From: Myxococcota bacterium
GTDB taxonomy: Bacteria > Myxococcota_A > UBA9042 > PHBI01 > JAWLBL01
Length of the DNA: 64,000 bases
Reading direction: 5' to 3'
NCBI GenBank assembly: GCA_041687695.1
Contig: JAWLBL010000003.1
Coordinates: 183,660 to 247,659 of the forward strand
Shown here: positions 1-64,000 of the stretch, piece by piece
Numbering within the stretch: the stretch's first letter is position 1
Layout: each line of letters starts with the position of its first letter
Made by a program: the position numbers and the translations under genes
The notes under the pieces: generated by a model
What the model saw: the letters and a program-made list of their open reading frames with translations, nothing else
The model's database searches: none
Told to the model about the DNA's origin: nothing

Positions 1-33
1 GAGCAGGCGCGCCTGGGCGAGCGAGAGGATCAC
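1..33 (-). CDS. 5' end of a probable second ABC-2 permease (runs off window)
   Basis: GTG at 33-31 overlaps the TGA of the ATPase (GTGA coupling); only MILSLAQARLL is visible; product inferred from cassette organisation. Confidence 0.4.
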   Translation of the reverse strand, partial: MILSLAQARLL

Positions 34-965
34 CGGCCCTCCAGGAGCAGGTTGAAGACGTGCTCGAGCGAGTCGTCGGGCGAGGTGAGCCCGGTGACGC
101 GGACGCCCAGGGCGCGGGCGGCGCGGGGCAGGGCGTCGTAGACGGCGTCGGGGGCGCTGGCGTGGATGACCAGGGTCGAGGCGTCGCGGAAGTCGAGGCC
201 GGCGACGGCGGGGTCGGCGGCGAGGGCGGCGCCGAGCTCGCGGGGGCGGTCGGCGGTGACAAATAGGCGGCGGGGGCGGGTGTCCATCAGGGCGCGGAGG
301 TCCTCGATGTTGCCCTCGGCGAGGATGCGGCCGCGGTGGATGAGCAGGATGTCGCGGGTGAGGGCCTCTATTTCGTACAGGACGTGGCTGGACATCAGGA
401 CGGCGGTGCCGGCGTCGACGCGGCGGCGGATGGCGGCCAGGATGTCGCGGCGGGAGATGGGGTCGGCGCCGGTCAGGGGCTCGTCGAGGACCAGCAGGCG
501 CGGGTCGTGGGCGACGGCCTGGGCGAGCTTGGTCTTCTGGCGCATGCCCTTGGAGTAGCGGGCGATGGGCTTGTCGGCGTGCGGGGTGAGGCCGACCTCG
601 TCGAGGGCCGCGGCGGCGCGGGCGGCGGCGTCGGCGGGCGTGAACTCGGCCAGGCGCAGGAGCCAAGCGACGAACTGGCGGCCGGTCATGTCCTCGTAGA
701 AGGCGTCGAGCTCGGGGACGACGCCCAGGTGGCGGCGGAGGGCGGGGGCGGTGAAGGGCGCGTGGCCCAGGACGGTCAGGCGGCCGGAGGTGGGGCGGAT
801 CTGGCCGGTGACCAGCTTCATGAAGGTGGACTTGCCTGCGCCGTTGGGGCCGAGGAGGCCGAGCACGCCGCCGTCCATGCGGACGGTGACCTCGTTCAAG
901 GCCATGAAGCGGCCGTACAGGCGGGTGACGCCCTGCGCGTCGATGACGGGCGGCGCGGCGGTCAT
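30..965 (-). CDS. ABC transporter ATP-binding protein
   Basis: Walker A GPNGAGKST, signature YSKGMRQK, Walker B LLVLDEP, H-loop SSH; ATG at 965 overlaps upstream stop (ATGA). Confidence 0.93.
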   Translation of the reverse strand: MTAAPPVIDAQGVTRLYGRFMALNEVTVRMDGGVLGLLGPNGAGKSTFMKLVTGQIRPTSGRLTVLGHAPFTAPALRRHLGVVPELDAFYEDMTGRQFVAWLLRLAEFTPADAAARAAAALDEVGLTPHADKPIARYSKGMRQKTKLAQAVAHDPRLLVLDEPLTGADPISRRDILAAIRRRVDAGTAVLMSSHVLYEIEALTRDILLIHRGRILAEGNIEDLRALMDTRPRRLFVTADRPRELGAALAADPAVAGLDFRDASTLVIHASAPDAVYDALPRAARALGVRVTGLTSPDDSLEHVFNLLLEGR

Positions 966-1816
966 GCTTCGCGGCGCCTCAGGCCGTCGAGGCGCGCCCA
1001 CAGGCCGATGGCGCAGGCGGCGGTGACGGCGGCCAGGATGACCAGGGCGGCCGGCTCGGCGCCGGGGGCGTCGAACAGGACGCGGCCGCTCTCGAGGAAC
1101 AGCCGCTGGATGGAGACGAGGCGGATGGCCGGGTGGTCGACCAGGGTGTTGTAGAGGGCGGCGGAGACGGCCTCGCTGAGGATGAACAGGGCGAGCCAGA
1201 GCAGGCCGACGTTGCGGCCGCGGCGGCCGAAGGCGCTCATGAGGAGGATGATGAGGCCGCCGGAGAGGGCGACCAGGCTGGAGTAGGCGAGGGCGAGCAG
1301 GGTCGAGCGGGCGGCGTCGGCGACGGGGAGCGACGGGACGAGCAGGAACTGGGCCACGGCGATGAGGACGGCGGGCAGCAGCGAGACGGCGGCCATGGCG
1401 GCGAGCAGGGCCGCGAGCTTGCCCAGCAGGTACTGGCCGGGGCCGAGGGGGCGCGCGAAGTAGAGCTGCCAGGCGCCCGAGGTGGTGTCCTTGGCGATGA
1501 GGTCGCCGCCGACCACGGCCATCATCAGGGCGACGAAGATGAGCTGGCCCCGGAAGAGATCGAGGAAGTAGTCGCCGCCCAGGGCGAGATCGAAGCCCTG
1601 CTGCGCGGCGGCCTGCTCGACGAAGATGCGGACCGACAGGAAGACCGCGGGCATCAACGCCAGCAGGGTCAGGCGGCGGACCCACTTGACGCGCCACATG
1701 GCGGCGATCTCGTAGCGGGCGATGACCGCGGCGCGCGACCGCGCCGACTCGCGCTCGCCCTCGTAGGGCTCGTAACCCTTGGCGTGCAGGGTCGCCTGGC
1801 GCGGCGGCGTCGTCAT
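962..1816 (-). CDS. ABC-2 type transporter permease
   Basis: ~6 hydrophobic segments; GDLIAKD..SGAWQLYFARPL...YLLGK ABC-2 motif; ATGA coupling at both ends. Confidence 0.88.
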   Translation of the reverse strand: MTTPPRQATLHAKGYEPYEGERESARSRAAVIARYEIAAMWRVKWVRRLTLLALMPAVFLSVRIFVEQAAAQQGFDLALGGDYFLDLFRGQLIFVALMMAVVGGDLIAKDTTSGAWQLYFARPLGPGQYLLGKLAALLAAMAAVSLLPAVLIAVAQFLLVPSLPVADAARSTLLALAYSSLVALSGGLIILLMSAFGRRGRNVGLLWLALFILSEAVSAALYNTLVDHPAIRLVSIQRLFLESGRVLFDAPGAEPAALVILAAVTAACAIGLWARLDGLRRREA

Positions 1817-2751
1817 GGCGACCCCGCGGTGGCCCCGTCGGCGCGGCGCAGCTCGATGAAGTGCACGAAGGCATCCTGCAGCGTGCGCTCGTGGCGCTTG
1901 AGGTGCCGCACGCTCGCGCCGGCGGCCTCGGCGGCCCGCCAGACCACCTCGACGTCGTCGCCCTCGGGGAGGGCCACGAGCAGCAGCCCGTCGTCGCGAA
2001 CCTGGGCGCGGCAGCCGGCCGCCTCGAGCGCGGCGGCCATGGGCTCGGGAGCGCCACGCGTGCGCACCTCGTAGCGGCGCTCGGCGTCGCTGCGGAAGGC
2101 GGCCAGCGGCCCCGTGTGCAGGACCTGTCCCTCGTCCATCAGCATGACCGTGTCGCAGACGCGCTCGACGTCGTGCAGCAGGTGGCTCGACAGGATGACG
2201 CTGATGCCGTGGCGCGGCAGATCGGCGACGATGCCCAGCATCTCCTCGCGCCCGCGCGGGTCCAGGCCGTTGGTCGGCTCGTCCAGCAGGACCAGGCGCG
2301 GGTCGTGCACCAGGGCCTGCGCCAGCTTGACCTTCTGCTTCATGCCCGTCGACAGCGTGTCCACCGGGCGGTAGCGCTCCTCGCCCATCTGCACGTAGTC
2401 CAGCAGGATGTGGGCGCGCTTTCGCGCCGGATCCTCGGGCAGCCCGCTCAGGCGCGCCCCGTAGACCACCATCTCGTGCGCGGTGAAGCCCGGGAAGAAA
2501 GCCTCGGATTCGGGCATGTAGCCTATGCGCGCCCGGATCGCGGGCCCGTCCGTCCGCACGTCCCGCCCCAGCACGCGCACCTCGCCTCGCGCGAAGTCCA
2601 GCAGCCCCAGCACCACCTTCAGCAGCGTGGACTTGCCGGCCCCGTTCGGGCCCAACAGCCCTACGGCCCCCTCCGGCACCTGCGTCGTCACCGACTTCAG
2701 GGCGTGGAAGCTCCCGTACCACTTGTCGAGGCCGGCGATGTCGAGGATCAC
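1813..2751 (-). CDS. ABC transporter ATP-binding protein
   Basis: GPNGAGKST, LSTGMKQK, LLDEPTNGLDP, SSHLL; GTG start at 2751 chosen from the domain boundary. Confidence 0.92.
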   Translation of the reverse strand: MILDIAGLDKWYGSFHALKSVTTQVPEGAVGLLGPNGAGKSTLLKVVLGLLDFARGEVRVLGRDVRTDGPAIRARIGYMPESEAFFPGFTAHEMVVYGARLSGLPEDPARKRAHILLDYVQMGEERYRPVDTLSTGMKQKVKLAQALVHDPRLVLLDEPTNGLDPRGREEMLGIVADLPRHGISVILSSHLLHDVERVCDTVMLMDEGQVLHTGPLAAFRSDAERRYEVRTRGAPEPMAAALEAAGCRAQVRDDGLLLVALPEGDDVEVVWRAAEAAGASVRHLKRHERTLQDAFVHFIELRRADGATAGSP

Positions 2752-2927
2752 CGCGCCGTCATAGGCCGAAAGCCCCCGCGCGGCAAGGCGCGGGTGAATG
2801 CCCGTGGGAATGACCCGTCCATCGCGCGGTTCCACCCCGCGTGGGAACCTCGGCGCCGCCGTGGCCGCGCGAGCGTGCTTGCGCGCCACCGCCCAACGAT
2901 GTATTCGCTGCCCCCCTCGGAGGTCCG

Positions 2928-3665
2928 ATGTCCCCCGTCATCTCCAAGCGCTGGCTCAGCCGTCCGTGGGCGCTCGCCGCGTCCCTCGCCGCTGCCGCCC
3001 TCCTCGTCGCGCTCCCCGGGCGCGCCCCGGCGCAGCCCGCCGACGCCGCCGCCGTCCCCTCGGTCGAGCAGCTGGTCGACGGCGTCCAGGCCCGCTACGA
3101 GAAGGTGACCGACTTCAAGGCCAACTTCCGCCAGGTCGTCAAGCGCAAGCACCTGCCCCGCCCGCTCAACAAGCGCGGCATGGTCTACTTCAAAAAGCCC
3201 GGCATGATGCGCTGGGACTACACGCAGCCCGAGAAGGTCTACTACGTCTCCGACGGCAGCATCCTGTGGTCCTACCAGGCCGAGGACAAGCTCGCCTACA
3301 AGATGAACGTCAAGGAGAGCGAGCTGTACGGGTCGCTCAAGTTCCTGTTCGGGCAGGGCAACCTGCGCGGCGAGTTCAACATCGCCCGCGGCAAGGCCGA
3401 GGGCGGTACGGTCGCGCTCGAGCTGACGCCCAGGGTGGCGCAGTCCAACTACAAGAAGCTCGTCCTGCTGGTGGATCCGAAGACCTTCGAGATCCGCGAG
3501 ACCGAGCTGGTCGACCCGCTCGACAACGTCAGCCGGGTCAGCTTCGAGAACATCAAGTACGAGACGCTGGACCCCAAGGGGTTCAAGTTCGAGCCGCCCA
3601 AGGGCGTGCGGGTGCAGGACCTGCAGTCGCCCGGCGGGACGGCCGGAGATCCCGCGAGCCCATGA
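2928..3665 (+). CDS. lolA: Outer-membrane lipoprotein carrier protein LolA
   Basis: Signal peptide, A.F.Q strand, G..YFKKPG.MRWDY..P and VSDG..LWSY motifs, C-terminal [14 protein letters not shown]. Confidence 0.85.
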   Translation: MSPVISKRWLSRPWALAASLAAAALLVALPGRAPAQPADAAAVPSVEQLVDGVQARYEKVTDFKANFRQVVKRKHLPRPLNKRGMVYFKKPGMMRWDYTQPEKVYYVSDGSILWSYQAEDKLAYKMNVKESELYGSLKFLFGQGNLRGEFNIARGKAEGGTVALELTPRVAQSNYKKLVLLVDPKTFEIRETELVDPLDNVSRVSFENIKYETLDPKGFKFEPPKGVRVQDLQSPGGTAGDPASP

Positions 3666-5083
3666 CGACGACCCCGCCGCCGACGACCCCCGCGCCCGAG
3701 CCACAGGCCCCCCAGAAGGTCTTCTTCGTCTCGCTCGGATGCCCGAAGAACCGGGTGGACTCCGAGATCATGCTCGGCCAGCTGGCCGAGCGGCGCTATG
3801 AGGTCGTCGGCTCGGCGGACGAGGCCGATCTCCTGGTGGTCAACACCTGCAGCTTCGTCGAGGAGGCGCGCGAGGAGTCGGTCGACACCATCTTGGACCT
3901 CGCGCGCGCCAAGGACGAGGCGGGCGGCAAGAAGACGCTGGTCGTCGCCGGGTGCCTGACGCAGCGCTACGCCAAGGACCTGAAGGTCGAGCTGCCCGAG
4001 GTCGACGTCTTCCTGGGCACGGGCGACTACCACCGCCTGGGTGAGGTGGTCGACAAGCTGCGCCCGGCGGCGGTGGCCGATGCGCTGCCGGCGGCGCCGA
4101 ACGCCGAGCCGGTGCTGGCGGTGGGCAAGCCGGGCTACAACTACCACGCCTACAGCCCGCGCGTGGTGACGACCCCCGACTGGACGGCCTACGTCAAGAT
4201 CGCCGAAGGCTGCAGCCAGGTCTGCTCCTTCTGCATCATCCCGCGGCTGCGCGGCGGGGCCAAGAGCCGCCCGATGGACGACATCGCGCTCGAGGTGCAG
4301 CGCCTCGCCGACCGGGGCGTGAAGGAGATCAACCTCATCGCCCAGGATCTGACCCACTACGGCGACGACCTGAAGGGCGGCGGGCACGACCTGACGCGGC
4401 TGCTCGAGAAGCTGGTGAAGATCGACGGGATCCACTGGATTCGCCTCTTGTACTGCTACCCGCACAACTTCACCGACGGGCTCATCGACCTCATCGCGTC
4501 TGAAAGGCGCATCGCCAGCTACGTCGACATGCCGCTGCAGCACATCTCGGACCGGATGCTCGAGATCATGCGGCGGCGCTTCAGCGAGACCGACACCCGC
4601 GCGCTGGTGCGCCGCATGCGTGAGCGCATCCCGGACCTGGTCTTCCGCACGACCTTCATCGTCGGCCACCCGGGCGAGACCGAGGACGACTTCAAGCGCC
4701 TGTACGACTTCATCGAGGAGAGCCGGTTCGAGCGCTGCGGCGTCTTCAAGTACTCGAAGGAGGACGGCACGCGCGCCGGGAAGATGCCCGAGCAGGTGAT
4801 GTCGCTGGTCAAGGAGGACCGCTACCACCGGCTGATGACGCTGCAGCAGGGCATCTCGCAGGAGATCCAGGCCGCGATGGTCGGCCGCGAGGTCGAGCTG
4901 CTCGTCGAGGGGCCCTCGAGCGAGACCGATCTTCTGCTGCAGGCGCGCACCTGGGGCCAGGCGCCCGAGATCGACGGCGTGACCTATGTCAACGAAGGCT
5001 GGGCGCCCGCCGGCAGCATCGTGCGCGCCGAGATCGTGGACTCGGGCGACTACGACCTGGTCGCTCGCATCCTGCCCGACTGA
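3662..5083 (+). CDS. rimO: Ribosomal protein S12 methylthiotransferase
   Basis: SLGCPKNRVDSE, VNTCSFVEEAREES, radical-SAM EGCSQVCSFC, DMPLQH, APEIDG TRAM end. Confidence 0.93.
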   Translation: MTTTPPPTTPAPEPQAPQKVFFVSLGCPKNRVDSEIMLGQLAERRYEVVGSADEADLLVVNTCSFVEEAREESVDTILDLARAKDEAGGKKTLVVAGCLTQRYAKDLKVELPEVDVFLGTGDYHRLGEVVDKLRPAAVADALPAAPNAEPVLAVGKPGYNYHAYSPRVVTTPDWTAYVKIAEGCSQVCSFCIIPRLRGGAKSRPMDDIALEVQRLADRGVKEINLIAQDLTHYGDDLKGGGHDLTRLLEKLVKIDGIHWIRLLYCYPHNFTDGLIDLIASERRIASYVDMPLQHISDRMLEIMRRRFSETDTRALVRRMRERIPDLVFRTTFIVGHPGETEDDFKRLYDFIEESRFERCGVFKYSKEDGTRAGKMPEQVMSLVKEDRYHRLMTLQQGISQEIQAAMVGREVELLVEGPSSETDLLLQARTWGQAPEIDGVTYVNEGWAPAGSIVRAEIVDSGDYDLVARILPD

Positions 5084-5147
5084 TTCGCGTGGCCGGCGGA
5101 CGGGGCCTCCCCCATGGGGAAGACGCTCCGCCCGCCGCGTCTAGGAC

Positions 5148-6875
5148 TCAGGCGTCGAGCGGCCGCTGCAGGACGAGCGCCTTGAACTCGTGCGGGACCA
5201 GGCCCATCAGCCGGTCGATGATGGGGCGGAAGTCCAGGTCGCCCACGCGCTCGAGGTCGAGCTTGCCGTCGGCCAGCTGCTCGAGCATCGGCCGCGTGTA
5301 GCCGATCTTCTCCAGCGACAGCCCGTGGTCGGCGAACAGGGCCTGCAGCGCCTTGAAGTAGCTGCGGGTCGTCGCGAGGCCCTCTTGATCGGTGTCGAGG
5401 CCGAGCAGATCCACGACGAAGGCGAAGTCGGTGTGGAAGCCCAGCTCGCGCGCGACCAGGCTCAGGTGCCCGAAGTGGATGGACAGCTCGGGGTGGTCGA
5501 GCTGCGTCGACAGCACCGGCCAGCGCCCCATCTCGCCGAACTCGGTCAGGACCGCCGTGCCGCCCGGCGCGACGACCGGCCACAGCCGCTCGAGCAGCTT
5601 CATGGCGCCGATGTTCAGGTAGAACGGGTCGGGCGCGTCGCCGACGGGCAGCTTGTAGCGCAGCACCAGCTCGCCCGCGTCGCCCAGCTTGCCCAGGGTC
5701 GCCGCCCACGCCTCGTCCGAGGCCTCGTCCTCGGCGTCGTGCCTGTCGAGCCCGAGCTGCTCGTGCGTCAGCCGCACCGCCGGCAGGTCGCCGATCATCT
5801 CGTTCGAGATGACCAGATCGTAGCGCTCGCCCGGCCAGTCGACGGTCATCGCGTTGCCCATGTGCACCGTCACGGGCAGCCCGGCCGTCTGCTTACGCTG
5901 CGCCTCGGCCAGCGCGGGCGTCAGCTCGACGATGTCGTAGGTCACCGTCAGGCCGCGCTTTTGCAGCGCCTCGGTCACCGCCTTGGCCACCCACCCCAGC
6001 CCGCCGCCGATCTCGAGGACGCGGATGTCCCCCGACGCCGGGATGCGCCCGCGCTGCAGCAGCGCGTCGACCAGCGCCTCGCCGTAGGTGCGCCCGCCCA
6101 GCGCCGGGTGCGGCACCCGGAACAGGTGCGACAGGGTCGTCTCCTGGTGGTCGAACTGCGCCTCGGCGTCGTGCACCTCCTCCTCGTAGTACTGCTCGGG
6201 CGAGAAGGTGTCCGGGAACGCCTGCGGCAGCGGATCCCGGTCGGGATCGTACGGCGCGTAGGGCATCGTGCTGGTGAGGTACGGCGGCTTCAGGTGCTGG
6301 CGCGTCTTGTAGTACGACAGCGGCACCTGGCTGAGCTTGACCGCCTGCACCTCGTGGTGCGCCAGGCGCTCGACGAGATCGGCCACCGCCTCGGCGCCAT
6401 GCGCTTCGGCCAGGACGGACAAGCGCGTCTCCGAGTCGAAGGCGTCCCAGATGGCGGCCTCGGCCGGCGTCAGCGTGTGACGCGCCACCTCGCGCTCGCC
6501 CCACCCGGCGTAGAACGTCAGCGACCCGTCCTCGCCGCGCTCCCACACGTTCCAGCGCGCCTTGACCGGCACCTTGTCCCACAGCCCGTCGCGCTCGTCC
6601 TGCCCCGGCGTCACCAGGCAGCCGAACTGCAGGAACACGCCGACGAACGACTCGGGCGTCTGCTCGCCGAAGGCGTTGCCGTACTCGGTGCAGACCGCCT
6701 CGGGGAGCACGGGCGTCTTGAAGGCGTTCAGGAACTCGAGGATGTCCGGGCTCATCTTCAGGATGTACCCGTACAGGTCGTGGTAGACGTAGACCTCGCC
6801 CATGTGGGCGAAGGTCGAGACGTACTTCGAACGCTTGAGATGGCGGCTGTCGTAGGCATCTACTGAGGCAGACAC
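5148..6875 (-). CDS. Class I SAM-dependent methyltransferase (MidA/NDUFAF7-like) with extended N-terminal RRE/PqqD-like modules, 575 aa
   Basis: VLEIGGGLG motif I, IVE motif II, VISNEMIGDLP (MidA-like NE..D.LP); GTG start with GGAGG RBS overlapping the upstream gene end. Confidence 0.75.
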   Translation of the reverse strand: MSASVDAYDSRHLKRSKYVSTFAHMGEVYVYHDLYGYILKMSPDILEFLNAFKTPVLPEAVCTEYGNAFGEQTPESFVGVFLQFGCLVTPGQDERDGLWDKVPVKARWNVWERGEDGSLTFYAGWGEREVARHTLTPAEAAIWDAFDSETRLSVLAEAHGAEAVADLVERLAHHEVQAVKLSQVPLSYYKTRQHLKPPYLTSTMPYAPYDPDRDPLPQAFPDTFSPEQYYEEEVHDAEAQFDHQETTLSHLFRVPHPALGGRTYGEALVDALLQRGRIPASGDIRVLEIGGGLGWVAKAVTEALQKRGLTVTYDIVELTPALAEAQRKQTAGLPVTVHMGNAMTVDWPGERYDLVISNEMIGDLPAVRLTHEQLGLDRHDAEDEASDEAWAATLGKLGDAGELVLRYKLPVGDAPDPFYLNIGAMKLLERLWPVVAPGGTAVLTEFGEMGRWPVLSTQLDHPELSIHFGHLSLVARELGFHTDFAFVVDLLGLDTDQEGLATTRSYFKALQALFADHGLSLEKIGYTRPMLEQLADGKLDLERVGDLDFRPIIDRLMGLVPHEFKALVLQRPLDA

Positions 6876-9442
6876 GTGTCCTCCGAGGGGATGCAGGCGA
6901 AGCCGTCCGCCTGTCGGCATTCGGCGTCGGTGGCGCAGCTGACGCCGCACACGTCGAGGAAGTCGGCGTCGAGCGAGCAGGCGGTGCCGGCGGGGCATGC
7001 GAGGTCGAAGAGGAGGCAGCCGGCCGTCGCGCAGTAGCCGCCGCTCTCGGGGTACAGGCAGACGTCGCTGCCCTGGCAGTCGGTGTGGAAGTCGCAGGCG
7101 GCCCCGGGCGCGCCGTCGCCCGCGATGCCGCAGTGCGGCCCGACGTCGAAGCCCTTGCACGCGTACCCGTCGCGGCAGTCGGCGTCGCCGTCGCACGGGT
7201 TGACGCAGTAGGTGTCGCGGCAGACGTGGCCGCCGGGGCACTGCGCGTCCTCCATGCAGAAGTCGCTGACGCACGTCCCGGTCGCTGCGTCGCACACCTT
7301 GTACACCGGGCACGACAGCGCCGTGCAGCCGACGGCCGTGGCGGGCTCGACCAACCACTCGAGCAGGTACGACGTCCCGGTGGCGCCGCTGACCCGCACA
7401 TAGTGTGGCCCGGCCTGCCCGGCCTGCGTCGAGAGCAGCGCGCCCGAGGCCGACGGCGCCTTGCTCGCCAGCTGCGTCGTCCCGTCGGGCGCGAAGACGG
7501 CGATCCCGGCGGTGCCGCTCGCGCCGCCCGCCAACGTCACGTCGACCAGCAGCTCGTCGCCCTTGGCCAGCGGGACCACGAACCAGTCCGCGCCGCAGCA
7601 CAGCGCGTAAGGCCCCAGCGTCCCGCCCTCGTCCGACAGCGCCTTGGCCTTGGCCGCCGAGCCGTTGCCCAGCCCGTCGTCCTGGCAGCCGCCGCCGACC
7701 GCCACCTCGAGCGAGTAGATCCCTTCGGCCTGGCCGTGCGGATAGCCGCTGACGATGATCACGTGATCGCCCGCCTCGGGGACGCTGGCCACCGTGAAGG
7801 TCTCGACCTCCTTGTCGGTCGCCGCCTGCGCCAGCGGCGTCCCCGACACCGCCCCGACCGGCCACAGGCCCATGTCCAGATCGCCCGTCCCCGCCGTGTC
7901 CAGCGTGGCCACGACCTTGGCCCCGCACGCCAGCGAGACCGCGAACACGTCCAGGTCGCCCGGGCAGATGGACATGACGTCGCTGGGCCCGGGCAGCGGG
8001 CTCGCCTCGGAGACGTCGTCGTTGGGCTCGAAATCGTCCGCCTCGCAGCTCGCCGTGGTCGTCAGCGACAGCGTCAGCGCATAGCCCATGTGAAAGGACT
8101 CCTGCCCGACGCCGGTGACGACGACGTACAGGGTCTGGGCCGCGGACGGCGTGTGCGACACCACCTCGGCGCCGGTCACCGTCTCGCTGGCCGACAGCGT
8201 CTGCTGCTCGGGGCCCAGCAGATACAGGTCCAGATCGCCCTCGGCCGGGTCGAAGGTCAGCGTGACCTGCAGCTTCTGGCCGGCCGGCGCCTCGACCGCG
8301 TACCAGTCCACGTCGATGGGCACCAGCGCCGTGTCGCACAGGCTGCGCTCGATGGTCCCCGGCGTCAGCGTCGTCGCCTGGCCGGCGTCCTCGTTGGGCT
8401 CGCCGGGGTCGTCCTGGCAGTCCGCCGTCTTCGGCGCCGCCAGGACCGAGATCTTCACGGTCGTGACCGCCTCGAAGACGCCGTCCGTCGCCGAGAACGT
8501 CACCGACCAGACCAGCCCGGCGTCGGCCGCCGCCGGCGCGTAGGTGAACACGTCGCCCGCCAGGCTGCCGCCGGGCGGGGCGCCCCCCTCGATCGCGAAG
8601 GTCAGCGCGTCGCCGTTCGGATCGGTCGCGACCAGCTTCAGCGTCAGCGTCTGCCCGATCTCGACCTTCTGCGGTCCGAGCGCCGCGAACACCGGCGGGG
8701 CCGGCCCGGTCGTGGCGCCGTCGGTGACCACGAAGCGGACCTCGAGCGTGTCGCTCAGCGCCCCGTCGGACACCGTGAAGGTCACCCGCTCGGTCGTGCC
8801 CACGGCGGCGGCGGGCGCGGTCCACGTGAAGCGGCCCTTGGCGGGGTCCAGCGCCGCCCCGGCGGGCAGCGCGCCTTCGTGGCCGAAGGTCAGGCCGTCG
8901 CCGTCGGGGTCGGTCGCCTGCAGCTGCAGCGTGAACGGTTGACCCGCGACGACCGCCTGGTCGCCCACGGGGGCCAGGACGGGCGGGTGCGCCGACTTCT
9001 CGGCCACGACCTCGATGCGCACCGTCTCACGGTCGAAGTCGGTGCCGTCGCTGACGACGAAGGTCAGGAAGACGGGCGGGCCGAGCGCCTCGGGCGTCCA
9101 CTCGAGGCGACGCTCCGGCTTGATGAAGCGGGCGCCGGCCGGGAGCTTGCCGTAGACCGAGAAGGTCAGGGCGTCGCCATCGGGATCGCTCGCCTCGGCG
9201 ACGATGACCAGCGGCTCGCCCAGGGCGACCACGCGATCGCCGATGCGCGCCAGCTCGGGCGGGCGGTTGCCGGCGATGGTGTCTCCGGGCGGGAGATCCG
9301 GCAGCTGGGGCGTGTCCGTCGCGCCGGGCGCGTCGGCGTCGCCAGGCGCAGCGCTCGGGACGTCGCAGCCAGCCGACGCCGTCATGAGGCCCGCGAGGCC
9401 CAGGGCGAGCGCGAGCGCGGCGATGGTCGGGTGACGGAGCAT
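6860..9442 (-). CDS. Large lipoprotein with Ig-like repeats, pre-peptidase C-terminal (PPC)-like modules and Cys-rich tail
   Basis: Lipobox SAG-C; three A.DP(D/N)GD.LTF..LP.GA Ig-like repeats; D.DWY / GDLD(L/M) and D..EPN.D PPC-like motifs; C-terminal CxxDxxC repeats. Confidence 0.8.
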   Translation of the reverse strand: MLRHPTIAALALALGLAGLMTASAGCDVPSAAPGDADAPGATDTPQLPDLPPGDTIAGNRPPELARIGDRVVALGEPLVIVAEASDPDGDALTFSVYGKLPAGARFIKPERRLEWTPEALGPPVFLTFVVSDGTDFDRETVRIEVVAEKSAHPPVLAPVGDQAVVAGQPFTLQLQATDPDGDGLTFGHEGALPAGAALDPAKGRFTWTAPAAAVGTTERVTFTVSDGALSDTLEVRFVVTDGATTGPAPPVFAALGPQKVEIGQTLTLKLVATDPNGDALTFAIEGGAPPGGSLAGDVFTYAPAAADAGLVWSVTFSATDGVFEAVTTVKISVLAAPKTADCQDDPGEPNEDAGQATTLTPGTIERSLCDTALVPIDVDWYAVEAPAGQKLQVTLTFDPAEGDLDLYLLGPEQQTLSASETVTGAEVVSHTPSAAQTLYVVVTGVGQESFHMGYALTLSLTTTASCEADDFEPNDDVSEASPLPGPSDVMSICPGDLDVFAVSLACGAKVVATLDTAGTGDLDMGLWPVGAVSGTPLAQAATDKEVETFTVASVPEAGDHVIIVSGYPHGQAEGIYSLEVAVGGGCQDDGLGNGSAAKAKALSDEGGTLGPYALCCGADWFVVPLAKGDELLVDVTLAGGASGTAGIAVFAPDGTTQLASKAPSASGALLSTQAGQAGPHYVRVSGATGTSYLLEWLVEPATAVGCTALSCPVYKVCDAATGTCVSDFCMEDAQCPGGHVCRDTYCVNPCDGDADCRDGYACKGFDVGPHCGIAGDGAPGAACDFHTDCQGSDVCLYPESGGYCATAGCLLFDLACPAGTACSLDADFLDVCGVSCATDAECRQADGFACIPSEDTCLPQ

Positions 9443-9486
9443 GCGTCCTTATAGGAGCAAACCCCGAGGCGCGACAAGCCGGGCCG

Positions 9487-10683
9487 TCAGGCCGCGGGCA
9501 GCAGCTCGGCGTGGAGCCTCGCGACCAGCGCCGCGACGTGCTCGGACGGGACCGTGAACGTCAGCGCGAGGGGGCCCAGCCGCACCGGCGCCGGCTCGCC
9601 GCAGACCTCGCGCGCCAGCGCCATGCTGCGCTGCAACACCGCCGGCTCCTCGCCGAGGCCCGTTCCGACGGCGGTGACCGTCCCGCGATCCTGCCGCACC
9701 CGCACGCGGCCGGGCAGCGTCTCCTCGAGGTTCGCGCAGCAACGTCCCAGCCGGTGCGCGTCCTCGAGCGCCACGATCGCCGTGACCGCCCGCCCCGCGC
9801 CGCCGCCTTCGAGCGCCGTCGGGAAGACGCCGTGCGCGGTCATCGCTTCGAGCGCCGCGCCCAGCTCCTCGGACGACGCCAGCTCGATCTCGGCGACCGC
9901 CTTGCGGTGCGACAACGCCGTCACGGGCCGCAGCTCGCGCGAGGGGTTGGTGCGGACGACCGTCCCCGAGTCGTCGCGCGGGCCGAAGGTCGACTTGGCG
10001 AAGATCGCGATGCTCGCCCGCGCGGCGTACTCGACGCAGTCCTGGTTGAGCACCTTGGAGCCCGTCCGGGCCAGGGCCACCATCTCTTCGGGCGACAGCT
10101 CCGTCAGACGTCTGGCGTCGGGGACCAGGCGCGGGTCGGCCGTGTAGACGCCGTCCACGTCGCTACAGATCTCGCAGTGTTCGGCGCCCAGGGCCGCCGC
10201 CATCGCCACGGCCGTCGTGTCGGTGCCGCCGCGGCCGAGCGTCGTGATCTCGCGCGAGTAGCTGACGCCCTGGTAACCCGCCACGATGACGACCTTGCCC
10301 GCGTCGAGCTCGTCGTGGACGCGGAAGGGGCGCACCTCGACGATGCGGGCGCGGTTGTGGCGCGTGTTGGTGATGATGCCCGACTGCGAGCCGGTGAAGG
10401 ACACCGACGGCAGGCCGAGCTCGTCGAGCGCGATGGCGAGCAGGGCGGTCGACACGCGCTCGCCGGTGCTCAGGAGCATGTCGAGCTCGCGCGCGTTCGG
10501 GTTGGGGCTGAGCGCCTTGGCCTGGGCCAGCAGCTGGTCGGTCGTGCCCGCCATCGCGCTGACCACGGCGCAGACCCGGTAGCCGTCGCGGACGGTGTCG
10601 GCGATCCGCTGCGCGACGCGGCGGATGCGATCGAGATCGGCGAGCGAGCTGCCACCGTACTTGTGAACGACGATCGGCTTCAT
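9487..10683 (-). CDS. lysC: Aspartate kinase
   Basis: [36 protein letters not shown]. Confidence 0.92.
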
Positions 10684-10901
10684 CGAAGGGCTCCGACGGG
10701 GGCCTTGGGCCAGCGGGACGCGCGAGCCTTCGAGCGCGGCGCGGGCGGATCGGCGCCAGTCTAGGGCCACCTGCGGGGGCCGCGCGAGAATGCGGATGCG
10801 AGCGCGCGGGTTCAACCCCGGGCCCCACGGCGCTACGGCTTGCCCTGCGTCGGCGGTTGTGCTTTGAAGGGGGCCCTTCACCCAGCCAGCTCGGGAGAGT
10901 C

Positions 10902-12383
10902 ATGGACTTCGCGCTGCATTCTGCCCCGGTCGCGGGGCTCGAGACCCCGCTCCTAGCGGTCCCTGTCTTCTCCGACGAGGGCGCCCGCGGAGACGCGTTC
11001 GCCGCCGTGGACGCCGCCGCCGGCGGGTTGCCGGGGCGCATCGCCGACGAGGAGCAGTTCAAGGCCGAAGCCGGCAAGACGCTCCTGGTGCACACGGGCG
11101 ACGCCAAGGCCCGGCGCGTCCTGCTCGTCGGCGTCGGCAAGGCCGCCGATCTCCAGGCCCCCGAGCTCCGCGCCGTCGGCGCCGCCGCCGCCCGCGAGGC
11201 CAACGACCGCAAGCTGTCCTCGATCGCCATCGCCCTGCCGGGCGACGTGGACGCCAAGGCCGCCGCGCGCTTCCTCGCCGAGGGCGCGGCCCTGGGCGCC
11301 TACCGCTACGACAAGTGGCGCACCCGCGACGTCGAGACGCCCACCTGCGCCAAGGTGACGCTGGTCTCCGATGGGGTCGGCGCCGACTTCGACGCCATCG
11401 TCGCCCGCGCCCAGGCCACGGCCGATGGCGTCAAGCTCGCGCGGGACCTCGTCAACGGGCCGCCGGTCGAGGTCACCCCCGAGTTCCTCGCCGACACGGC
11501 GCGCGGACTCGCGCAGCGCGACGGCCTCGACATCGAGATCCTGGACAAGGCGGGCATCCAGAAGGCGGGCATGAACCTGCTGCTCGCCGTCAACGCCGGC
11601 AGCGACAAGGAGCCGAGGTTCATCCACTGGACCTACCGGCCCGCCGGCGCGGACGCCTCCACCCCCTCCATCGCCATCGTCGGCAAGGGCCTCACCTTCG
11701 ACGCGGGCGGCTACAACATGAAGCCGACCGGCTCGATGGAGGACATGAAGATGGACATGGCGGGCGGCGCCGCCGTCCTGGGCGTGATGGCGGCGGTCAA
11801 GGCCCTCGCCCCCCGCTACGTCGTCCACGGCATCGTCCCCTCGACCGAGAACCTGGTCAGCGGCTCGGCCTTCAAGCCCGGCGACATCTACAAGTCGCTC
11901 AACGGCAAGACCGTCGAGATCATGAACACCGACGCCGAGGGCCGCCTCATCCTGGCCGACGCCCTGTGCTACGCCGAGCGCCTCGGGGTCGACCGGATCA
12001 TCGATCTCGCGACCCTCACGGGCGCCTGCATGGTCGCCCTCGGGCCGCACACGGCCGGCCTGTTCAGCCCCGACGCGAAGTTCTCCGGGCGCCTCAAGGC
12101 CGCCTCCGAGGCGACGGGCGAGGACCTGTGGCCGATGCCGCTGACGCCCAAGCTCAAGGCGATGCTCAAGTCGCCGACGGCGGACATGAAGAACATCGGC
12201 GAGCGCTGGGGCGGGGCCATCACCGCGGCCCTGTTCCTGCAGGAGTTCGTCGGCGACCGGACCTGGGCGCACCTGGACATCGCCGGCCCGGCCTTCGCCG
12301 ACAAGACCGACGCGCACATCAGCAAGGGCGGCACCGGCTTCGGCGTCATGACCCTGCTCGAGCTGCTCGCGGGCGAGGTGTAG
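10902..12383 (+). CDS. pepA: Leucyl aminopeptidase (M17)
   Basis: [44 protein letters not shown]. Confidence 0.95.
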
Positions 12384-12385
12384 CC

Positions 12386-13063
12386 GTGGCCGGCAGCGTC
12401 AACAAGGTCATCATCGTCGGCAACCTGGGCGCCGACCCCGAGGTGCGCACCACGGCCTCGGGGCAGTCGGTCGCAACTCTGTCCATCGCCACGAGCGAGA
12501 ACTACTCGGATCGCGACGGCAACCGCCAGGAGCGCACCGAGTGGCACCGCGTGGTGCTGTGGGGCAAGCTCGCCGAGCTCGCGCAGCGCTACCTGGCCAA
12601 GGGCCGCAAGGTCTTCATCGAGGGCCGGCTGCAGACCCGCTCGTGGGACGACCCGCAGTCCGGTCAGAAGAAGTACTCGACCGAAATAGTGGCGCGCGAG
12701 ATGGTCTTCCTCGACAGCGGCGGCGCGGGTCAGGGCGCCGGGGCGCAGGGCGGCTACGGCGGCGGCGGCGGCTACGGCGGCGACCGTGGCGCGCCGGCCC
12801 AGCGCAGCGGCGGCTACGGCGGATCCGGCGGCGGCGCTGGCGGCTACGGCGGCGGCGCTGGCGGCGGCGGTGCTGGCGGCGGCGGTGGCGGCTATGGCGG
12901 CGGCGGCAGCTACGGCGGCGGCGCAGGCGGACGTCAGGGTGGCTATGGTGGCGGTGGCGGCTCGGATCGTCCGGCGCCGCGCGGTCCGGCCCCGGCCCCC
13001 GCCCCCGAGCCCCCGCCCCCCGAAGATCCCGGCTACTTCAACGACGACGACATCCCGTTCTGA
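12386..13063 (+). CDS. ssb: Single-stranded DNA-binding protein
   Basis: [32 protein letters not shown], Gly-rich linker, C-terminal DDDIPF. Confidence 0.96.
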
Positions 13064-13207
13064 GCGAGCGGGTCTCGCGGCCTCGTCACGAGGGCTGCTC
13101 ACCGCACGGCCCAAACAGACCAAGGGCCGGCCAGGTCTCAGCGACCCGGTCGGCCCTTCGTCGTTTCGAACCCACGCTCCGAGCGGCCGGCGCGCACGTC
13201 GGCTCGC

Positions 13208-15031
13208 TCAATTGACCCAGCTGGGCTCCGCGGGGCCCTCGCCGCGCGCCGGCCGTTCGTCGTAGGTCCGCGCCGGCTCGTCGTCCGCGGCCCACGCCGG
13301 GTCCTCGTCGGTGGCGGCCTCAGGCTCGGGCACCACCACGGGCGCCGCGGGGCCCAGCGGATCCCAAGGCAGCGGCCCCAGCGCGTGGCTGTCGCTGACC
13401 GCGCGCAGCGCCTCGATGAGCTGCGAGGTCAGCGGGCCCAGCGTGGACTTGTCGAGCGCGCTCAGCGGCACGGCCTCGTGCACGCGACACAGCGTGGCGA
13501 GCAGCGCCCGGTCGCCGACCGCGTCGGTCTTGTTGAACGCCAGGATGCGCGGCTTTTCGTGCACGCCGAGGTCCCGCAGGATGCGATCGACCGCGTGGAT
13601 GCGGTCCTCCCAGCCGGGCGACGCCACGTCGACCACGTGCACCAGCACGTCCGCGTCGTGCAGCTCCTCGAGGGTGGCCTTGAAGGCGGCCACGAGATCC
13701 TCGGGGAGCGCCCGGATGAAGCCCACCGTGTCGGTCAGGACCAGCTCGCGCTCGTCGGGGAACCGCAGCCGGCGCGTGGTCGGGTCGAGGGTCGCGAACA
13801 GCTTGTTCTCGGCCACCACGTCGGCGCCGGTGAGCGTGTTGAGCAGCGTCGACTTGCCGGCGTTGGTGTAGCCGACGATGGCCGCGACCGGGACCTGCTG
13901 GGTCTCGCGCCGCCGGCGCCGTTGCTGGCGCTGTGCGGCCAGCTGATCGATCTGCCGCTGCAGGTGCGTGATGCGGTCCTTGGCGCGGCGGCGGTCGATC
14001 TCGAGCTTCGTCTCGCCCGGCCCGCGGCCGCCGATGCCGCCGGTCAGGCGGCTCATGGCGCTGTTCTTGCCCGCCAGGCGCGGCAACGTGTACTTGAGTT
14101 GCGCCAGCTCGACCTGCAGCTTGCCGTCGCGCGTGCAGGCGCGCTGGGCGAAGATGTCCAGGATCAGCTGGGTCCGGTCGATGACGCGCGCCTCGGTGAC
14201 GTCGGCGATGCTGCGCACCTGCGAGGGCGACAGATCGCGGTCGAAGATGATGAGGTCGACGCCCTGCTGCATCGCGGCGAGGACCAGCTCGTCGAGCTTG
14301 CCGCGTCCGATGAGGAAGCGCGGGTCCAGCTCACGCCGGCGCTGGATGACCGTCTCGACGATCTCGACGCCGGCCGTCGCCGCAAGCTCGGTCAGCTCGC
14401 CGAGGCTCTGCTCGACGTCGGGCTCGGTCGCGGCGCCCGTCGTGACGTGCACGGCGATGGCGCGGGTCGCGTGGACACCGGCCCGCAGGACGGCGCCCTG
14501 CGCGGCGAAGCGCTCCTCGAGCTCGTCCATGAGCTTGAGGAAGTGCAGCTCGAGATCGTGGATCGGCTCGGGCCGCAGCACCTCCCACGGCACGTCGGAC
14601 GGTCCGGGCGGGATGCAGTGGGCCAGCTCGAGCGTCGTCGCGCGCCCGTCGTCGTCGACCTGCAGCACGCCGATGAGGTCGAGCTGCAGCAGGGTGAGGT
14701 CCGTCAGGTCGTCGCGCGTCAGCGGCTCGCCGCCGAGGTGCGTGTGGATGAGCCGGACGCCGCGGAAGCGCCCCTGGCCGGCGCGGTGGCGGCCGAGGTC
14801 GGGGAGGAACAGCTTGTGGCCGTCTCCGACGATGACGTGCTGGACGCGCCCGCGTCGATCGACGAGCACGCCGACCTGACGCCGGATCTCGCGCGAGATG
14901 GCGCCCATGAACTGGGCGAGCTCGGCCGTGATGACCTGGGCGGGCGGCACGCTGCGGCGGAAGATGCGCTCGAGCGCGTGCTTCTGGTGCGGCTTGAGAC
15001 CGGTGACGTTCCCTGTGACGTTGCTGGCTAT
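13208..15031 (-). CDS. hflX: GTPase HflX (long form), probable ATA start
   Basis: GRGPGETKLE, VGYTNAGKSTL, LFATLDPT, DTVGFI, NKTD; N-terminal GN..GLK and R..HTH motifs of long-form HflX; start position inferred. Confidence 0.92.
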   Translation of the reverse strand: MASNVTGNVTGLKPHQKHALERIFRRSVPPAQVITAELAQFMGAISREIRRQVGVLVDRRGRVQHVIVGDGHKLFLPDLGRHRAGQGRFRGVRLIHTHLGGEPLTRDDLTDLTLLQLDLIGVLQVDDDGRATTLELAHCIPPGPSDVPWEVLRPEPIHDLELHFLKLMDELEERFAAQGAVLRAGVHATRAIAVHVTTGAATEPDVEQSLGELTELAATAGVEIVETVIQRRRELDPRFLIGRGKLDELVLAAMQQGVDLIIFDRDLSPSQVRSIADVTEARVIDRTQLILDIFAQRACTRDGKLQVELAQLKYTLPRLAGKNSAMSRLTGGIGGRGPGETKLEIDRRRAKDRITHLQRQIDQLAAQRQQRRRRRETQQVPVAAIVGYTNAGKSTLLNTLTGADVVAENKLFATLDPTTRRLRFPDERELVLTDTVGFIRALPEDLVAAFKATLEELHDADVLVHVVDVASPGWEDRIHAVDRILRDLGVHEKPRILAFNKTDAVGDRALLATLCRVHEAVPLSALDKSTLGPLTSQLIEALRAVSDSHALGPLPWDPLGPAAPVVVPEPEAATDEDPAWAADDEPARTYDERPARGEGPAEPSWVN

Positions 15032-15171
15032 GGCTCGACTCCTGTGGCCGCCGAGGGCGAAGCGCGATCTGCGACGCGCCCCGCGGCGGAGCGCCCTGGA
15101 AGTGGCGGACGTCCCAGCATAGTCACCGATTCCCGGGCTGGAAGGCCTTCGCGCAGCGCCGCGGCCCGCAT

Positions 15172-16680
15172 CTATTGAAAGGCCTTGTGGATCTCGCGCC
15201 GGATCGGCAGGGGAGGGCGGGTGCGGCGTGCTTCGCGGAGCACCGCGAGGGCCTCGAAGCGCTGCCCCTCGCGCAGCAGGTAGCTGCCCAGCTTGAACAG
15301 GATCTCGGGGTCGCCCGGGGATCGCCGCAGCCCCTCGCGCAGGTACGCGATGGCGTTGCGGTGGCGCAGCTGCAGCGCGTTCAGCTCGCTGAGGAACACC
15401 AGCGTGTCGCGATACCCGGGGCTCCCCTCCCAGACGCGCTTGAAGAAGGCCAGCGCGTCGTCGTACCGGCGCAGCAGCACGTAGGTGCGCCCCAACAGAT
15501 AGTGGGTCTCGAGATCGTCCGGGTACAGGTACTCGTTCTCGGTCAGCACCTTCTCGGCCTTGTCGGGCTGATAGTTCTCGATGTAGGCCTTGGCCAGCGC
15601 TCGCCGAGTCTCGATGTTGCGTCGGTCGGCCTCGAGCAGCCCGGTCAGCGTCTCGATGATCTCCTGGGGCAGCTTGCCGCGCGTGCTCAGATAGGCCTCG
15701 CGCTGTGTCGGCTCCGGGTAGTGTCGCTCGGCCTTGTCGAAGAACCCGATCAGCGCGCGCACGTCGGGTTGGTGTCCCCACGCGGCCAGGGACTGCTGCA
15801 GGGTCGCCAGAGCCTCTCCGAGCCGGCCCTGCCGCGCGAGGATGTCGGCCAGCAGGTTGAGGGCCAACGGGAACGCCGCGTTGTGCGCCAGCGCCTGCCG
15901 CGCCTCGGCGGCGGCCTGATCCACGTCGCCCAGCCGCTCGTGCAGGACGGCGGCGAGCCAGTGCAGCTGGGCATGGAAGTAGTGGTTGCCGTGGATGAAG
16001 GCGAGGCGCCCGGCGCGCTCGTCCTCGGGCGCGGCCGCCATCGCCCGTGAGACCAGCGCCAGGGCCTCCTGGTACTCGGCCTGCCCGAGCCGCTGGTAGG
16101 CCTGCTGCGCGAAGCGCTCGGCGCGCGACCGGTGCTCGCCCCAGGTGTTCGGATTGGCCGAGAGGTAGTGGTGGCCCCCCGCCTCGGGATCGCCCTCGGG
16201 GGCCCCCACGCGGTGCTCGACGACCCGCCAGCCGTCGTCGAACTGCCTGACGGTCATGGTCACGCGGCTCCAGCCCGCCGAGAGCGTCCCGTTGTGGAAC
16301 AGGTCCTCGTGCCACTTCAGAAAGGACACCGACACGGTCCGGCGACCGCCGTCGGTCCCTGTGATGGCCGGCTCGACCAGGCGCAGCCGCGTGCTCGCGA
16401 GGAGGTCGAAGCGCGGCGAGTCGAGGAGCTCCACGAACAGCGGCGACCCCTCGGGCGCCAGCCCCAGGATCTCGAAGGGGTTCCGGCTCTCCCACGCCGC
16501 CTGATAGCCCGACAGCAGGCGCTCCATGGCCCGCTGCTGGTCGGCCGCCACGTCGCCCTGAGCCCGCCCGGGCCCCGCGACGACGGCGACCAGGGCCGAC
16601 GCCAAGGCCGCCAGCGCGGCGAGCAGGGACGCCATGCGGAGGGTCCGGCTGGGCCCATCGAATCGCAGGGTGCGCGGCAT
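15172..16680 (-). CDS. Exported protein with NTF2/SnoaL-like N-terminal domain and TPR repeats
   Basis: Signal peptide (..GPGRA-QG); Y.AAWE..N and GWRVVE NTF2-like pattern; repeated TPR motifs (YLLGRTY..., FKLGSY); alternative ATG at 16635. Confidence 0.7.
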   Translation of the reverse strand: MPRTLRFDGPSRTLRMASLLAALAALASALVAVVAGPGRAQGDVAADQQRAMERLLSGYQAAWESRNPFEILGLAPEGSPLFVELLDSPRFDLLASTRLRLVEPAITGTDGGRRTVSVSFLKWHEDLFHNGTLSAGWSRVTMTVRQFDDGWRVVEHRVGAPEGDPEAGGHHYLSANPNTWGEHRSRAERFAQQAYQRLGQAEYQEALALVSRAMAAAPEDERAGRLAFIHGNHYFHAQLHWLAAVLHERLGDVDQAAAEARQALAHNAAFPLALNLLADILARQGRLGEALATLQQSLAAWGHQPDVRALIGFFDKAERHYPEPTQREAYLSTRGKLPQEIIETLTGLLEADRRNIETRRALAKAYIENYQPDKAEKVLTENEYLYPDDLETHYLLGRTYVLLRRYDDALAFFKRVWEGSPGYRDTLVFLSELNALQLRHRNAIAYLREGLRRSPGDPEILFKLGSYLLREGQRFEALAVLREARRTRPPLPIRREIHKAFQ

Positions 16681-16901
16681 CACCACCCCACCCTAGGGGG
16701 CCCTCTGGCCCGCGACAAGCGACCGGGCCTTGGCGACGCGCCTCGGTTCCTTCTCCAGAACCGCGCCCCGAACGCGTGTGATTACAGGCGCTTGGGTGGC
16801 CCGCAACGGCCTTGTGTCGAGCCCGTGATTCACGGATGATGTCTCGCCTGACGGCGGTCATCCGTACGCGCGTGATAACGCGCCGGCGCCGACGTCGCGC
16901 C

Positions 16902-16929
16902 TTGACACCCCCAGAGGGCGGCCTATAAA
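16902..16929 (+). promoter_or_regulatory. Sigma70-type promoter of the barrel/protease operon
   Basis: TTGACA-N16-TATAAA about 60 nt before the GTG at 16989. Confidence 0.65.
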
Positions 16930-16988
16930 GCCTCTCCCTCTTACGGCCGACGCCCCGCGCATCGTCGGCCACAACAGGTGGACTGACC

Positions 16989-18134
16989 GTGACATTCCGA
17001 ATCCCAGGCTTCGCGGGCCGCATCGGCCGCGCGGCTGCGATCGGGGCGCTCGCCCTCCTCGCCACCCCACCGGCGCTCGCCGGCGAGGCGGCCGACGTCA
17101 AGGGCGAGCAGGTCGCCCAGGCCGACAGCAACTCGGCCACGAGCAGCACGTCCGCCGTCAACCAGCCCGGCGCGATCCCGGTCGCGGCGCCCAGCGCGTT
17201 GCGCGCGATGCTCCGCGTCGACGCCTCGGTCGGCGCGGGCTCCTTCGTGAGCGGCGTCCAGAACAACACGGCCTTGTCGACCGCCTGGACGCCCACGCTC
17301 AGCTACGGGCTCACCGAGCGGGTGACCCTGTCCGGCACCATCGCCGCGGCGATGTACCACATCAACGACACGACGGTGCCCTTCGAGAACGGCCGCGTCC
17401 TGCTCTCCGACGCCTCGCTCGGGGTGGCGCACAGCAAGATCTGGGGCTGGTCGCCCGAGACCGAGGCGGGCGCCCCGGCGTCGGGGGTCAACCTGAACCT
17501 GTCGGGCGCCTTCCGGCTCTACCTGCCGACCTCCGAAGCGTCCTTGATGCAGGACCGCCTCTTCTCGATGCGTCCGACCCTGACGTTCGGCGCCAGCTGG
17601 GGACCGCTGTCGGCCGGCTGGACCGCGGGGTTCATGAAGTACTTCATGACCTCGAGCAACCCCTCGATCGACTGCGAGGAGTGGGCGGCCTCGGGCGAGT
17701 GCCTGTCGGGTCGCGGCACCGCCCCGGGCGGCCGCTTCGAGAGCGAGCGCCGCGGCGGCGAGGTCTACCTCCCGTCCGCGGGCGTCAACTCGTTCTACGT
17801 CATGAACTCGTTCTCGCTGGGCTGGCAGATCGTCGACGGCCTGTCGCTGGGCGCGTCGGCGACGGTCTTCAACATCTTCGGCGTCCGCGCCTTCGAGGTC
17901 GACGACATGTCTTCACCCAACGCGCGGTCGGGCCGTGCCCAGACCGACCGCCTCGTCACCGACCTCGGGATCACCTACCGCATCGTGCGGCAGCTGTCCG
18001 TGGGCGCCTCGCTGTCGACCGACACGGTCCAGCCGTTCGGCGCCAACGGCGAGGACTTCGTCTGGCAGGGCTTCTTCGGCCGCGCCTCGGACAACATCTC
18101 GTCCGTCAACTTCTCGATCATCGGTTCGCTTTGA
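16989..18134 (+). CDS. Predicted outer-membrane beta-barrel protein
   Basis: Signal peptide ending ALA; many amphipathic strands with aromatic ends; C-terminal strand VNFSIIGSL; LSD..LG and LYLPTS motifs. Confidence 0.7.
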   Translation: MTFRIPGFAGRIGRAAAIGALALLATPPALAGEAADVKGEQVAQADSNSATSSTSAVNQPGAIPVAAPSALRAMLRVDASVGAGSFVSGVQNNTALSTAWTPTLSYGLTERVTLSGTIAAAMYHINDTTVPFENGRVLLSDASLGVAHSKIWGWSPETEAGAPASGVNLNLSGAFRLYLPTSEASLMQDRLFSMRPTLTFGASWGPLSAGWTAGFMKYFMTSSNPSIDCEEWAASGECLSGRGTAPGGRFESERRGGEVYLPSAGVNSFYVMNSFSLGWQIVDGLSLGASATVFNIFGVRAFEVDDMSSPNARSGRAQTDRLVTDLGITYRIVRQLSVGASLSTDTVQPFGANGEDFVWQGFFGRASDNISSVNFSIIGSL

Positions 18135-18246
18135 CGCGAGGCCTTCCAAGCGCTCGCCACGACGTTCGTACTCGCGTGCTGGCCCGGGACGCCAGCCACG
18201 CCGACGGCTGGGTCCCGGTGACCCGGTCCCTGCAGGAGGTTCGCTG

Positions 18247-21200
18247 ATGAATCTGGACGCCCTCAAGAGAACGCTGACCCGCCTCCTCGGCGTGGTGGCG
18301 CTGGCGCTCGTACCGCTCGGCCTCCTGCCCGGATGCGTCGACGAGGTCGGCCTCGTCGACCGCACGCTCAACGACAAGATGGACAAGCGCATGTTCGAGG
18401 GCGTCTGGATGTACATCCAGACGACGGTCGACGTGCCCTACTCGACGGCCATCAGCTTCACCGGCGAGACGAACTTCGGCGAGGCCGCCAAGATCGTCTT
18501 CGACATCCAGGAGAACTTCCTCGTCGCCTACCCGGTCATCGAGACCATCGAGGGGACGGAGAAGGGCTGGAAGACCCACAAGATCCGAAAGTACTGGGAC
18601 AAGGACGCCCGGGACGAGTTCGTCGAGATGTACGTGGGCCCGCCGGTCGCCCGGTGGAGCATCGTCAAGCACTTCGACGTCATCCGGAACTACAACACGT
18701 TCAACGGCGCGCAGACCAACGAGGTCGTCGAGAACACGACCGACCGGCCCTGGTACGAGCGCGACTTCATCCGCGTGAACTGGGCCCAGCAGGGCATCCG
18801 GCCGTTCTTCTACGATCTGGGCGGCGCCTCGGCCTCCGACAGCTACTTCGTCGGCGAGGACAAGGTCGGCGACCCCGACGCCATGACCGTCGACATGGAG
18901 GGCGGCTACTTCGACTACGTCATCCGGACGAACGTGTGGTCGCTCGGCCAGAACCGCTGCAGCGTCTACAACCTGACCGAGTACGACTGCGTCTCCGCCG
19001 AGGTGAAGGCGCGGCACTCGTTCCGTCGCATGGACCCGCGGCGTGACTACGAGCCGCTGCGCTACCACAACAACGAGCACCAGGAGAAGTTCGGCTTCTT
19101 CCTGACCGAGCGCTACGCCTACGACTCGGACTGGGGCCCCACCTACGAGGGCAAGGTCTCGTTCGCCAACCGCTGGAACCTGTGGCGCAACACCTACGAC
19201 TTCCGCAAGCCCGTCGACGACGAGGGCAACGAGCTGACCGTCGCGTGCTTCGCCGACGCCGACTGCGACCGCGAGGTCGGCGAGCGTTGCCAGAAGACCA
19301 CCGGCTGGTTCGACGACGGTTACTGCGCCGTCCCCGTGGCGCGCCCGTACAAGGACCGCGACCTCCGCCCGATCGTCTTCCACCTCAACCAGGACTGGCA
19401 CCCCGACTACCTGGCCGAAGCCTATGAGTCGGCGGACAACTGGAGCGACGTGTTCAAGGACGCCGTCGCCTGGGCGCTGTTCCACGAGGAGAAGGGCCAG
19501 GGGATCACGCGCACGTGCCAGTCGCACGCCGACTGCGCCACCGCGTCCCTCGTGGCGGACCACACGGTCGACGTCATCGAGAAGGGCTCGCGCTGCTTGC
19601 AGGCCGCCGACTGCTCCAACACCTGCAACCTGGCCAAGAACAGCTGCACCCTGACCGGCGGCAGCTGCACGTCGGACGCGCAGTGCACGGAGTACGCCTG
19701 CGGCGGCGACGGCTTCTGCGGCGCCCCGCGCGCCTGCAGCGCGGCCAACCCCTGCGCCCTGGGCCAGACCTGCTCGGGCGGCGTCTGCAAGCAGGGCGGT
19801 GAGACCGTCGCGACGCGCCTGCCGACGGTGAGCACCCGCGGCAGCACCGTGATCTACCACGGCCACGGCGACGACAAGTCCATCGTGACCCGCGACGTCT
19901 TCCCGGCGCGCCTGCTCGACCCGACCCAGCAGGGCCTGACGGGCAACAACTCGTGGGTGCGCTTCGTCAACGCGGCCCCCGGGGCCGGCTCGTTCGGCCT
20001 GAAGGTGGGCGACGTGGTCTTCGAGGGCGGCGCCTACGGCGACACCGTCGACTACGCGACGACCCGCCCCGAGACGGCCAAGTTCATGAAGCAGGTGCCG
20101 TCGGGCATCGGCCTGAAGTTCGAGGTGACCAGCGGCGGCTCGGTGGTCGCCTCGGTCTTCGGCGACGTGGCCGCCAAGTCGCAGTACCTGGTCGTCTACA
20201 ACGGCAAGGACGTCATCGTCGCGGGCGCGTCCTTCAACGAGTCGCGCCAGGGCATCCGGTTCCTGAACGCCGCGGAGGGCGTCTCGCTCGACTTCGCCGT
20301 CGAGGGCGTCCGGCTGGACACCGCGGTCGGCTACCGCGCGGCGACCCCGTACCGCAGCATGGCCGGCGACGTCCAGCGCGTGACGCTCAGCGTGGCCGGG
20401 TCGCGCGGCGACCTGACCTGCTACACCGACGACACCATCGGACGCTGCGTCGGCTGGGGCGCCGACATCACGCAGAAGGACCATGACCGCGTCGCCGAGA
20501 TCAAGAGCAACCTGCCCGACATGTTCGTGCTCTGCGAGAACACCTACAACGAGCTCGAGGCGGTCGATCAGGCCAGGATGGCGGCGCGCGAGGGCAACGC
20601 CCGTTACACCCAGGACCTGGGCAACGGCGCGTTCTACAACCCCTGCGGCGACCCCGACCTGATCCCGCACCCGACCGAGACCAAGAAGATCGGCGACATC
20701 CGCTACAGCTTCTTCTACTGGGTCAACGAGCAGCAGCGCTCGGGCCCCCTCGGCTACGGGCCCTCGGCCGCGGATCCCGAGTCGGGGCAGATCCTCTTCG
20801 CGACGGCCTACATCTACGGCGGCGCGATGCACACCTACGGCCAGTACGCGGCCGACCTCATCAATCTGGTCAACGGCGACCTGGACACCGCCGACCTCGT
20901 GACCGGCGAGTGGGTCCGCAAGGCGCTCGAGGCGCAGGCCAAGGAAGAGGACGCCAACAAGGCCACCATCATCGGCGCCCTGACCGAGGTCGAGGAGGAC
21001 GCCACCTCCGACGCGGAGGCCGAGTCCCGCACGCGCGAGCTGCTAGAGAGGCTCGAGCGCTTCGGCGGCCACGCGGCCATGCAGCCGAGCGCCCGCGGCG
21101 AGGCCGCCCAGGCGCACCATGCCCACGACCACGTGGCCCACGCGCGGACCCTGGTCGCGCCGCAGCGGCAGCCGAAGGACTACGAGTTCCCGGAGCTGAT

Positions 21201-23628
21201 GCACTACACGGTCAACCCGAAGAAGCTGGGTGAGGACCTCAAGGCCTCGCTGCCTCAGGTCGACCCGCAGCTCAACCACCGGCGCCTGGGCCTCATCAAG
21301 GACACCTGGATCGAAGACCTCACGATGAACAACGAGGTCATGCTCAACGCGCAGGCCATCGATCCCGACGGTGAGATGTCCTACGACGAGCTCAAGGCGC
21401 GCCTGTCCCCGACGCACTGGGCGTCGAAGGCCGTCATGAACGTCGAGTCGGAGCGCATGCGGCGCCTGTCGCGCGGGTGCATCTACATGGGCGAGTTCGT
21501 GGACGACTCGCTCTTCGGCCTGGCCAAGGAGATGAAGGACAAGGGCCTGACCGGCGACGCCATGCGCATCGCGGTCGCCAGCCGCATCCTCGGCGGCGTG
21601 CTCGAGCACGAGGTCGGCCACACCGTGGGCCTGCGCCACAACTTCTCCGGCTCGACCGACGTCTTCAACTTCCACGACGAGTACTTCCAGGTCCGCGAGC
21701 CCGAGGTCATCCTCTGCCAGGACGACGGCTGGTGCGACGACCTCACGGGCGAGGCCTGCGCCATCAAGCAGTGCTCGAGCGACGCCGACTGCGGCGCGGG
21801 CCTGCTGTGTGGCACGAACAACCAGTGCTCGGCGCTGGCCGGCGACGGCTCGCAGGCTCTGACCCCGACCGGCGTGTGCGCGCGCCCGGTCGGCAACAAC
21901 ACCTGCACCACCGACGCGCAGTGCGGCGATGGTCTCATCTGCAGCGTCGTGAACAACCGGTGCTTCGATCCGAGCGAGCAGTTCGCCCCGCGCTTCTGGC
22001 TGACCGAGAACGAGAAGGCCAACAAGCGCACCGAGTACCAGTACTCGACCATCATGGACTACGGCGGCCGCGTGAACAGCGACGTCCACGGCCTGGGCAA
22101 GTACGACTACGCCGCGATCAAGTTCGGCTACACGCAGCTCGTCGACACCTACACCGACATCTCCAAGCTGATGGAGCGCATCGACAAGGCGGCGGCGCTC
22201 ACCGGGCAGTCGCGCGCCCAGATGTCGTACTTCATCAACCCGGCCTACTGGTCCAACCGCGGCACGGGCTTCTACCACGCGTTCAACTACCTCACGAACT
22301 ACATCGGGGTTGAGCAGAACCTCCAGCGCGTCCCGCGCCCGTACGACCAGGTCAAGTACCAGCGCGAGATGGTCAGCAACGACGTCCGAGAGGACCTCGA
22401 CTGGGCCAACGTCGAGGTGCCGTACGCGTTCTGCTCGGACGAGTTCCGCGGCAACATGGGCTGCTACTACTTCGACCAGGGCATCGACGCCGGCGAGATG
22501 GCGGCCCACGCGCAGGAGCAGCTGAAGAACTACTACGTCTTCGACGCCTTCAAGCGCGAGCGCCTGTTCTTCGGCTCGTACGGCAGCGCGATGGGCTACT
22601 ACGCGCGCCTGATGGACCGGTACCTGCGCGTCCTCGGTGACGTCGGCATGTACTACGCCATGTGGGACAACTTCCTCTGGCGCTACTCCTGGTACAACGA
22701 GTGGAAGACCTGGCCCCTGGGTGGCCGCGCCCTCAGCCGCGCCGCGGTCGACGCGTTCGGCTACCTCAAGGACACGGTCTCGTCGCCCGCGCCGGGCTGC
22801 TACGTCCAGGACGAGGACAGCGGCGCCTACGTCAACGTCGGCCTGACGACCGAGGGCAAGGACTGCGAGCTCGAGGTGCCCTTCGGCATTGGTCGCTTCC
22901 CCTACACCCAGTTCGGCACCGACCTCGGCTACAACTTCTACCAGCACCCGCTGTGGTTCGGCAGCTTCTGGGAGAAGCTGGGCGCCCTCATCACGCTCAC
23001 CGACTCGACGGCCTACTTCGTCGACCAGAGCGTCGGCGAGCAGCTCAACATCGGCGTCGGCACCTCGCTCGGCTTCAACACGGTCTTCTCGAACGACATG
23101 AACGCCTTCCTCGGCGGCATCGTGTCGGGCACGCTCGACAAGTACGCCGGGCGCGCCGTGAACGGGAACTACATCGGGCCGTCGGTGCTCGGCGACCTGG
23201 CCAACGGGCCTCCGGTCGAGCCGTCGCTGAACAACTTCACCCTCAAGCTGTACGCCGCCCTGTTCGGCCTGGCCTACCTGCCCGCCGGCTTCGACCCGAC
23301 CTTCATCGACCGCATGGCCGTGTTCCTCGAGGGCGAGGCCACCGAGTACGACCACGGCGGCCAGACCGGCGTGGTCGCGCATCGCTTCGAGGACCCGATC
23401 GGCGGCAAGGTCTACGTGGCCTACTCGACCAACTACGGGACCCAGGCGAACAAGCTGGACATCGGGGCGACGCTGGTGGAGCGAGCGCAAGCGGCGGCCG
23501 ACGCCTGGGCCGAGGCGACCGGGCCGCAGCGCGCCGCGCTCGAGCGCGAGCTGCAGCAGCAGCGCGAGCTGCTCGACCTGCTCCGGCAGCTCCACCACAT
23601 CTACGGCAACGCCGTGCTGGGCCTGTAG
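18247..23628 (+). CDS. Giant lipoprotein zinc metalloprotease (metzincin, EcxA/DUF4953-like) with Cys-rich and DUF4397-like inserts, 1793 aa
   Basis: GGAGG RBS; lipobox LPG-C; HEVGHTVGLRHNF at ~21607; Met-turn STIMDY. Confidence 0.85.
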   Translation: MNLDALKRTLTRLLGVVALALVPLGLLPGCVDEVGLVDRTLNDKMDKRMFEGVWMYIQTTVDVPYSTAISFTGETNFGEAAKIVFDIQENFLVAYPVIETIEGTEKGWKTHKIRKYWDKDARDEFVEMYVGPPVARWSIVKHFDVIRNYNTFNGAQTNEVVENTTDRPWYERDFIRVNWAQQGIRPFFYDLGGASASDSYFVGEDKVGDPDAMTVDMEGGYFDYVIRTNVWSLGQNRCSVYNLTEYDCVSAEVKARHSFRRMDPRRDYEPLRYHNNEHQEKFGFFLTERYAYDSDWGPTYEGKVSFANRWNLWRNTYDFRKPVDDEGNELTVACFADADCDREVGERCQKTTGWFDDGYCAVPVARPYKDRDLRPIVFHLNQDWHPDYLAEAYESADNWSDVFKDAVAWALFHEEKGQGITRTCQSHADCATASLVADHTVDVIEKGSRCLQAADCSNTCNLAKNSCTLTGGSCTSDAQCTEYACGGDGFCGAPRACSAANPCALGQTCSGGVCKQGGETVATRLPTVSTRGSTVIYHGHGDDKSIVTRDVFPARLLDPTQQGLTGNNSWVRFVNAAPGAGSFGLKVGDVVFEGGAYGDTVDYATTRPETAKFMKQVPSGIGLKFEVTSGGSVVASVFGDVAAKSQYLVVYNGKDVIVAGASFNESRQGIRFLNAAEGVSLDFAVEGVRLDTAVGYRAATPYRSMAGDVQRVTLSVAGSRGDLTCYTDDTIGRCVGWGADITQKDHDRVAEIKSNLPDMFVLCENTYNELEAVDQARMAAREGNARYTQDLGNGAFYNPCGDPDLIPHPTETKKIGDIRYSFFYWVNEQQRSGPLGYGPSAADPESGQILFATAYIYGGAMHTYGQYAADLINLVNGDLDTADLVTGEWVRKALEAQAKEEDANKATIIGALTEVEEDATSDAEAESRTRELLERLERFGGHAAMQPSARGEAAQAHHAHDHVAHARTLVAPQRQPKDYEFPELMHYTVNPKKLGEDLKASLPQVDPQLNHRRLGLIKDTWIEDLTMNNEVMLNAQAIDPDGEMSYDELKARLSPTHWASKAVMNVESERMRRLSRGCIYMGEFVDDSLFGLAKEMKDKGLTGDAMRIAVASRILGGVLEHEVGHTVGLRHNFSGSTDVFNFHDEYFQVREPEVILCQDDGWCDDLTGEACAIKQCSSDADCGAGLLCGTNNQCSALAGDGSQALTPTGVCARPVGNNTCTTDAQCGDGLICSVVNNRCFDPSEQFAPRFWLTENEKANKRTEYQYSTIMDYGGRVNSDVHGLGKYDYAAIKFGYTQLVDTYTDISKLMERIDKAAALTGQSRAQMSYFINPAYWSNRGTGFYHAFNYLTNYIGVEQNLQRVPRPYDQVKYQREMVSNDVREDLDWANVEVPYAFCSDEFRGNMGCYYFDQGIDAGEMAAHAQEQLKNYYVFDAFKRERLFFGSYGSAMGYYARLMDRYLRVLGDVGMYYAMWDNFLWRYSWYNEWKTWPLGGRALSRAAVDAFGYLKDTVSSPAPGCYVQDEDSGAYVNVGLTTEGKDCELEVPFGIGRFPYTQFGTDLGYNFYQHPLWFGSFWEKLGALITLTDSTAYFVDQSVGEQLNIGVGTSLGFNTVFSNDMNAFLGGIVSGTLDKYAGRAVNGNYIGPSVLGDLANGPPVEPSLNNFTLKLYAALFGLAYLPAGFDPTFIDRMAVFLEGEATEYDHGGQTGVVAHRFEDPIGGKVYVAYSTNYGTQANKLDIGATLVERAQAAADAWAEATGPQRAALERELQQQRELLDLLRQLHHIYGNAVLGL

Positions 23629-23639
23629 GAGGACGAGCG

Positions 23640-26600
23640 ATGCGCACCCTTGGAAACTGCGGCACTCACCGCTCATCGCATGGCACCAGCGCGCGCGCTG
23701 GGGGAGCTCGGGGCATGTGGTCTTCTCTTCGTCAGCTGGCCGCCGTCGGCCTCGTCGCCGCCGGCGTGGCCCTGGCGGGTCTCGGTGGCTGCGCCGACCC
23801 CGAGCCCATCAACCGCGTCCAGCCGAACCTCATCGAGAAGTCGAAGCTGGGCGGCGAGTGGTACATCCTGGACACCATCGTCCGGGCGCCGTTCGCCTCG
23901 CACTACTTCTTCGCCGGTCTGCAGAGCTCGCTCGACCGCGGCGTCTTCGAGATCGAGGAGCGGCACCTGTACCTGTACCGCACCTACGAGTTCATCGAGG
24001 GCGTCGAGCAGCAGGGCCTCAAGAGCGACTCGGACAAGCCGCTGCTCGACGAGGACGGCAACCCGGTCACCTATGACAAGGTGATGCCCGACGGGTCGGT
24101 GAAGAAGGCGACGCGCTACGTGTACCGCAGCGCGCCGCTGGCCAAGTACGCCATCTCCGGCCACTTCGACGTTCGTCAGTCCTACAACCCCATCACGGGC
24201 GAGCCGACCAACGTGACGGTCGAGGACGCGAGCGAGAAGTACTGGTGGGAGCGCGACTGGATGCGCGTCGACTTCGGGTCCGATACGGCCGGCAACTCGG
24301 CGCGGTTCGGCTCGGACATGTTCAACGCGGTGGTGTACGAGGGTGAGACCGGCCCCGAAGAGCTGAAGCTCCGGGTCCAGGACGACGGCGCGTACATGGA
24401 CTTCGTGGTCCGCGGCTGGATCACCGCGCCGCGCACCTACCTGTGGGGCTGGGGCTGGATCCCGACCTGCTTCTTCTACCCCTGGTACACGGGCTCGTAC
24501 TTCGAGTGCGGTGAGGAGGAGATCCACATCCGCACCAGCCTGATGAAGGTCGACCCCGGCAACACCTACCAGCCGTGGAACTACGACGACCACATGCTCG
24601 ACAAGTTCGGCTTCTTCCGCCGGGCCCGGGCCACCTACGACCAGTACTACGGCGCGACCTTCAGCGCGGCCGAGCGCCACATCCAGCGCTTCCGGATCTG
24701 GGAGGACTACGTCGACGCGGACGGCGACGGCAAGCTCGACTACGCGTCGATGAAGCCGCAGCCGATCGTCTACTACCTGTCCGAGAAGTTCCCGCGAGAG
24801 CTCATCCCGGGCGCGATCGATCTGGCCGATCAGTGGAACGAGCCCTTCGTCGAGGTGGTCGAGCACCTGACGGGCAAGCCCGTGGACGGGCGCATGTTCG
24901 TCCTGTGCGAGAACAACCTCGCCGAGGTCGCGGCCCTGCTCGAAGAGGATCCGGACGCCGTGCTCGCCGAGACCGACGAGCGCTACTGCAAGAACATGGA
25001 CCAGGCCAAGCCCTACGGCGACCTGCGCTACAACCAGCTGGTCAGCATCAACGAGCCGACCCAGTTCGGGCTGTACGGCTACGGTCCGGCGCACTCGGAC
25101 CCGCTGACGGGCGAGACCATCAACGCTCACGCGTTCCAGTACACGGGCAACCTGCGCCTGGGTGCGCGGACCGCGGTCGACATGATCGAGTACTCGGCGG
25201 GCGTGCAGACCTTCAGGGACGTCGCCGACGCCGAGCACATCCGGACCGACATCAAGGCCCGCACGCTGCGCCAGTCGCAGTCGGAGCCGCGCGTGCCGAC
25301 GAGCATCGAGGCGGCCCAGACGATGGCGAGCGAGCTGCTCGCCCCGGAGGTCGACGCCGTCATCACGCACTTCGGCCTCGAGGAGACGGACCTCGACCTG
25401 GCGCGCGCCGGCATGTCGCGGCTGCGCAACGCCAGCGAGTTCGACTTCGTGTGGCTCAACGCCGACATGGCCGCCCTCGTCGGTCTGCCGGCGGACCAGC
25501 TCGGCCAGATCCAGGATCCCGACCACTTCCTCCGTGGCCTGGTGCACCCGGCCTACACCAACACCGAGGACATGCTCCTGTGGGGCGAGAAGAAGGCGGC
25601 GCATCTGGGCCAGCAGGCCATCTGCATGGGCGAGCACTTCGACGACTCGTTCAACGGCCTCGCGGCCGAGTACCAGGGCGTCTATGACCAGGCCATCTGC
25701 GACGGGCTCAGCCAGCACGCGGACGCCGACCAGCTCATCTTCGACTTCTCGGCCTTCGCCGAGCTGGGCGCCAGCTGCGACGGCGGGGACTCGGCCTGCG
25801 CCTCCGACGAGGTGTGCACCTTCGTGGATCAGGGCGACGTCTCGGGCAAGTACTGCATGCGGCCCTGCACGGCCAACGCCCTGCTCCAGCAGCTGCGCCT
25901 CGAGATCCGGCGCGTCAACCAGATCGGCGAGTTCCAGTATTGGGATCCCAACGCGCTGTACACCGCGACCAAGGACGCGCGCGTCAACGCCAGCCAGCAG
26001 GCCGCGCGCGAGCTCATCGAGCAGGTGCGCGAGAAGGTCTTCCTCGAGACCTTCGACCGGATGTGGTCGACCGTCGCCATGCACGAGGCCGGCCACAACC
26101 TCGGCCTGCGTCACAACTTCGCGTCGTCGACGGACGCCCTGAACTACTTCGACGACTACTGGAGCATGAAGGGCACCACCGACGGTGAGGGCCACTGGCA
26201 TCCCAACAACCTGTGGTCGCGCGAGACCGACGCTCAGGTCGCCAGCCGCATGCGCGAGTACCAGCAGACCTCCATCATGGAGTACTCGGGCGCCTTCAAC
26301 GCGCGCTACCAGGGGCTCGGCTCCTATGACCGGGCGGCCATCCTGTTCGGCTACGGCGAGCTGCTCGAGGTGTTCGAGAACCCGCCGGCGCTCGAGGCGT
26401 ACGCCGACTACATCGCCGAGCCCTCCGACGGCGACCCGATGGCGCTGACGCTGACGCCGCGGCGCCTGCATCCGCTGGCGCGCGCCCTCGAGAAGATCCA
26501 CCACACGAACTACCCGGCGGTCTTCGGCGGCGTCGAGAACATGACCAAGCGCAAGGTCGTCAAGGCCGAAGACATCGCCGACACCTCGAAGCCCTGCAGC

Positions 26601-28070
26601 CAGTTCGACGACCCGTACTCGACGGCCGTCTGCGGCCAGGCCGGCTCGTTCTGCCGCCCCTTCCCGTCGGGCTTCTTCTGCACCAAGCCCGACATGGTCG
26701 AGGTGCCCTTCCGGTTCTGCTCGGACGAGTACAACTGGTCGTCGCCGCAGTGCCAGACCCACGACGAGGGCACCGACTCGTTCGAGATCGTGCTCAACTC
26801 GGTCGACGACTACGAGTACTACTGGCCGTTCCGGGCGTACATGCGCGACAACGACCTGTTCTCACCGTCGACCGGCTACTGGAACTCGGTCATGTCGATC
26901 ATGGCCGGCTGGCGCAAGCACTTCGAGCACTGGGCCTACAACTACACCCGCTACAACAAGGACGGGTGGTGGGAGAAGCGCTTCGGCCAGCCCTGGCACC
27001 TCGACGTCAACGGCGGCCTGGGCGCCACCCTGGCGGCCAAGAACATCTTCGAGACGATGGCCAACGTCTTCGGGCGGCCCTCGCCGGGGTTCTACGGCTG
27101 GAACGCGGTCAAGCAGCGCTACGAGCCGGTCGTCAACAACGGCAAGAACACCTACTCGAACGTGTTCTACATCCCCGAGGACTGCCCCGAGCGCGAGCGC
27201 GTCGGCAAGGGCACGCTCTGCGGTGGCCGCCCGATGTACCCGAGCTACGACTTCACGGGTTACATCTACGTGCCTTACCGTGCCGGCACGTTCTACGACC
27301 GCCTGGCCGCCATGCAGTTCATGACCTTCCCGCAGATGCTGTACGTGCGCGGCGTGGACCGCACCATCGACGCGCGGCGCTTCCGCCTGAACTTCGCCAC
27401 CGTCTGGCCCGAGCGCGTCTCGAACCTGCTCGCCGGCATGCTCACCGGCGAGCCCGAGATGAGCGGCTGGTGCATCGAGCACGACGGCGTGCCGCCGACC
27501 CAGAACGGCAACGGCGATCCCAGCGCCGTCAAGCCGCGCCGCTGGTTTGGCACCGAGGCCGAGCTCGACGCCTACTATGCCAACTGCGTCGCGCTCACCC
27601 CCGAGCCCGAGTACAGCTTCCCCACGACCCAGTACCGCCTGCCTGCGCTGGCCTCGATCTACGGTCTGGGCTGGTCCAGCCAGACCTTCGATCGCGGCTT
27701 CGCCGACCGCGCACGCGTCTGGCTCGAGGGTGAGGGCAACGACGTCACGATCCCGGCCGGCTTCGAGGTCGTGAAGTACACCGATCCCTTCTCGGGCAAG
27801 ACCTACATGGCGCCCTACGATCCCGAGGAGTTCGATCCGAACGACCTCCAGGTCACGCCGCGCTCGGCCGTGCCCGCCGTGGATCTCGAGGGCCATCGCC
27901 ACGTGTACTGGCCCGCGGCGCGCATGCTGTCGTGGGCCAACCGGGAGCTCGCGAAGTACCCCAACCAGAGCACGCTGACCGGGTCCTACAGCTACAGCGA
28001 CCTCCAGCAGATGGTGGGTCGCCTCGAGATCATCCGCGGCCTCTACCGCTACTTCGAGTACGGCTACTGA
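23640..28070 (+). CDS. Second giant lipoprotein zinc metalloprotease, paralogue of the upstream gene, 1476 aa
   Basis: GGAGG RBS; lipobox LGG-C; HEAGHNLGLRHNF at ~26082; Met-turn TSIMEY; DADGDGKLD Ca-binding-like loop. Confidence 0.85.
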   Translation: MRTLGNCGTHRSSHGTSARAGGARGMWSSLRQLAAVGLVAAGVALAGLGGCADPEPINRVQPNLIEKSKLGGEWYILDTIVRAPFASHYFFAGLQSSLDRGVFEIEERHLYLYRTYEFIEGVEQQGLKSDSDKPLLDEDGNPVTYDKVMPDGSVKKATRYVYRSAPLAKYAISGHFDVRQSYNPITGEPTNVTVEDASEKYWWERDWMRVDFGSDTAGNSARFGSDMFNAVVYEGETGPEELKLRVQDDGAYMDFVVRGWITAPRTYLWGWGWIPTCFFYPWYTGSYFECGEEEIHIRTSLMKVDPGNTYQPWNYDDHMLDKFGFFRRARATYDQYYGATFSAAERHIQRFRIWEDYVDADGDGKLDYASMKPQPIVYYLSEKFPRELIPGAIDLADQWNEPFVEVVEHLTGKPVDGRMFVLCENNLAEVAALLEEDPDAVLAETDERYCKNMDQAKPYGDLRYNQLVSINEPTQFGLYGYGPAHSDPLTGETINAHAFQYTGNLRLGARTAVDMIEYSAGVQTFRDVADAEHIRTDIKARTLRQSQSEPRVPTSIEAAQTMASELLAPEVDAVITHFGLEETDLDLARAGMSRLRNASEFDFVWLNADMAALVGLPADQLGQIQDPDHFLRGLVHPAYTNTEDMLLWGEKKAAHLGQQAICMGEHFDDSFNGLAAEYQGVYDQAICDGLSQHADADQLIFDFSAFAELGASCDGGDSACASDEVCTFVDQGDVSGKYCMRPCTANALLQQLRLEIRRVNQIGEFQYWDPNALYTATKDARVNASQQAARELIEQVREKVFLETFDRMWSTVAMHEAGHNLGLRHNFASSTDALNYFDDYWSMKGTTDGEGHWHPNNLWSRETDAQVASRMREYQQTSIMEYSGAFNARYQGLGSYDRAAILFGYGELLEVFENPPALEAYADYIAEPSDGDPMALTLTPRRLHPLARALEKIHHTNYPAVFGGVENMTKRKVVKAEDIADTSKPCSQFDDPYSTAVCGQAGSFCRPFPSGFFCTKPDMVEVPFRFCSDEYNWSSPQCQTHDEGTDSFEIVLNSVDDYEYYWPFRAYMRDNDLFSPSTGYWNSVMSIMAGWRKHFEHWAYNYTRYNKDGWWEKRFGQPWHLDVNGGLGATLAAKNIFETMANVFGRPSPGFYGWNAVKQRYEPVVNNGKNTYSNVFYIPEDCPERERVGKGTLCGGRPMYPSYDFTGYIYVPYRAGTFYDRLAAMQFMTFPQMLYVRGVDRTIDARRFRLNFATVWPERVSNLLAGMLTGEPEMSGWCIEHDGVPPTQNGNGDPSAVKPRRWFGTEAELDAYYANCVALTPEPEYSFPTTQYRLPALASIYGLGWSSQTFDRGFADRARVWLEGEGNDVTIPAGFEVVKYTDPFSGKTYMAPYDPEEFDPNDLQVTPRSAVPAVDLEGHRHVYWPAARMLSWANRELAKYPNQSTLTGSYSYSDLQQMVGRLEIIRGLYRYFEYGY

Positions 28071-28089
28071 GCCTCGGCCGCTGCTGAAC

Positions 28090-28126
28090 ACGAAGCCCCC
28101 GCGAGCCCGACTCGCGGGGGCTTCGT
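28090..28126. terminator. Perfect 16-bp hairpin between convergent genes (likely bidirectional terminator)
   Basis: ACGAAGCCCCCGCGAG-cccga-CTCGCGGGGGCTTCGT. Confidence 0.75.
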
Positions 28127-28163
28127 AGCTTCCGGTGCCGGCGCGTCGCAGGTCGATCCCGGC

Positions 28164-28865
28164 TCAGCCCCCGGCCGGCCTCAGGAACACGAACACGGCC
28201 CCGCTGCCGCCCTGGGCCATCGGCGCCGTGACCACCTCGCGGATCCGCGCCAGGAAGTCGACCCGGAGCCACTGCATCAGGGCCTCCTGCAGCACGGCCC
28301 CATCTCGGCTGTGCAGGCCGCGGCCAGGGATGATGCGGACCGTCGCGTGCCCCTGCTCGGCGGCGCGGCGCAAGAAGCTCTCCACCGCCTCGCGCGCGGC
28401 CTCGCGGCGCAACCCGTGCAGGTCGAGCGTCGGCGCCGCCTTGAACTGCCCCGACTTGATGCGCCGCTTCAGAGTCCGGGGGGTCCCGTCCACGCGCTCG
28501 TCCGCCGCTGGCCGAGTCGAGACGTGAGGCTCGTCTGAACCGTCATCGTCGACGGGCGCCATCCCGGACGCCTCCATGGCCGCCGCGAACAGCGCGTCGT
28601 CCTCGGCCAGACGTCGCTCACGCGGCGGGGTGCTGCGCGGCGAGCCGGACGCCGACGACCTGGGCGCCGTCTCGCGTGGCTGCGGGGCGTCACCCATCAT
28701 GGCCTCGAACAGCGCGTCATCGTCGGCCTGGCGTTGGCGCCGCGACTGCCCGACGCCCAGCTGTCGCATGGCCCGCTCGAACTCCCGATCGGCCAGGTGA
28801 TCCCCGAGGCCGTCCTGGTGATCCGGCCGACCTCGGCGCCCCTTCCCGCTCGTGTCATCGCTCAT
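28164..28865 (-). CDS. Smr/MutS2 C-terminal domain protein
   Basis: LDLHG, IIPGRG.HS, GGSGAVFVFL; two DDALF..AM-like motifs upstream. Confidence 0.88.
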   Translation of the reverse strand: MSDDTSGKGRRGRPDHQDGLGDHLADREFERAMRQLGVGQSRRQRQADDDALFEAMMGDAPQPRETAPRSSASGSPRSTPPRERRLAEDDALFAAAMEASGMAPVDDDGSDEPHVSTRPAADERVDGTPRTLKRRIKSGQFKAAPTLDLHGLRREAAREAVESFLRRAAEQGHATVRIIPGRGLHSRDGAVLQEALMQWLRVDFLARIREVVTAPMAQGGSGAVFVFLRPAGG

Positions 28866-28995
28866 GACAGCCTGCCCTCCCTCTGCTAGAAGCTCCACGC
28901 GTCGCCACGGGCGCCACCCCGAAGCGGGCCCGTCGCCGCGACCGCACGCGGCCGCCAACCCAGCCAGACGAAGCACCCTCGCGCGGAGGACCAGT

Positions 28996-30708
28996 ATGCG
29001 AATGACCCAGCTCCACGCACCGACCCTCCGGGAGGCCCCCAAGGAGGCGGAGCTCGTCAGCCACCGGCTGCTCTTGCGCGCCGGCTTCATCCGGCAGCTC
29101 ACGGCCGGCGTCTACGACATCCTGCCGCTCGGCATGCGCTCGGTCACGCGGATCTCGAACATCATCCGCGAGGAGCTCGACCGCGCAGGCGCCCAGGAGG
29201 TCCTGCTGCCGGCGGTTCAGCCCGCCGAGCTCTGGAAGGAGAGCGGGCGCTGGGACAAGTACGGGCCCGAGCTGCTCCGCTTCAAGGACCGCAAGGAGGC
29301 CGAGTACTGCCTCGGGCCCACGCACGAGGAGGTCATCGTGGACCTCGTGCGCCGCGATGTGCGGTCGTACCGGCAGCTGCCGGTCAACCTGTACCAGATC
29401 CAGTTCAAGTTCCGTGACGAGATCCGGCCCCGTGGCGGCCTGATGCGCGGTCGCGAGTTCATCATGAAGGACGCCTACTCCTTCGATGCGAGCGAAGAAG
29501 GGGCCCACGCCTCCTACCGCGCGATGTATCAGGCCTACGAGGCGATCTTCCGCCGCTGCGGCCTGGACTTCCGCGCGGTCGAGGCCGACACGGGCAACAT
29601 CGGCGGCAGCCTGTCGCACGAGTTCCAGGTGCTCGCGACCCACGGCGAAGACGCCATCGTCAGCTGCGACACCTGCAGCTATACCGCCAACGTCGAGAAG
29701 GCGGCGATCGGGCAGCGGGGCGTGACCGCTCCGCCGATCACCGAGGGGGCGCCAGAGCGGGTCGATACGCCGAACCGACGGACCGTCGAGGAGGTGACGC
29801 ACTTCCTCGGCGTGACCCCCGATCAGCTGATCAAGACCCTGATCGTCCTGGTCGATGGCCAGCCGTGGGCTGCGCTGGTCCGGGGCGACCGAGAGCTCAA
29901 CCCGCTGAAGATCAAGGACGCGCTACAGGCCGGCGAGGTCACTCTGGCCGACGACGCCACGGTCACGCGCGTCACTGGGGCGCCGGTCGGCTTCGCCGGA
30001 CCCGTCGGGCTGTCGATCCCCGTCATCGCCGACCCCGAGGTGGCGCTGATGGTCGACGCCGTCTGTGGGGCGAACGCGGCCGACACGCACCTGCGCGGTG
30101 TCGCCGCAGGGCGCGACTTCAGCCCACGGCAAGTCGCCGACGTGCATCTGGCGCGCGAGGGCGACGCCTGCCCCCGCTGCGAGGGGCGGCTGCGGGCCTT
30201 CCGCGGCATCGAGGTCGGCCACGTCTTCTACCTCGGCACGCGCTACTCCAAGCCGATGGGCTGCACGTTCCTGGACCGTGACGGCCAGGACAAGCCCATG
30301 GTCATGGGCTGCTACGGCATCGGCGTCACGCGCATCCTGGCCGCCGCCGTCGAGCAACACTTCGACGATCGCGGCATCGTCTGGCCAATGGCGCTGGCGC
30401 CGTTCCAGCTCGCCATCATCCCGCTCGGTCGACCCGGGGACGAGCTGGCCTCGGCCGCGGATCAGCTCTACCGCGACGCCAAGGCGGCCGGACTCGACGC
30501 GGTGATCGACGACCGCGACGAGCGCCCGGGCGTCAAGTTCGCCGACTCCGATCTCATGGGCTTCCCGCTCCAGGTCGTCCTGGGCAAGCGGGGCCTGGCC
30601 GAAGGCAAGGTCGAGCTGAAGTTCCGCGACGGCCGCGCCACCGAGAACGTGCCGCTCGCCGAGATCGTGGAACGGCTCCGCGCCCTGGTCGCCGAGGCGC
30701 TCGCGTGA
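28996..30708 (+). CDS. proS: Proline--tRNA ligase (with INS editing domain)
   Basis: SHRLLLRAGFI, LGPTHEE, KFRDEIRPRGGLMRGREF, GIEVGHVF, MGCYGIGV. Confidence 0.96.
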   Translation: MRMTQLHAPTLREAPKEAELVSHRLLLRAGFIRQLTAGVYDILPLGMRSVTRISNIIREELDRAGAQEVLLPAVQPAELWKESGRWDKYGPELLRFKDRKEAEYCLGPTHEEVIVDLVRRDVRSYRQLPVNLYQIQFKFRDEIRPRGGLMRGREFIMKDAYSFDASEEGAHASYRAMYQAYEAIFRRCGLDFRAVEADTGNIGGSLSHEFQVLATHGEDAIVSCDTCSYTANVEKAAIGQRGVTAPPITEGAPERVDTPNRRTVEEVTHFLGVTPDQLIKTLIVLVDGQPWAALVRGDRELNPLKIKDALQAGEVTLADDATVTRVTGAPVGFAGPVGLSIPVIADPEVALMVDAVCGANAADTHLRGVAAGRDFSPRQVADVHLAREGDACPRCEGRLRAFRGIEVGHVFYLGTRYSKPMGCTFLDRDGQDKPMVMGCYGIGVTRILAAAVEQHFDDRGIVWPMALAPFQLAIIPLGRPGDELASAADQLYRDAKAAGLDAVIDDRDERPGVKFADSDLMGFPLQVVLGKRGLAEGKVELKFRDGRATENVPLAEIVERLRALVAEALA

Positions 30709-31424
30709 GCCCCGCTCCGGACCAGCCGGCCGCGGCGGTCGATCGCCTGATCGTCGCCGCTGACGTCCCACTGACCGAGCTGCCCTCCCTGCTCGCCGAT
30801 CTCGACGGGGTCGCCCGCTGGATCAAGGTCGGCTCGACCCTCTTCGCCGAGGGCGGGCCCGACCTCGTGCGGAGCCTGCACGGGCAGGGGTGGCGCGTCT
30901 TCCTGGACCTGAAGCTGCACGACATCCCCCACCAGGTCGAGCTGACGACGCGTGCCCTGGCGGGGCTCGGGGCGGATCTCCTCACGATCCACGCCGCGGG
31001 CGGCGCCGAGATGATCGCGGCGGCGCGCCAGGGTCTCAGCGGACACGCCACGCGGCTGCTCGCGGTCACCGTCTTGACCAGCCTGGACGGCGCGGCCCTC
31101 CGCGCGATCGGCTGCGCCGAACCCCCCGAGCAGCTGGTCCTGCGGCGCGCACGCCTGGCCATCGACCATGGGGCCCATGGCCTCGTCGCGTCGGCACAGG
31201 AGGCGCGGACGCTCCGCGCCGAGCTCGGACGAGACTTGCACCTCGTCACGCCCGGCGTGCGCCCCAGCGGCTCCGATCCGGGAGATCAGGCGCGCGTCAT
31301 GACGCCCGCCGACGCGATCGCGGCCGGCGCGACCCAGCTCGTCGTCGGACGCCCGATCACCGGGGCGGCCGATCGCCGTGATGCGGCGCGGCGTCTCGTC
31401 AGCGAGATCGCGAGGGCCTCGTGA
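30705..31424 (+). CDS. pyrF: Orotidine-5'-phosphate decarboxylase
   Basis: FLDLKLHDIP, VTVLTS, VTPGVRP, DQARV, VVGRPIT. Confidence 0.95.
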   Translation: MSPAPDQPAAAVDRLIVAADVPLTELPSLLADLDGVARWIKVGSTLFAEGGPDLVRSLHGQGWRVFLDLKLHDIPHQVELTTRALAGLGADLLTIHAAGGAEMIAAARQGLSGHATRLLAVTVLTSLDGAALRAIGCAEPPEQLVLRRARLAIDHGAHGLVASAQEARTLRAELGRDLHLVTPGVRPSGSDPGDQARVMTPADAIAAGATQLVVGRPITGAADRRDAARRLVSEIARAS

Positions 31425-32164
31425 GCCGGATCTACGGCACGCACGCGGTGCTCGAGCTCCTCGAGACCGCGCCACACGCCGTGACGAGCGTGCACCTCGT
31501 GCGAGGCCGCCGCGCCTCCGAGGACGAGCCCGTCGTCGCGAAGGCCGAGGCGCTTGGGATCCCGATCCAGGAGCTGGATCCCAGCAGCCAGAGGGCCCGA
31601 TCCGGCGGCCGGGGCGGCGTGCGCGTCGCCGCCGACATCCGGATCGCGCAGGCGCCGGCCCTCGAGGAGATCGGCGCCGAAGGGGCGCCCCTGGTCCTGG
31701 CGCTCGACGGGGTCACCGATCCCCACAACCTCGGCGCGATCGTACGATCGTCGGCCGCGTTGGGAGCGTCGCTCATCATCGTGCCGCGCGACAACGCCGC
31801 CCCGCTGAACGACGCGGCCGTGCGAGCGTCCGCGGGCGCCGTCGCCCACGTGCCGGTGATGCGGGTCGTCAACCTGGCCCGCGCGTTGCGCCAGCTACGG
31901 GAGCAGGGCTTGTGGGCCCTCGCCGCCATCCCGGACGCGGGGACCAGCCTCTGGGACGCGGACCTGACCTTACCGACGGTCCTCGCGCTCGGCGCCGAGG
32001 GTCGCGGCCTCCGGCCGGGGGTGGTCAAGGCTTGCGAGGTCACGGTGCGACTGCCCCTCGCGGGACCCGTGGCCTCCCTCAACGTCAGCGTCTTCGCGGG
32101 GATCGCGCTGGCCGAGGCCACCCGTCAGAGACACGCCGCGCGACCCCTCGACAAAGGGGCATGA
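31421..32164 (+). CDS. rlmB: 23S rRNA (Gm2251) methyltransferase, TrmH/SPOUT family
   Basis: IYG.HAV, LDGVTDPHNLGAIVRS, GAEGRG, SLNVSV. Confidence 0.85.
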   Translation: MSRIYGTHAVLELLETAPHAVTSVHLVRGRRASEDEPVVAKAEALGIPIQELDPSSQRARSGGRGGVRVAADIRIAQAPALEEIGAEGAPLVLALDGVTDPHNLGAIVRSSAALGASLIIVPRDNAAPLNDAAVRASAGAVAHVPVMRVVNLARALRQLREQGLWALAAIPDAGTSLWDADLTLPTVLALGAEGRGLRPGVVKACEVTVRLPLAGPVASLNVSVFAGIALAEATRQRHAARPLDKGA

Positions 32165-32181
32165 AGGTCGCGATTCGCTGG

Positions 32182-32215
32182 TTGACAGGCCCGAACGCCT
32201 CTCGTATAAGGCGCC
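32182..32215 (+). promoter_or_regulatory. Sigma70 promoter of the tRNA-tuf operon
   Basis: TTGACA-N17-TATAAG followed by GC-rich discriminator GCGCC. Confidence 0.8.
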
Positions 32216-32257
32216 TCTCGCTTGGGCCGACCCCTACCGGCCGGTCCGGCGGGTCAC

Positions 32258-32330
32258 GCTGGCGTAGCTCAACTGGCAGAGCAGCTGATTTGTAATCAGC
32301 AGGTTGCGGGTTCGACTCCCACCGTCAGCT
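32258..32330 (+). tRNA. tRNA-Thr(TGT)
   Basis: Cloverleaf, anticodon loop TTTGTAA, GTTCGA T-loop; CCA not encoded. Confidence 0.95.
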
Positions 32331-32387
32331 CCGACAAGCGTCAAGCTCTTTACAGGTTCAGTCCTACCACGACCGTAGAACGTGTGT

Positions 32388-32470
32388 GGAGGGGTGCCCG
32401 AGTGGCCAAAGGGAGCAGGCTGTAAACCTGCCGGCTTACGCCTTCGAAGGTTCGAATCCTTCCCCCTCCA
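32388..32470 (+). tRNA. tRNA-Tyr(GTA)
   Basis: GGAGGGG/CCCCTCC acceptor, CTGTAAA loop, long variable arm; CCA not encoded. Confidence 0.95.
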
Positions 32471-32507
32471 CTCCCTACGTCCCGGCCGCGTCGTGGCGAT
32501 CCAGCGT

Positions 32508-32583
<76 letters not shown>

Positions 32584-32632
32584 ACCTCGGCCTGCGCTGG
32601 CCGGGTCGCTGGCGCGCCCGGGCGTACCCGAT

Positions 32633-32707
<75 letters not shown>

Positions 32708-32877
32708 TCCGCCGTCCGGCTGCGCGCTGAGACGGCGACCACGCAGTGCGGTCTGGCTGCTATCCGCAGCAGCCCCCTATTTCCCTGGGGGGCGACCTGC
32801 TCAAACAAGTAGAGCGACCGTCGCACTCGCGTCCGATTCGGACGAGGCACGGCCAGTCACCTCCGAGGAGAGACGAC

Positions 32878-34071
<1,194 letters not shown>

Positions 34072-34095
34072 TCTCGCTCCCAGCCTGCCCAACTC

Positions 34096-34124
34096 GAAGG
34101 GAGGTGGCGACGCCACCTCCCTTC
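34096..34124 (+). terminator. 13-bp perfect hairpin after tuf
   Basis: GAAGGGAGGTGGC-gac-GCCACCTCCCTTC; no strong U-tract. Confidence 0.5.
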
Positions 34125-34143
34125 AGCTTATCGAGGTGATGAC

Positions 34144-34320
34144 ATGGCCAAGGGCAATCGCGTGATCGTGACGCTCGAGTGCACGGAGGCCCGCGCCGAA
34201 GGCGCCCCGCCGAGCCGCTACACGACCACCAAGAACAAGAAGACGACCCCGAAGCGCCTGGAGAAGCGGAAGTACAACCCCTTCCTGCGGCGTTACACGG
34301 TCCATCGCGAGACGAAGTAG
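34144..34320 (+). CDS. rpmG: 50S ribosomal protein L33 (Zn-ribbon-less form, 58 aa; not in ORF track)
   Basis: [66 protein letters not shown]. Confidence 0.93.
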
Positions 34321-34488
34321 CCTCGCGTCTTCATCCGGGGCCGCGAGGCGCCCTCTCGGGGCGGCCTCGCGGATCACCGACGCCGATCGAGCTCTCGGGG
34401 ATTATAGCTTGACCGGGTCGGTAGACCCTGTATATGGTTCGCGCCCCGTTGGCCCGGAAGGCCCAGCGGCGGGTCTCGATAGCATTGT

Positions 34489-34564
34489 AGGCCAGTAGCT
34501 CCAACGGTAGAGCGCCGGACTCCAAATCCGGATGTTGGGGGTTCGAATCCCTCCTGGCCTGCCA
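34489..34564 (+). tRNA. tRNA-Trp(CCA)
   Basis: AGGCCAG/CTGGCCT acceptor, CTCCAAA loop, 3' CCA. Confidence 0.96.
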
Positions 34565-34667
34565 TCAACCTGGTGCCACAGCGGCACGACGCACTGAGCC
34601 CTGCGTAATCCAAGCCCCTCCGCGTCTGCGCGGCTCGGGCTTACCAACCGTGAGGCGCAACGGAACG

Positions 34668-35051
34668 ATGGGTGTCGCTCGCTACGTCAACATGGCCTTC
34701 GTGGCCGTTGGCCTCCTCGGCTGGATCATCTTCGCCGAGCTGTTCGGATTCATCCTGAGCCTCTTCGGCGCTGGGGCGAACATGCCGCTCATCGGCGTGA
34801 ACTTCCGGCTCGCGGACCTCATCGGCCTCATCGCCGCGGCGGCCTTGGCGATCGGGCTCCGTCGCAACGAGAAGGTCTCGACCTACGCCCTCGAGGTCGG
34901 CAACGAGCTCTCGAAGGTGACCTGGCCGTCCTGGCCCGAGACCAAGCTGGCCACGGTGGTCGTCATCATCACGACCGTCGTCATCGCCCTCATCCTGGGC
35001 GCTTTCGACTGGCTGTGGTCGGCGCTCTCGGGGCTGGTATACGACGTTTGA
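34668..35051 (+). CDS. secE: Preprotein translocase subunit SecE (3-TM form)
   Basis: EV.NEL.KVTWPS..ET motif plus TM segments; canonical position before nusG. Confidence 0.9.
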   Translation: MGVARYVNMAFVAVGLLGWIIFAELFGFILSLFGAGANMPLIGVNFRLADLIGLIAAAALAIGLRRNEKVSTYALEVGNELSKVTWPSWPETKLATVVVIITTVVIALILGAFDWLWSALSGLVYDV

Positions 35052-35104
35052 GGTCGGTCGGGGCGTCTGCCTCTGCCCCTCACGGCTCCCTGGAGAACGA
35101 GACC

Positions 35105-35638
35105 ATGGCCATGAAGTGGTACGCCGTCGGCACCTTCTCGGGGTTCGAGGCGCGCGCCAAGCAGCTGCTGCAGGAGAACATCAAGACGGCCGGTCTCGAC
35201 GACCGGTTCGGCGAGATCCTCGTGCCGACCGAGGAGGTCGTCGAGCTCCGTGGCGGCGCCCGGCGCACCACGCAGCGCAAGCTCATGCCGGGCTACATGT
35301 TCGTCGAGATGGAGATGGACGGCGAGACCTGGCACTGCGTCAAGAACACGCAGAAGATCACCGGCTTCATCGGGGACGACAAGAACCCCAAGCCGATGAG
35401 CTCGCGCGAGGTCAAGGCGCTCACGCAGCAGATCGAGGAGTCCGGGACCAAGGTGACGCACAAGCGCACCTTCGAGGAGGGCAGCACCGTCCGCGTCATC
35501 GACGGACCCTTCCTCAACTTCAGCGGCGTGGTCGAAGAGGTCATGCCGCAAAAGCAGAAGGTCCGCGTGCTGGTCAGCATCTTCGGCCGCGCTACGCCGG
35601 TCGAGCTCGACTTCATGCAAGTCGAGTCGATGTCATAG
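35105..35638 (+). CDS. nusG: Transcription antitermination factor NusG
   Basis: [37 protein letters not shown]. Confidence 0.96.
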
Positions 35639-35740
35639 CCCTTGTCATTAGGTCGGCAGGTCCTTGACCACGCCCCCGTCGGGTGACGGGGCCGGCCCGT
35701 CCGGCGGCGTGGGAGATCTGTTGCCAAGGAGTTTCGAGTC

Positions 35741-36163
35741 ATGGCGAAGAAGATCACCGGCTACGTGAAGCTGCAGGTCCCCGCGGGCCGCGCGAACCCC
35801 TCGCCGCCCGTGGGTCCGGCTCTCGGTCAGCAGGGCGTGAACATCATGCAGTTCTGCAAGGAGTTCAACGCGCGCACCCAGGCGCAGATGGGCATGATCA
35901 TCCCGGTCGTCATCACGGTGTACGCGGACCGGTCGTTCACGTTCGTCACCAAGACCCCTCCCGCCTCGGACCTCATCAAGAAGGCCGCCGGGATCGAGAA
36001 GGGCTCGGGGATCCCGAACCGCGTCAAGGTCGGCAAGCTCACCCAGGCCCAGGTCCAGCAGATCGCCGAGCAGAAGATGCCCGATCTGTACGCGAACGAC
36101 CTGGACACGGCGGTCAAGACGATTGCCGGCACCGCTCGCAGCATGGGCGTCGAGATCGTCTGA
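35741..36163 (+). CDS. rplK: 50S ribosomal protein L11
   Basis: [20 protein letters not shown]. Confidence 0.98.
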
Positions 36164-36198
36164 GGGGACCCTCGGACCGACCCGCGACCACAACCGTC

Positions 36199-36228
36199 GG
36201 TAGGAGGGGCGTGGCCCCGCTGACTACC
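36199..36228 (+). promoter_or_regulatory. Putative L1-binding mRNA element before rplA
   Basis: GGTAG-GAG-GGGC-gtg-GCCC-CGCTGA-CTACC stem with asymmetric purine-rich internal loop typical of L1 operators. Confidence 0.55.
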
Positions 36229-36239
36229 CGGAGCACGAC

Positions 36240-36941
36240 ATGGCAAAGAACGGAAAGAAGTTCCGAGCGGCGGCTGAGAAGGTCGACCGCGCCAAGCGTT
36301 ACGAGCTCGACGAGGCCGTCAAGCTCGTGAAGGACACCAGCACGACCAAGTTCGACGGCACCGTCGACGCGGCCGTGCGCCTGGGCGTGAACCCCCGTCA
36401 CGCCGACCAGATGGTCCGCGGCGCGGTCGTGCTCCCGCACGGCACGGGCCGGACCGTCCGCGTCGCCGTCTTCGCCAAGGGCGACAAGGCGCGCGAGGCC
36501 GAGGAGGCGGGGGCCGACATCGTCGGCGCCGAGGAGCTGGTCAACAAGATCAAGGATGGCTGGCTCGAGTTCGACATGGCGATCGCCACGCCGGACATGA
36601 TGGGCCTCGTCGGCCGCGTCGGTCGCGTCCTCGGCCCGCGCGGGCTGATGCCGAACCCCAAGTCGGGCTCGGTGACGCAGGACGTCGGTCAGGCCGTGCG
36701 CGACTCCAAGGGCGGCAAGGTCGACTTCCGCGTCGAGAAGGCCGGCATCATCCACGCCCGCATCGGCAAGGTCTCCTTCGGCGAGCAGCAGCTGGCCGAG
36801 AACCTGCGTGCCCTGGTCGACCAGCTGCAGAAGCTGAAGCCGTCGACCGCCAAGGGCGTGTACCTCAAGAGCATCTCTCTGTCGGCGACGATGGGCCCCG
36901 GGGTCAAGGTGAACCCGGGATCGGTCTTGTCGGCGGAGTAG
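36240..36941 (+). CDS. rplA: 50S ribosomal protein L1
   Basis: [31 protein letters not shown]. Confidence 0.98.
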
Positions 36942-37204
36942 CGAGACACCTCGCGATGGCCGGGTCCGCCCGGTCATCGCACGGGTGTGTCCAGGGTGGC
37001 CAGGCCCACCGCGGCAGGGGCGAACGGAGCTACCGCCAGCCCACGTCGCGGAGAGACGAACCACCTCGCCCCTCGGGGCAACATCGAAGCAGTGCCAGGT
37101 CCAATCCGGTCGTTGATCGTCGCAGAAGTCGGTGGGCGAGGCCCCCAATCGCGCCAGTCGGCGCGGCCGGCGGAGGCGGTGAGCGGTGGAAGCGGACCAC
37201 GATT

Positions 37205-37292
37205 CCCAGACTCGTACGCCCAAGGAGGGTTCGCCCCTCCCGGTTGGCGGCGCGGAAGCCGACCCGGCACCTGTCCCACCCTACGAAGGCCA
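37205..37292 (+). promoter_or_regulatory. Putative L10 leader
   Basis: AGAC.CGTA...CCTACGAAGG framing a structured region just upstream of rplJ. Confidence 0.5.
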
Positions 37293-37327
37293 ACCGTGAC
37301 CCCACGGAGCCGCCTTCAGGAGGCACA

Positions 37328-37852
37328 ATGAACCGCCAGGAGAAAGCAGAGCAGGTCGAAGACATTCGCGGTCTCCTCGACGGTGCCCAGCTGGTCGTGC
37401 TCACGCACTACTCCGGCCTCGGCGTGGACGCGATGATGACGCTTCGGCGTCAGCTTCGCGGCGCACAGGCCGGCTACCGGGTCATGAAGAACACGTTGGC
37501 GAAGATCGCCACGGGGGATTCCGAGCTCCAGGGCCTCGCTCCCCACTTCAAGGGTCCGGTCGGCGTCGCGTTCACGAAGGTGGACCCGGCGGCTGCCGCC
37601 AAGGTGCTCGCGGACTTCGTCCGGGACAACCCGAAGCTGCAGATCCGCGCCGGCATCCTCCCGGGTGGCAAGGTGCTCGACGCCGCTGGCATCGACGCGC
37701 TCAGCCGCCTGCCGAGCCGCGATCAGCTGCGGGCGCAGTTGCTGGCCACGCTCAACGGCGTCGGCACGAAGTTCGTGCGGGTGCTGGCCGCCGTGCCCGG
37801 CGGGATGGTGAACGTCCTCGAGGCGCGTCGCCGTCAGCTCGCCGGTGAGTAG
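37328..37852 (+). CDS. rplJ: 50S ribosomal protein L10
   Basis: MNRQEK, Y.GL.V, VMKNTLA, LSRLPSR. Confidence 0.95.
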   Translation: MNRQEKAEQVEDIRGLLDGAQLVVLTHYSGLGVDAMMTLRRQLRGAQAGYRVMKNTLAKIATGDSELQGLAPHFKGPVGVAFTKVDPAAAAKVLADFVRDNPKLQIRAGILPGGKVLDAAGIDALSRLPSRDQLRAQLLATLNGVGTKFVRVLAAVPGGMVNVLEARRRQLAGE

Positions 37853-37927
37853 ACCGAGCCCCCGACCGAGCCATCGGCGAGGTCACTGGTTCCAACCCAA
37901 CCCAACCAACGAGTCTGGAGAATAGAA

Positions 37928-38311
37928 ATGGCTGATATCACTCGTGCGCAGGTCAAGGAATATCTGAGCGGTCTGACGGTTCTCGAGCTGTCCGAGCTGG
38001 TCAAGGAGCTCGAGGAGGCCTGGGGCGTGTCGGCGGCGGCTCCGGTCGCGGTCGCGGCCGCGGCTCCGGGTGGCCCGGCGGCGCCGGCCGCCGAGGAGAA
38101 GACCGAGTTCGACGTCATCCTGACCGACGCCGGCGCTCAGAAGATCCAGGTGATCAAGGCGGTTCGCGAGGTGACGGGCCTGGGCCTCAAGGAGGCCAAG
38201 GACCTCGTCGACAACCCGCCGAAGCCCCTCAAGGAGGCCGTCTCCAAGGAGGAGGCCAACGACGTCAAGGCGAAGATCGAGGCCGCTGGCGGCAAGGTCG
38301 ACGTCAAGTAG
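37928..38311 (+). CDS. rplL: 50S ribosomal protein L7/L12
   Basis: [23 protein letters not shown]. Confidence 0.98.
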
Positions 38312-38476
38312 TTCCGCCAGGCCAGTCGGCGCGGCCCTCGGCAGGTGCACGTCACCCCGGGTCCGCGCCGTCTGGCCTTTGGTGTCTCACCGGCCCTGCG
38401 CGTCTCGCCAGGCACACCGGTTCGCCGAACAGCTCAGGTGTCCTGAGGCACATCCCAGATCGGTTGAGGAGGAAAC

Positions 38477-42589
<4,113 letters not shown>

Positions 42590-42621
42590 GGCCCGCCCCG
42601 ACGGCTCCAAGGAGGAGTGAC

Positions 42622-46746
<4,125 letters not shown>

Positions 46747-46751
46747 CACGC

Positions 46752-46788
46752 GACGGCGGGGGCTCCGCTCGAGGGCCCCCGCTCCGTC
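46752..46788 (+). terminator. GC-rich hairpin after rpoC
   Basis: GCGGGGGCTC...GGGCCCCCGC inverted repeat. Confidence 0.45.
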
Positions 46789-46796
46789 GATCCCAC

Positions 46797-46829
46797 TTGA
46801 CTTGCAGCCGGCGCTCTCTAGAATGCGCC
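46797..46829 (+). promoter_or_regulatory. Sigma70 promoter of rpsL-rpsG
   Basis: TTGACT-N16-TAGAAT followed by GCGCC. Confidence 0.75.
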
Positions 46830-46883
46830 TCCTTCCGAGAAGCCGCGTCGAACGCGGCGGCGTGAAGCGATAACGGGAGTACG

Positions 46884-47255
46884 ATGCCTACCATCAATCA
46901 GCTCGTCCGGCAGGGGCGAGAGAAGCAGCGTAACAAGACGGCCGCGCCGGCCCTCGAGGCGTGCCCGCAGAAGCGCGGCGTCTGCGTCCGCGTCTACACC
47001 TCGACCCCCAAGAAGCCGAACTCGGCCCTCCGCAAGATCGCCCGTGTGCGCCTGACCAACGGGATGGAGGTCACCTCCTACATCCCGGGCGAGGGGCACA
47101 ACCTGCAGGAGCACTCGCTGGTGCTCATCCGTGGCGGTCGTGTGAAGGACCTGCCGGGTGTCCGCTACCACATCATCCGCGGGACGCTCGACGCCAGCGG
47201 CGTGGCCAACCGTAAGCGCGGCCGCTCGAAGTACGGCACCAAGCGCGGGAAGTAA
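46884..47255 (+). CDS. rpsL: 30S ribosomal protein S12
   Basis: [29 protein letters not shown]. Confidence 0.99.
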
Positions 47256-47264
47256 GAGGAAGTC

Positions 47265-47735
47265 ATGCCGAGAAAGCGCGAAGTACCCAAGCGGCACATC
47301 AACCCCGACCCGAAGTTCCACGACACGTTGGTCGCCAAGTTCGTCAACGTGCTCATGTACGACGGGAAGAAGTCGACCGCCGAACAGATCCTGTACGCGG
47401 CGTTCGATCGCATCGCCGAGCGTGCGAACGAGGATCCCGTCCGCGTCTTCAAGAAGGCGGTCGAGAACGTCAAGCCTCAGCTCGAGGTGAAGTCGCGCCG
47501 CGTGGGCGGGTCGAACTACCAGGTCCCCGTCGAGGTCCGGCCCGAGCGCAAGACCGCGCTCGCGATGCGCTGGATCGCGCAGTACGCCCGGCAGCGTGGC
47601 GAGAAGTCGATGATCGAGAAGCTCGCCGGCGAGCTGCTCGACGCGTCGGCCAACCGCGGCTCCGCCGTGAAGAAGAAGGACGACACGCACCGCATGGCCG
47701 AGGCCAACAAGGCCTTCGCGCACTATCGCTGGTAG
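47265..47735 (+). CDS. rpsG: 30S ribosomal protein S7
   Basis: [32 protein letters not shown]. Confidence 0.99.
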
Positions 47736-47757
47736 CCTGTCTCCCGAGGTACTCCCG

Positions 47758-47797
47758 GAAGAGCCGGTCCGCGTGGCGGGCCGGCTCTTCGCATTTT
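47758..47797 (+). terminator. Intrinsic terminator directly after rpsG
   Basis: GAAGAGCCGGTCCGC-gtg-GCGGGCCGGCTCTTC followed by GCATTTT. Confidence 0.7.
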
Positions 47798-48344
47798 GGA
47801 GCCGCCTCAACGGCCGGAGAGTCGGCAGCCCGCACTCGCGACGTGCGCCGCCGTTCAGCTGCACTCAGCGCGGCCGTTGGCCCGTGGCGCATCGAGTGGT
47901 CGAGGTCGTGACCTGCCGACCGCAGCACGAGTCCCGCCGTGCGCCACGGAGTGCGGGGAGCGCGGAGCGCTCGCACGCGGTGCCCAGCGCGCTCCGACGG
48001 GGCTGCACGGCCTGGTACGCACGCTTTGGGGACGGGGAGACGGCCCGATCCGATCGCCGCCTAGCCTACCCAGCACCAAGCAACTGCTTGGCTTGCGTTT
48101 GTCACGCGATCCGATGCGAGGGCAACGCCTGGCGCCGCGGAGCGGTCACGCCGCAGGTCGAGTCCTTCGGGCGCGCCGAAAATCGTCGAAGCTCGGCGAG
48201 GTTCGGAGCAACCCATGCAACGGGGCTGCGTCACTGGACCCGCGTCGAGCTTGAAGGCCCGAACGCCTCCCTCGAGGCGCGAGGCCAGGCGATCAGCGCC
48301 GAGCTTCTTGACCGCGCTGTGTCAGGCCCAGGCCTACGCCATTC

Positions 48345-48731
48345 GAAGGCGCCGCCGCGAGTGCCGCTGCGGCGCGCTCGACGCCGGTCGGTCCGGCACC
48401 AAAGGCGCGGCCGCGAGTGACGCCGCGGCGCGCTCGGCGCCGGTCGGTCCGGCACCGAAGGCGTGGCCGCGAGTGCCGCCGCGGCGCGCTCGGCTTCGGT
48501 CGGTCCGGCACCGAAGGCGCGGCCGCGAGTGCCGCTGCGGCGCGCTCGACGCCGGTCGGTCCGGAACCAAAGGCGCGGCCGCGATCCGCCGCGGCGCGCT
48601 CGGCGCCGGTCGGTCCGGCACCGAAGGCGTGGCCGCGAGTGCCGCCGCGGCGCGCTCGGCTTCGGTCGGTCCGGGCACCGAAGGCGCGGCCGCGAGTGCT
48701 GCCGCGGCGCGCTCGGCGGCGGTCGGGCCGG
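48345..48731. repeat. Tandem array of ~7 x 56-bp GC-rich units
   Basis: Units start at 48345, 48401, 48457, 48513, 48569 (54 bp), 48623 (57 bp) and 48680 (partial); consensus GAAGGCGCGGCCGCGAGTGCCGCCGCGGCGCGCTCGGCGCCGGTCGGTCCGGCACC. Confidence 0.92.
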
Positions 48732-49192
48732 CCGCGAGCTGGGACGCTTGGCCTGGGGTGCCGTCTTTGGCCTGGGCCGCCGCATCGGGAGCGGCGACGT
48801 CTCGCGGGACGGGCCGGTGGCGGTGACTCCGAACGGAGGGGTCGGCCGGGTCGCAGTCCCAATGAGCGTCGGGACGGGCGCTGGTTGGCACGGTGGCGTC
48901 GTCCGCGCTTTGGGGCCCGGACCGATCATGACCGCGTCACGAGAAGTTCGATCAGCCGCTCCACACCGGCTGGGCCGCGGGCTCTTCAGAGCGGAGATGA
49001 TCGGCTATGCGCACGTCATGCCAGCGGCGGGGGCCGCGGGCGCGGCGGGGGGTACGCGCTGAAGGTAGGTGGCCGAACGGGGGGCGGCGCCCGTCCGTCT
49101 CGGACGCAACCAGCCTCCAATCGCTCGCAACCCGTGTGGCTGCATCGGGACGCCGGATGGACCCTGGCCTTACCCTAGCCTGCCTTTCTCAC

Positions 49193-50189
49193 CAGCTCCT
49201 GCTGCGGACGGGGCTGGCACCGCTCCTCCGCGGCGTTCTCGCTCCGGCGGGTTCGACGTACCTACAGTTACGCCTTCACCGACCTCTGCTCCGAGCACCG
49301 CGGATCTGCGCCACCATCCCTCGCCCTCGCTACGGATCTGGTGAGGAACGCAGGCTATACCCTTGAAGAGGCGCAGGATGCCGTGACGTTGCGGCGGGAA
49401 CCCGCCCCGCGCGGCGGTTCTCGATCGGATCCTCCGACGGCCGGCCCGCTGGTGAGGAGATGCCGTCCAGGGCGGGAGCGACGGTACCAACGTGAACGCC
49501 CGGCCACTCGGGTCGCGCTCGCCAAGCAGCCGGAGGTCATCGTCGATGGTCGTTGGTACGGCGACGGCTACCCAGGGCCTGCGCCCCTGGACCCGCGCCG
49601 AGAGCAAGTCCGTGGTCCCGTTCGTCGTCGGCCCGATCTGAACAGCCACGGCTGGATCGGCGGGAGCGATGAGATGCCCGCGGAGCGGCGGGTGCTGTCG
49701 AGCGGGCGTTCGCGCCCGAGACGGCGCGGCTGGAGCGCCGAGGACGCGACTGGATTGCTCCTTGGCACGAGCGGGCGCCTGCATGACTATGTCGCAGCCG
49801 TGCGAAGGAGTCCGTCGACCCCCTTCGCCGAGGGGGCCTTAGTGATGCATGGGATTCGCCGCGTCGGCGGCGATCGAGGTCCTGCGGGGGACCCAACGGT
49901 CCAGAGTGGACGTGGGCTCGAGCGGCGAGGCTCGAGGCCGACACGGAGCGGCAGACGCCGGCTTCCAGACCCAGGACCGACCCTCCGTCGGCGTCGCTGT
50001 CCGACGCGCACGGTTCGACAGCTCCTACTTCGGGCGGGGCTGGCACCGCACGTTCGCGGCGTGCTCACGCCGGACGGCCCGACGTACCATGGAGAGTACG
50101 AGGCGGCGTCACTGACGGTCCGAGACAAAGCGCTGCCAGCCACTCGGGTCTGGGGCGCCCTCCCTCGTTCTCGCTACGGATCGGGTGAG
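49193..50189 (+). repeat. Degenerate dispersed duplication (49193-49345 vs 50019-50189), possible relic of a repeat-protein gene
   Basis: Two aligned blocks, 57/70 and 28/32 identical, separated by gaps differing by 18 nt. Confidence 0.7.
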
Positions 50190-50281
50190 CGGCGCGGGCT
50201 CGGGACGCCGCGGCCGCGAGCGCCCCGGCTAGCGAGGCGGCGAGTCGGTTCAATGAGGACGGCCCCTTAGAGGATCCAAGC

Positions 50282-52306
50282 ATGTCCGCCCTGCGCAACA
50301 TCGGCATCCTGGCCCACATCGACGCCGGGAAGACGACGCTCACGGAGCAGCTGCTCTCGTTGACGGGCGTCGTGCGGCGCGCCGGATCGGTGGACGAGGG
50401 CACGGCGACGACCGATTGGTTGGTGCAGGAACAGCAGCGCGGGATCACCATCGGGAGCGCGGCCATCGCGTGCCGGTATCGGGACGTGGACATCACGATC
50501 GTCGACACCCCGGGTCACGTCGACTTCACGATCGAGGTCGAGCGCTCCCTGCGCGTGCTCGACGGTGCCGTCGTGGTTCTCAGCGGTCCCGATGGGGTTC
50601 AGGCCCAGACCGAGACCGTCTGGCACCAGGCCAGCCGGCGCTCGTTGCCCATGGTCGGGTTCGTGAACAAGCTCGATCGCGAGGGCTTCGACGACGAGCG
50701 CCTTCAAGCCGAGATCCGCGACCGTCTTGGCATCGAGCCCCTGCCGCTCCAGGTCCCCCTCGAGCACGGCGACGGGCGGCTTCGGATCGTCGACGTGCTG
50801 TCGGAGCGGGAGCTCGTCTGGGAGGAGACCGGGCGCAAGTCCGGAGCGCGCGCCGGTCTCGAGGGGCGACCCGACGAAGAGGGAGAGCTGCATCGACAGC
50901 TGGCGCTCGAGCGGATCGTGGACATGGCGACCCGCTTCGATGACGAGCTCGCCGAACAGATCCTGCTTGGAGCTACGCCGTCGACCGCGGCCTTCCTGCC
51001 GGGACTACGTCGGGCCGTCGAAGCCGGCGAATGCCTCCCGTTGGTCTATGGCGTGGCGCGCACGGGCGCGGGGCTCGCCCGGTTGGCCGACGCGATCGTG
51101 GATCTGCTGCCCGGTCCGGAGGCGGCGGGCGCGCAGCGGATGTTCGAACTCGAGACAGGCGCGTTGGGGCGTGTCAGCTTCGCGCCGGACGACGAGCGCA
51201 GCGTCGCGTTCGTCTTCAAGACGGAGCCGCGCCGAGGCGGGCAGCGGCTCGCCTATGCCCGCGTGTTCTCGGGCCGGCTCGAGCGCGACATGCGGCTGCT
51301 GCGGCTTCCAGGGCGGGAGTCGTATCGGATCGGCCGGATCGTGCGCGTCATGGGGGGAAGCGAGGAGCCCGTGGATTGGCTCGAGGCTGGTGAGATCGGA
51401 GGGTTGCTCCACCGATCGGACGAGCCACTGCCGCGGACCGGCGAGACCTTGGCCGGGAGCGACTACGGGTGGAGCTTCGAGCGCATCGACGCGCCGCGTC
51501 CCGTGATCGCGGTCGCGATCGAGGGCGAAGACTCCGAGGACGACGCCAAGATGCGAGCGGTCCTGCAGCTCGCGACGCATGACGATCCCTCGCTGAGTCT
51601 TCAGAGCGACCGCGGCACCGGTCAGACGTTGCTCGCAGGAATGGGGGAGCTGCACCTGGAGCTGGCGTTCGAGCGGCTTCGCGAGGAGCACGGGGTGCGC
51701 TTTCGGACCGGCCCGCCGCGGGCGAGGTTGCGGCGCATCGTCCGCACGGCCGCGGAGGGCGTGGGCACGGACATCGGCGAGATGACCGGCGCCCGGGTCG
51801 AGGTCGGGATCGGGCTGAGCCCGATCGCGCGGGGGCTCGGGGAGGTCGTTCGGTATCAGGGGCAACCGCCGCGGCGGCGCGAGTGGCGCGAGGCGCTCGA
51901 GGCTGGTCTGATCGAGGGTTTGGGCGTCGGGGGCTCCGATCAGATCGTCGGCGTCGAGATCACGGTCACGGATCTGGTCGTGGCGGGCGCCGAACCAGCG
52001 CCCGTCGCCTTCAGAAACGCGGCCTTACGGGCGGTCTCGGTGGCGGTCGACGGCGCAGGAGCGGTCGCCGCGGAGCCCTGGATGGTCCTGAACGTAGTCG
52101 TCCCCGACGAGCACGTCGGGCGGGTCGCGGGAGACCTGGCGCGGCGCCGGGCGCGGATCCGAGGCAGCGAGAGCCGTGGCGCGCAGCAGGTGATCGCGGC
52201 CGAGGCGCCGCTGGCCGAGCTCATCGGGTACGCCACGGCGCTCCGGTCGCTCACGGCCGGGCGCGGCGTGTTCACCATGGAGCCCGCAGGCTACGAGCCG
52301 GCGTGA
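50282..52306 (+). CDS. fusA: Divergent elongation factor G paralogue (spdEFG2/EF-G2-like)
   Basis: LRNIGILAHIDAGKTT, RGITI, DTPGHVDF, NKLD, GMGELHLE, LRSLTAGRG; domain IV strongly diverged. Confidence 0.85.
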   Translation: MSALRNIGILAHIDAGKTTLTEQLLSLTGVVRRAGSVDEGTATTDWLVQEQQRGITIGSAAIACRYRDVDITIVDTPGHVDFTIEVERSLRVLDGAVVVLSGPDGVQAQTETVWHQASRRSLPMVGFVNKLDREGFDDERLQAEIRDRLGIEPLPLQVPLEHGDGRLRIVDVLSERELVWEETGRKSGARAGLEGRPDEEGELHRQLALERIVDMATRFDDELAEQILLGATPSTAAFLPGLRRAVEAGECLPLVYGVARTGAGLARLADAIVDLLPGPEAAGAQRMFELETGALGRVSFAPDDERSVAFVFKTEPRRGGQRLAYARVFSGRLERDMRLLRLPGRESYRIGRIVRVMGGSEEPVDWLEAGEIGGLLHRSDEPLPRTGETLAGSDYGWSFERIDAPRPVIAVAIEGEDSEDDAKMRAVLQLATHDDPSLSLQSDRGTGQTLLAGMGELHLELAFERLREEHGVRFRTGPPRARLRRIVRTAAEGVGTDIGEMTGARVEVGIGLSPIARGLGEVVRYQGQPPRRREWREALEAGLIEGLGVGGSDQIVGVEITVTDLVVAGAEPAPVAFRNAALRAVSVAVDGAGAVAAEPWMVLNVVVPDEHVGRVAGDLARRRARIRGSESRGAQQVIAAEAPLAELIGYATALRSLTAGRGVFTMEPAGYEPA

Positions 52307-52332
52307 TCGGCAGGGCCACCATAGAATAGACG

Positions 52333-52361
52333 TTGACATCGCCCCGGGGCGCTTATAGAAC
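52333..52361 (+). promoter_or_regulatory. Sigma70 promoter before rpsJ
   Basis: TTGACA-N17-TAGAAC. Confidence 0.7.
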
Positions 52362-52424
52362 CATGCGCCTCGTCGTCGCGGCCCCATCGTGGCGCCACGA
52401 CGCAGGCGTACCGGAGACCCGAAG

Positions 52425-52730
52425 ATGGCTCAGAGAATTCGGATCCGCCTCAAGGCGTACGATTACAAGCTCCTGGATCAGTCCGCGAGCGAGATCATCG
52501 AGACCGTGCTGCGCACGGGCGCCAAGACGGCCGGACCCGTCCCGCTCCCGACCCGGATCAACCGCTACACGGTGCTCCGCGGTCCGCACATCGACAAGAA
52601 GAGCCGCGAGCAGTTCGAGATCCGCACGCACAAGCGTCTGCTCGACATCCTCGAGCCCACGCAGGCGACGCTCGACGCGCTCATGAAGCTCGATCTGTCC
52701 GCGGGCGTGGACGTCGAGATCAAGACCTGA
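52425..52730 (+). CDS. rpsJ: 30S ribosomal protein S10
   Basis: [30 protein letters not shown]. Confidence 0.98.
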
Positions 52731-52966
52731 TCGCCCTGTAGCAACCTCTAGACCTCTAAGGGTCCTCAACAGCTCGCTGTGGGACCCACCGCCGGACGAA
52801 GGACGTCCCACCCGGTTCGTGGACGCACCCGTCAGGCCACACGCTCCCCCGATCGGCAACCGCCTGGGCGGCGCGTGATTCTCAGACGAATCGGACTTGG
52901 CCGGCCTCCAGCGCCGGCGGGAACCCGTGCGCGGAACACGCTTTACGCGACCCCGCACGTGCCCGC

Positions 52967-52995
52967 TTGACGCGCTCGGAGCCCGGTGGTAGCAG
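52967..52995 (+). promoter_or_regulatory. Possible promoter before rplD
   Basis: TTGACG-N17-TAGCAG with TG just upstream of the -10. Confidence 0.45.
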
Positions 52996-53049
52996 GCGGA
53001 CCCTTCGCCGCGACCGCGGCCAAGGATCGACCTTCAGGAGCTTACGGCC

Positions 53050-53670
53050 ATGCCAGTGGTGGATGTCTTCAACCTGGACCGACAGAAGGTCGGCACCCTC
53101 GAGCTGAGCGACGGGGTGTTCGATGTCGAGGTCCGCGACCACCTGTTCCACGAAGTCGTCCGAGCCCAGCTCGCCGCTCGCCGCTCGGGCACGGCGCACA
53201 CCAAGGGACGCAGCCAGGTGAAGGGCTCGCGCAAGAAGGTGTGGCGCCAGAAGGGCACGGGCCGCGCGCGTCAGGGCGATCGCAACGCCCCGCACTGGGT
53301 CGGTGGCGGCGTGGTGCACGGCCCCAAGCCGCGCTCGTACGAGCACAAGGTCAACAAGAAGACGCGTCGCGCCGCCCTGTGCGCCGCGCTGTCGCGTCGT
53401 CAGCAGGAAGGTCGCCTCTTCGTGGTCGACAGCTTCCAGCTGCCCGAGATCAAGACGCGCCAGGTCGCCAGTGTGCTGAAGACGTTCGAGGCCCCCAAGG
53501 CCCTCGTCATCGACACCGACAACACCAACCTGGACCGCAGCGCCCGCAACCTCGCGACGTCGCAGTACCTGCCCGTCGCCGGCCTGAACGTCTACGACAT
53601 CCTGCGTCACGACGTCGTGCTGGTGACCCAGGACGCCGCGCGCGCCATCGAAGCGAGGCTCACGAAATGA
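53050..53670 (+). CDS. rplD: 50S ribosomal protein L4
   Basis: WRQKGTGRARQG, GGGVVHGPKPR. Confidence 0.98.
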   Translation: MPVVDVFNLDRQKVGTLELSDGVFDVEVRDHLFHEVVRAQLAARRSGTAHTKGRSQVKGSRKKVWRQKGTGRARQGDRNAPHWVGGGVVHGPKPRSYEHKVNKKTRRAALCAALSRRQQEGRLFVVDSFQLPEIKTRQVASVLKTFEAPKALVIDTDNTNLDRSARNLATSQYLPVAGLNVYDILRHDVVLVTQDAARAIEARLTK

Positions 53671-53960
53671 GCGAGAGCATCTTCAGCGTCATCAAGCGCC
53701 CGGTGGTCACCGAGAAGACCAATGGTCTCCGCGAGGAGATGAACCAGTACGTCTTCGAGGTCAACCGGGACGCCAACAAGATTCAGGTGCGCGAGGCCGT
53801 CGAGAAGATCTTCGGCGTCCGCGTGGTCGACGTCCGCACGTCCGTGGTCCGCGGCAAGGTCAAGCGGACCCGCCGTGGCTTCGGCAAGGAGTCGAACTGG
53901 AAGCGGGCCGTGGTGACCCTGCGGGACGGCGACACGATCGCGCTGTTCGAGGGCGTGTAA
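53667..53960 (+). CDS. rplW: 50S ribosomal protein L23
   Basis: [27 protein letters not shown] overlap with rplD. Confidence 0.97.
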
Positions 53961-53973
53961 GGGAGGGGCGACG

Positions 53974-54801
53974 ATGGGCATCAAGCGATACAAGCCGACG
54001 AGCGCCGGACGCCGCGGCATGACGGTCTCCGGGTTCGACGAGATCACCAAGACCGAGCCCGAGAAGAGCCTCCTGGCGCCGCTGAAGAAGTCGGGCGGGC
54101 GTAACAACCGTGGCCGCGTCACGGCTCGGCACATCGGCGGCGGCCACAAGCGCCGCTACCGGCTGATCGACTTCAAGCGGAACAAGGTCGGCGTCCCCGC
54201 CCGCGTGGCGGCGGTCGAGTACGACCCGAACCGCGGTGCGCGGCTCGCGCTGCTGCACTACGCGGACGGCGAGAAGTCGTACATCCTGTGCCCCGACGGC
54301 CTCAAGGTCGGCGACCAGGTCATCTCCAGCCGGAACGCGGACATCAAGCCGGGCAACAGCCTCCCGCTCGAGGTGATCCCGACCGGTACGATCGTCCACA
54401 ACATCGAGCTTCGCCCGCGCAAGGGCGGGCAGCTGGCGCGCGGCGCCGGCTGCGGCGCGCAGCTGATGGCCAAGGAGGGCAAGTACGCCCTGCTTCGGCT
54501 CCCTTCGGGCGAGCTGCGGCGCGTCCTGGGGACCTGCCGCGCGACCGTCGGCACCGTGGGCAACGCGGATCGGCAGAACATCCTGTGGGGCAAGGCGGGC
54601 AAGACCCGCTGGCTCGGCAAGCGCCCGAAGGTCCGCGGCGTCGCGATGAACCCGGTCGATCACCCCCACGGCGGTGGCGAAGGCCGCACCTCGGGTGGTC
54701 GTCACCCGGTGACGCCGTGGGGCATCCCGACCAAGGGCAAGAAGACCCGGAACAACAAGGCGACCGATCGCTGGATCGTCCGTCGCCGCAACGTGAAGTA
54801 A
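53974..54801 (+). CDS. rplB: 50S ribosomal protein L2
   Basis: [26 protein letters not shown]. Confidence 0.99.
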
Positions 54802-54813
54802 CGAGGTAGAGCC

Positions 54814-55098
54814 GTGCCACGCTCCATCAAGAAGGGTCCGTTCATCGACGACCACCTGAGCAAGAAGGTCGACGAGTGCGTCCGGACCGGGAACAAGAAG
54901 GTCATCAAGACCTGGAGCCGCCGCTCCACCATCGTTCCGGAGATGGTCGGGATGACGATGGCCGTCCACAACGGCCGTAAGTTCCTGCCCGTCTTCATCA
55001 CCGAGAACATGGTCGGCCACAAGCTCGGGGAGTTCGCGCCGACGCGCACCTTCCACGGGCATGCAGCCGACAAGAAGGCCAAGGTCCGCGGCCGGTAG
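54814..55098 (+). CDS. rpsS: 30S ribosomal protein S19
   Basis: [17 protein letters not shown]. Confidence 0.98.
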
Positions 55099-55115
55099 GC
55101 TCGAGGGAGTACGTC

Positions 55116-55451
55116 ATGGAAGCCAAAGCGACCCTGCGCTATCTGCGCATGACGCCCCGGAAGGTGCGCGTGGTGCTCGACGCGATCCGCGATCAGAGCG
55201 TCGAGCTGGCCCTCGCCCAGCTCCGGTTCACCAACCGCCGCGCTGCTCGAACGGTCCACAAGCTGCTCGAGTCGGCCGTGGCCAACGCCAACCAGGCGTT
55301 CGGCGGCGAGGCGCCCGGGCTGTACGTCAAGGCGGCCTACGCCGACGAGGGGCCGACCCTGCGCCGGTTCCTGCCCCGCGCGATGGGCCGGGCCACCCGC
55401 ATCAACAAGAAGACCAGCCACGTCACCGTGGTTGTCGCCGAGCGCGAGTAG
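55116..55451 (+). CDS. rplV: 50S ribosomal protein L22
   Basis: PRKVR, SAVANA, PRAMGRA. Confidence 0.98.
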   Translation: MEAKATLRYLRMTPRKVRVVLDAIRDQSVELALAQLRFTNRRAARTVHKLLESAVANANQAFGGEAPGLYVKAAYADEGPTLRRFLPRAMGRATRINKKTSHVTVVVAERE

Positions 55452-55460
55452 GAGAGGACC

Positions 55461-56129
55461 GTGGGGCAGAAGGTCAAGCCGATTGGTTTCCGCATCGGCG
55501 TCACGAAGACGTGGAACTCGAAGTGGTACGCCGAGAAGAACTACGCCAAGTGGCTTCATGAAGACCTGAAGATCAAGGACTTCATCAAGCAGAAGATGAG
55601 CCACGCCGGCATCAGCCGCGTGGACATCGAGCGCTCGTCGATGAAGTGCACGGTCAACGTCCACACGGCGCGACCGGGCATCATCATCGGCAAGAAGGGG
55701 CAGGGCGCCGAGCAGCTCAAGAACGACGTTCAGAAGCTGACGGAGTCCAAGGTCTACCTGAACATCCACGAGGTCCGGAAGGCCGAGACCGACGCCCAGC
55801 TGGTCGCCGAGAACGTCGCGACCCAGCTCGAGCGCCGCGTGTCCTTCCGCCGCGCCATGAAGAAGGCCGTCCAGACGGCGATGAAGTTCGGGGCCAAGGG
55901 CATCCGACTGAACGCCTCGGGCCGGCTCGGTGGCGCCGAGATGTCCCGCCGTGAGTGGTACCGCGAGGGCCGCGTGCCGCTGCACACTCTGCGCGCCGAC
56001 ATCGACTACGGCTACGCCATCGCGAAGACGACGTACGGCGTCATCGGCGTCCAGGTCTGGATCTACAAGGGCGACGTGCTCAAGGAGCGGCGCGCCGCTG
56101 CCGCCAGCACCGCCGCGCCGCGGCGCTGA
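55461..56129 (+). CDS. rpsC: 30S ribosomal protein S3
   Basis: [29 protein letters not shown]. Confidence 0.98.
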
Positions 56130-56159
56130 TCGCGCCTAGCAAGTCGAGGAGAAGGACAC

Positions 56160-56579
56160 ATGCTGGCACCTAAGCGAGTCAAGTTCCGCAAGGCCTTCAA
56201 GGGGCGCATGCGGGGCAACGCCCAGCGCGGAAACAACGTCGACTTCGGCACCTTCGGCCTGCAGGCCGTCGAGCGTGGCTGGATGACGTCGCGTCAGATC
56301 GAGGCCGCTCGTATCGCGATGACGCGTCACATCAAGCGCGGTGGCCAGATCTGGATCCGCGTCTTCCCGGACAAGCCGATCACGAAGAAGCCCGCCGAGA
56401 CCCGAATGGGTAAGGGAAAGGGCTCGCCGGATCACTGGGTGGCGGTCGTGCTGCCCGGGCGCGTGCTTTACGAGATGGAGGGTGTGGACGAGGCGACGGC
56501 GCGCGAGGCGTTCCGTCTGGCCGCCCACAAGCTGCCCTTCAAGACTCGCGTTCTGAAGAAGGATGAGGTGACGGCATGA
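56160..56579 (+). CDS. rplP: 50S ribosomal protein L16
   Basis: RQIEAAR, RMGKGKG, AAHKLP. Confidence 0.98.
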
Positions 56580-56788
56580 AGGGCCAGGACTTCAGGACGC
56601 TCGGCGTCGAGGATCTGCGCGCGAAGGTCAAGTCCCTTCGCGAGGACCTGTTCCGGGTGAAGTTCCAGAACGCCACGGCGCAGCTCAGCGACAGCTCCCA
56701 GATCGGCAAGACGCGCAAGGACCTCGCGCGCGCGCTCACCATCCTGGGCGAGCTCGAGCGGGGCCAGACCTCGACGCAGGAAGGGTAG
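56576..56788 (+). CDS. rpmC: 50S ribosomal protein L29
   Basis: [15 protein letters not shown]; canonical position. Confidence 0.95.
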
Positions 56789-56792
56789 GACG

Positions 56793-57050
56793 ATGACTGA
56801 GCGCGGTAACAAGAAGACGCTGATCGGTCTCGTGGCCAGCGACAAGATGAGCAAGACCATCGTCGTCGAGGTCACGCGTAAGACGATGCACCCCATCTAT
56901 CACAAGTACATCACCCGTCGTAAGCGCTACAAGGCGCACGACGAGAACGACGATTGCCGCATCGGCGACCGCGTCCTCATCGAGGAGTGCCGTCCGCTGA
57001 GCCGCGACAAGCGTTGGCGGCTCAAGCAGATTCTGGAGCGTGCGGTCTAG
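56793..57050 (+). CDS. rpsQ: 30S ribosomal protein S17
   Basis: [21 protein letters not shown]. Confidence 0.97.
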
Positions 57051-57098
57051 GCGCTCGTCGCCTTCCGAACCCAGCTCGAAAGTCGAGGAGGATTCAGC

Positions 57099-57467
57099 AT
57101 GATCCAGATGCAATCGATCCTGGTCGCGGCCGACAACTCAGGGGCCAAGCGACTGCAGTGCATCAAGGTCCTGGGCGGCTCCAAGCGGAAGTACGCCTCG
57201 ATCGGCGACATCATCGTCGTGTCGGTCAAGGAAGCCCTGCCGAAGTCACGCGTCAAGAAGAAGGACGTCGTGAAGGCGGTCATCGTCCGCACGCGCAAGG
57301 AGATCGCGCGGCCGGACGGGTCGAGCATCCGCTTCGACGAGAACGCGGCCGTTCTCATCAACAACGCCGGCGAGCCGATCGGCACTCGTATCTTCGGGCC
57401 CGTGGCGCGCGAGCTTCGCGCCAAGCGCTTCATGAAGATCGTCTCGCTCGCTCCTGAAGTTCTGTAG
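57099..57467 (+). CDS. rplN: 50S ribosomal protein L14
   Basis: [26 protein letters not shown]. Confidence 0.98.
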
Positions 57468-57477
57468 GAGTCGCGCC

Positions 57478-57786
57478 ATGAACCGCATTCGCAAGGGCGA
57501 CACGGTCCGCGTCATCGCGGGCAAGGAACGCGGCAAGGAAGGCAAGGTCATCGGGTTCACCCATGACGGCCAGCGCGTCCTCGTCGAGAAGCTGAACATC
57601 GTCAAGCGCCATACCCGGCCCACCCAAACCAACCAGATGGGCGGCATCGTCGAGAAGGAAGCCGGGATCCACATCAGCAACGTCATGCCCCTCACGCCGA
57701 GCGGCCAGCCGACGCGCGTCCAGTTCGTGGAACGCGACGGCAAGAAGGTCCGCTTCAGCAAGAAGCATGACGAGATCCTGGACTAA
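57478..57786 (+). CDS. rplX: 50S ribosomal protein L24
   Basis: [14 protein letters not shown] motif, IHISNV. Confidence 0.97.
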
Positions 57787-57798
57787 GGGAGCGTCGCC

Positions 57799-58338
57799 AT
57801 GGCTCGGCTGAAAGAGTTCTACAACGCTGAAGTCACCAAGCAGCTGATGTCGGAGTTCGCCTACACGAACCCGATGCAGGTGCCGAAGCTCCAGAAGATC
57901 TCCGTGAACATGGGTCTCGGTGAGGCGGTGCAGAACGCCAAGATCATCGACGGCGCCCTCGCGGAGCTTGCGCTCATCACCGGTCAGAAGCCGGTGATCA
58001 CGCGCGCCCGCAAGGCCATCGCGGGCTTCAAGCTGCGCCAGGGGATGCCGATCGGCGTCGCCGTGACGCTGCGCCGCGAGCGGATGTACGAGTTCCTCGA
58101 CCGCCTCATCAACGTGGCGCTGCCTCGCGTGCGTGACTTCAAGGGCGTGTCGCCCAAGGGGTTCGATGGGCGGGGCAACTACTCGATGGGCATCCGCGAG
58201 CAGATCATCTTCCCCGAGATCAACTACGACACGGTCGACAAGGTGAAGGGTCTCAACATCACCATGGTCACGACCGCGCGGACGGATGACGAGGCGCGTC
58301 GTCTGCTGTCGCACTTCGGCATGCCGTTTCGGAAGTAG
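57799..58338 (+). CDS. rplE: 50S ribosomal protein L5
   Basis: [26 protein letters not shown]. Confidence 0.98.
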
Positions 58339-58349
58339 GAGACACAGCG

Positions 58350-58535
58350 GTGGCTAAGACCTCCCAGAGAGTCCGGGCCCAGCGGCCCGCCAAGTTCAAA
58401 GTTCGCCAGCACAATCGTTGCCCGCGTTGCGGCCGCCCCCGTGCGTACTACCGGAAATTCGCCCTGTGCCGCGTCTGCTTCCGTGACCTGGCGCTCGCGG
58501 GCGAGATCCCCGGCGTGACCAAGGCGAGCTGGTAG
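58350..58535 (+). CDS. rpsZ: 30S ribosomal protein S14 type Z (Zn-binding)
   Basis: 61 aa, CPRCGR...[15 protein letters not shown]. Confidence 0.97.
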
Positions 58536-58546
58536 GAGGACCCGAC

Positions 58547-58945
58547 ATGTCCATGACCGATCCCATCAGCGATCTGCTGACCCGCATCCGCAACGCGCAA
58601 CAGTCGCGCAAGGAGCTGGTGCTGGCGCCCGCCTCGCGTATCAAGGAGGCCATCGTCGGCATCCTGAAGCAGGAGGGCTACATCTCGGACTTTCGACGGG
58701 TCGAGGGGGCTCCCCAGGACCAGATCGAGATCACGCTGAAGTACGGCCCGGACGGGCGGGGTGCCATCGCCGGCCTGCGCCGCGAGAGCAAGCCTGGGCG
58801 CCGGGTCTACGTCGGCACCGAGGACATCCCGCGCGTGCGCCACGGACTGGGCGTCGCGATCGTGAGCACCTCGCAGGGTGTGCTGGCCGATCACAGCGCG
58901 CGGAAAAAGCGCGTCGGCGGCGAGCTCATCTGCACGGTGTGGTGA
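58547..58945 (+). CDS. rpsH: 30S ribosomal protein S8
   Basis: TDPISDLLTRIRNA, SKPGRRVY, GGELICTVW. Confidence 0.98.
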   Translation: MSMTDPISDLLTRIRNAQQSRKELVLAPASRIKEAIVGILKQEGYISDFRRVEGAPQDQIEITLKYGPDGRGAIAGLRRESKPGRRVYVGTEDIPRVRHGLGVAIVSTSQGVLADHSARKKRVGGELICTVW

Positions 58946-59019
58946 TAGGGAACCGGGACCGCCCCGCGTGATGCAAGGGAGGCCGGCTGGGTGCCGGCCT
59001 CACCGCAAGGAGAAGAGCC

Positions 59020-59553
59020 GTGTCGCGTATCGGAAAAGCGCCAGTGAGCGTCCCCGACAAGGTGGACGTCAAGGTCGACGGCAACCACGTCGCGGTGAAG
59101 GGCCCGCTCGGCAACATCGAGCGCCGCTTCAAGGGCGTGAACATCGCCCTCGACGGCCAGCAAGTGAAGGTGACGCCGGTCGACGAGAGCCGCACGAACC
59201 GTGCGCTCTGGGGGCTGAGCCGCACCCTCATCCAGAACATGGTGAGCGGCGTGTCGCAGGGCTTCACCCGCGTCCTCGAGATCAACGGCGTCGGTTACCG
59301 CGCCGAGGTCAAGGGGACGACGCTGGTGCTGACCCTGGGTCACAGCCACCCGATCAACTTCGAGCTTCCCCAGGGCATCAAGGCCGAGGTCGAGAAGCAG
59401 ACCACGGTCAAGCTCAGCGGGGTGGACAAGGAGCTGCTCGGTCAGACGGCCGCCAAGATCCGGTCGTTCCGTCCGCCGGAGCCCTACAAGGGCAAGGGCG
59501 TCAAGTACAAGGAAGAGACGATTCGCCGCAAGGCGGGCAAGGCGGCCAAGTAG
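59020..59553 (+). CDS. rplF: 50S ribosomal protein L6
   Basis: MSRIGK, GVGYRA, PEPYKGKGV. Confidence 0.98.
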   Translation: MSRIGKAPVSVPDKVDVKVDGNHVAVKGPLGNIERRFKGVNIALDGQQVKVTPVDESRTNRALWGLSRTLIQNMVSGVSQGFTRVLEINGVGYRAEVKGTTLVLTLGHSHPINFELPQGIKAEVEKQTTVKLSGVDKELLGQTAAKIRSFRPPEPYKGKGVKYKEETIRRKAGKAAK

Positions 59554-59586
59554 GCCATTAGGCCCGAGGCAGACGAGGTGGGTGCA

Positions 59587-59952
59587 ATGAGCCGGAACGC
59601 GAAGGTCGAGGCGCGCGAGCGCCGCAAGAAGAGCATCCGGAAGAAGGTCAACGGGACCTCCGAGCGTCCTCGGATGACCGTCTTCAAGTCGAACAAGCAC
59701 ATCTACGTGCAGGTCGTCGACGACGTCGCCGGCCGGACCCTGGCGGCGGCCTCGACCCTGAGCCCGGAGATCCGCGACGGCCTGGGCGACCTCAAGAAGG
59801 TCGACGCGGCGCGCAAGGTGGGCGAGCTGGCGGCGCGGCGGTGCAAGGAGGCGAACATCGACAAGGTCGTGTTCGACCGAAACGGCTTCATCTACACCGG
59901 CCGGATCGCCGCGATCGCAGACGCGGCTCGCGAAGGCGGCCTGCAGTTCTAG
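59587..59952 (+). CDS. rplR: 50S ribosomal protein L18
   Basis: [26 protein letters not shown]. Confidence 0.97.
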
Positions 59953-59986
59953 CCCCAGAACATTCGAGAATCCGAAGGAGCGCGCC

Positions 59987-60526
59987 GTGGTGCGAGACCG
60001 GGAAAGGCGTGATCGCCGAGACGAAGACAGCGACCTCATCGACAAGGTCGTTCACATCAACCGCGTGGCCAAGGTCGTCAAGGGCGGCCGTCGCTTCAGC
60101 TTCTCGGCCCTGGTCGTCGTCGGCGACGGGCAGGGGCGCGTCGGTGCGGCGCTCGGCAAGGCCAACGAGGTCCCCGAGGCCATCCGCAAGGGCAAGGAGC
60201 GGGCGATCAAGTCGATGATCCGCGTTCCGATCGTGAACCACACGATCCCGCACGAGAGCGTCGGCCACGTCGGCGCCGGCAAGGTGCTGCTGAAGCCGGC
60301 CAGTGAAGGTACCGGAGTCATCGCCGGTGGCGCGGTTCGCGCCATCATCGAGGCCGCGGGCGTTCACAACGTGCTGACCAAGTGCATCGGCACGAACAAC
60401 CCGCACAACGTGATCCACGCCACGATGAACGCGCTGCGGAATCTGGTCAGCCCGCAGGAGGTTGCAACGCGGCGCGGCCTGCCGGTCGACGACATCGTCG
60501 CCCGACACACTGGGAGGAACGCATGA
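59987..60526 (+). CDS. rpsE: 30S ribosomal protein S5
   Basis: [30 protein letters not shown]. Confidence 0.98.
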
Positions 60527-60705
60527 GCGCCAAGGTTCGCGTCACGCTGGTGCGTAGCCGCATCAAGGCGAACGAGCGCCAGGACAAGGTCCTCATCGGC
60601 CTTGGCCTGCGGAAGATGAACTCCAGCCGTGAGCTCGAGGACACCCCGGCCGTTCGGGGCATGATCCGGAAGGTCGCTCACCTGGTCCGCGTGGAGACCG
60701 CCTGA
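60523..60705 (+). CDS. rpmD: 50S ribosomal protein L30
   Basis: [24 protein letters not shown]. Confidence 0.96.
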
Positions 60706-60736
60706 GCGCGGATCCGGCAGCTACGAGGAACGAGAC

Positions 60737-61183
60737 ATGAACGAACTGTCCCAGCTGGCGCCGCCCCAAGGCGCTCGGAAGACCAAGAAGCGCGTCGGTC
60801 GTGGGCCGGGGTCGGGCAGCGGCAAGACCGCCAGCCGCGGTCAGAAGGGCCAGAAGGCGCGCGCCGCCTCCAAGAAGCCGATCGGCTTCGAGGGCGGCCA
60901 GATGCCGCTGCAGCGCCGGGTTCCCAAGCGCGGGTTCACGCCTCTCGACCGGAAGGTGTGGGCCATCGTGAACATCGTCGACCTCGATCACCTCGAGGAC
61001 GGGACCGAGGTCACGCCCGAGCTGCTGGCGAGCGAGGGGCTCATCCGTCGCGCGAGCGACGCGGTGAAGATCCTCGGTGACGGCGAGCTCAGCCGCAAGC
61101 TCTCCGTGCGGGCCCACAAGTTCTCGCAGGCGGCGCGCGAGAAGATCGAGGGCCGTGGCGGCTCGGTGATGGTGATCGAGTGA
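60737..61183 (+). CDS. rplO: 50S ribosomal protein L15
   Basis: [26 protein letters not shown]. Confidence 0.98.
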
Positions 61184-62514
61184 CCGCGGGCGTCGGCAAC
61201 ATCGGGAAGGTGCCCGAGCTGCGGAGCCGTATCCTCTACACGCTGTTCCTGCTGGCGGTCTACCGCATCGGCGTGTTCATCACGGTTCCTGGCGTCAACC
61301 GCGAGGCCATGCAGAGCTACTTCCAGGGAGCCGCGAGCGGCTTCCTGGGGTTGTTCAACATGTTCAGCGGCGGCGCCATCGAGCAGGTCTCGATCTTCGC
61401 GCTCGGGATCATGCCCTACATCTCGGCCAGCATCATCCTGCAGCTGCTGACGGTCGTCGTCCCCGCGCTCGAGCGCCTTTCGAAGGAAGGCGAGCAAGGG
61501 CGTGCCAAGATCAACCAGTACACGCGTTACGGGACCATCCTGCTCTCGCTCGTCCAGGGCGTCAGCATCTCGTTCTTCCTCCAGTCGCTCAACGAGGCTG
61601 GCGGGGGCGCCGAGGGGGTCCTGCTGGGCGGTGGCTTCGGGTTCACGGCCATCACCGTGCTCACCCTGACGGCCGGCACCGTGTTCATCATGTGGCTCGG
61701 TGAGCAGATCACCGAGCGCGGCATCGGCAACGGCATCTCGCTCATCATCTTCGCCGGCATCGTGGCGAACCTGCCCGACGCGGTCATCCAGACCTGGAAC
61801 CTGACCGAGTTCGCCGGCGGCACGCTGAGCACGGCGACGCTGCTGATGGTGGGCGTGGTCGTCGTCGCGGTCATCGGGCTCATCGTCTTCTTCGAGCGTG
61901 GCCAGCGCCGCATCCCGGTCCGCTACGCCAAGAAGGTCGTCGGCACGCGGATGTACGGTGGCCAGAACACCTACCTGCCGCTGAAGGTCAACACGGCCGG
62001 CGTCATCCCTCCGATCTTCGCCAGCTCGATCCTGCTGTTCCCGACGACGCTCGGCAGCATGTTCCCGCAGGCGGGCTTCGTCGAGTGGATGAACACGAAC
62101 CTCATCCCGGGCCGGACGCTGTACAACCTCATCTACGTCGCCCTGATCGTGTTCTTCTGCTACTTCTACACGGCCGTCATGTTCAACCCGGTGGACGTGG
62201 CCGACAACATGAAGAAGTACGGCGGGTTCATCCCCGGCATCCGCGCCGGCAAGAAGACGGCCCAGTACATCGACCGCGTGTTGTCTCGCATCACGCTGGG
62301 CGGCGCGGTCTACATGTCCGCCGTCTGCATCCTGCCGACGTTCCTGCAGTCCGAGTTCGGGGTGCCGTTCTTCTTCGGTGGCACGGCGCTGCTCATCGTC
62401 GTCGCGGTCGCCCTCGACACGGTGCAGCAGATCGAGAGCCACCTGATCACGCGCAACTACGAGGGCTTCGGCGGCCAGTCCGGCGTCCGCGTCCGCGGCC
62501 GTCGGCGAGGTTGA
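61180..62514 (+). CDS. secY: Preprotein translocase subunit SecY
   Basis: [39 protein letters not shown]. Confidence 0.98.
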
Positions 62515-62517
62515 GCG

Positions 62518-63168
62518 ATGAAGTTGATGCTGCTCGGCGCGCCCGGGGTCGGCAAGGGCACCCAGGCCAAGATCCTCGTCACCGCGCATGGCCTCCCGCA
62601 GATCTCGACCGGCGACATGCTGCGATCGGCGGTCGAGCGCGGTACCGAGCTGGGGCGTGAGGCCAAGCGCTTCATGGACGCTGGCGCTCTGGTGCCCGAC
62701 GAGGTCGTGATCGGGATCGTCCGCGAGCGGCTCTCCGAGGCGGACACCGCTGGCGGGTTCATCCTCGACGGGTTCCCGCGCACCGTCGCGCAGGCCGAGG
62801 CCCTCGCGGCCTTTGCGCCGCTTGACGCGGTGGTCAGCATCGACGTGCCCGAGGAGCAGCTCGTCAGCCGCCTGACCGGTCGCCGCACATGTAGGGCTTG
62901 CGGTGCCATCTATCATGTTGTATCTAGCCCGCCCTCTACGGACGGGCGCTGCGACGTGTGTGGCGGTGAGCTGTACCAGCGCAGCGACGACCAGGAGGCG
63001 AGCATCCGTGAGCGCCTCCGGCAGTACCATGACAAGACGGCCCCTCTCGAGTCCTGGTACCGGGAGCGGGGGTTACTGGTGAGCATCGACGGGACGGGTC
63101 GTCCCGACGAGGTCACGGTCCGCCTCGAGCAAGCGCTCGAAGCGCGACGAGGTTCGAGCGAGGGTTGA
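62518..63168 (+). CDS. adk: Adenylate kinase (Zn-lid type)
   Basis: [26 protein letters not shown], CxxC...CxxC lid. Confidence 0.97.
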
Positions 63169-63337
63169 CGGGTGGGGAGGTTTCCCGCCCGGTAGACCGA
63201 GGGTCTGGTCGGGTCACCGAAACCAGGCTCGAGGCGACCCGCTGGAGCCCTCGCCGACACATGGCCCTCCGTGGCCCGCAGCACCGAACGCTCCAGATTG
63301 GTCGAGAGGCCAGAGCAAGGACGCGAGGAGAGGAACC

Positions 63338-63451
63338 ATGAAGGTTCGGGCGTCAGTCAAGACGATTTGCGACAAGTGCAAGGTCATCAAGCGACGGGGT
63401 GTGGTCCGCGTCATCTGCGAGAACCCGCGCCACAAGCAGCGACAGGGGTAG
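63338..63451 (+). CDS. rpmJ: 50S ribosomal protein L36 (37 aa; not in ORF track)
   Basis: [37 protein letters not shown]. Confidence 0.97.
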
Positions 63452-63455
63452 GACG

Positions 63456-63824
63456 ATGGCACGTATCTCGGGTGTAGACCTGCCGCGGCGTAAGCCGGTG
63501 TGGATTGCGCTGACCTACATCTACGGGATCGGGCGCGCGACGGCGCGCCAGATCTGCGCCAAGGCCGAGGTCGACGAGACTCGCCGGATGGAGGATCTGG
63601 GGGACCAGGAGGTCGCTCGTCTCCGTCAGGTGATCACGGACGGCTACCGCGTCGAGGGTGACCTCCGGCGCGATGTGTCCATGGCCATCAAGCGCCTCAT
63701 GGACCTCGGTTCCTACCGCGGGCTCCGTCACCGCCGCGGCCTCCCGGTTCGGGGGCAGCGGACGCACACGAACGCTCGTACCCGCAAGGGACCGCGTCGT
63801 CAGGCCATCAAGAAGAAGAAGTAG
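63456..63824 (+). CDS. rpsM: 30S ribosomal protein S13
   Basis: [32 protein letters not shown]. Confidence 0.98.
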
Positions 63825-63857
63825 CGTGGGCCACGGGCGCCACGAGAGGGTGTAGTC

Positions 63858-64000
63858 ATGGCGAAGCCATCCAAGGTTGGCCGTAAGAAGGTCAAGAAGA
63901 ACGTCCAGAGCGGGATCGCTCACATCCAGTCGACGTTCAACAACACCATCGTCACGATCACCGACGTCTCGGGCAACGCGATCGCGTGGTCGAGCTCGGG
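63858..64000 (+). CDS. rpsK: 30S ribosomal protein S11 (partial, runs off window)
   Basis: [24 protein letters not shown]. Confidence 0.95.

What the first reader, a model, noticed from the sequence alone, without database searches (positions are those of the whole stretch)
16902..28126. Self-contained operon: OM beta-barrel plus two giant paralogous lipoprotein metalloproteases (candidate undescribed cell-surface proteolytic machine)
Seen: one promoter (TTGACA-N16-TATAAA), three co-oriented genes with RBSs and a perfect 16-bp terminator. Gene 1 is a signal-peptide beta-barrel. Genes 2 and 3 are 1793- and 1476-aa lipoproteins, each with an intact HExGHxxGLRHNF zinc site and an (S/T)IM(D/E)Y Met-turn. 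They share collinear motifs: KFGFF, PIV(F/Y), MFVLCEN, GD(I/L)RY, GYGP, MGE..DDS..GLA, EVP(Y/F).FCSDE, F.DP..GK.Y. Known: this zinc motif marks metzincins of the EcxA/DUF4953 type, and I know of no assigned function for such giant myxobacterial members. Inference: the barrel and the two proteases form one outer-membrane complex. It could be a protease lid feeding peptides into a pore (analogous to SusC/SusD), or a barrel that surface-exposes or anchors a protease heterodimer used in predation or matrix remodelling.
Basis: partly seen in the sequence, partly recalled or inferred. Interest (0 to 1): 0.82.

Follow-up and report, generated by a model that had tools for sequence, protein, structure and literature searches.

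The report
Outer-membrane pore with giant zinc proteases
This bacterium encodes a small predicted outer-membrane pore next to two very large lipid-anchored zinc proteases, a pairing kept across three bacterial phyla and not found in my literature searches, which likely cuts proteins at the cell surface and passes the peptides inward as food.

Summary
Three co-oriented genes encode a predicted 12-stranded beta-barrel (381 aa) and two metzincin lipoproteins (1793 and 1476 aa) with intact zinc sites. The barrel's closest folds are COG4313 and FapF. The promoter motif and the 16-bp hairpin are there, but the hairpin has no U-tract.

The basic unit is one barrel plus one or more long (over 1000 aa) DUF4953-type proteases. 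This genome has a second pair on contig C17. Barrel and long protease co-occur in 37 of 61 genomes of this phylum, 21 of 71 of a myxobacterial order and 7 of 151 of the Vibrio order. No full-length barrel was found in a genome without a long protease, even where the genes lie apart.

In Gammaproteobacteria, 10 of 14 module loci lie near a Yej/Opp-type peptide ABC importer. This favours surface cutting plus TonB-independent peptide uptake (about 0.5) over the barrel exporting or anchoring the protease (about 0.25). Surface location, physical contact, substrates and co-transcription remain unshown. The system was not found in most large-genome members of that myxobacterial order.

The parts
16902..16929 (+). 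sigma70-like promoter motif TTGACA-N16-TATAAA
   Evidence: 1 of 3 such sites in the genome; activity not tested
16989..18134 (+). outer-membrane beta-barrel, 381 aa: signal peptide, Ala/Ser/Thr-rich linker, predicted 12 strands, conserved LPTS motif (Pro180) at the end of strand 5
   Evidence: AlphaFold2 pLDDT 71.9, pTM 0.68; Foldseek best FapF E 2.8e-8; VIA best COG4313 Z 15.2 and FapF Z 15.0, tied with CymA, OmpG and NanC; no Pfam or NCBIfam hit
18247..23628 (+). protease A, 1793-aa lipoprotein metzincin (Cys30; zinc motif 1121-1131; Met1270) with Cys-rich and DUF4397-like inserts
   Evidence: orthologues about 55-60% identical across the order
23640..28070 (+). protease B, 1476-aa lipoprotein metzincin (Cys51; zinc motif 815-825; Met880)
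   Evidence: model of residues 51-1250 pLDDT 83.6, pTM 0.87; catalytic core aligns to MMP, serralysin, EcxA and snapalysin at Z 5.0-5.4
28090..28126 (.). perfect 16-bp inverted repeat with 5-nt loop between the operon and a convergent Smr-domain gene; no U-tract

Best explanation
The operon encodes a predicted outer-membrane pore and two giant lipid-anchored zinc proteases that likely work as a TonB-independent cut-and-import feeding unit, cleaving proteins at the cell surface so that the peptides would pass through the barrel to a periplasmic peptide ABC importer. Shown: the genes, intact catalytic motifs, the strict co-occurrence of barrel and long protease, and the peptide importers beside gammaproteobacterial copies. 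Predicted: a 12-stranded barrel; a small MMP-like catalytic core carrying about 1000 further residues; an ordered, very short lipid tether, so the enzyme sits directly on a membrane leaflet. Inferred: outer-membrane sorting, exposure on the outer face, docking on the barrel, and peptides as cargo. The two paralogues most likely widen specificity rather than form an obligatory dimer.
For: Barrel directly upstream of A in 16 of 17 genomes of the same order; the exception is 67% complete. B follows A in 13 of 17 in the listed rows. All 37 barrel-family ORFs among 3524 ORFs of 76 named loci lie next to a protease gene. Own phylum, 61 genomes: 35 have a barrel and all 35 have a long protease; 2 more pairs were found on refetch; 2 have only a short relative; 22 have neither. 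Myxobacterial order, 71 genomes: the same 21 have both, 1 has only a short relative, 49 have neither. Vibrio order, 151 genomes: 10 barrels and 10 long proteases, paired, in 7 genomes; 46 other genomes have only shorter relatives and no barrel hit. A family-5 peptide ABC importer lies within about 5 kb in 10 of 14 gammaproteobacterial module loci, co-oriented in 6 and convergent in 4, with a pyroglutamyl peptidase between in 3 of those 4. Its permeases score best to YejB/YejE models, below their cut-offs. That binding-protein subfamily is in 6 of 7 module genomes against 11 of 144 others. In 2 of 10 control loci without the module, the same importer sits beside a TonB-dependent receptor instead. 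Zinc motif intact in 374 of 376 long homologues; Asp at +2 in only 2 of 214 parsed lipoboxes. Codon bias of A (0.82) is above seven other window genes (0.54-0.78) and suggests high expression.
Against: No myxobacterial or Bdellovibrionota locus had a hit to the Vibrio importer queries; the 11 of 128 loci with hits were all gammaproteobacterial. This genome's 4 family-5 binding proteins lie on other contigs. The importer link rests on about four related arrangements, not 10 independent events, and 4 of 14 loci lack it. In 14 of 20 regions picked as apparently unlinked, the barrel has no protease nearby. The closest solved barrels include an exporter (FapF) and a hydrophobic-molecule importer (COG4313), so the fold does not give the direction of transport. 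Relatives are not independent samples.
Confidence: 0.5

Rival explanations
1. The barrel is a dedicated exporter or anchor for its own protease: it would move the lipoprotein to the outer leaflet, using the PTS motif as a lateral gate for the acyl chains, or hold it at the surface. The peptides would enter by ordinary porins.
For: FapF, a polypeptide exporter, is the top Foldseek match. The conserved LPTS motif ends strand 5, where FapF and Pput2725 carry the PTG motif proposed as a lateral gate. One barrel can accompany several unlinked proteases. Barrels group by module type, not by genome.
Against: The cargo would be 1100-1900 aa with a conserved Cys pair in the first domain, large for a 12-stranded pore (inference). 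The tether is ordered and short (pLDDT 75-90 over the first 20 residues), which argues against threading through the lumen. In FapF the PTG motif is not needed for export. This reading does not by itself explain the importer neighbours, although it is compatible with a feeding role.
Confidence: 0.25
2. The proteases sit on the periplasmic face and process or clear proteins that pass the barrel or the envelope, as FapD does beside FapF or BepA beside BAM.
For: Periplasmic facing is the default for outer-membrane lipoproteins (established knowledge). FapF works with a periplasmic protease. High conservation and single-copy synteny in the order. An unidentified EDTA-sensitive protease sheds CglB in M. 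xanthus, so envelope metalloproteases with such jobs exist.
Against: No conserved substrate gene lies near the module. Presence is patchy: neither gene was found in 49 of 71 genomes of a myxobacterial order. No PF16313 or DUF4953 entry is in the M. xanthus DK1622 table, so this family is an unlikely CglB sheddase there.
Confidence: 0.13
3. Barrel and proteases serve one purpose, protein feeding, but never touch: a co-regulated porin and separate membrane-bound proteases.
For: The genes are often unlinked; orphan proteases are common.
Against: One-to-one pairing and joint presence or absence in three samples. Pairwise identities of 52 barrel-partner pairs correlate at r 0.85 against at most 0.20 in 2000 permutations, though shared ancestry inflates this.
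Confidence: 0.12

Closest known systems
DUF4953 / PF16313 Met-zincin proteins (NCBI name 'zinc-dependent metalloprotease'), including the 760-1000 aa DUF5117-DUF4953 form
   Same: HExxHxxGxxHNF zinc site and Met-turn; Pfam score above cut-off; shared strand-and-GDLRY region
   Different: The long form is 1070-1950 aa and lipidated. It has an N-terminal domain that does not match the short form (hhalign probability 1.2%, one short protein tested) and a helical insert of about 300 residues. Only the long form goes with the barrel.
FapF (Pseudomonas amyloid exporter) and COG4313 / Pput2725 barrels
   Same: 12 strands; best structural matches; a PT[S/G] motif at the end of strand 5
   Different: 6-11% identity; no Pfam hit to that family among 52 members; only one such motif is conserved; no coiled coil is evident; no amyloid or C39 peptidase genes were seen nearby; the partner is a giant metzincin
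SusCD / RagAB utilisomes of Bacteroidota (recalled)
   Same: A barrel paired with surface lipoproteins that bind or cut a polymer (analogy only)
   Different: Those use a 22-stranded TonB-dependent transporter with a plug. This barrel is 12-stranded, and no TonB or ExbB genes were seen among the scanned neighbours.
PrtP-Opp of lactic acid bacteria and ChiP-CBP chitin uptake of Vibrio (recalled)
   Same: Surface hydrolase, then passive entry, then a family-5 binding-protein ABC importer
   Different: Other protein families; no barrel-protease gene pair
EcxA, MMPs, serralysin, snapalysin
   Same: Catalytic core fold, 130-190 residues aligned at 3.0-3.6 A, Z 5.0-5.4
   Different: The core is about an eighth of the chain; no B subunit and no RTX or hemopexin domains were detected

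Membership tests
Metzincin clan | HExxHxxGxxH/D zinc motif | tested here: met
   Positions 1121 and 815; intact in 374 of 376 long homologues
Metzincin clan | Met-turn | tested here: met
   Met1270 and Met880; invariant in alignments
Metzincin clan | Catalytic alpha/beta fold | tested here: met
   The six best VIA rows are all metzincins, Z 5.0-5.4 (low because a 1200-residue model was searched); Foldseek gave no match at E 0.001 or better
Metzincin clan | Proteolytic activity | not testable with these tools
   Needs an assay
DUF4953 / PF16313 | Score above the curated cut-off | tested here: met
   37.6 and 37.4 bits against 24.2, but the best stretch covers only about 30 of 316 positions
DUF5117-DUF4953 short form | DUF5117 domain before the catalytic region | tested here: not met
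   No PF17148 hit in A or B; it does hit the 900-aa relative L096
COG4313 / FapF barrels | 12-stranded barrel | tested here: met
   Model; top structural matches
COG4313 / FapF barrels | PTG motif at the base of loop 5-6 | tested here: met
   Pro conserved in 90% or more of 52 rows as LPTS at the end of strand 5; Ser replaces Gly
COG4313 / FapF barrels | Sequence-profile membership (PF13557) | tested here: not met
   0 of 52 members hit it at E 0.01; the Atlas lists a cluster with 51% PF13557 members at rank 14, score 0.95, 145 shared features, a lead only
FapF secretion system | Helical plug, coiled coil and trimer | tested here: inconclusive
   Residues before 68 were not modelled; oligomer not tested
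FapF secretion system | Amyloid subunit genes and C39 peptidase in the operon | tested here: not met
   The operon holds only the three genes; its flanks are a TPR gene and an Smr gene on the other strand
SusCD / RagAB | 22-stranded TonB-dependent transporter with plug | tested here: not met
   381 aa, 12 strands, no TonB-receptor Pfam hit
Outer-membrane lipoprotein | Lipobox Cys and no Asp at +2 | tested here: met
   Cys30-Val and Cys51-Ala; Asp in 2 of 214; the rule comes from E. coli (recalled)
Surface-exposed lipoprotein | Located on the outer leaflet | not testable with these tools
   Needs surface shaving or labelling

The most novel reading that the evidence does not exclude
This is an undescribed class of outer-membrane machine, spread over myxobacteria, Bdellovibrionota and marine Gammaproteobacteria, in which a giant lipid-anchored metzincin caps a small FapF-type barrel as a proteolytic lid. 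It captures proteins, cuts them in a shielded chamber and hands the peptides straight into the pore without TonB energy, a passive counterpart of SusCD for protein food.
Probability: 0.3. Interest if true: 0.85.

Novelty: new variant of a known kind. Interest (0 to 1): 0.66.

Why it matters
Predatory and protein-eating Gram-negative bacteria must turn outside protein into peptides without losing them to neighbours, and outside Bacteroidota I know of few described machines for this (my knowledge). The module gives a concrete, testable candidate, with a new barrel family and a protease family of at least 327 clusters at 50% identity (E 1e-30 or better) that has no solved relative beyond its small core. 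It was not found in 11 of 13 genomes of 9 Mb or more in a myxobacterial order, and the M. xanthus DK1622 table has no PF16313 entry, which may be why it is unstudied. Named records of Ferrimonas, Photobacterium, Vibrio and Bdellovibrio carry the simple two-gene form, so it can be tested at the bench.

Tried and rejected
Complex prediction of the barrel with the N-terminal domain of protease A (residues 30-318): no answer, score 0.22 against a mark of 0.32, controls not folded. Protease B and the C-terminal regions were not tried.

RNA evidence: no RNA holder was listed.

My recalled M. xanthus locus tags were wrong. MXAN_5684-5686 are LpoB and two small genes; MXAN_7039 is a 1015-aa lipase-like lipoprotein beside fadL.

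Sequence searches of PDB gave nothing useful for the barrel and only zinc-motif matches for the proteases. NCBIfam gave none. No known fold was reported for the non-catalytic parts, but they were not folded and searched alone.

An inactive partner in tandem pairs was rejected: the seven ORFs that missed my strict pattern keep the HE..H..G..H motif wherever it is complete. An obligatory heterodimer was rejected because single-protease loci are common. Threading of the lipid tether through the barrel is judged unlikely from the ordered short tether. No barrel-protease fusion was seen in the loci examined, but no dedicated search was made.

In the protease tree, five rows were cut at a wrong start and cluster artificially, and that tree is the quick one; only the barrel tree is relied on. 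One pair (L119, which holds N) and two duplicate pairs (L126, L129) were left out of the paired alignments. One weak partial barrel hit (G245, E 4e-6) was not counted.

Literature: no paper holds both DUF4953 and metalloprotease; none of the 30 listed of 44 papers holds DUF4953 or DUF5117; searches listed nothing on this pairing. Only open-access text was searched. The supplements of PMC3222651 could not be read and those of the 2026 bioRxiv preprint were not opened.
Full report
Observation. The three ORFs, their lengths, lipoboxes, zinc motifs and Met-turns are as described. Seven of eight shared motifs match both proteases; the last has Tyr for Phe in B. The paralogues are 23-27% identical. 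The promoter motif is real and rare, 3 sites in the genome against 0.19 expected, but is not kept upstream of related barrels, 1 of 10 with a loose pattern. The 16-bp hairpin is far more stable than shuffles but lacks a U-tract. The unit lies between a TPR gene and an Smr gene, both on the other strand, and its third-position G+C is like that of neighbouring housekeeping genes, so nothing suggests recent acquisition.

The barrel. It has no Pfam, NCBIfam or PDB sequence match. The AlphaFold2 model of residues 68-381, from 15 sequences, shows 12 strands at pLDDT 71.9, with long loops poorly predicted. Foldseek ranks FapF first and the COG4313 channel tenth. VIA-align gives COG4313 Z 15.2 (rmsd 3.7, 234 aligned) and FapF Z 15.0 (rmsd 4.1, 240 aligned), tied with CymA, OmpG and NanC. 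The family's best-kept residues are an Asp in strand 4 and the Pro of LPTS at the end of strand 5. In FapF and Pput2725 a PTG motif sits at the base of loop 5-6 and was proposed as a lateral gate (PMC5557850, passages read). I read this as distant kinship, not membership: 0 of 52 members hit PF13557.

The proteases. Both pass the PF16313 cut-off, essentially through the zinc motif. The model of B, residues 51-1250, from 56 sequences, is confident (pLDDT 83.6, pTM 0.87). It shows an ordered stretch right after the lipid Cys, a beta-rich N-terminal domain, an MMP-like core split by about 300 helical residues, and a helical C-terminal part. Only the core matches solved folds. The zinc motif is intact in 374 of 376 stored homologues of 1000 aa or more. 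The family is large: 327 representatives at E 1e-30 or better and 892 at 1e-10.

The unit is barrel plus long protease. The same genome has a second, divergent pair on C17. In the order, the barrel precedes A in 16 of 17 genomes. Among 76 named loci chosen by the protease, an iterated profile found 37 barrel ORFs among 3524, every one adjacent to a protease, in Myxococcota, Bdellovibrionota, Vibrio, Photobacterium, Ferrimonas and Aeromonas records. The other 39 loci are cut short, hold orphan proteases or hold short relatives. Whole-genome searches with a barrel profile and a protease profile agree closely. Own phylum: 35 of 61 genomes have both, 2 more after refetch, 2 have a short relative only, 22 have neither. 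Order of a Myxococcaceae record: 21 of 71 both, 1 short relative only, 49 neither. Order of a Vibrio record: 10 paired copies in 7 of 151 genomes, 2 of them in the profiles by construction; 46 genomes have only shorter relatives. Linkage is not required: in 14 of 20 regions fetched because they looked unlinked, the barrel has unrelated neighbours, yet those genomes keep a long protease elsewhere. Of 22 barrels in a tree, those of two-protease operons (9 rows, support 96/99) separate from a clade of single-protease loci (9 rows, 96/97) regardless of genome. Kinship inflates all of these counts.

Function. The informative neighbours are in Gammaproteobacteria. Of 14 module loci, 10 have a family-5 binding-protein ABC importer within about 5 kb: co-oriented and adjacent in L089, L094, L095, L138, L139 and L144, and convergent in L140-L143, three of those with a pyroglutamyl peptidase. 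The permeases tested score best to YejB/YejE or Opp models, under their cut-offs, so peptide cargo is inferred. The binding-protein subfamily occurs in 6 of 7 module genomes and 11 of 144 others. Ten control loci from 7 of those 11 genomes hold no barrel or protease, and two hold a TonB-dependent receptor beside the importer, as if the module filled the outer-membrane step. Against this, no myxobacterial or Bdellovibrionota locus shows such an importer, and this genome's four PF00496 genes lie on other contigs.

Mechanism. I commit to surface cutting plus passive peptide entry (0.5). Export or anchoring of the protease by the barrel is the main rival (0.25), then periplasmic processing (0.13) and a shared purpose without contact (0.12). 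The first two can both hold.

Literature. Nine searches of open-access text found no description of the pairing. I read passages of PMC3222651, PMC9946355, PMC5557850 and the preprint 10.64898/2026.08.28.747804, and searched supplement tables of PMC4158809 and PMC9548883. The DK1622 table has no PF16313 or DUF4953 entry, which may reflect its annotation version. It fits the lack of both genes in 11 of 13 genomes of 9 Mb or more. SusCD, RagAB, PrtP-Opp, ChiP, BepA and the +2 rule are recalled. Two earlier notes of this scan report the same three-gene unit in other myxobacterial genomes, one naming FapF before my own fold search returned; look-ups by sequence and by place showed nothing.

Verdict. 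A real, widely conserved envelope module that I found undescribed; a new variant of surface hydrolysis coupled to import; interest 0.66.

Noticed in passing
L001:7267-13289 (G000:C17): Second barrel (385 aa) and single long metzincin lipoprotein (about 1620 aa) pair in the same genome, of the other module type.
   Followed up: yes
L135, L136, L137: A third module type with the protease upstream and a divergent barrel downstream, separated by about 1 kb that was not annotated.
   Followed up: partly
L151:833-5768 and L154:901-5812: TonB-dependent receptor gene (in L151 followed by DUF3450 and ExbB genes), divergent from the same Yej-like importer, in genomes lacking the module; L153 looks alike but the frame tested was the opposite strand.
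   Followed up: partly
window 6860-9442 (-): 860-aa lipoprotein with Ig-like repeats, PPC domains and a Cys-rich tail; a likely surface protein.
   Followed up: partly
window 9487-16686 and 28164-34071: Housekeeping neighbours read from translation: aspartokinase, leucyl aminopeptidase, Ssb, HflX and a TPR protein; Smr, ProS, PyrF, an rRNA methyltransferase and EF-Tu.
   Followed up: no
window 19200-20500 (protease A, about residues 320-750): Cys-rich repeats and DUF4397-like domains inserted in A and missing from B; a candidate substrate-binding or adhesion part.
   Followed up: no
L075, L078, L092: Bdellovibrionota modules lie next to other peptidase genes (M20, M14, TldD/PmbA).
   Followed up: partly
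L149:262-4626 (-): 1455-aa secreted-looking protein with no Pfam hit at E 1e-8, downstream of the Yej-like importer in a genome without the module.
   Followed up: partly
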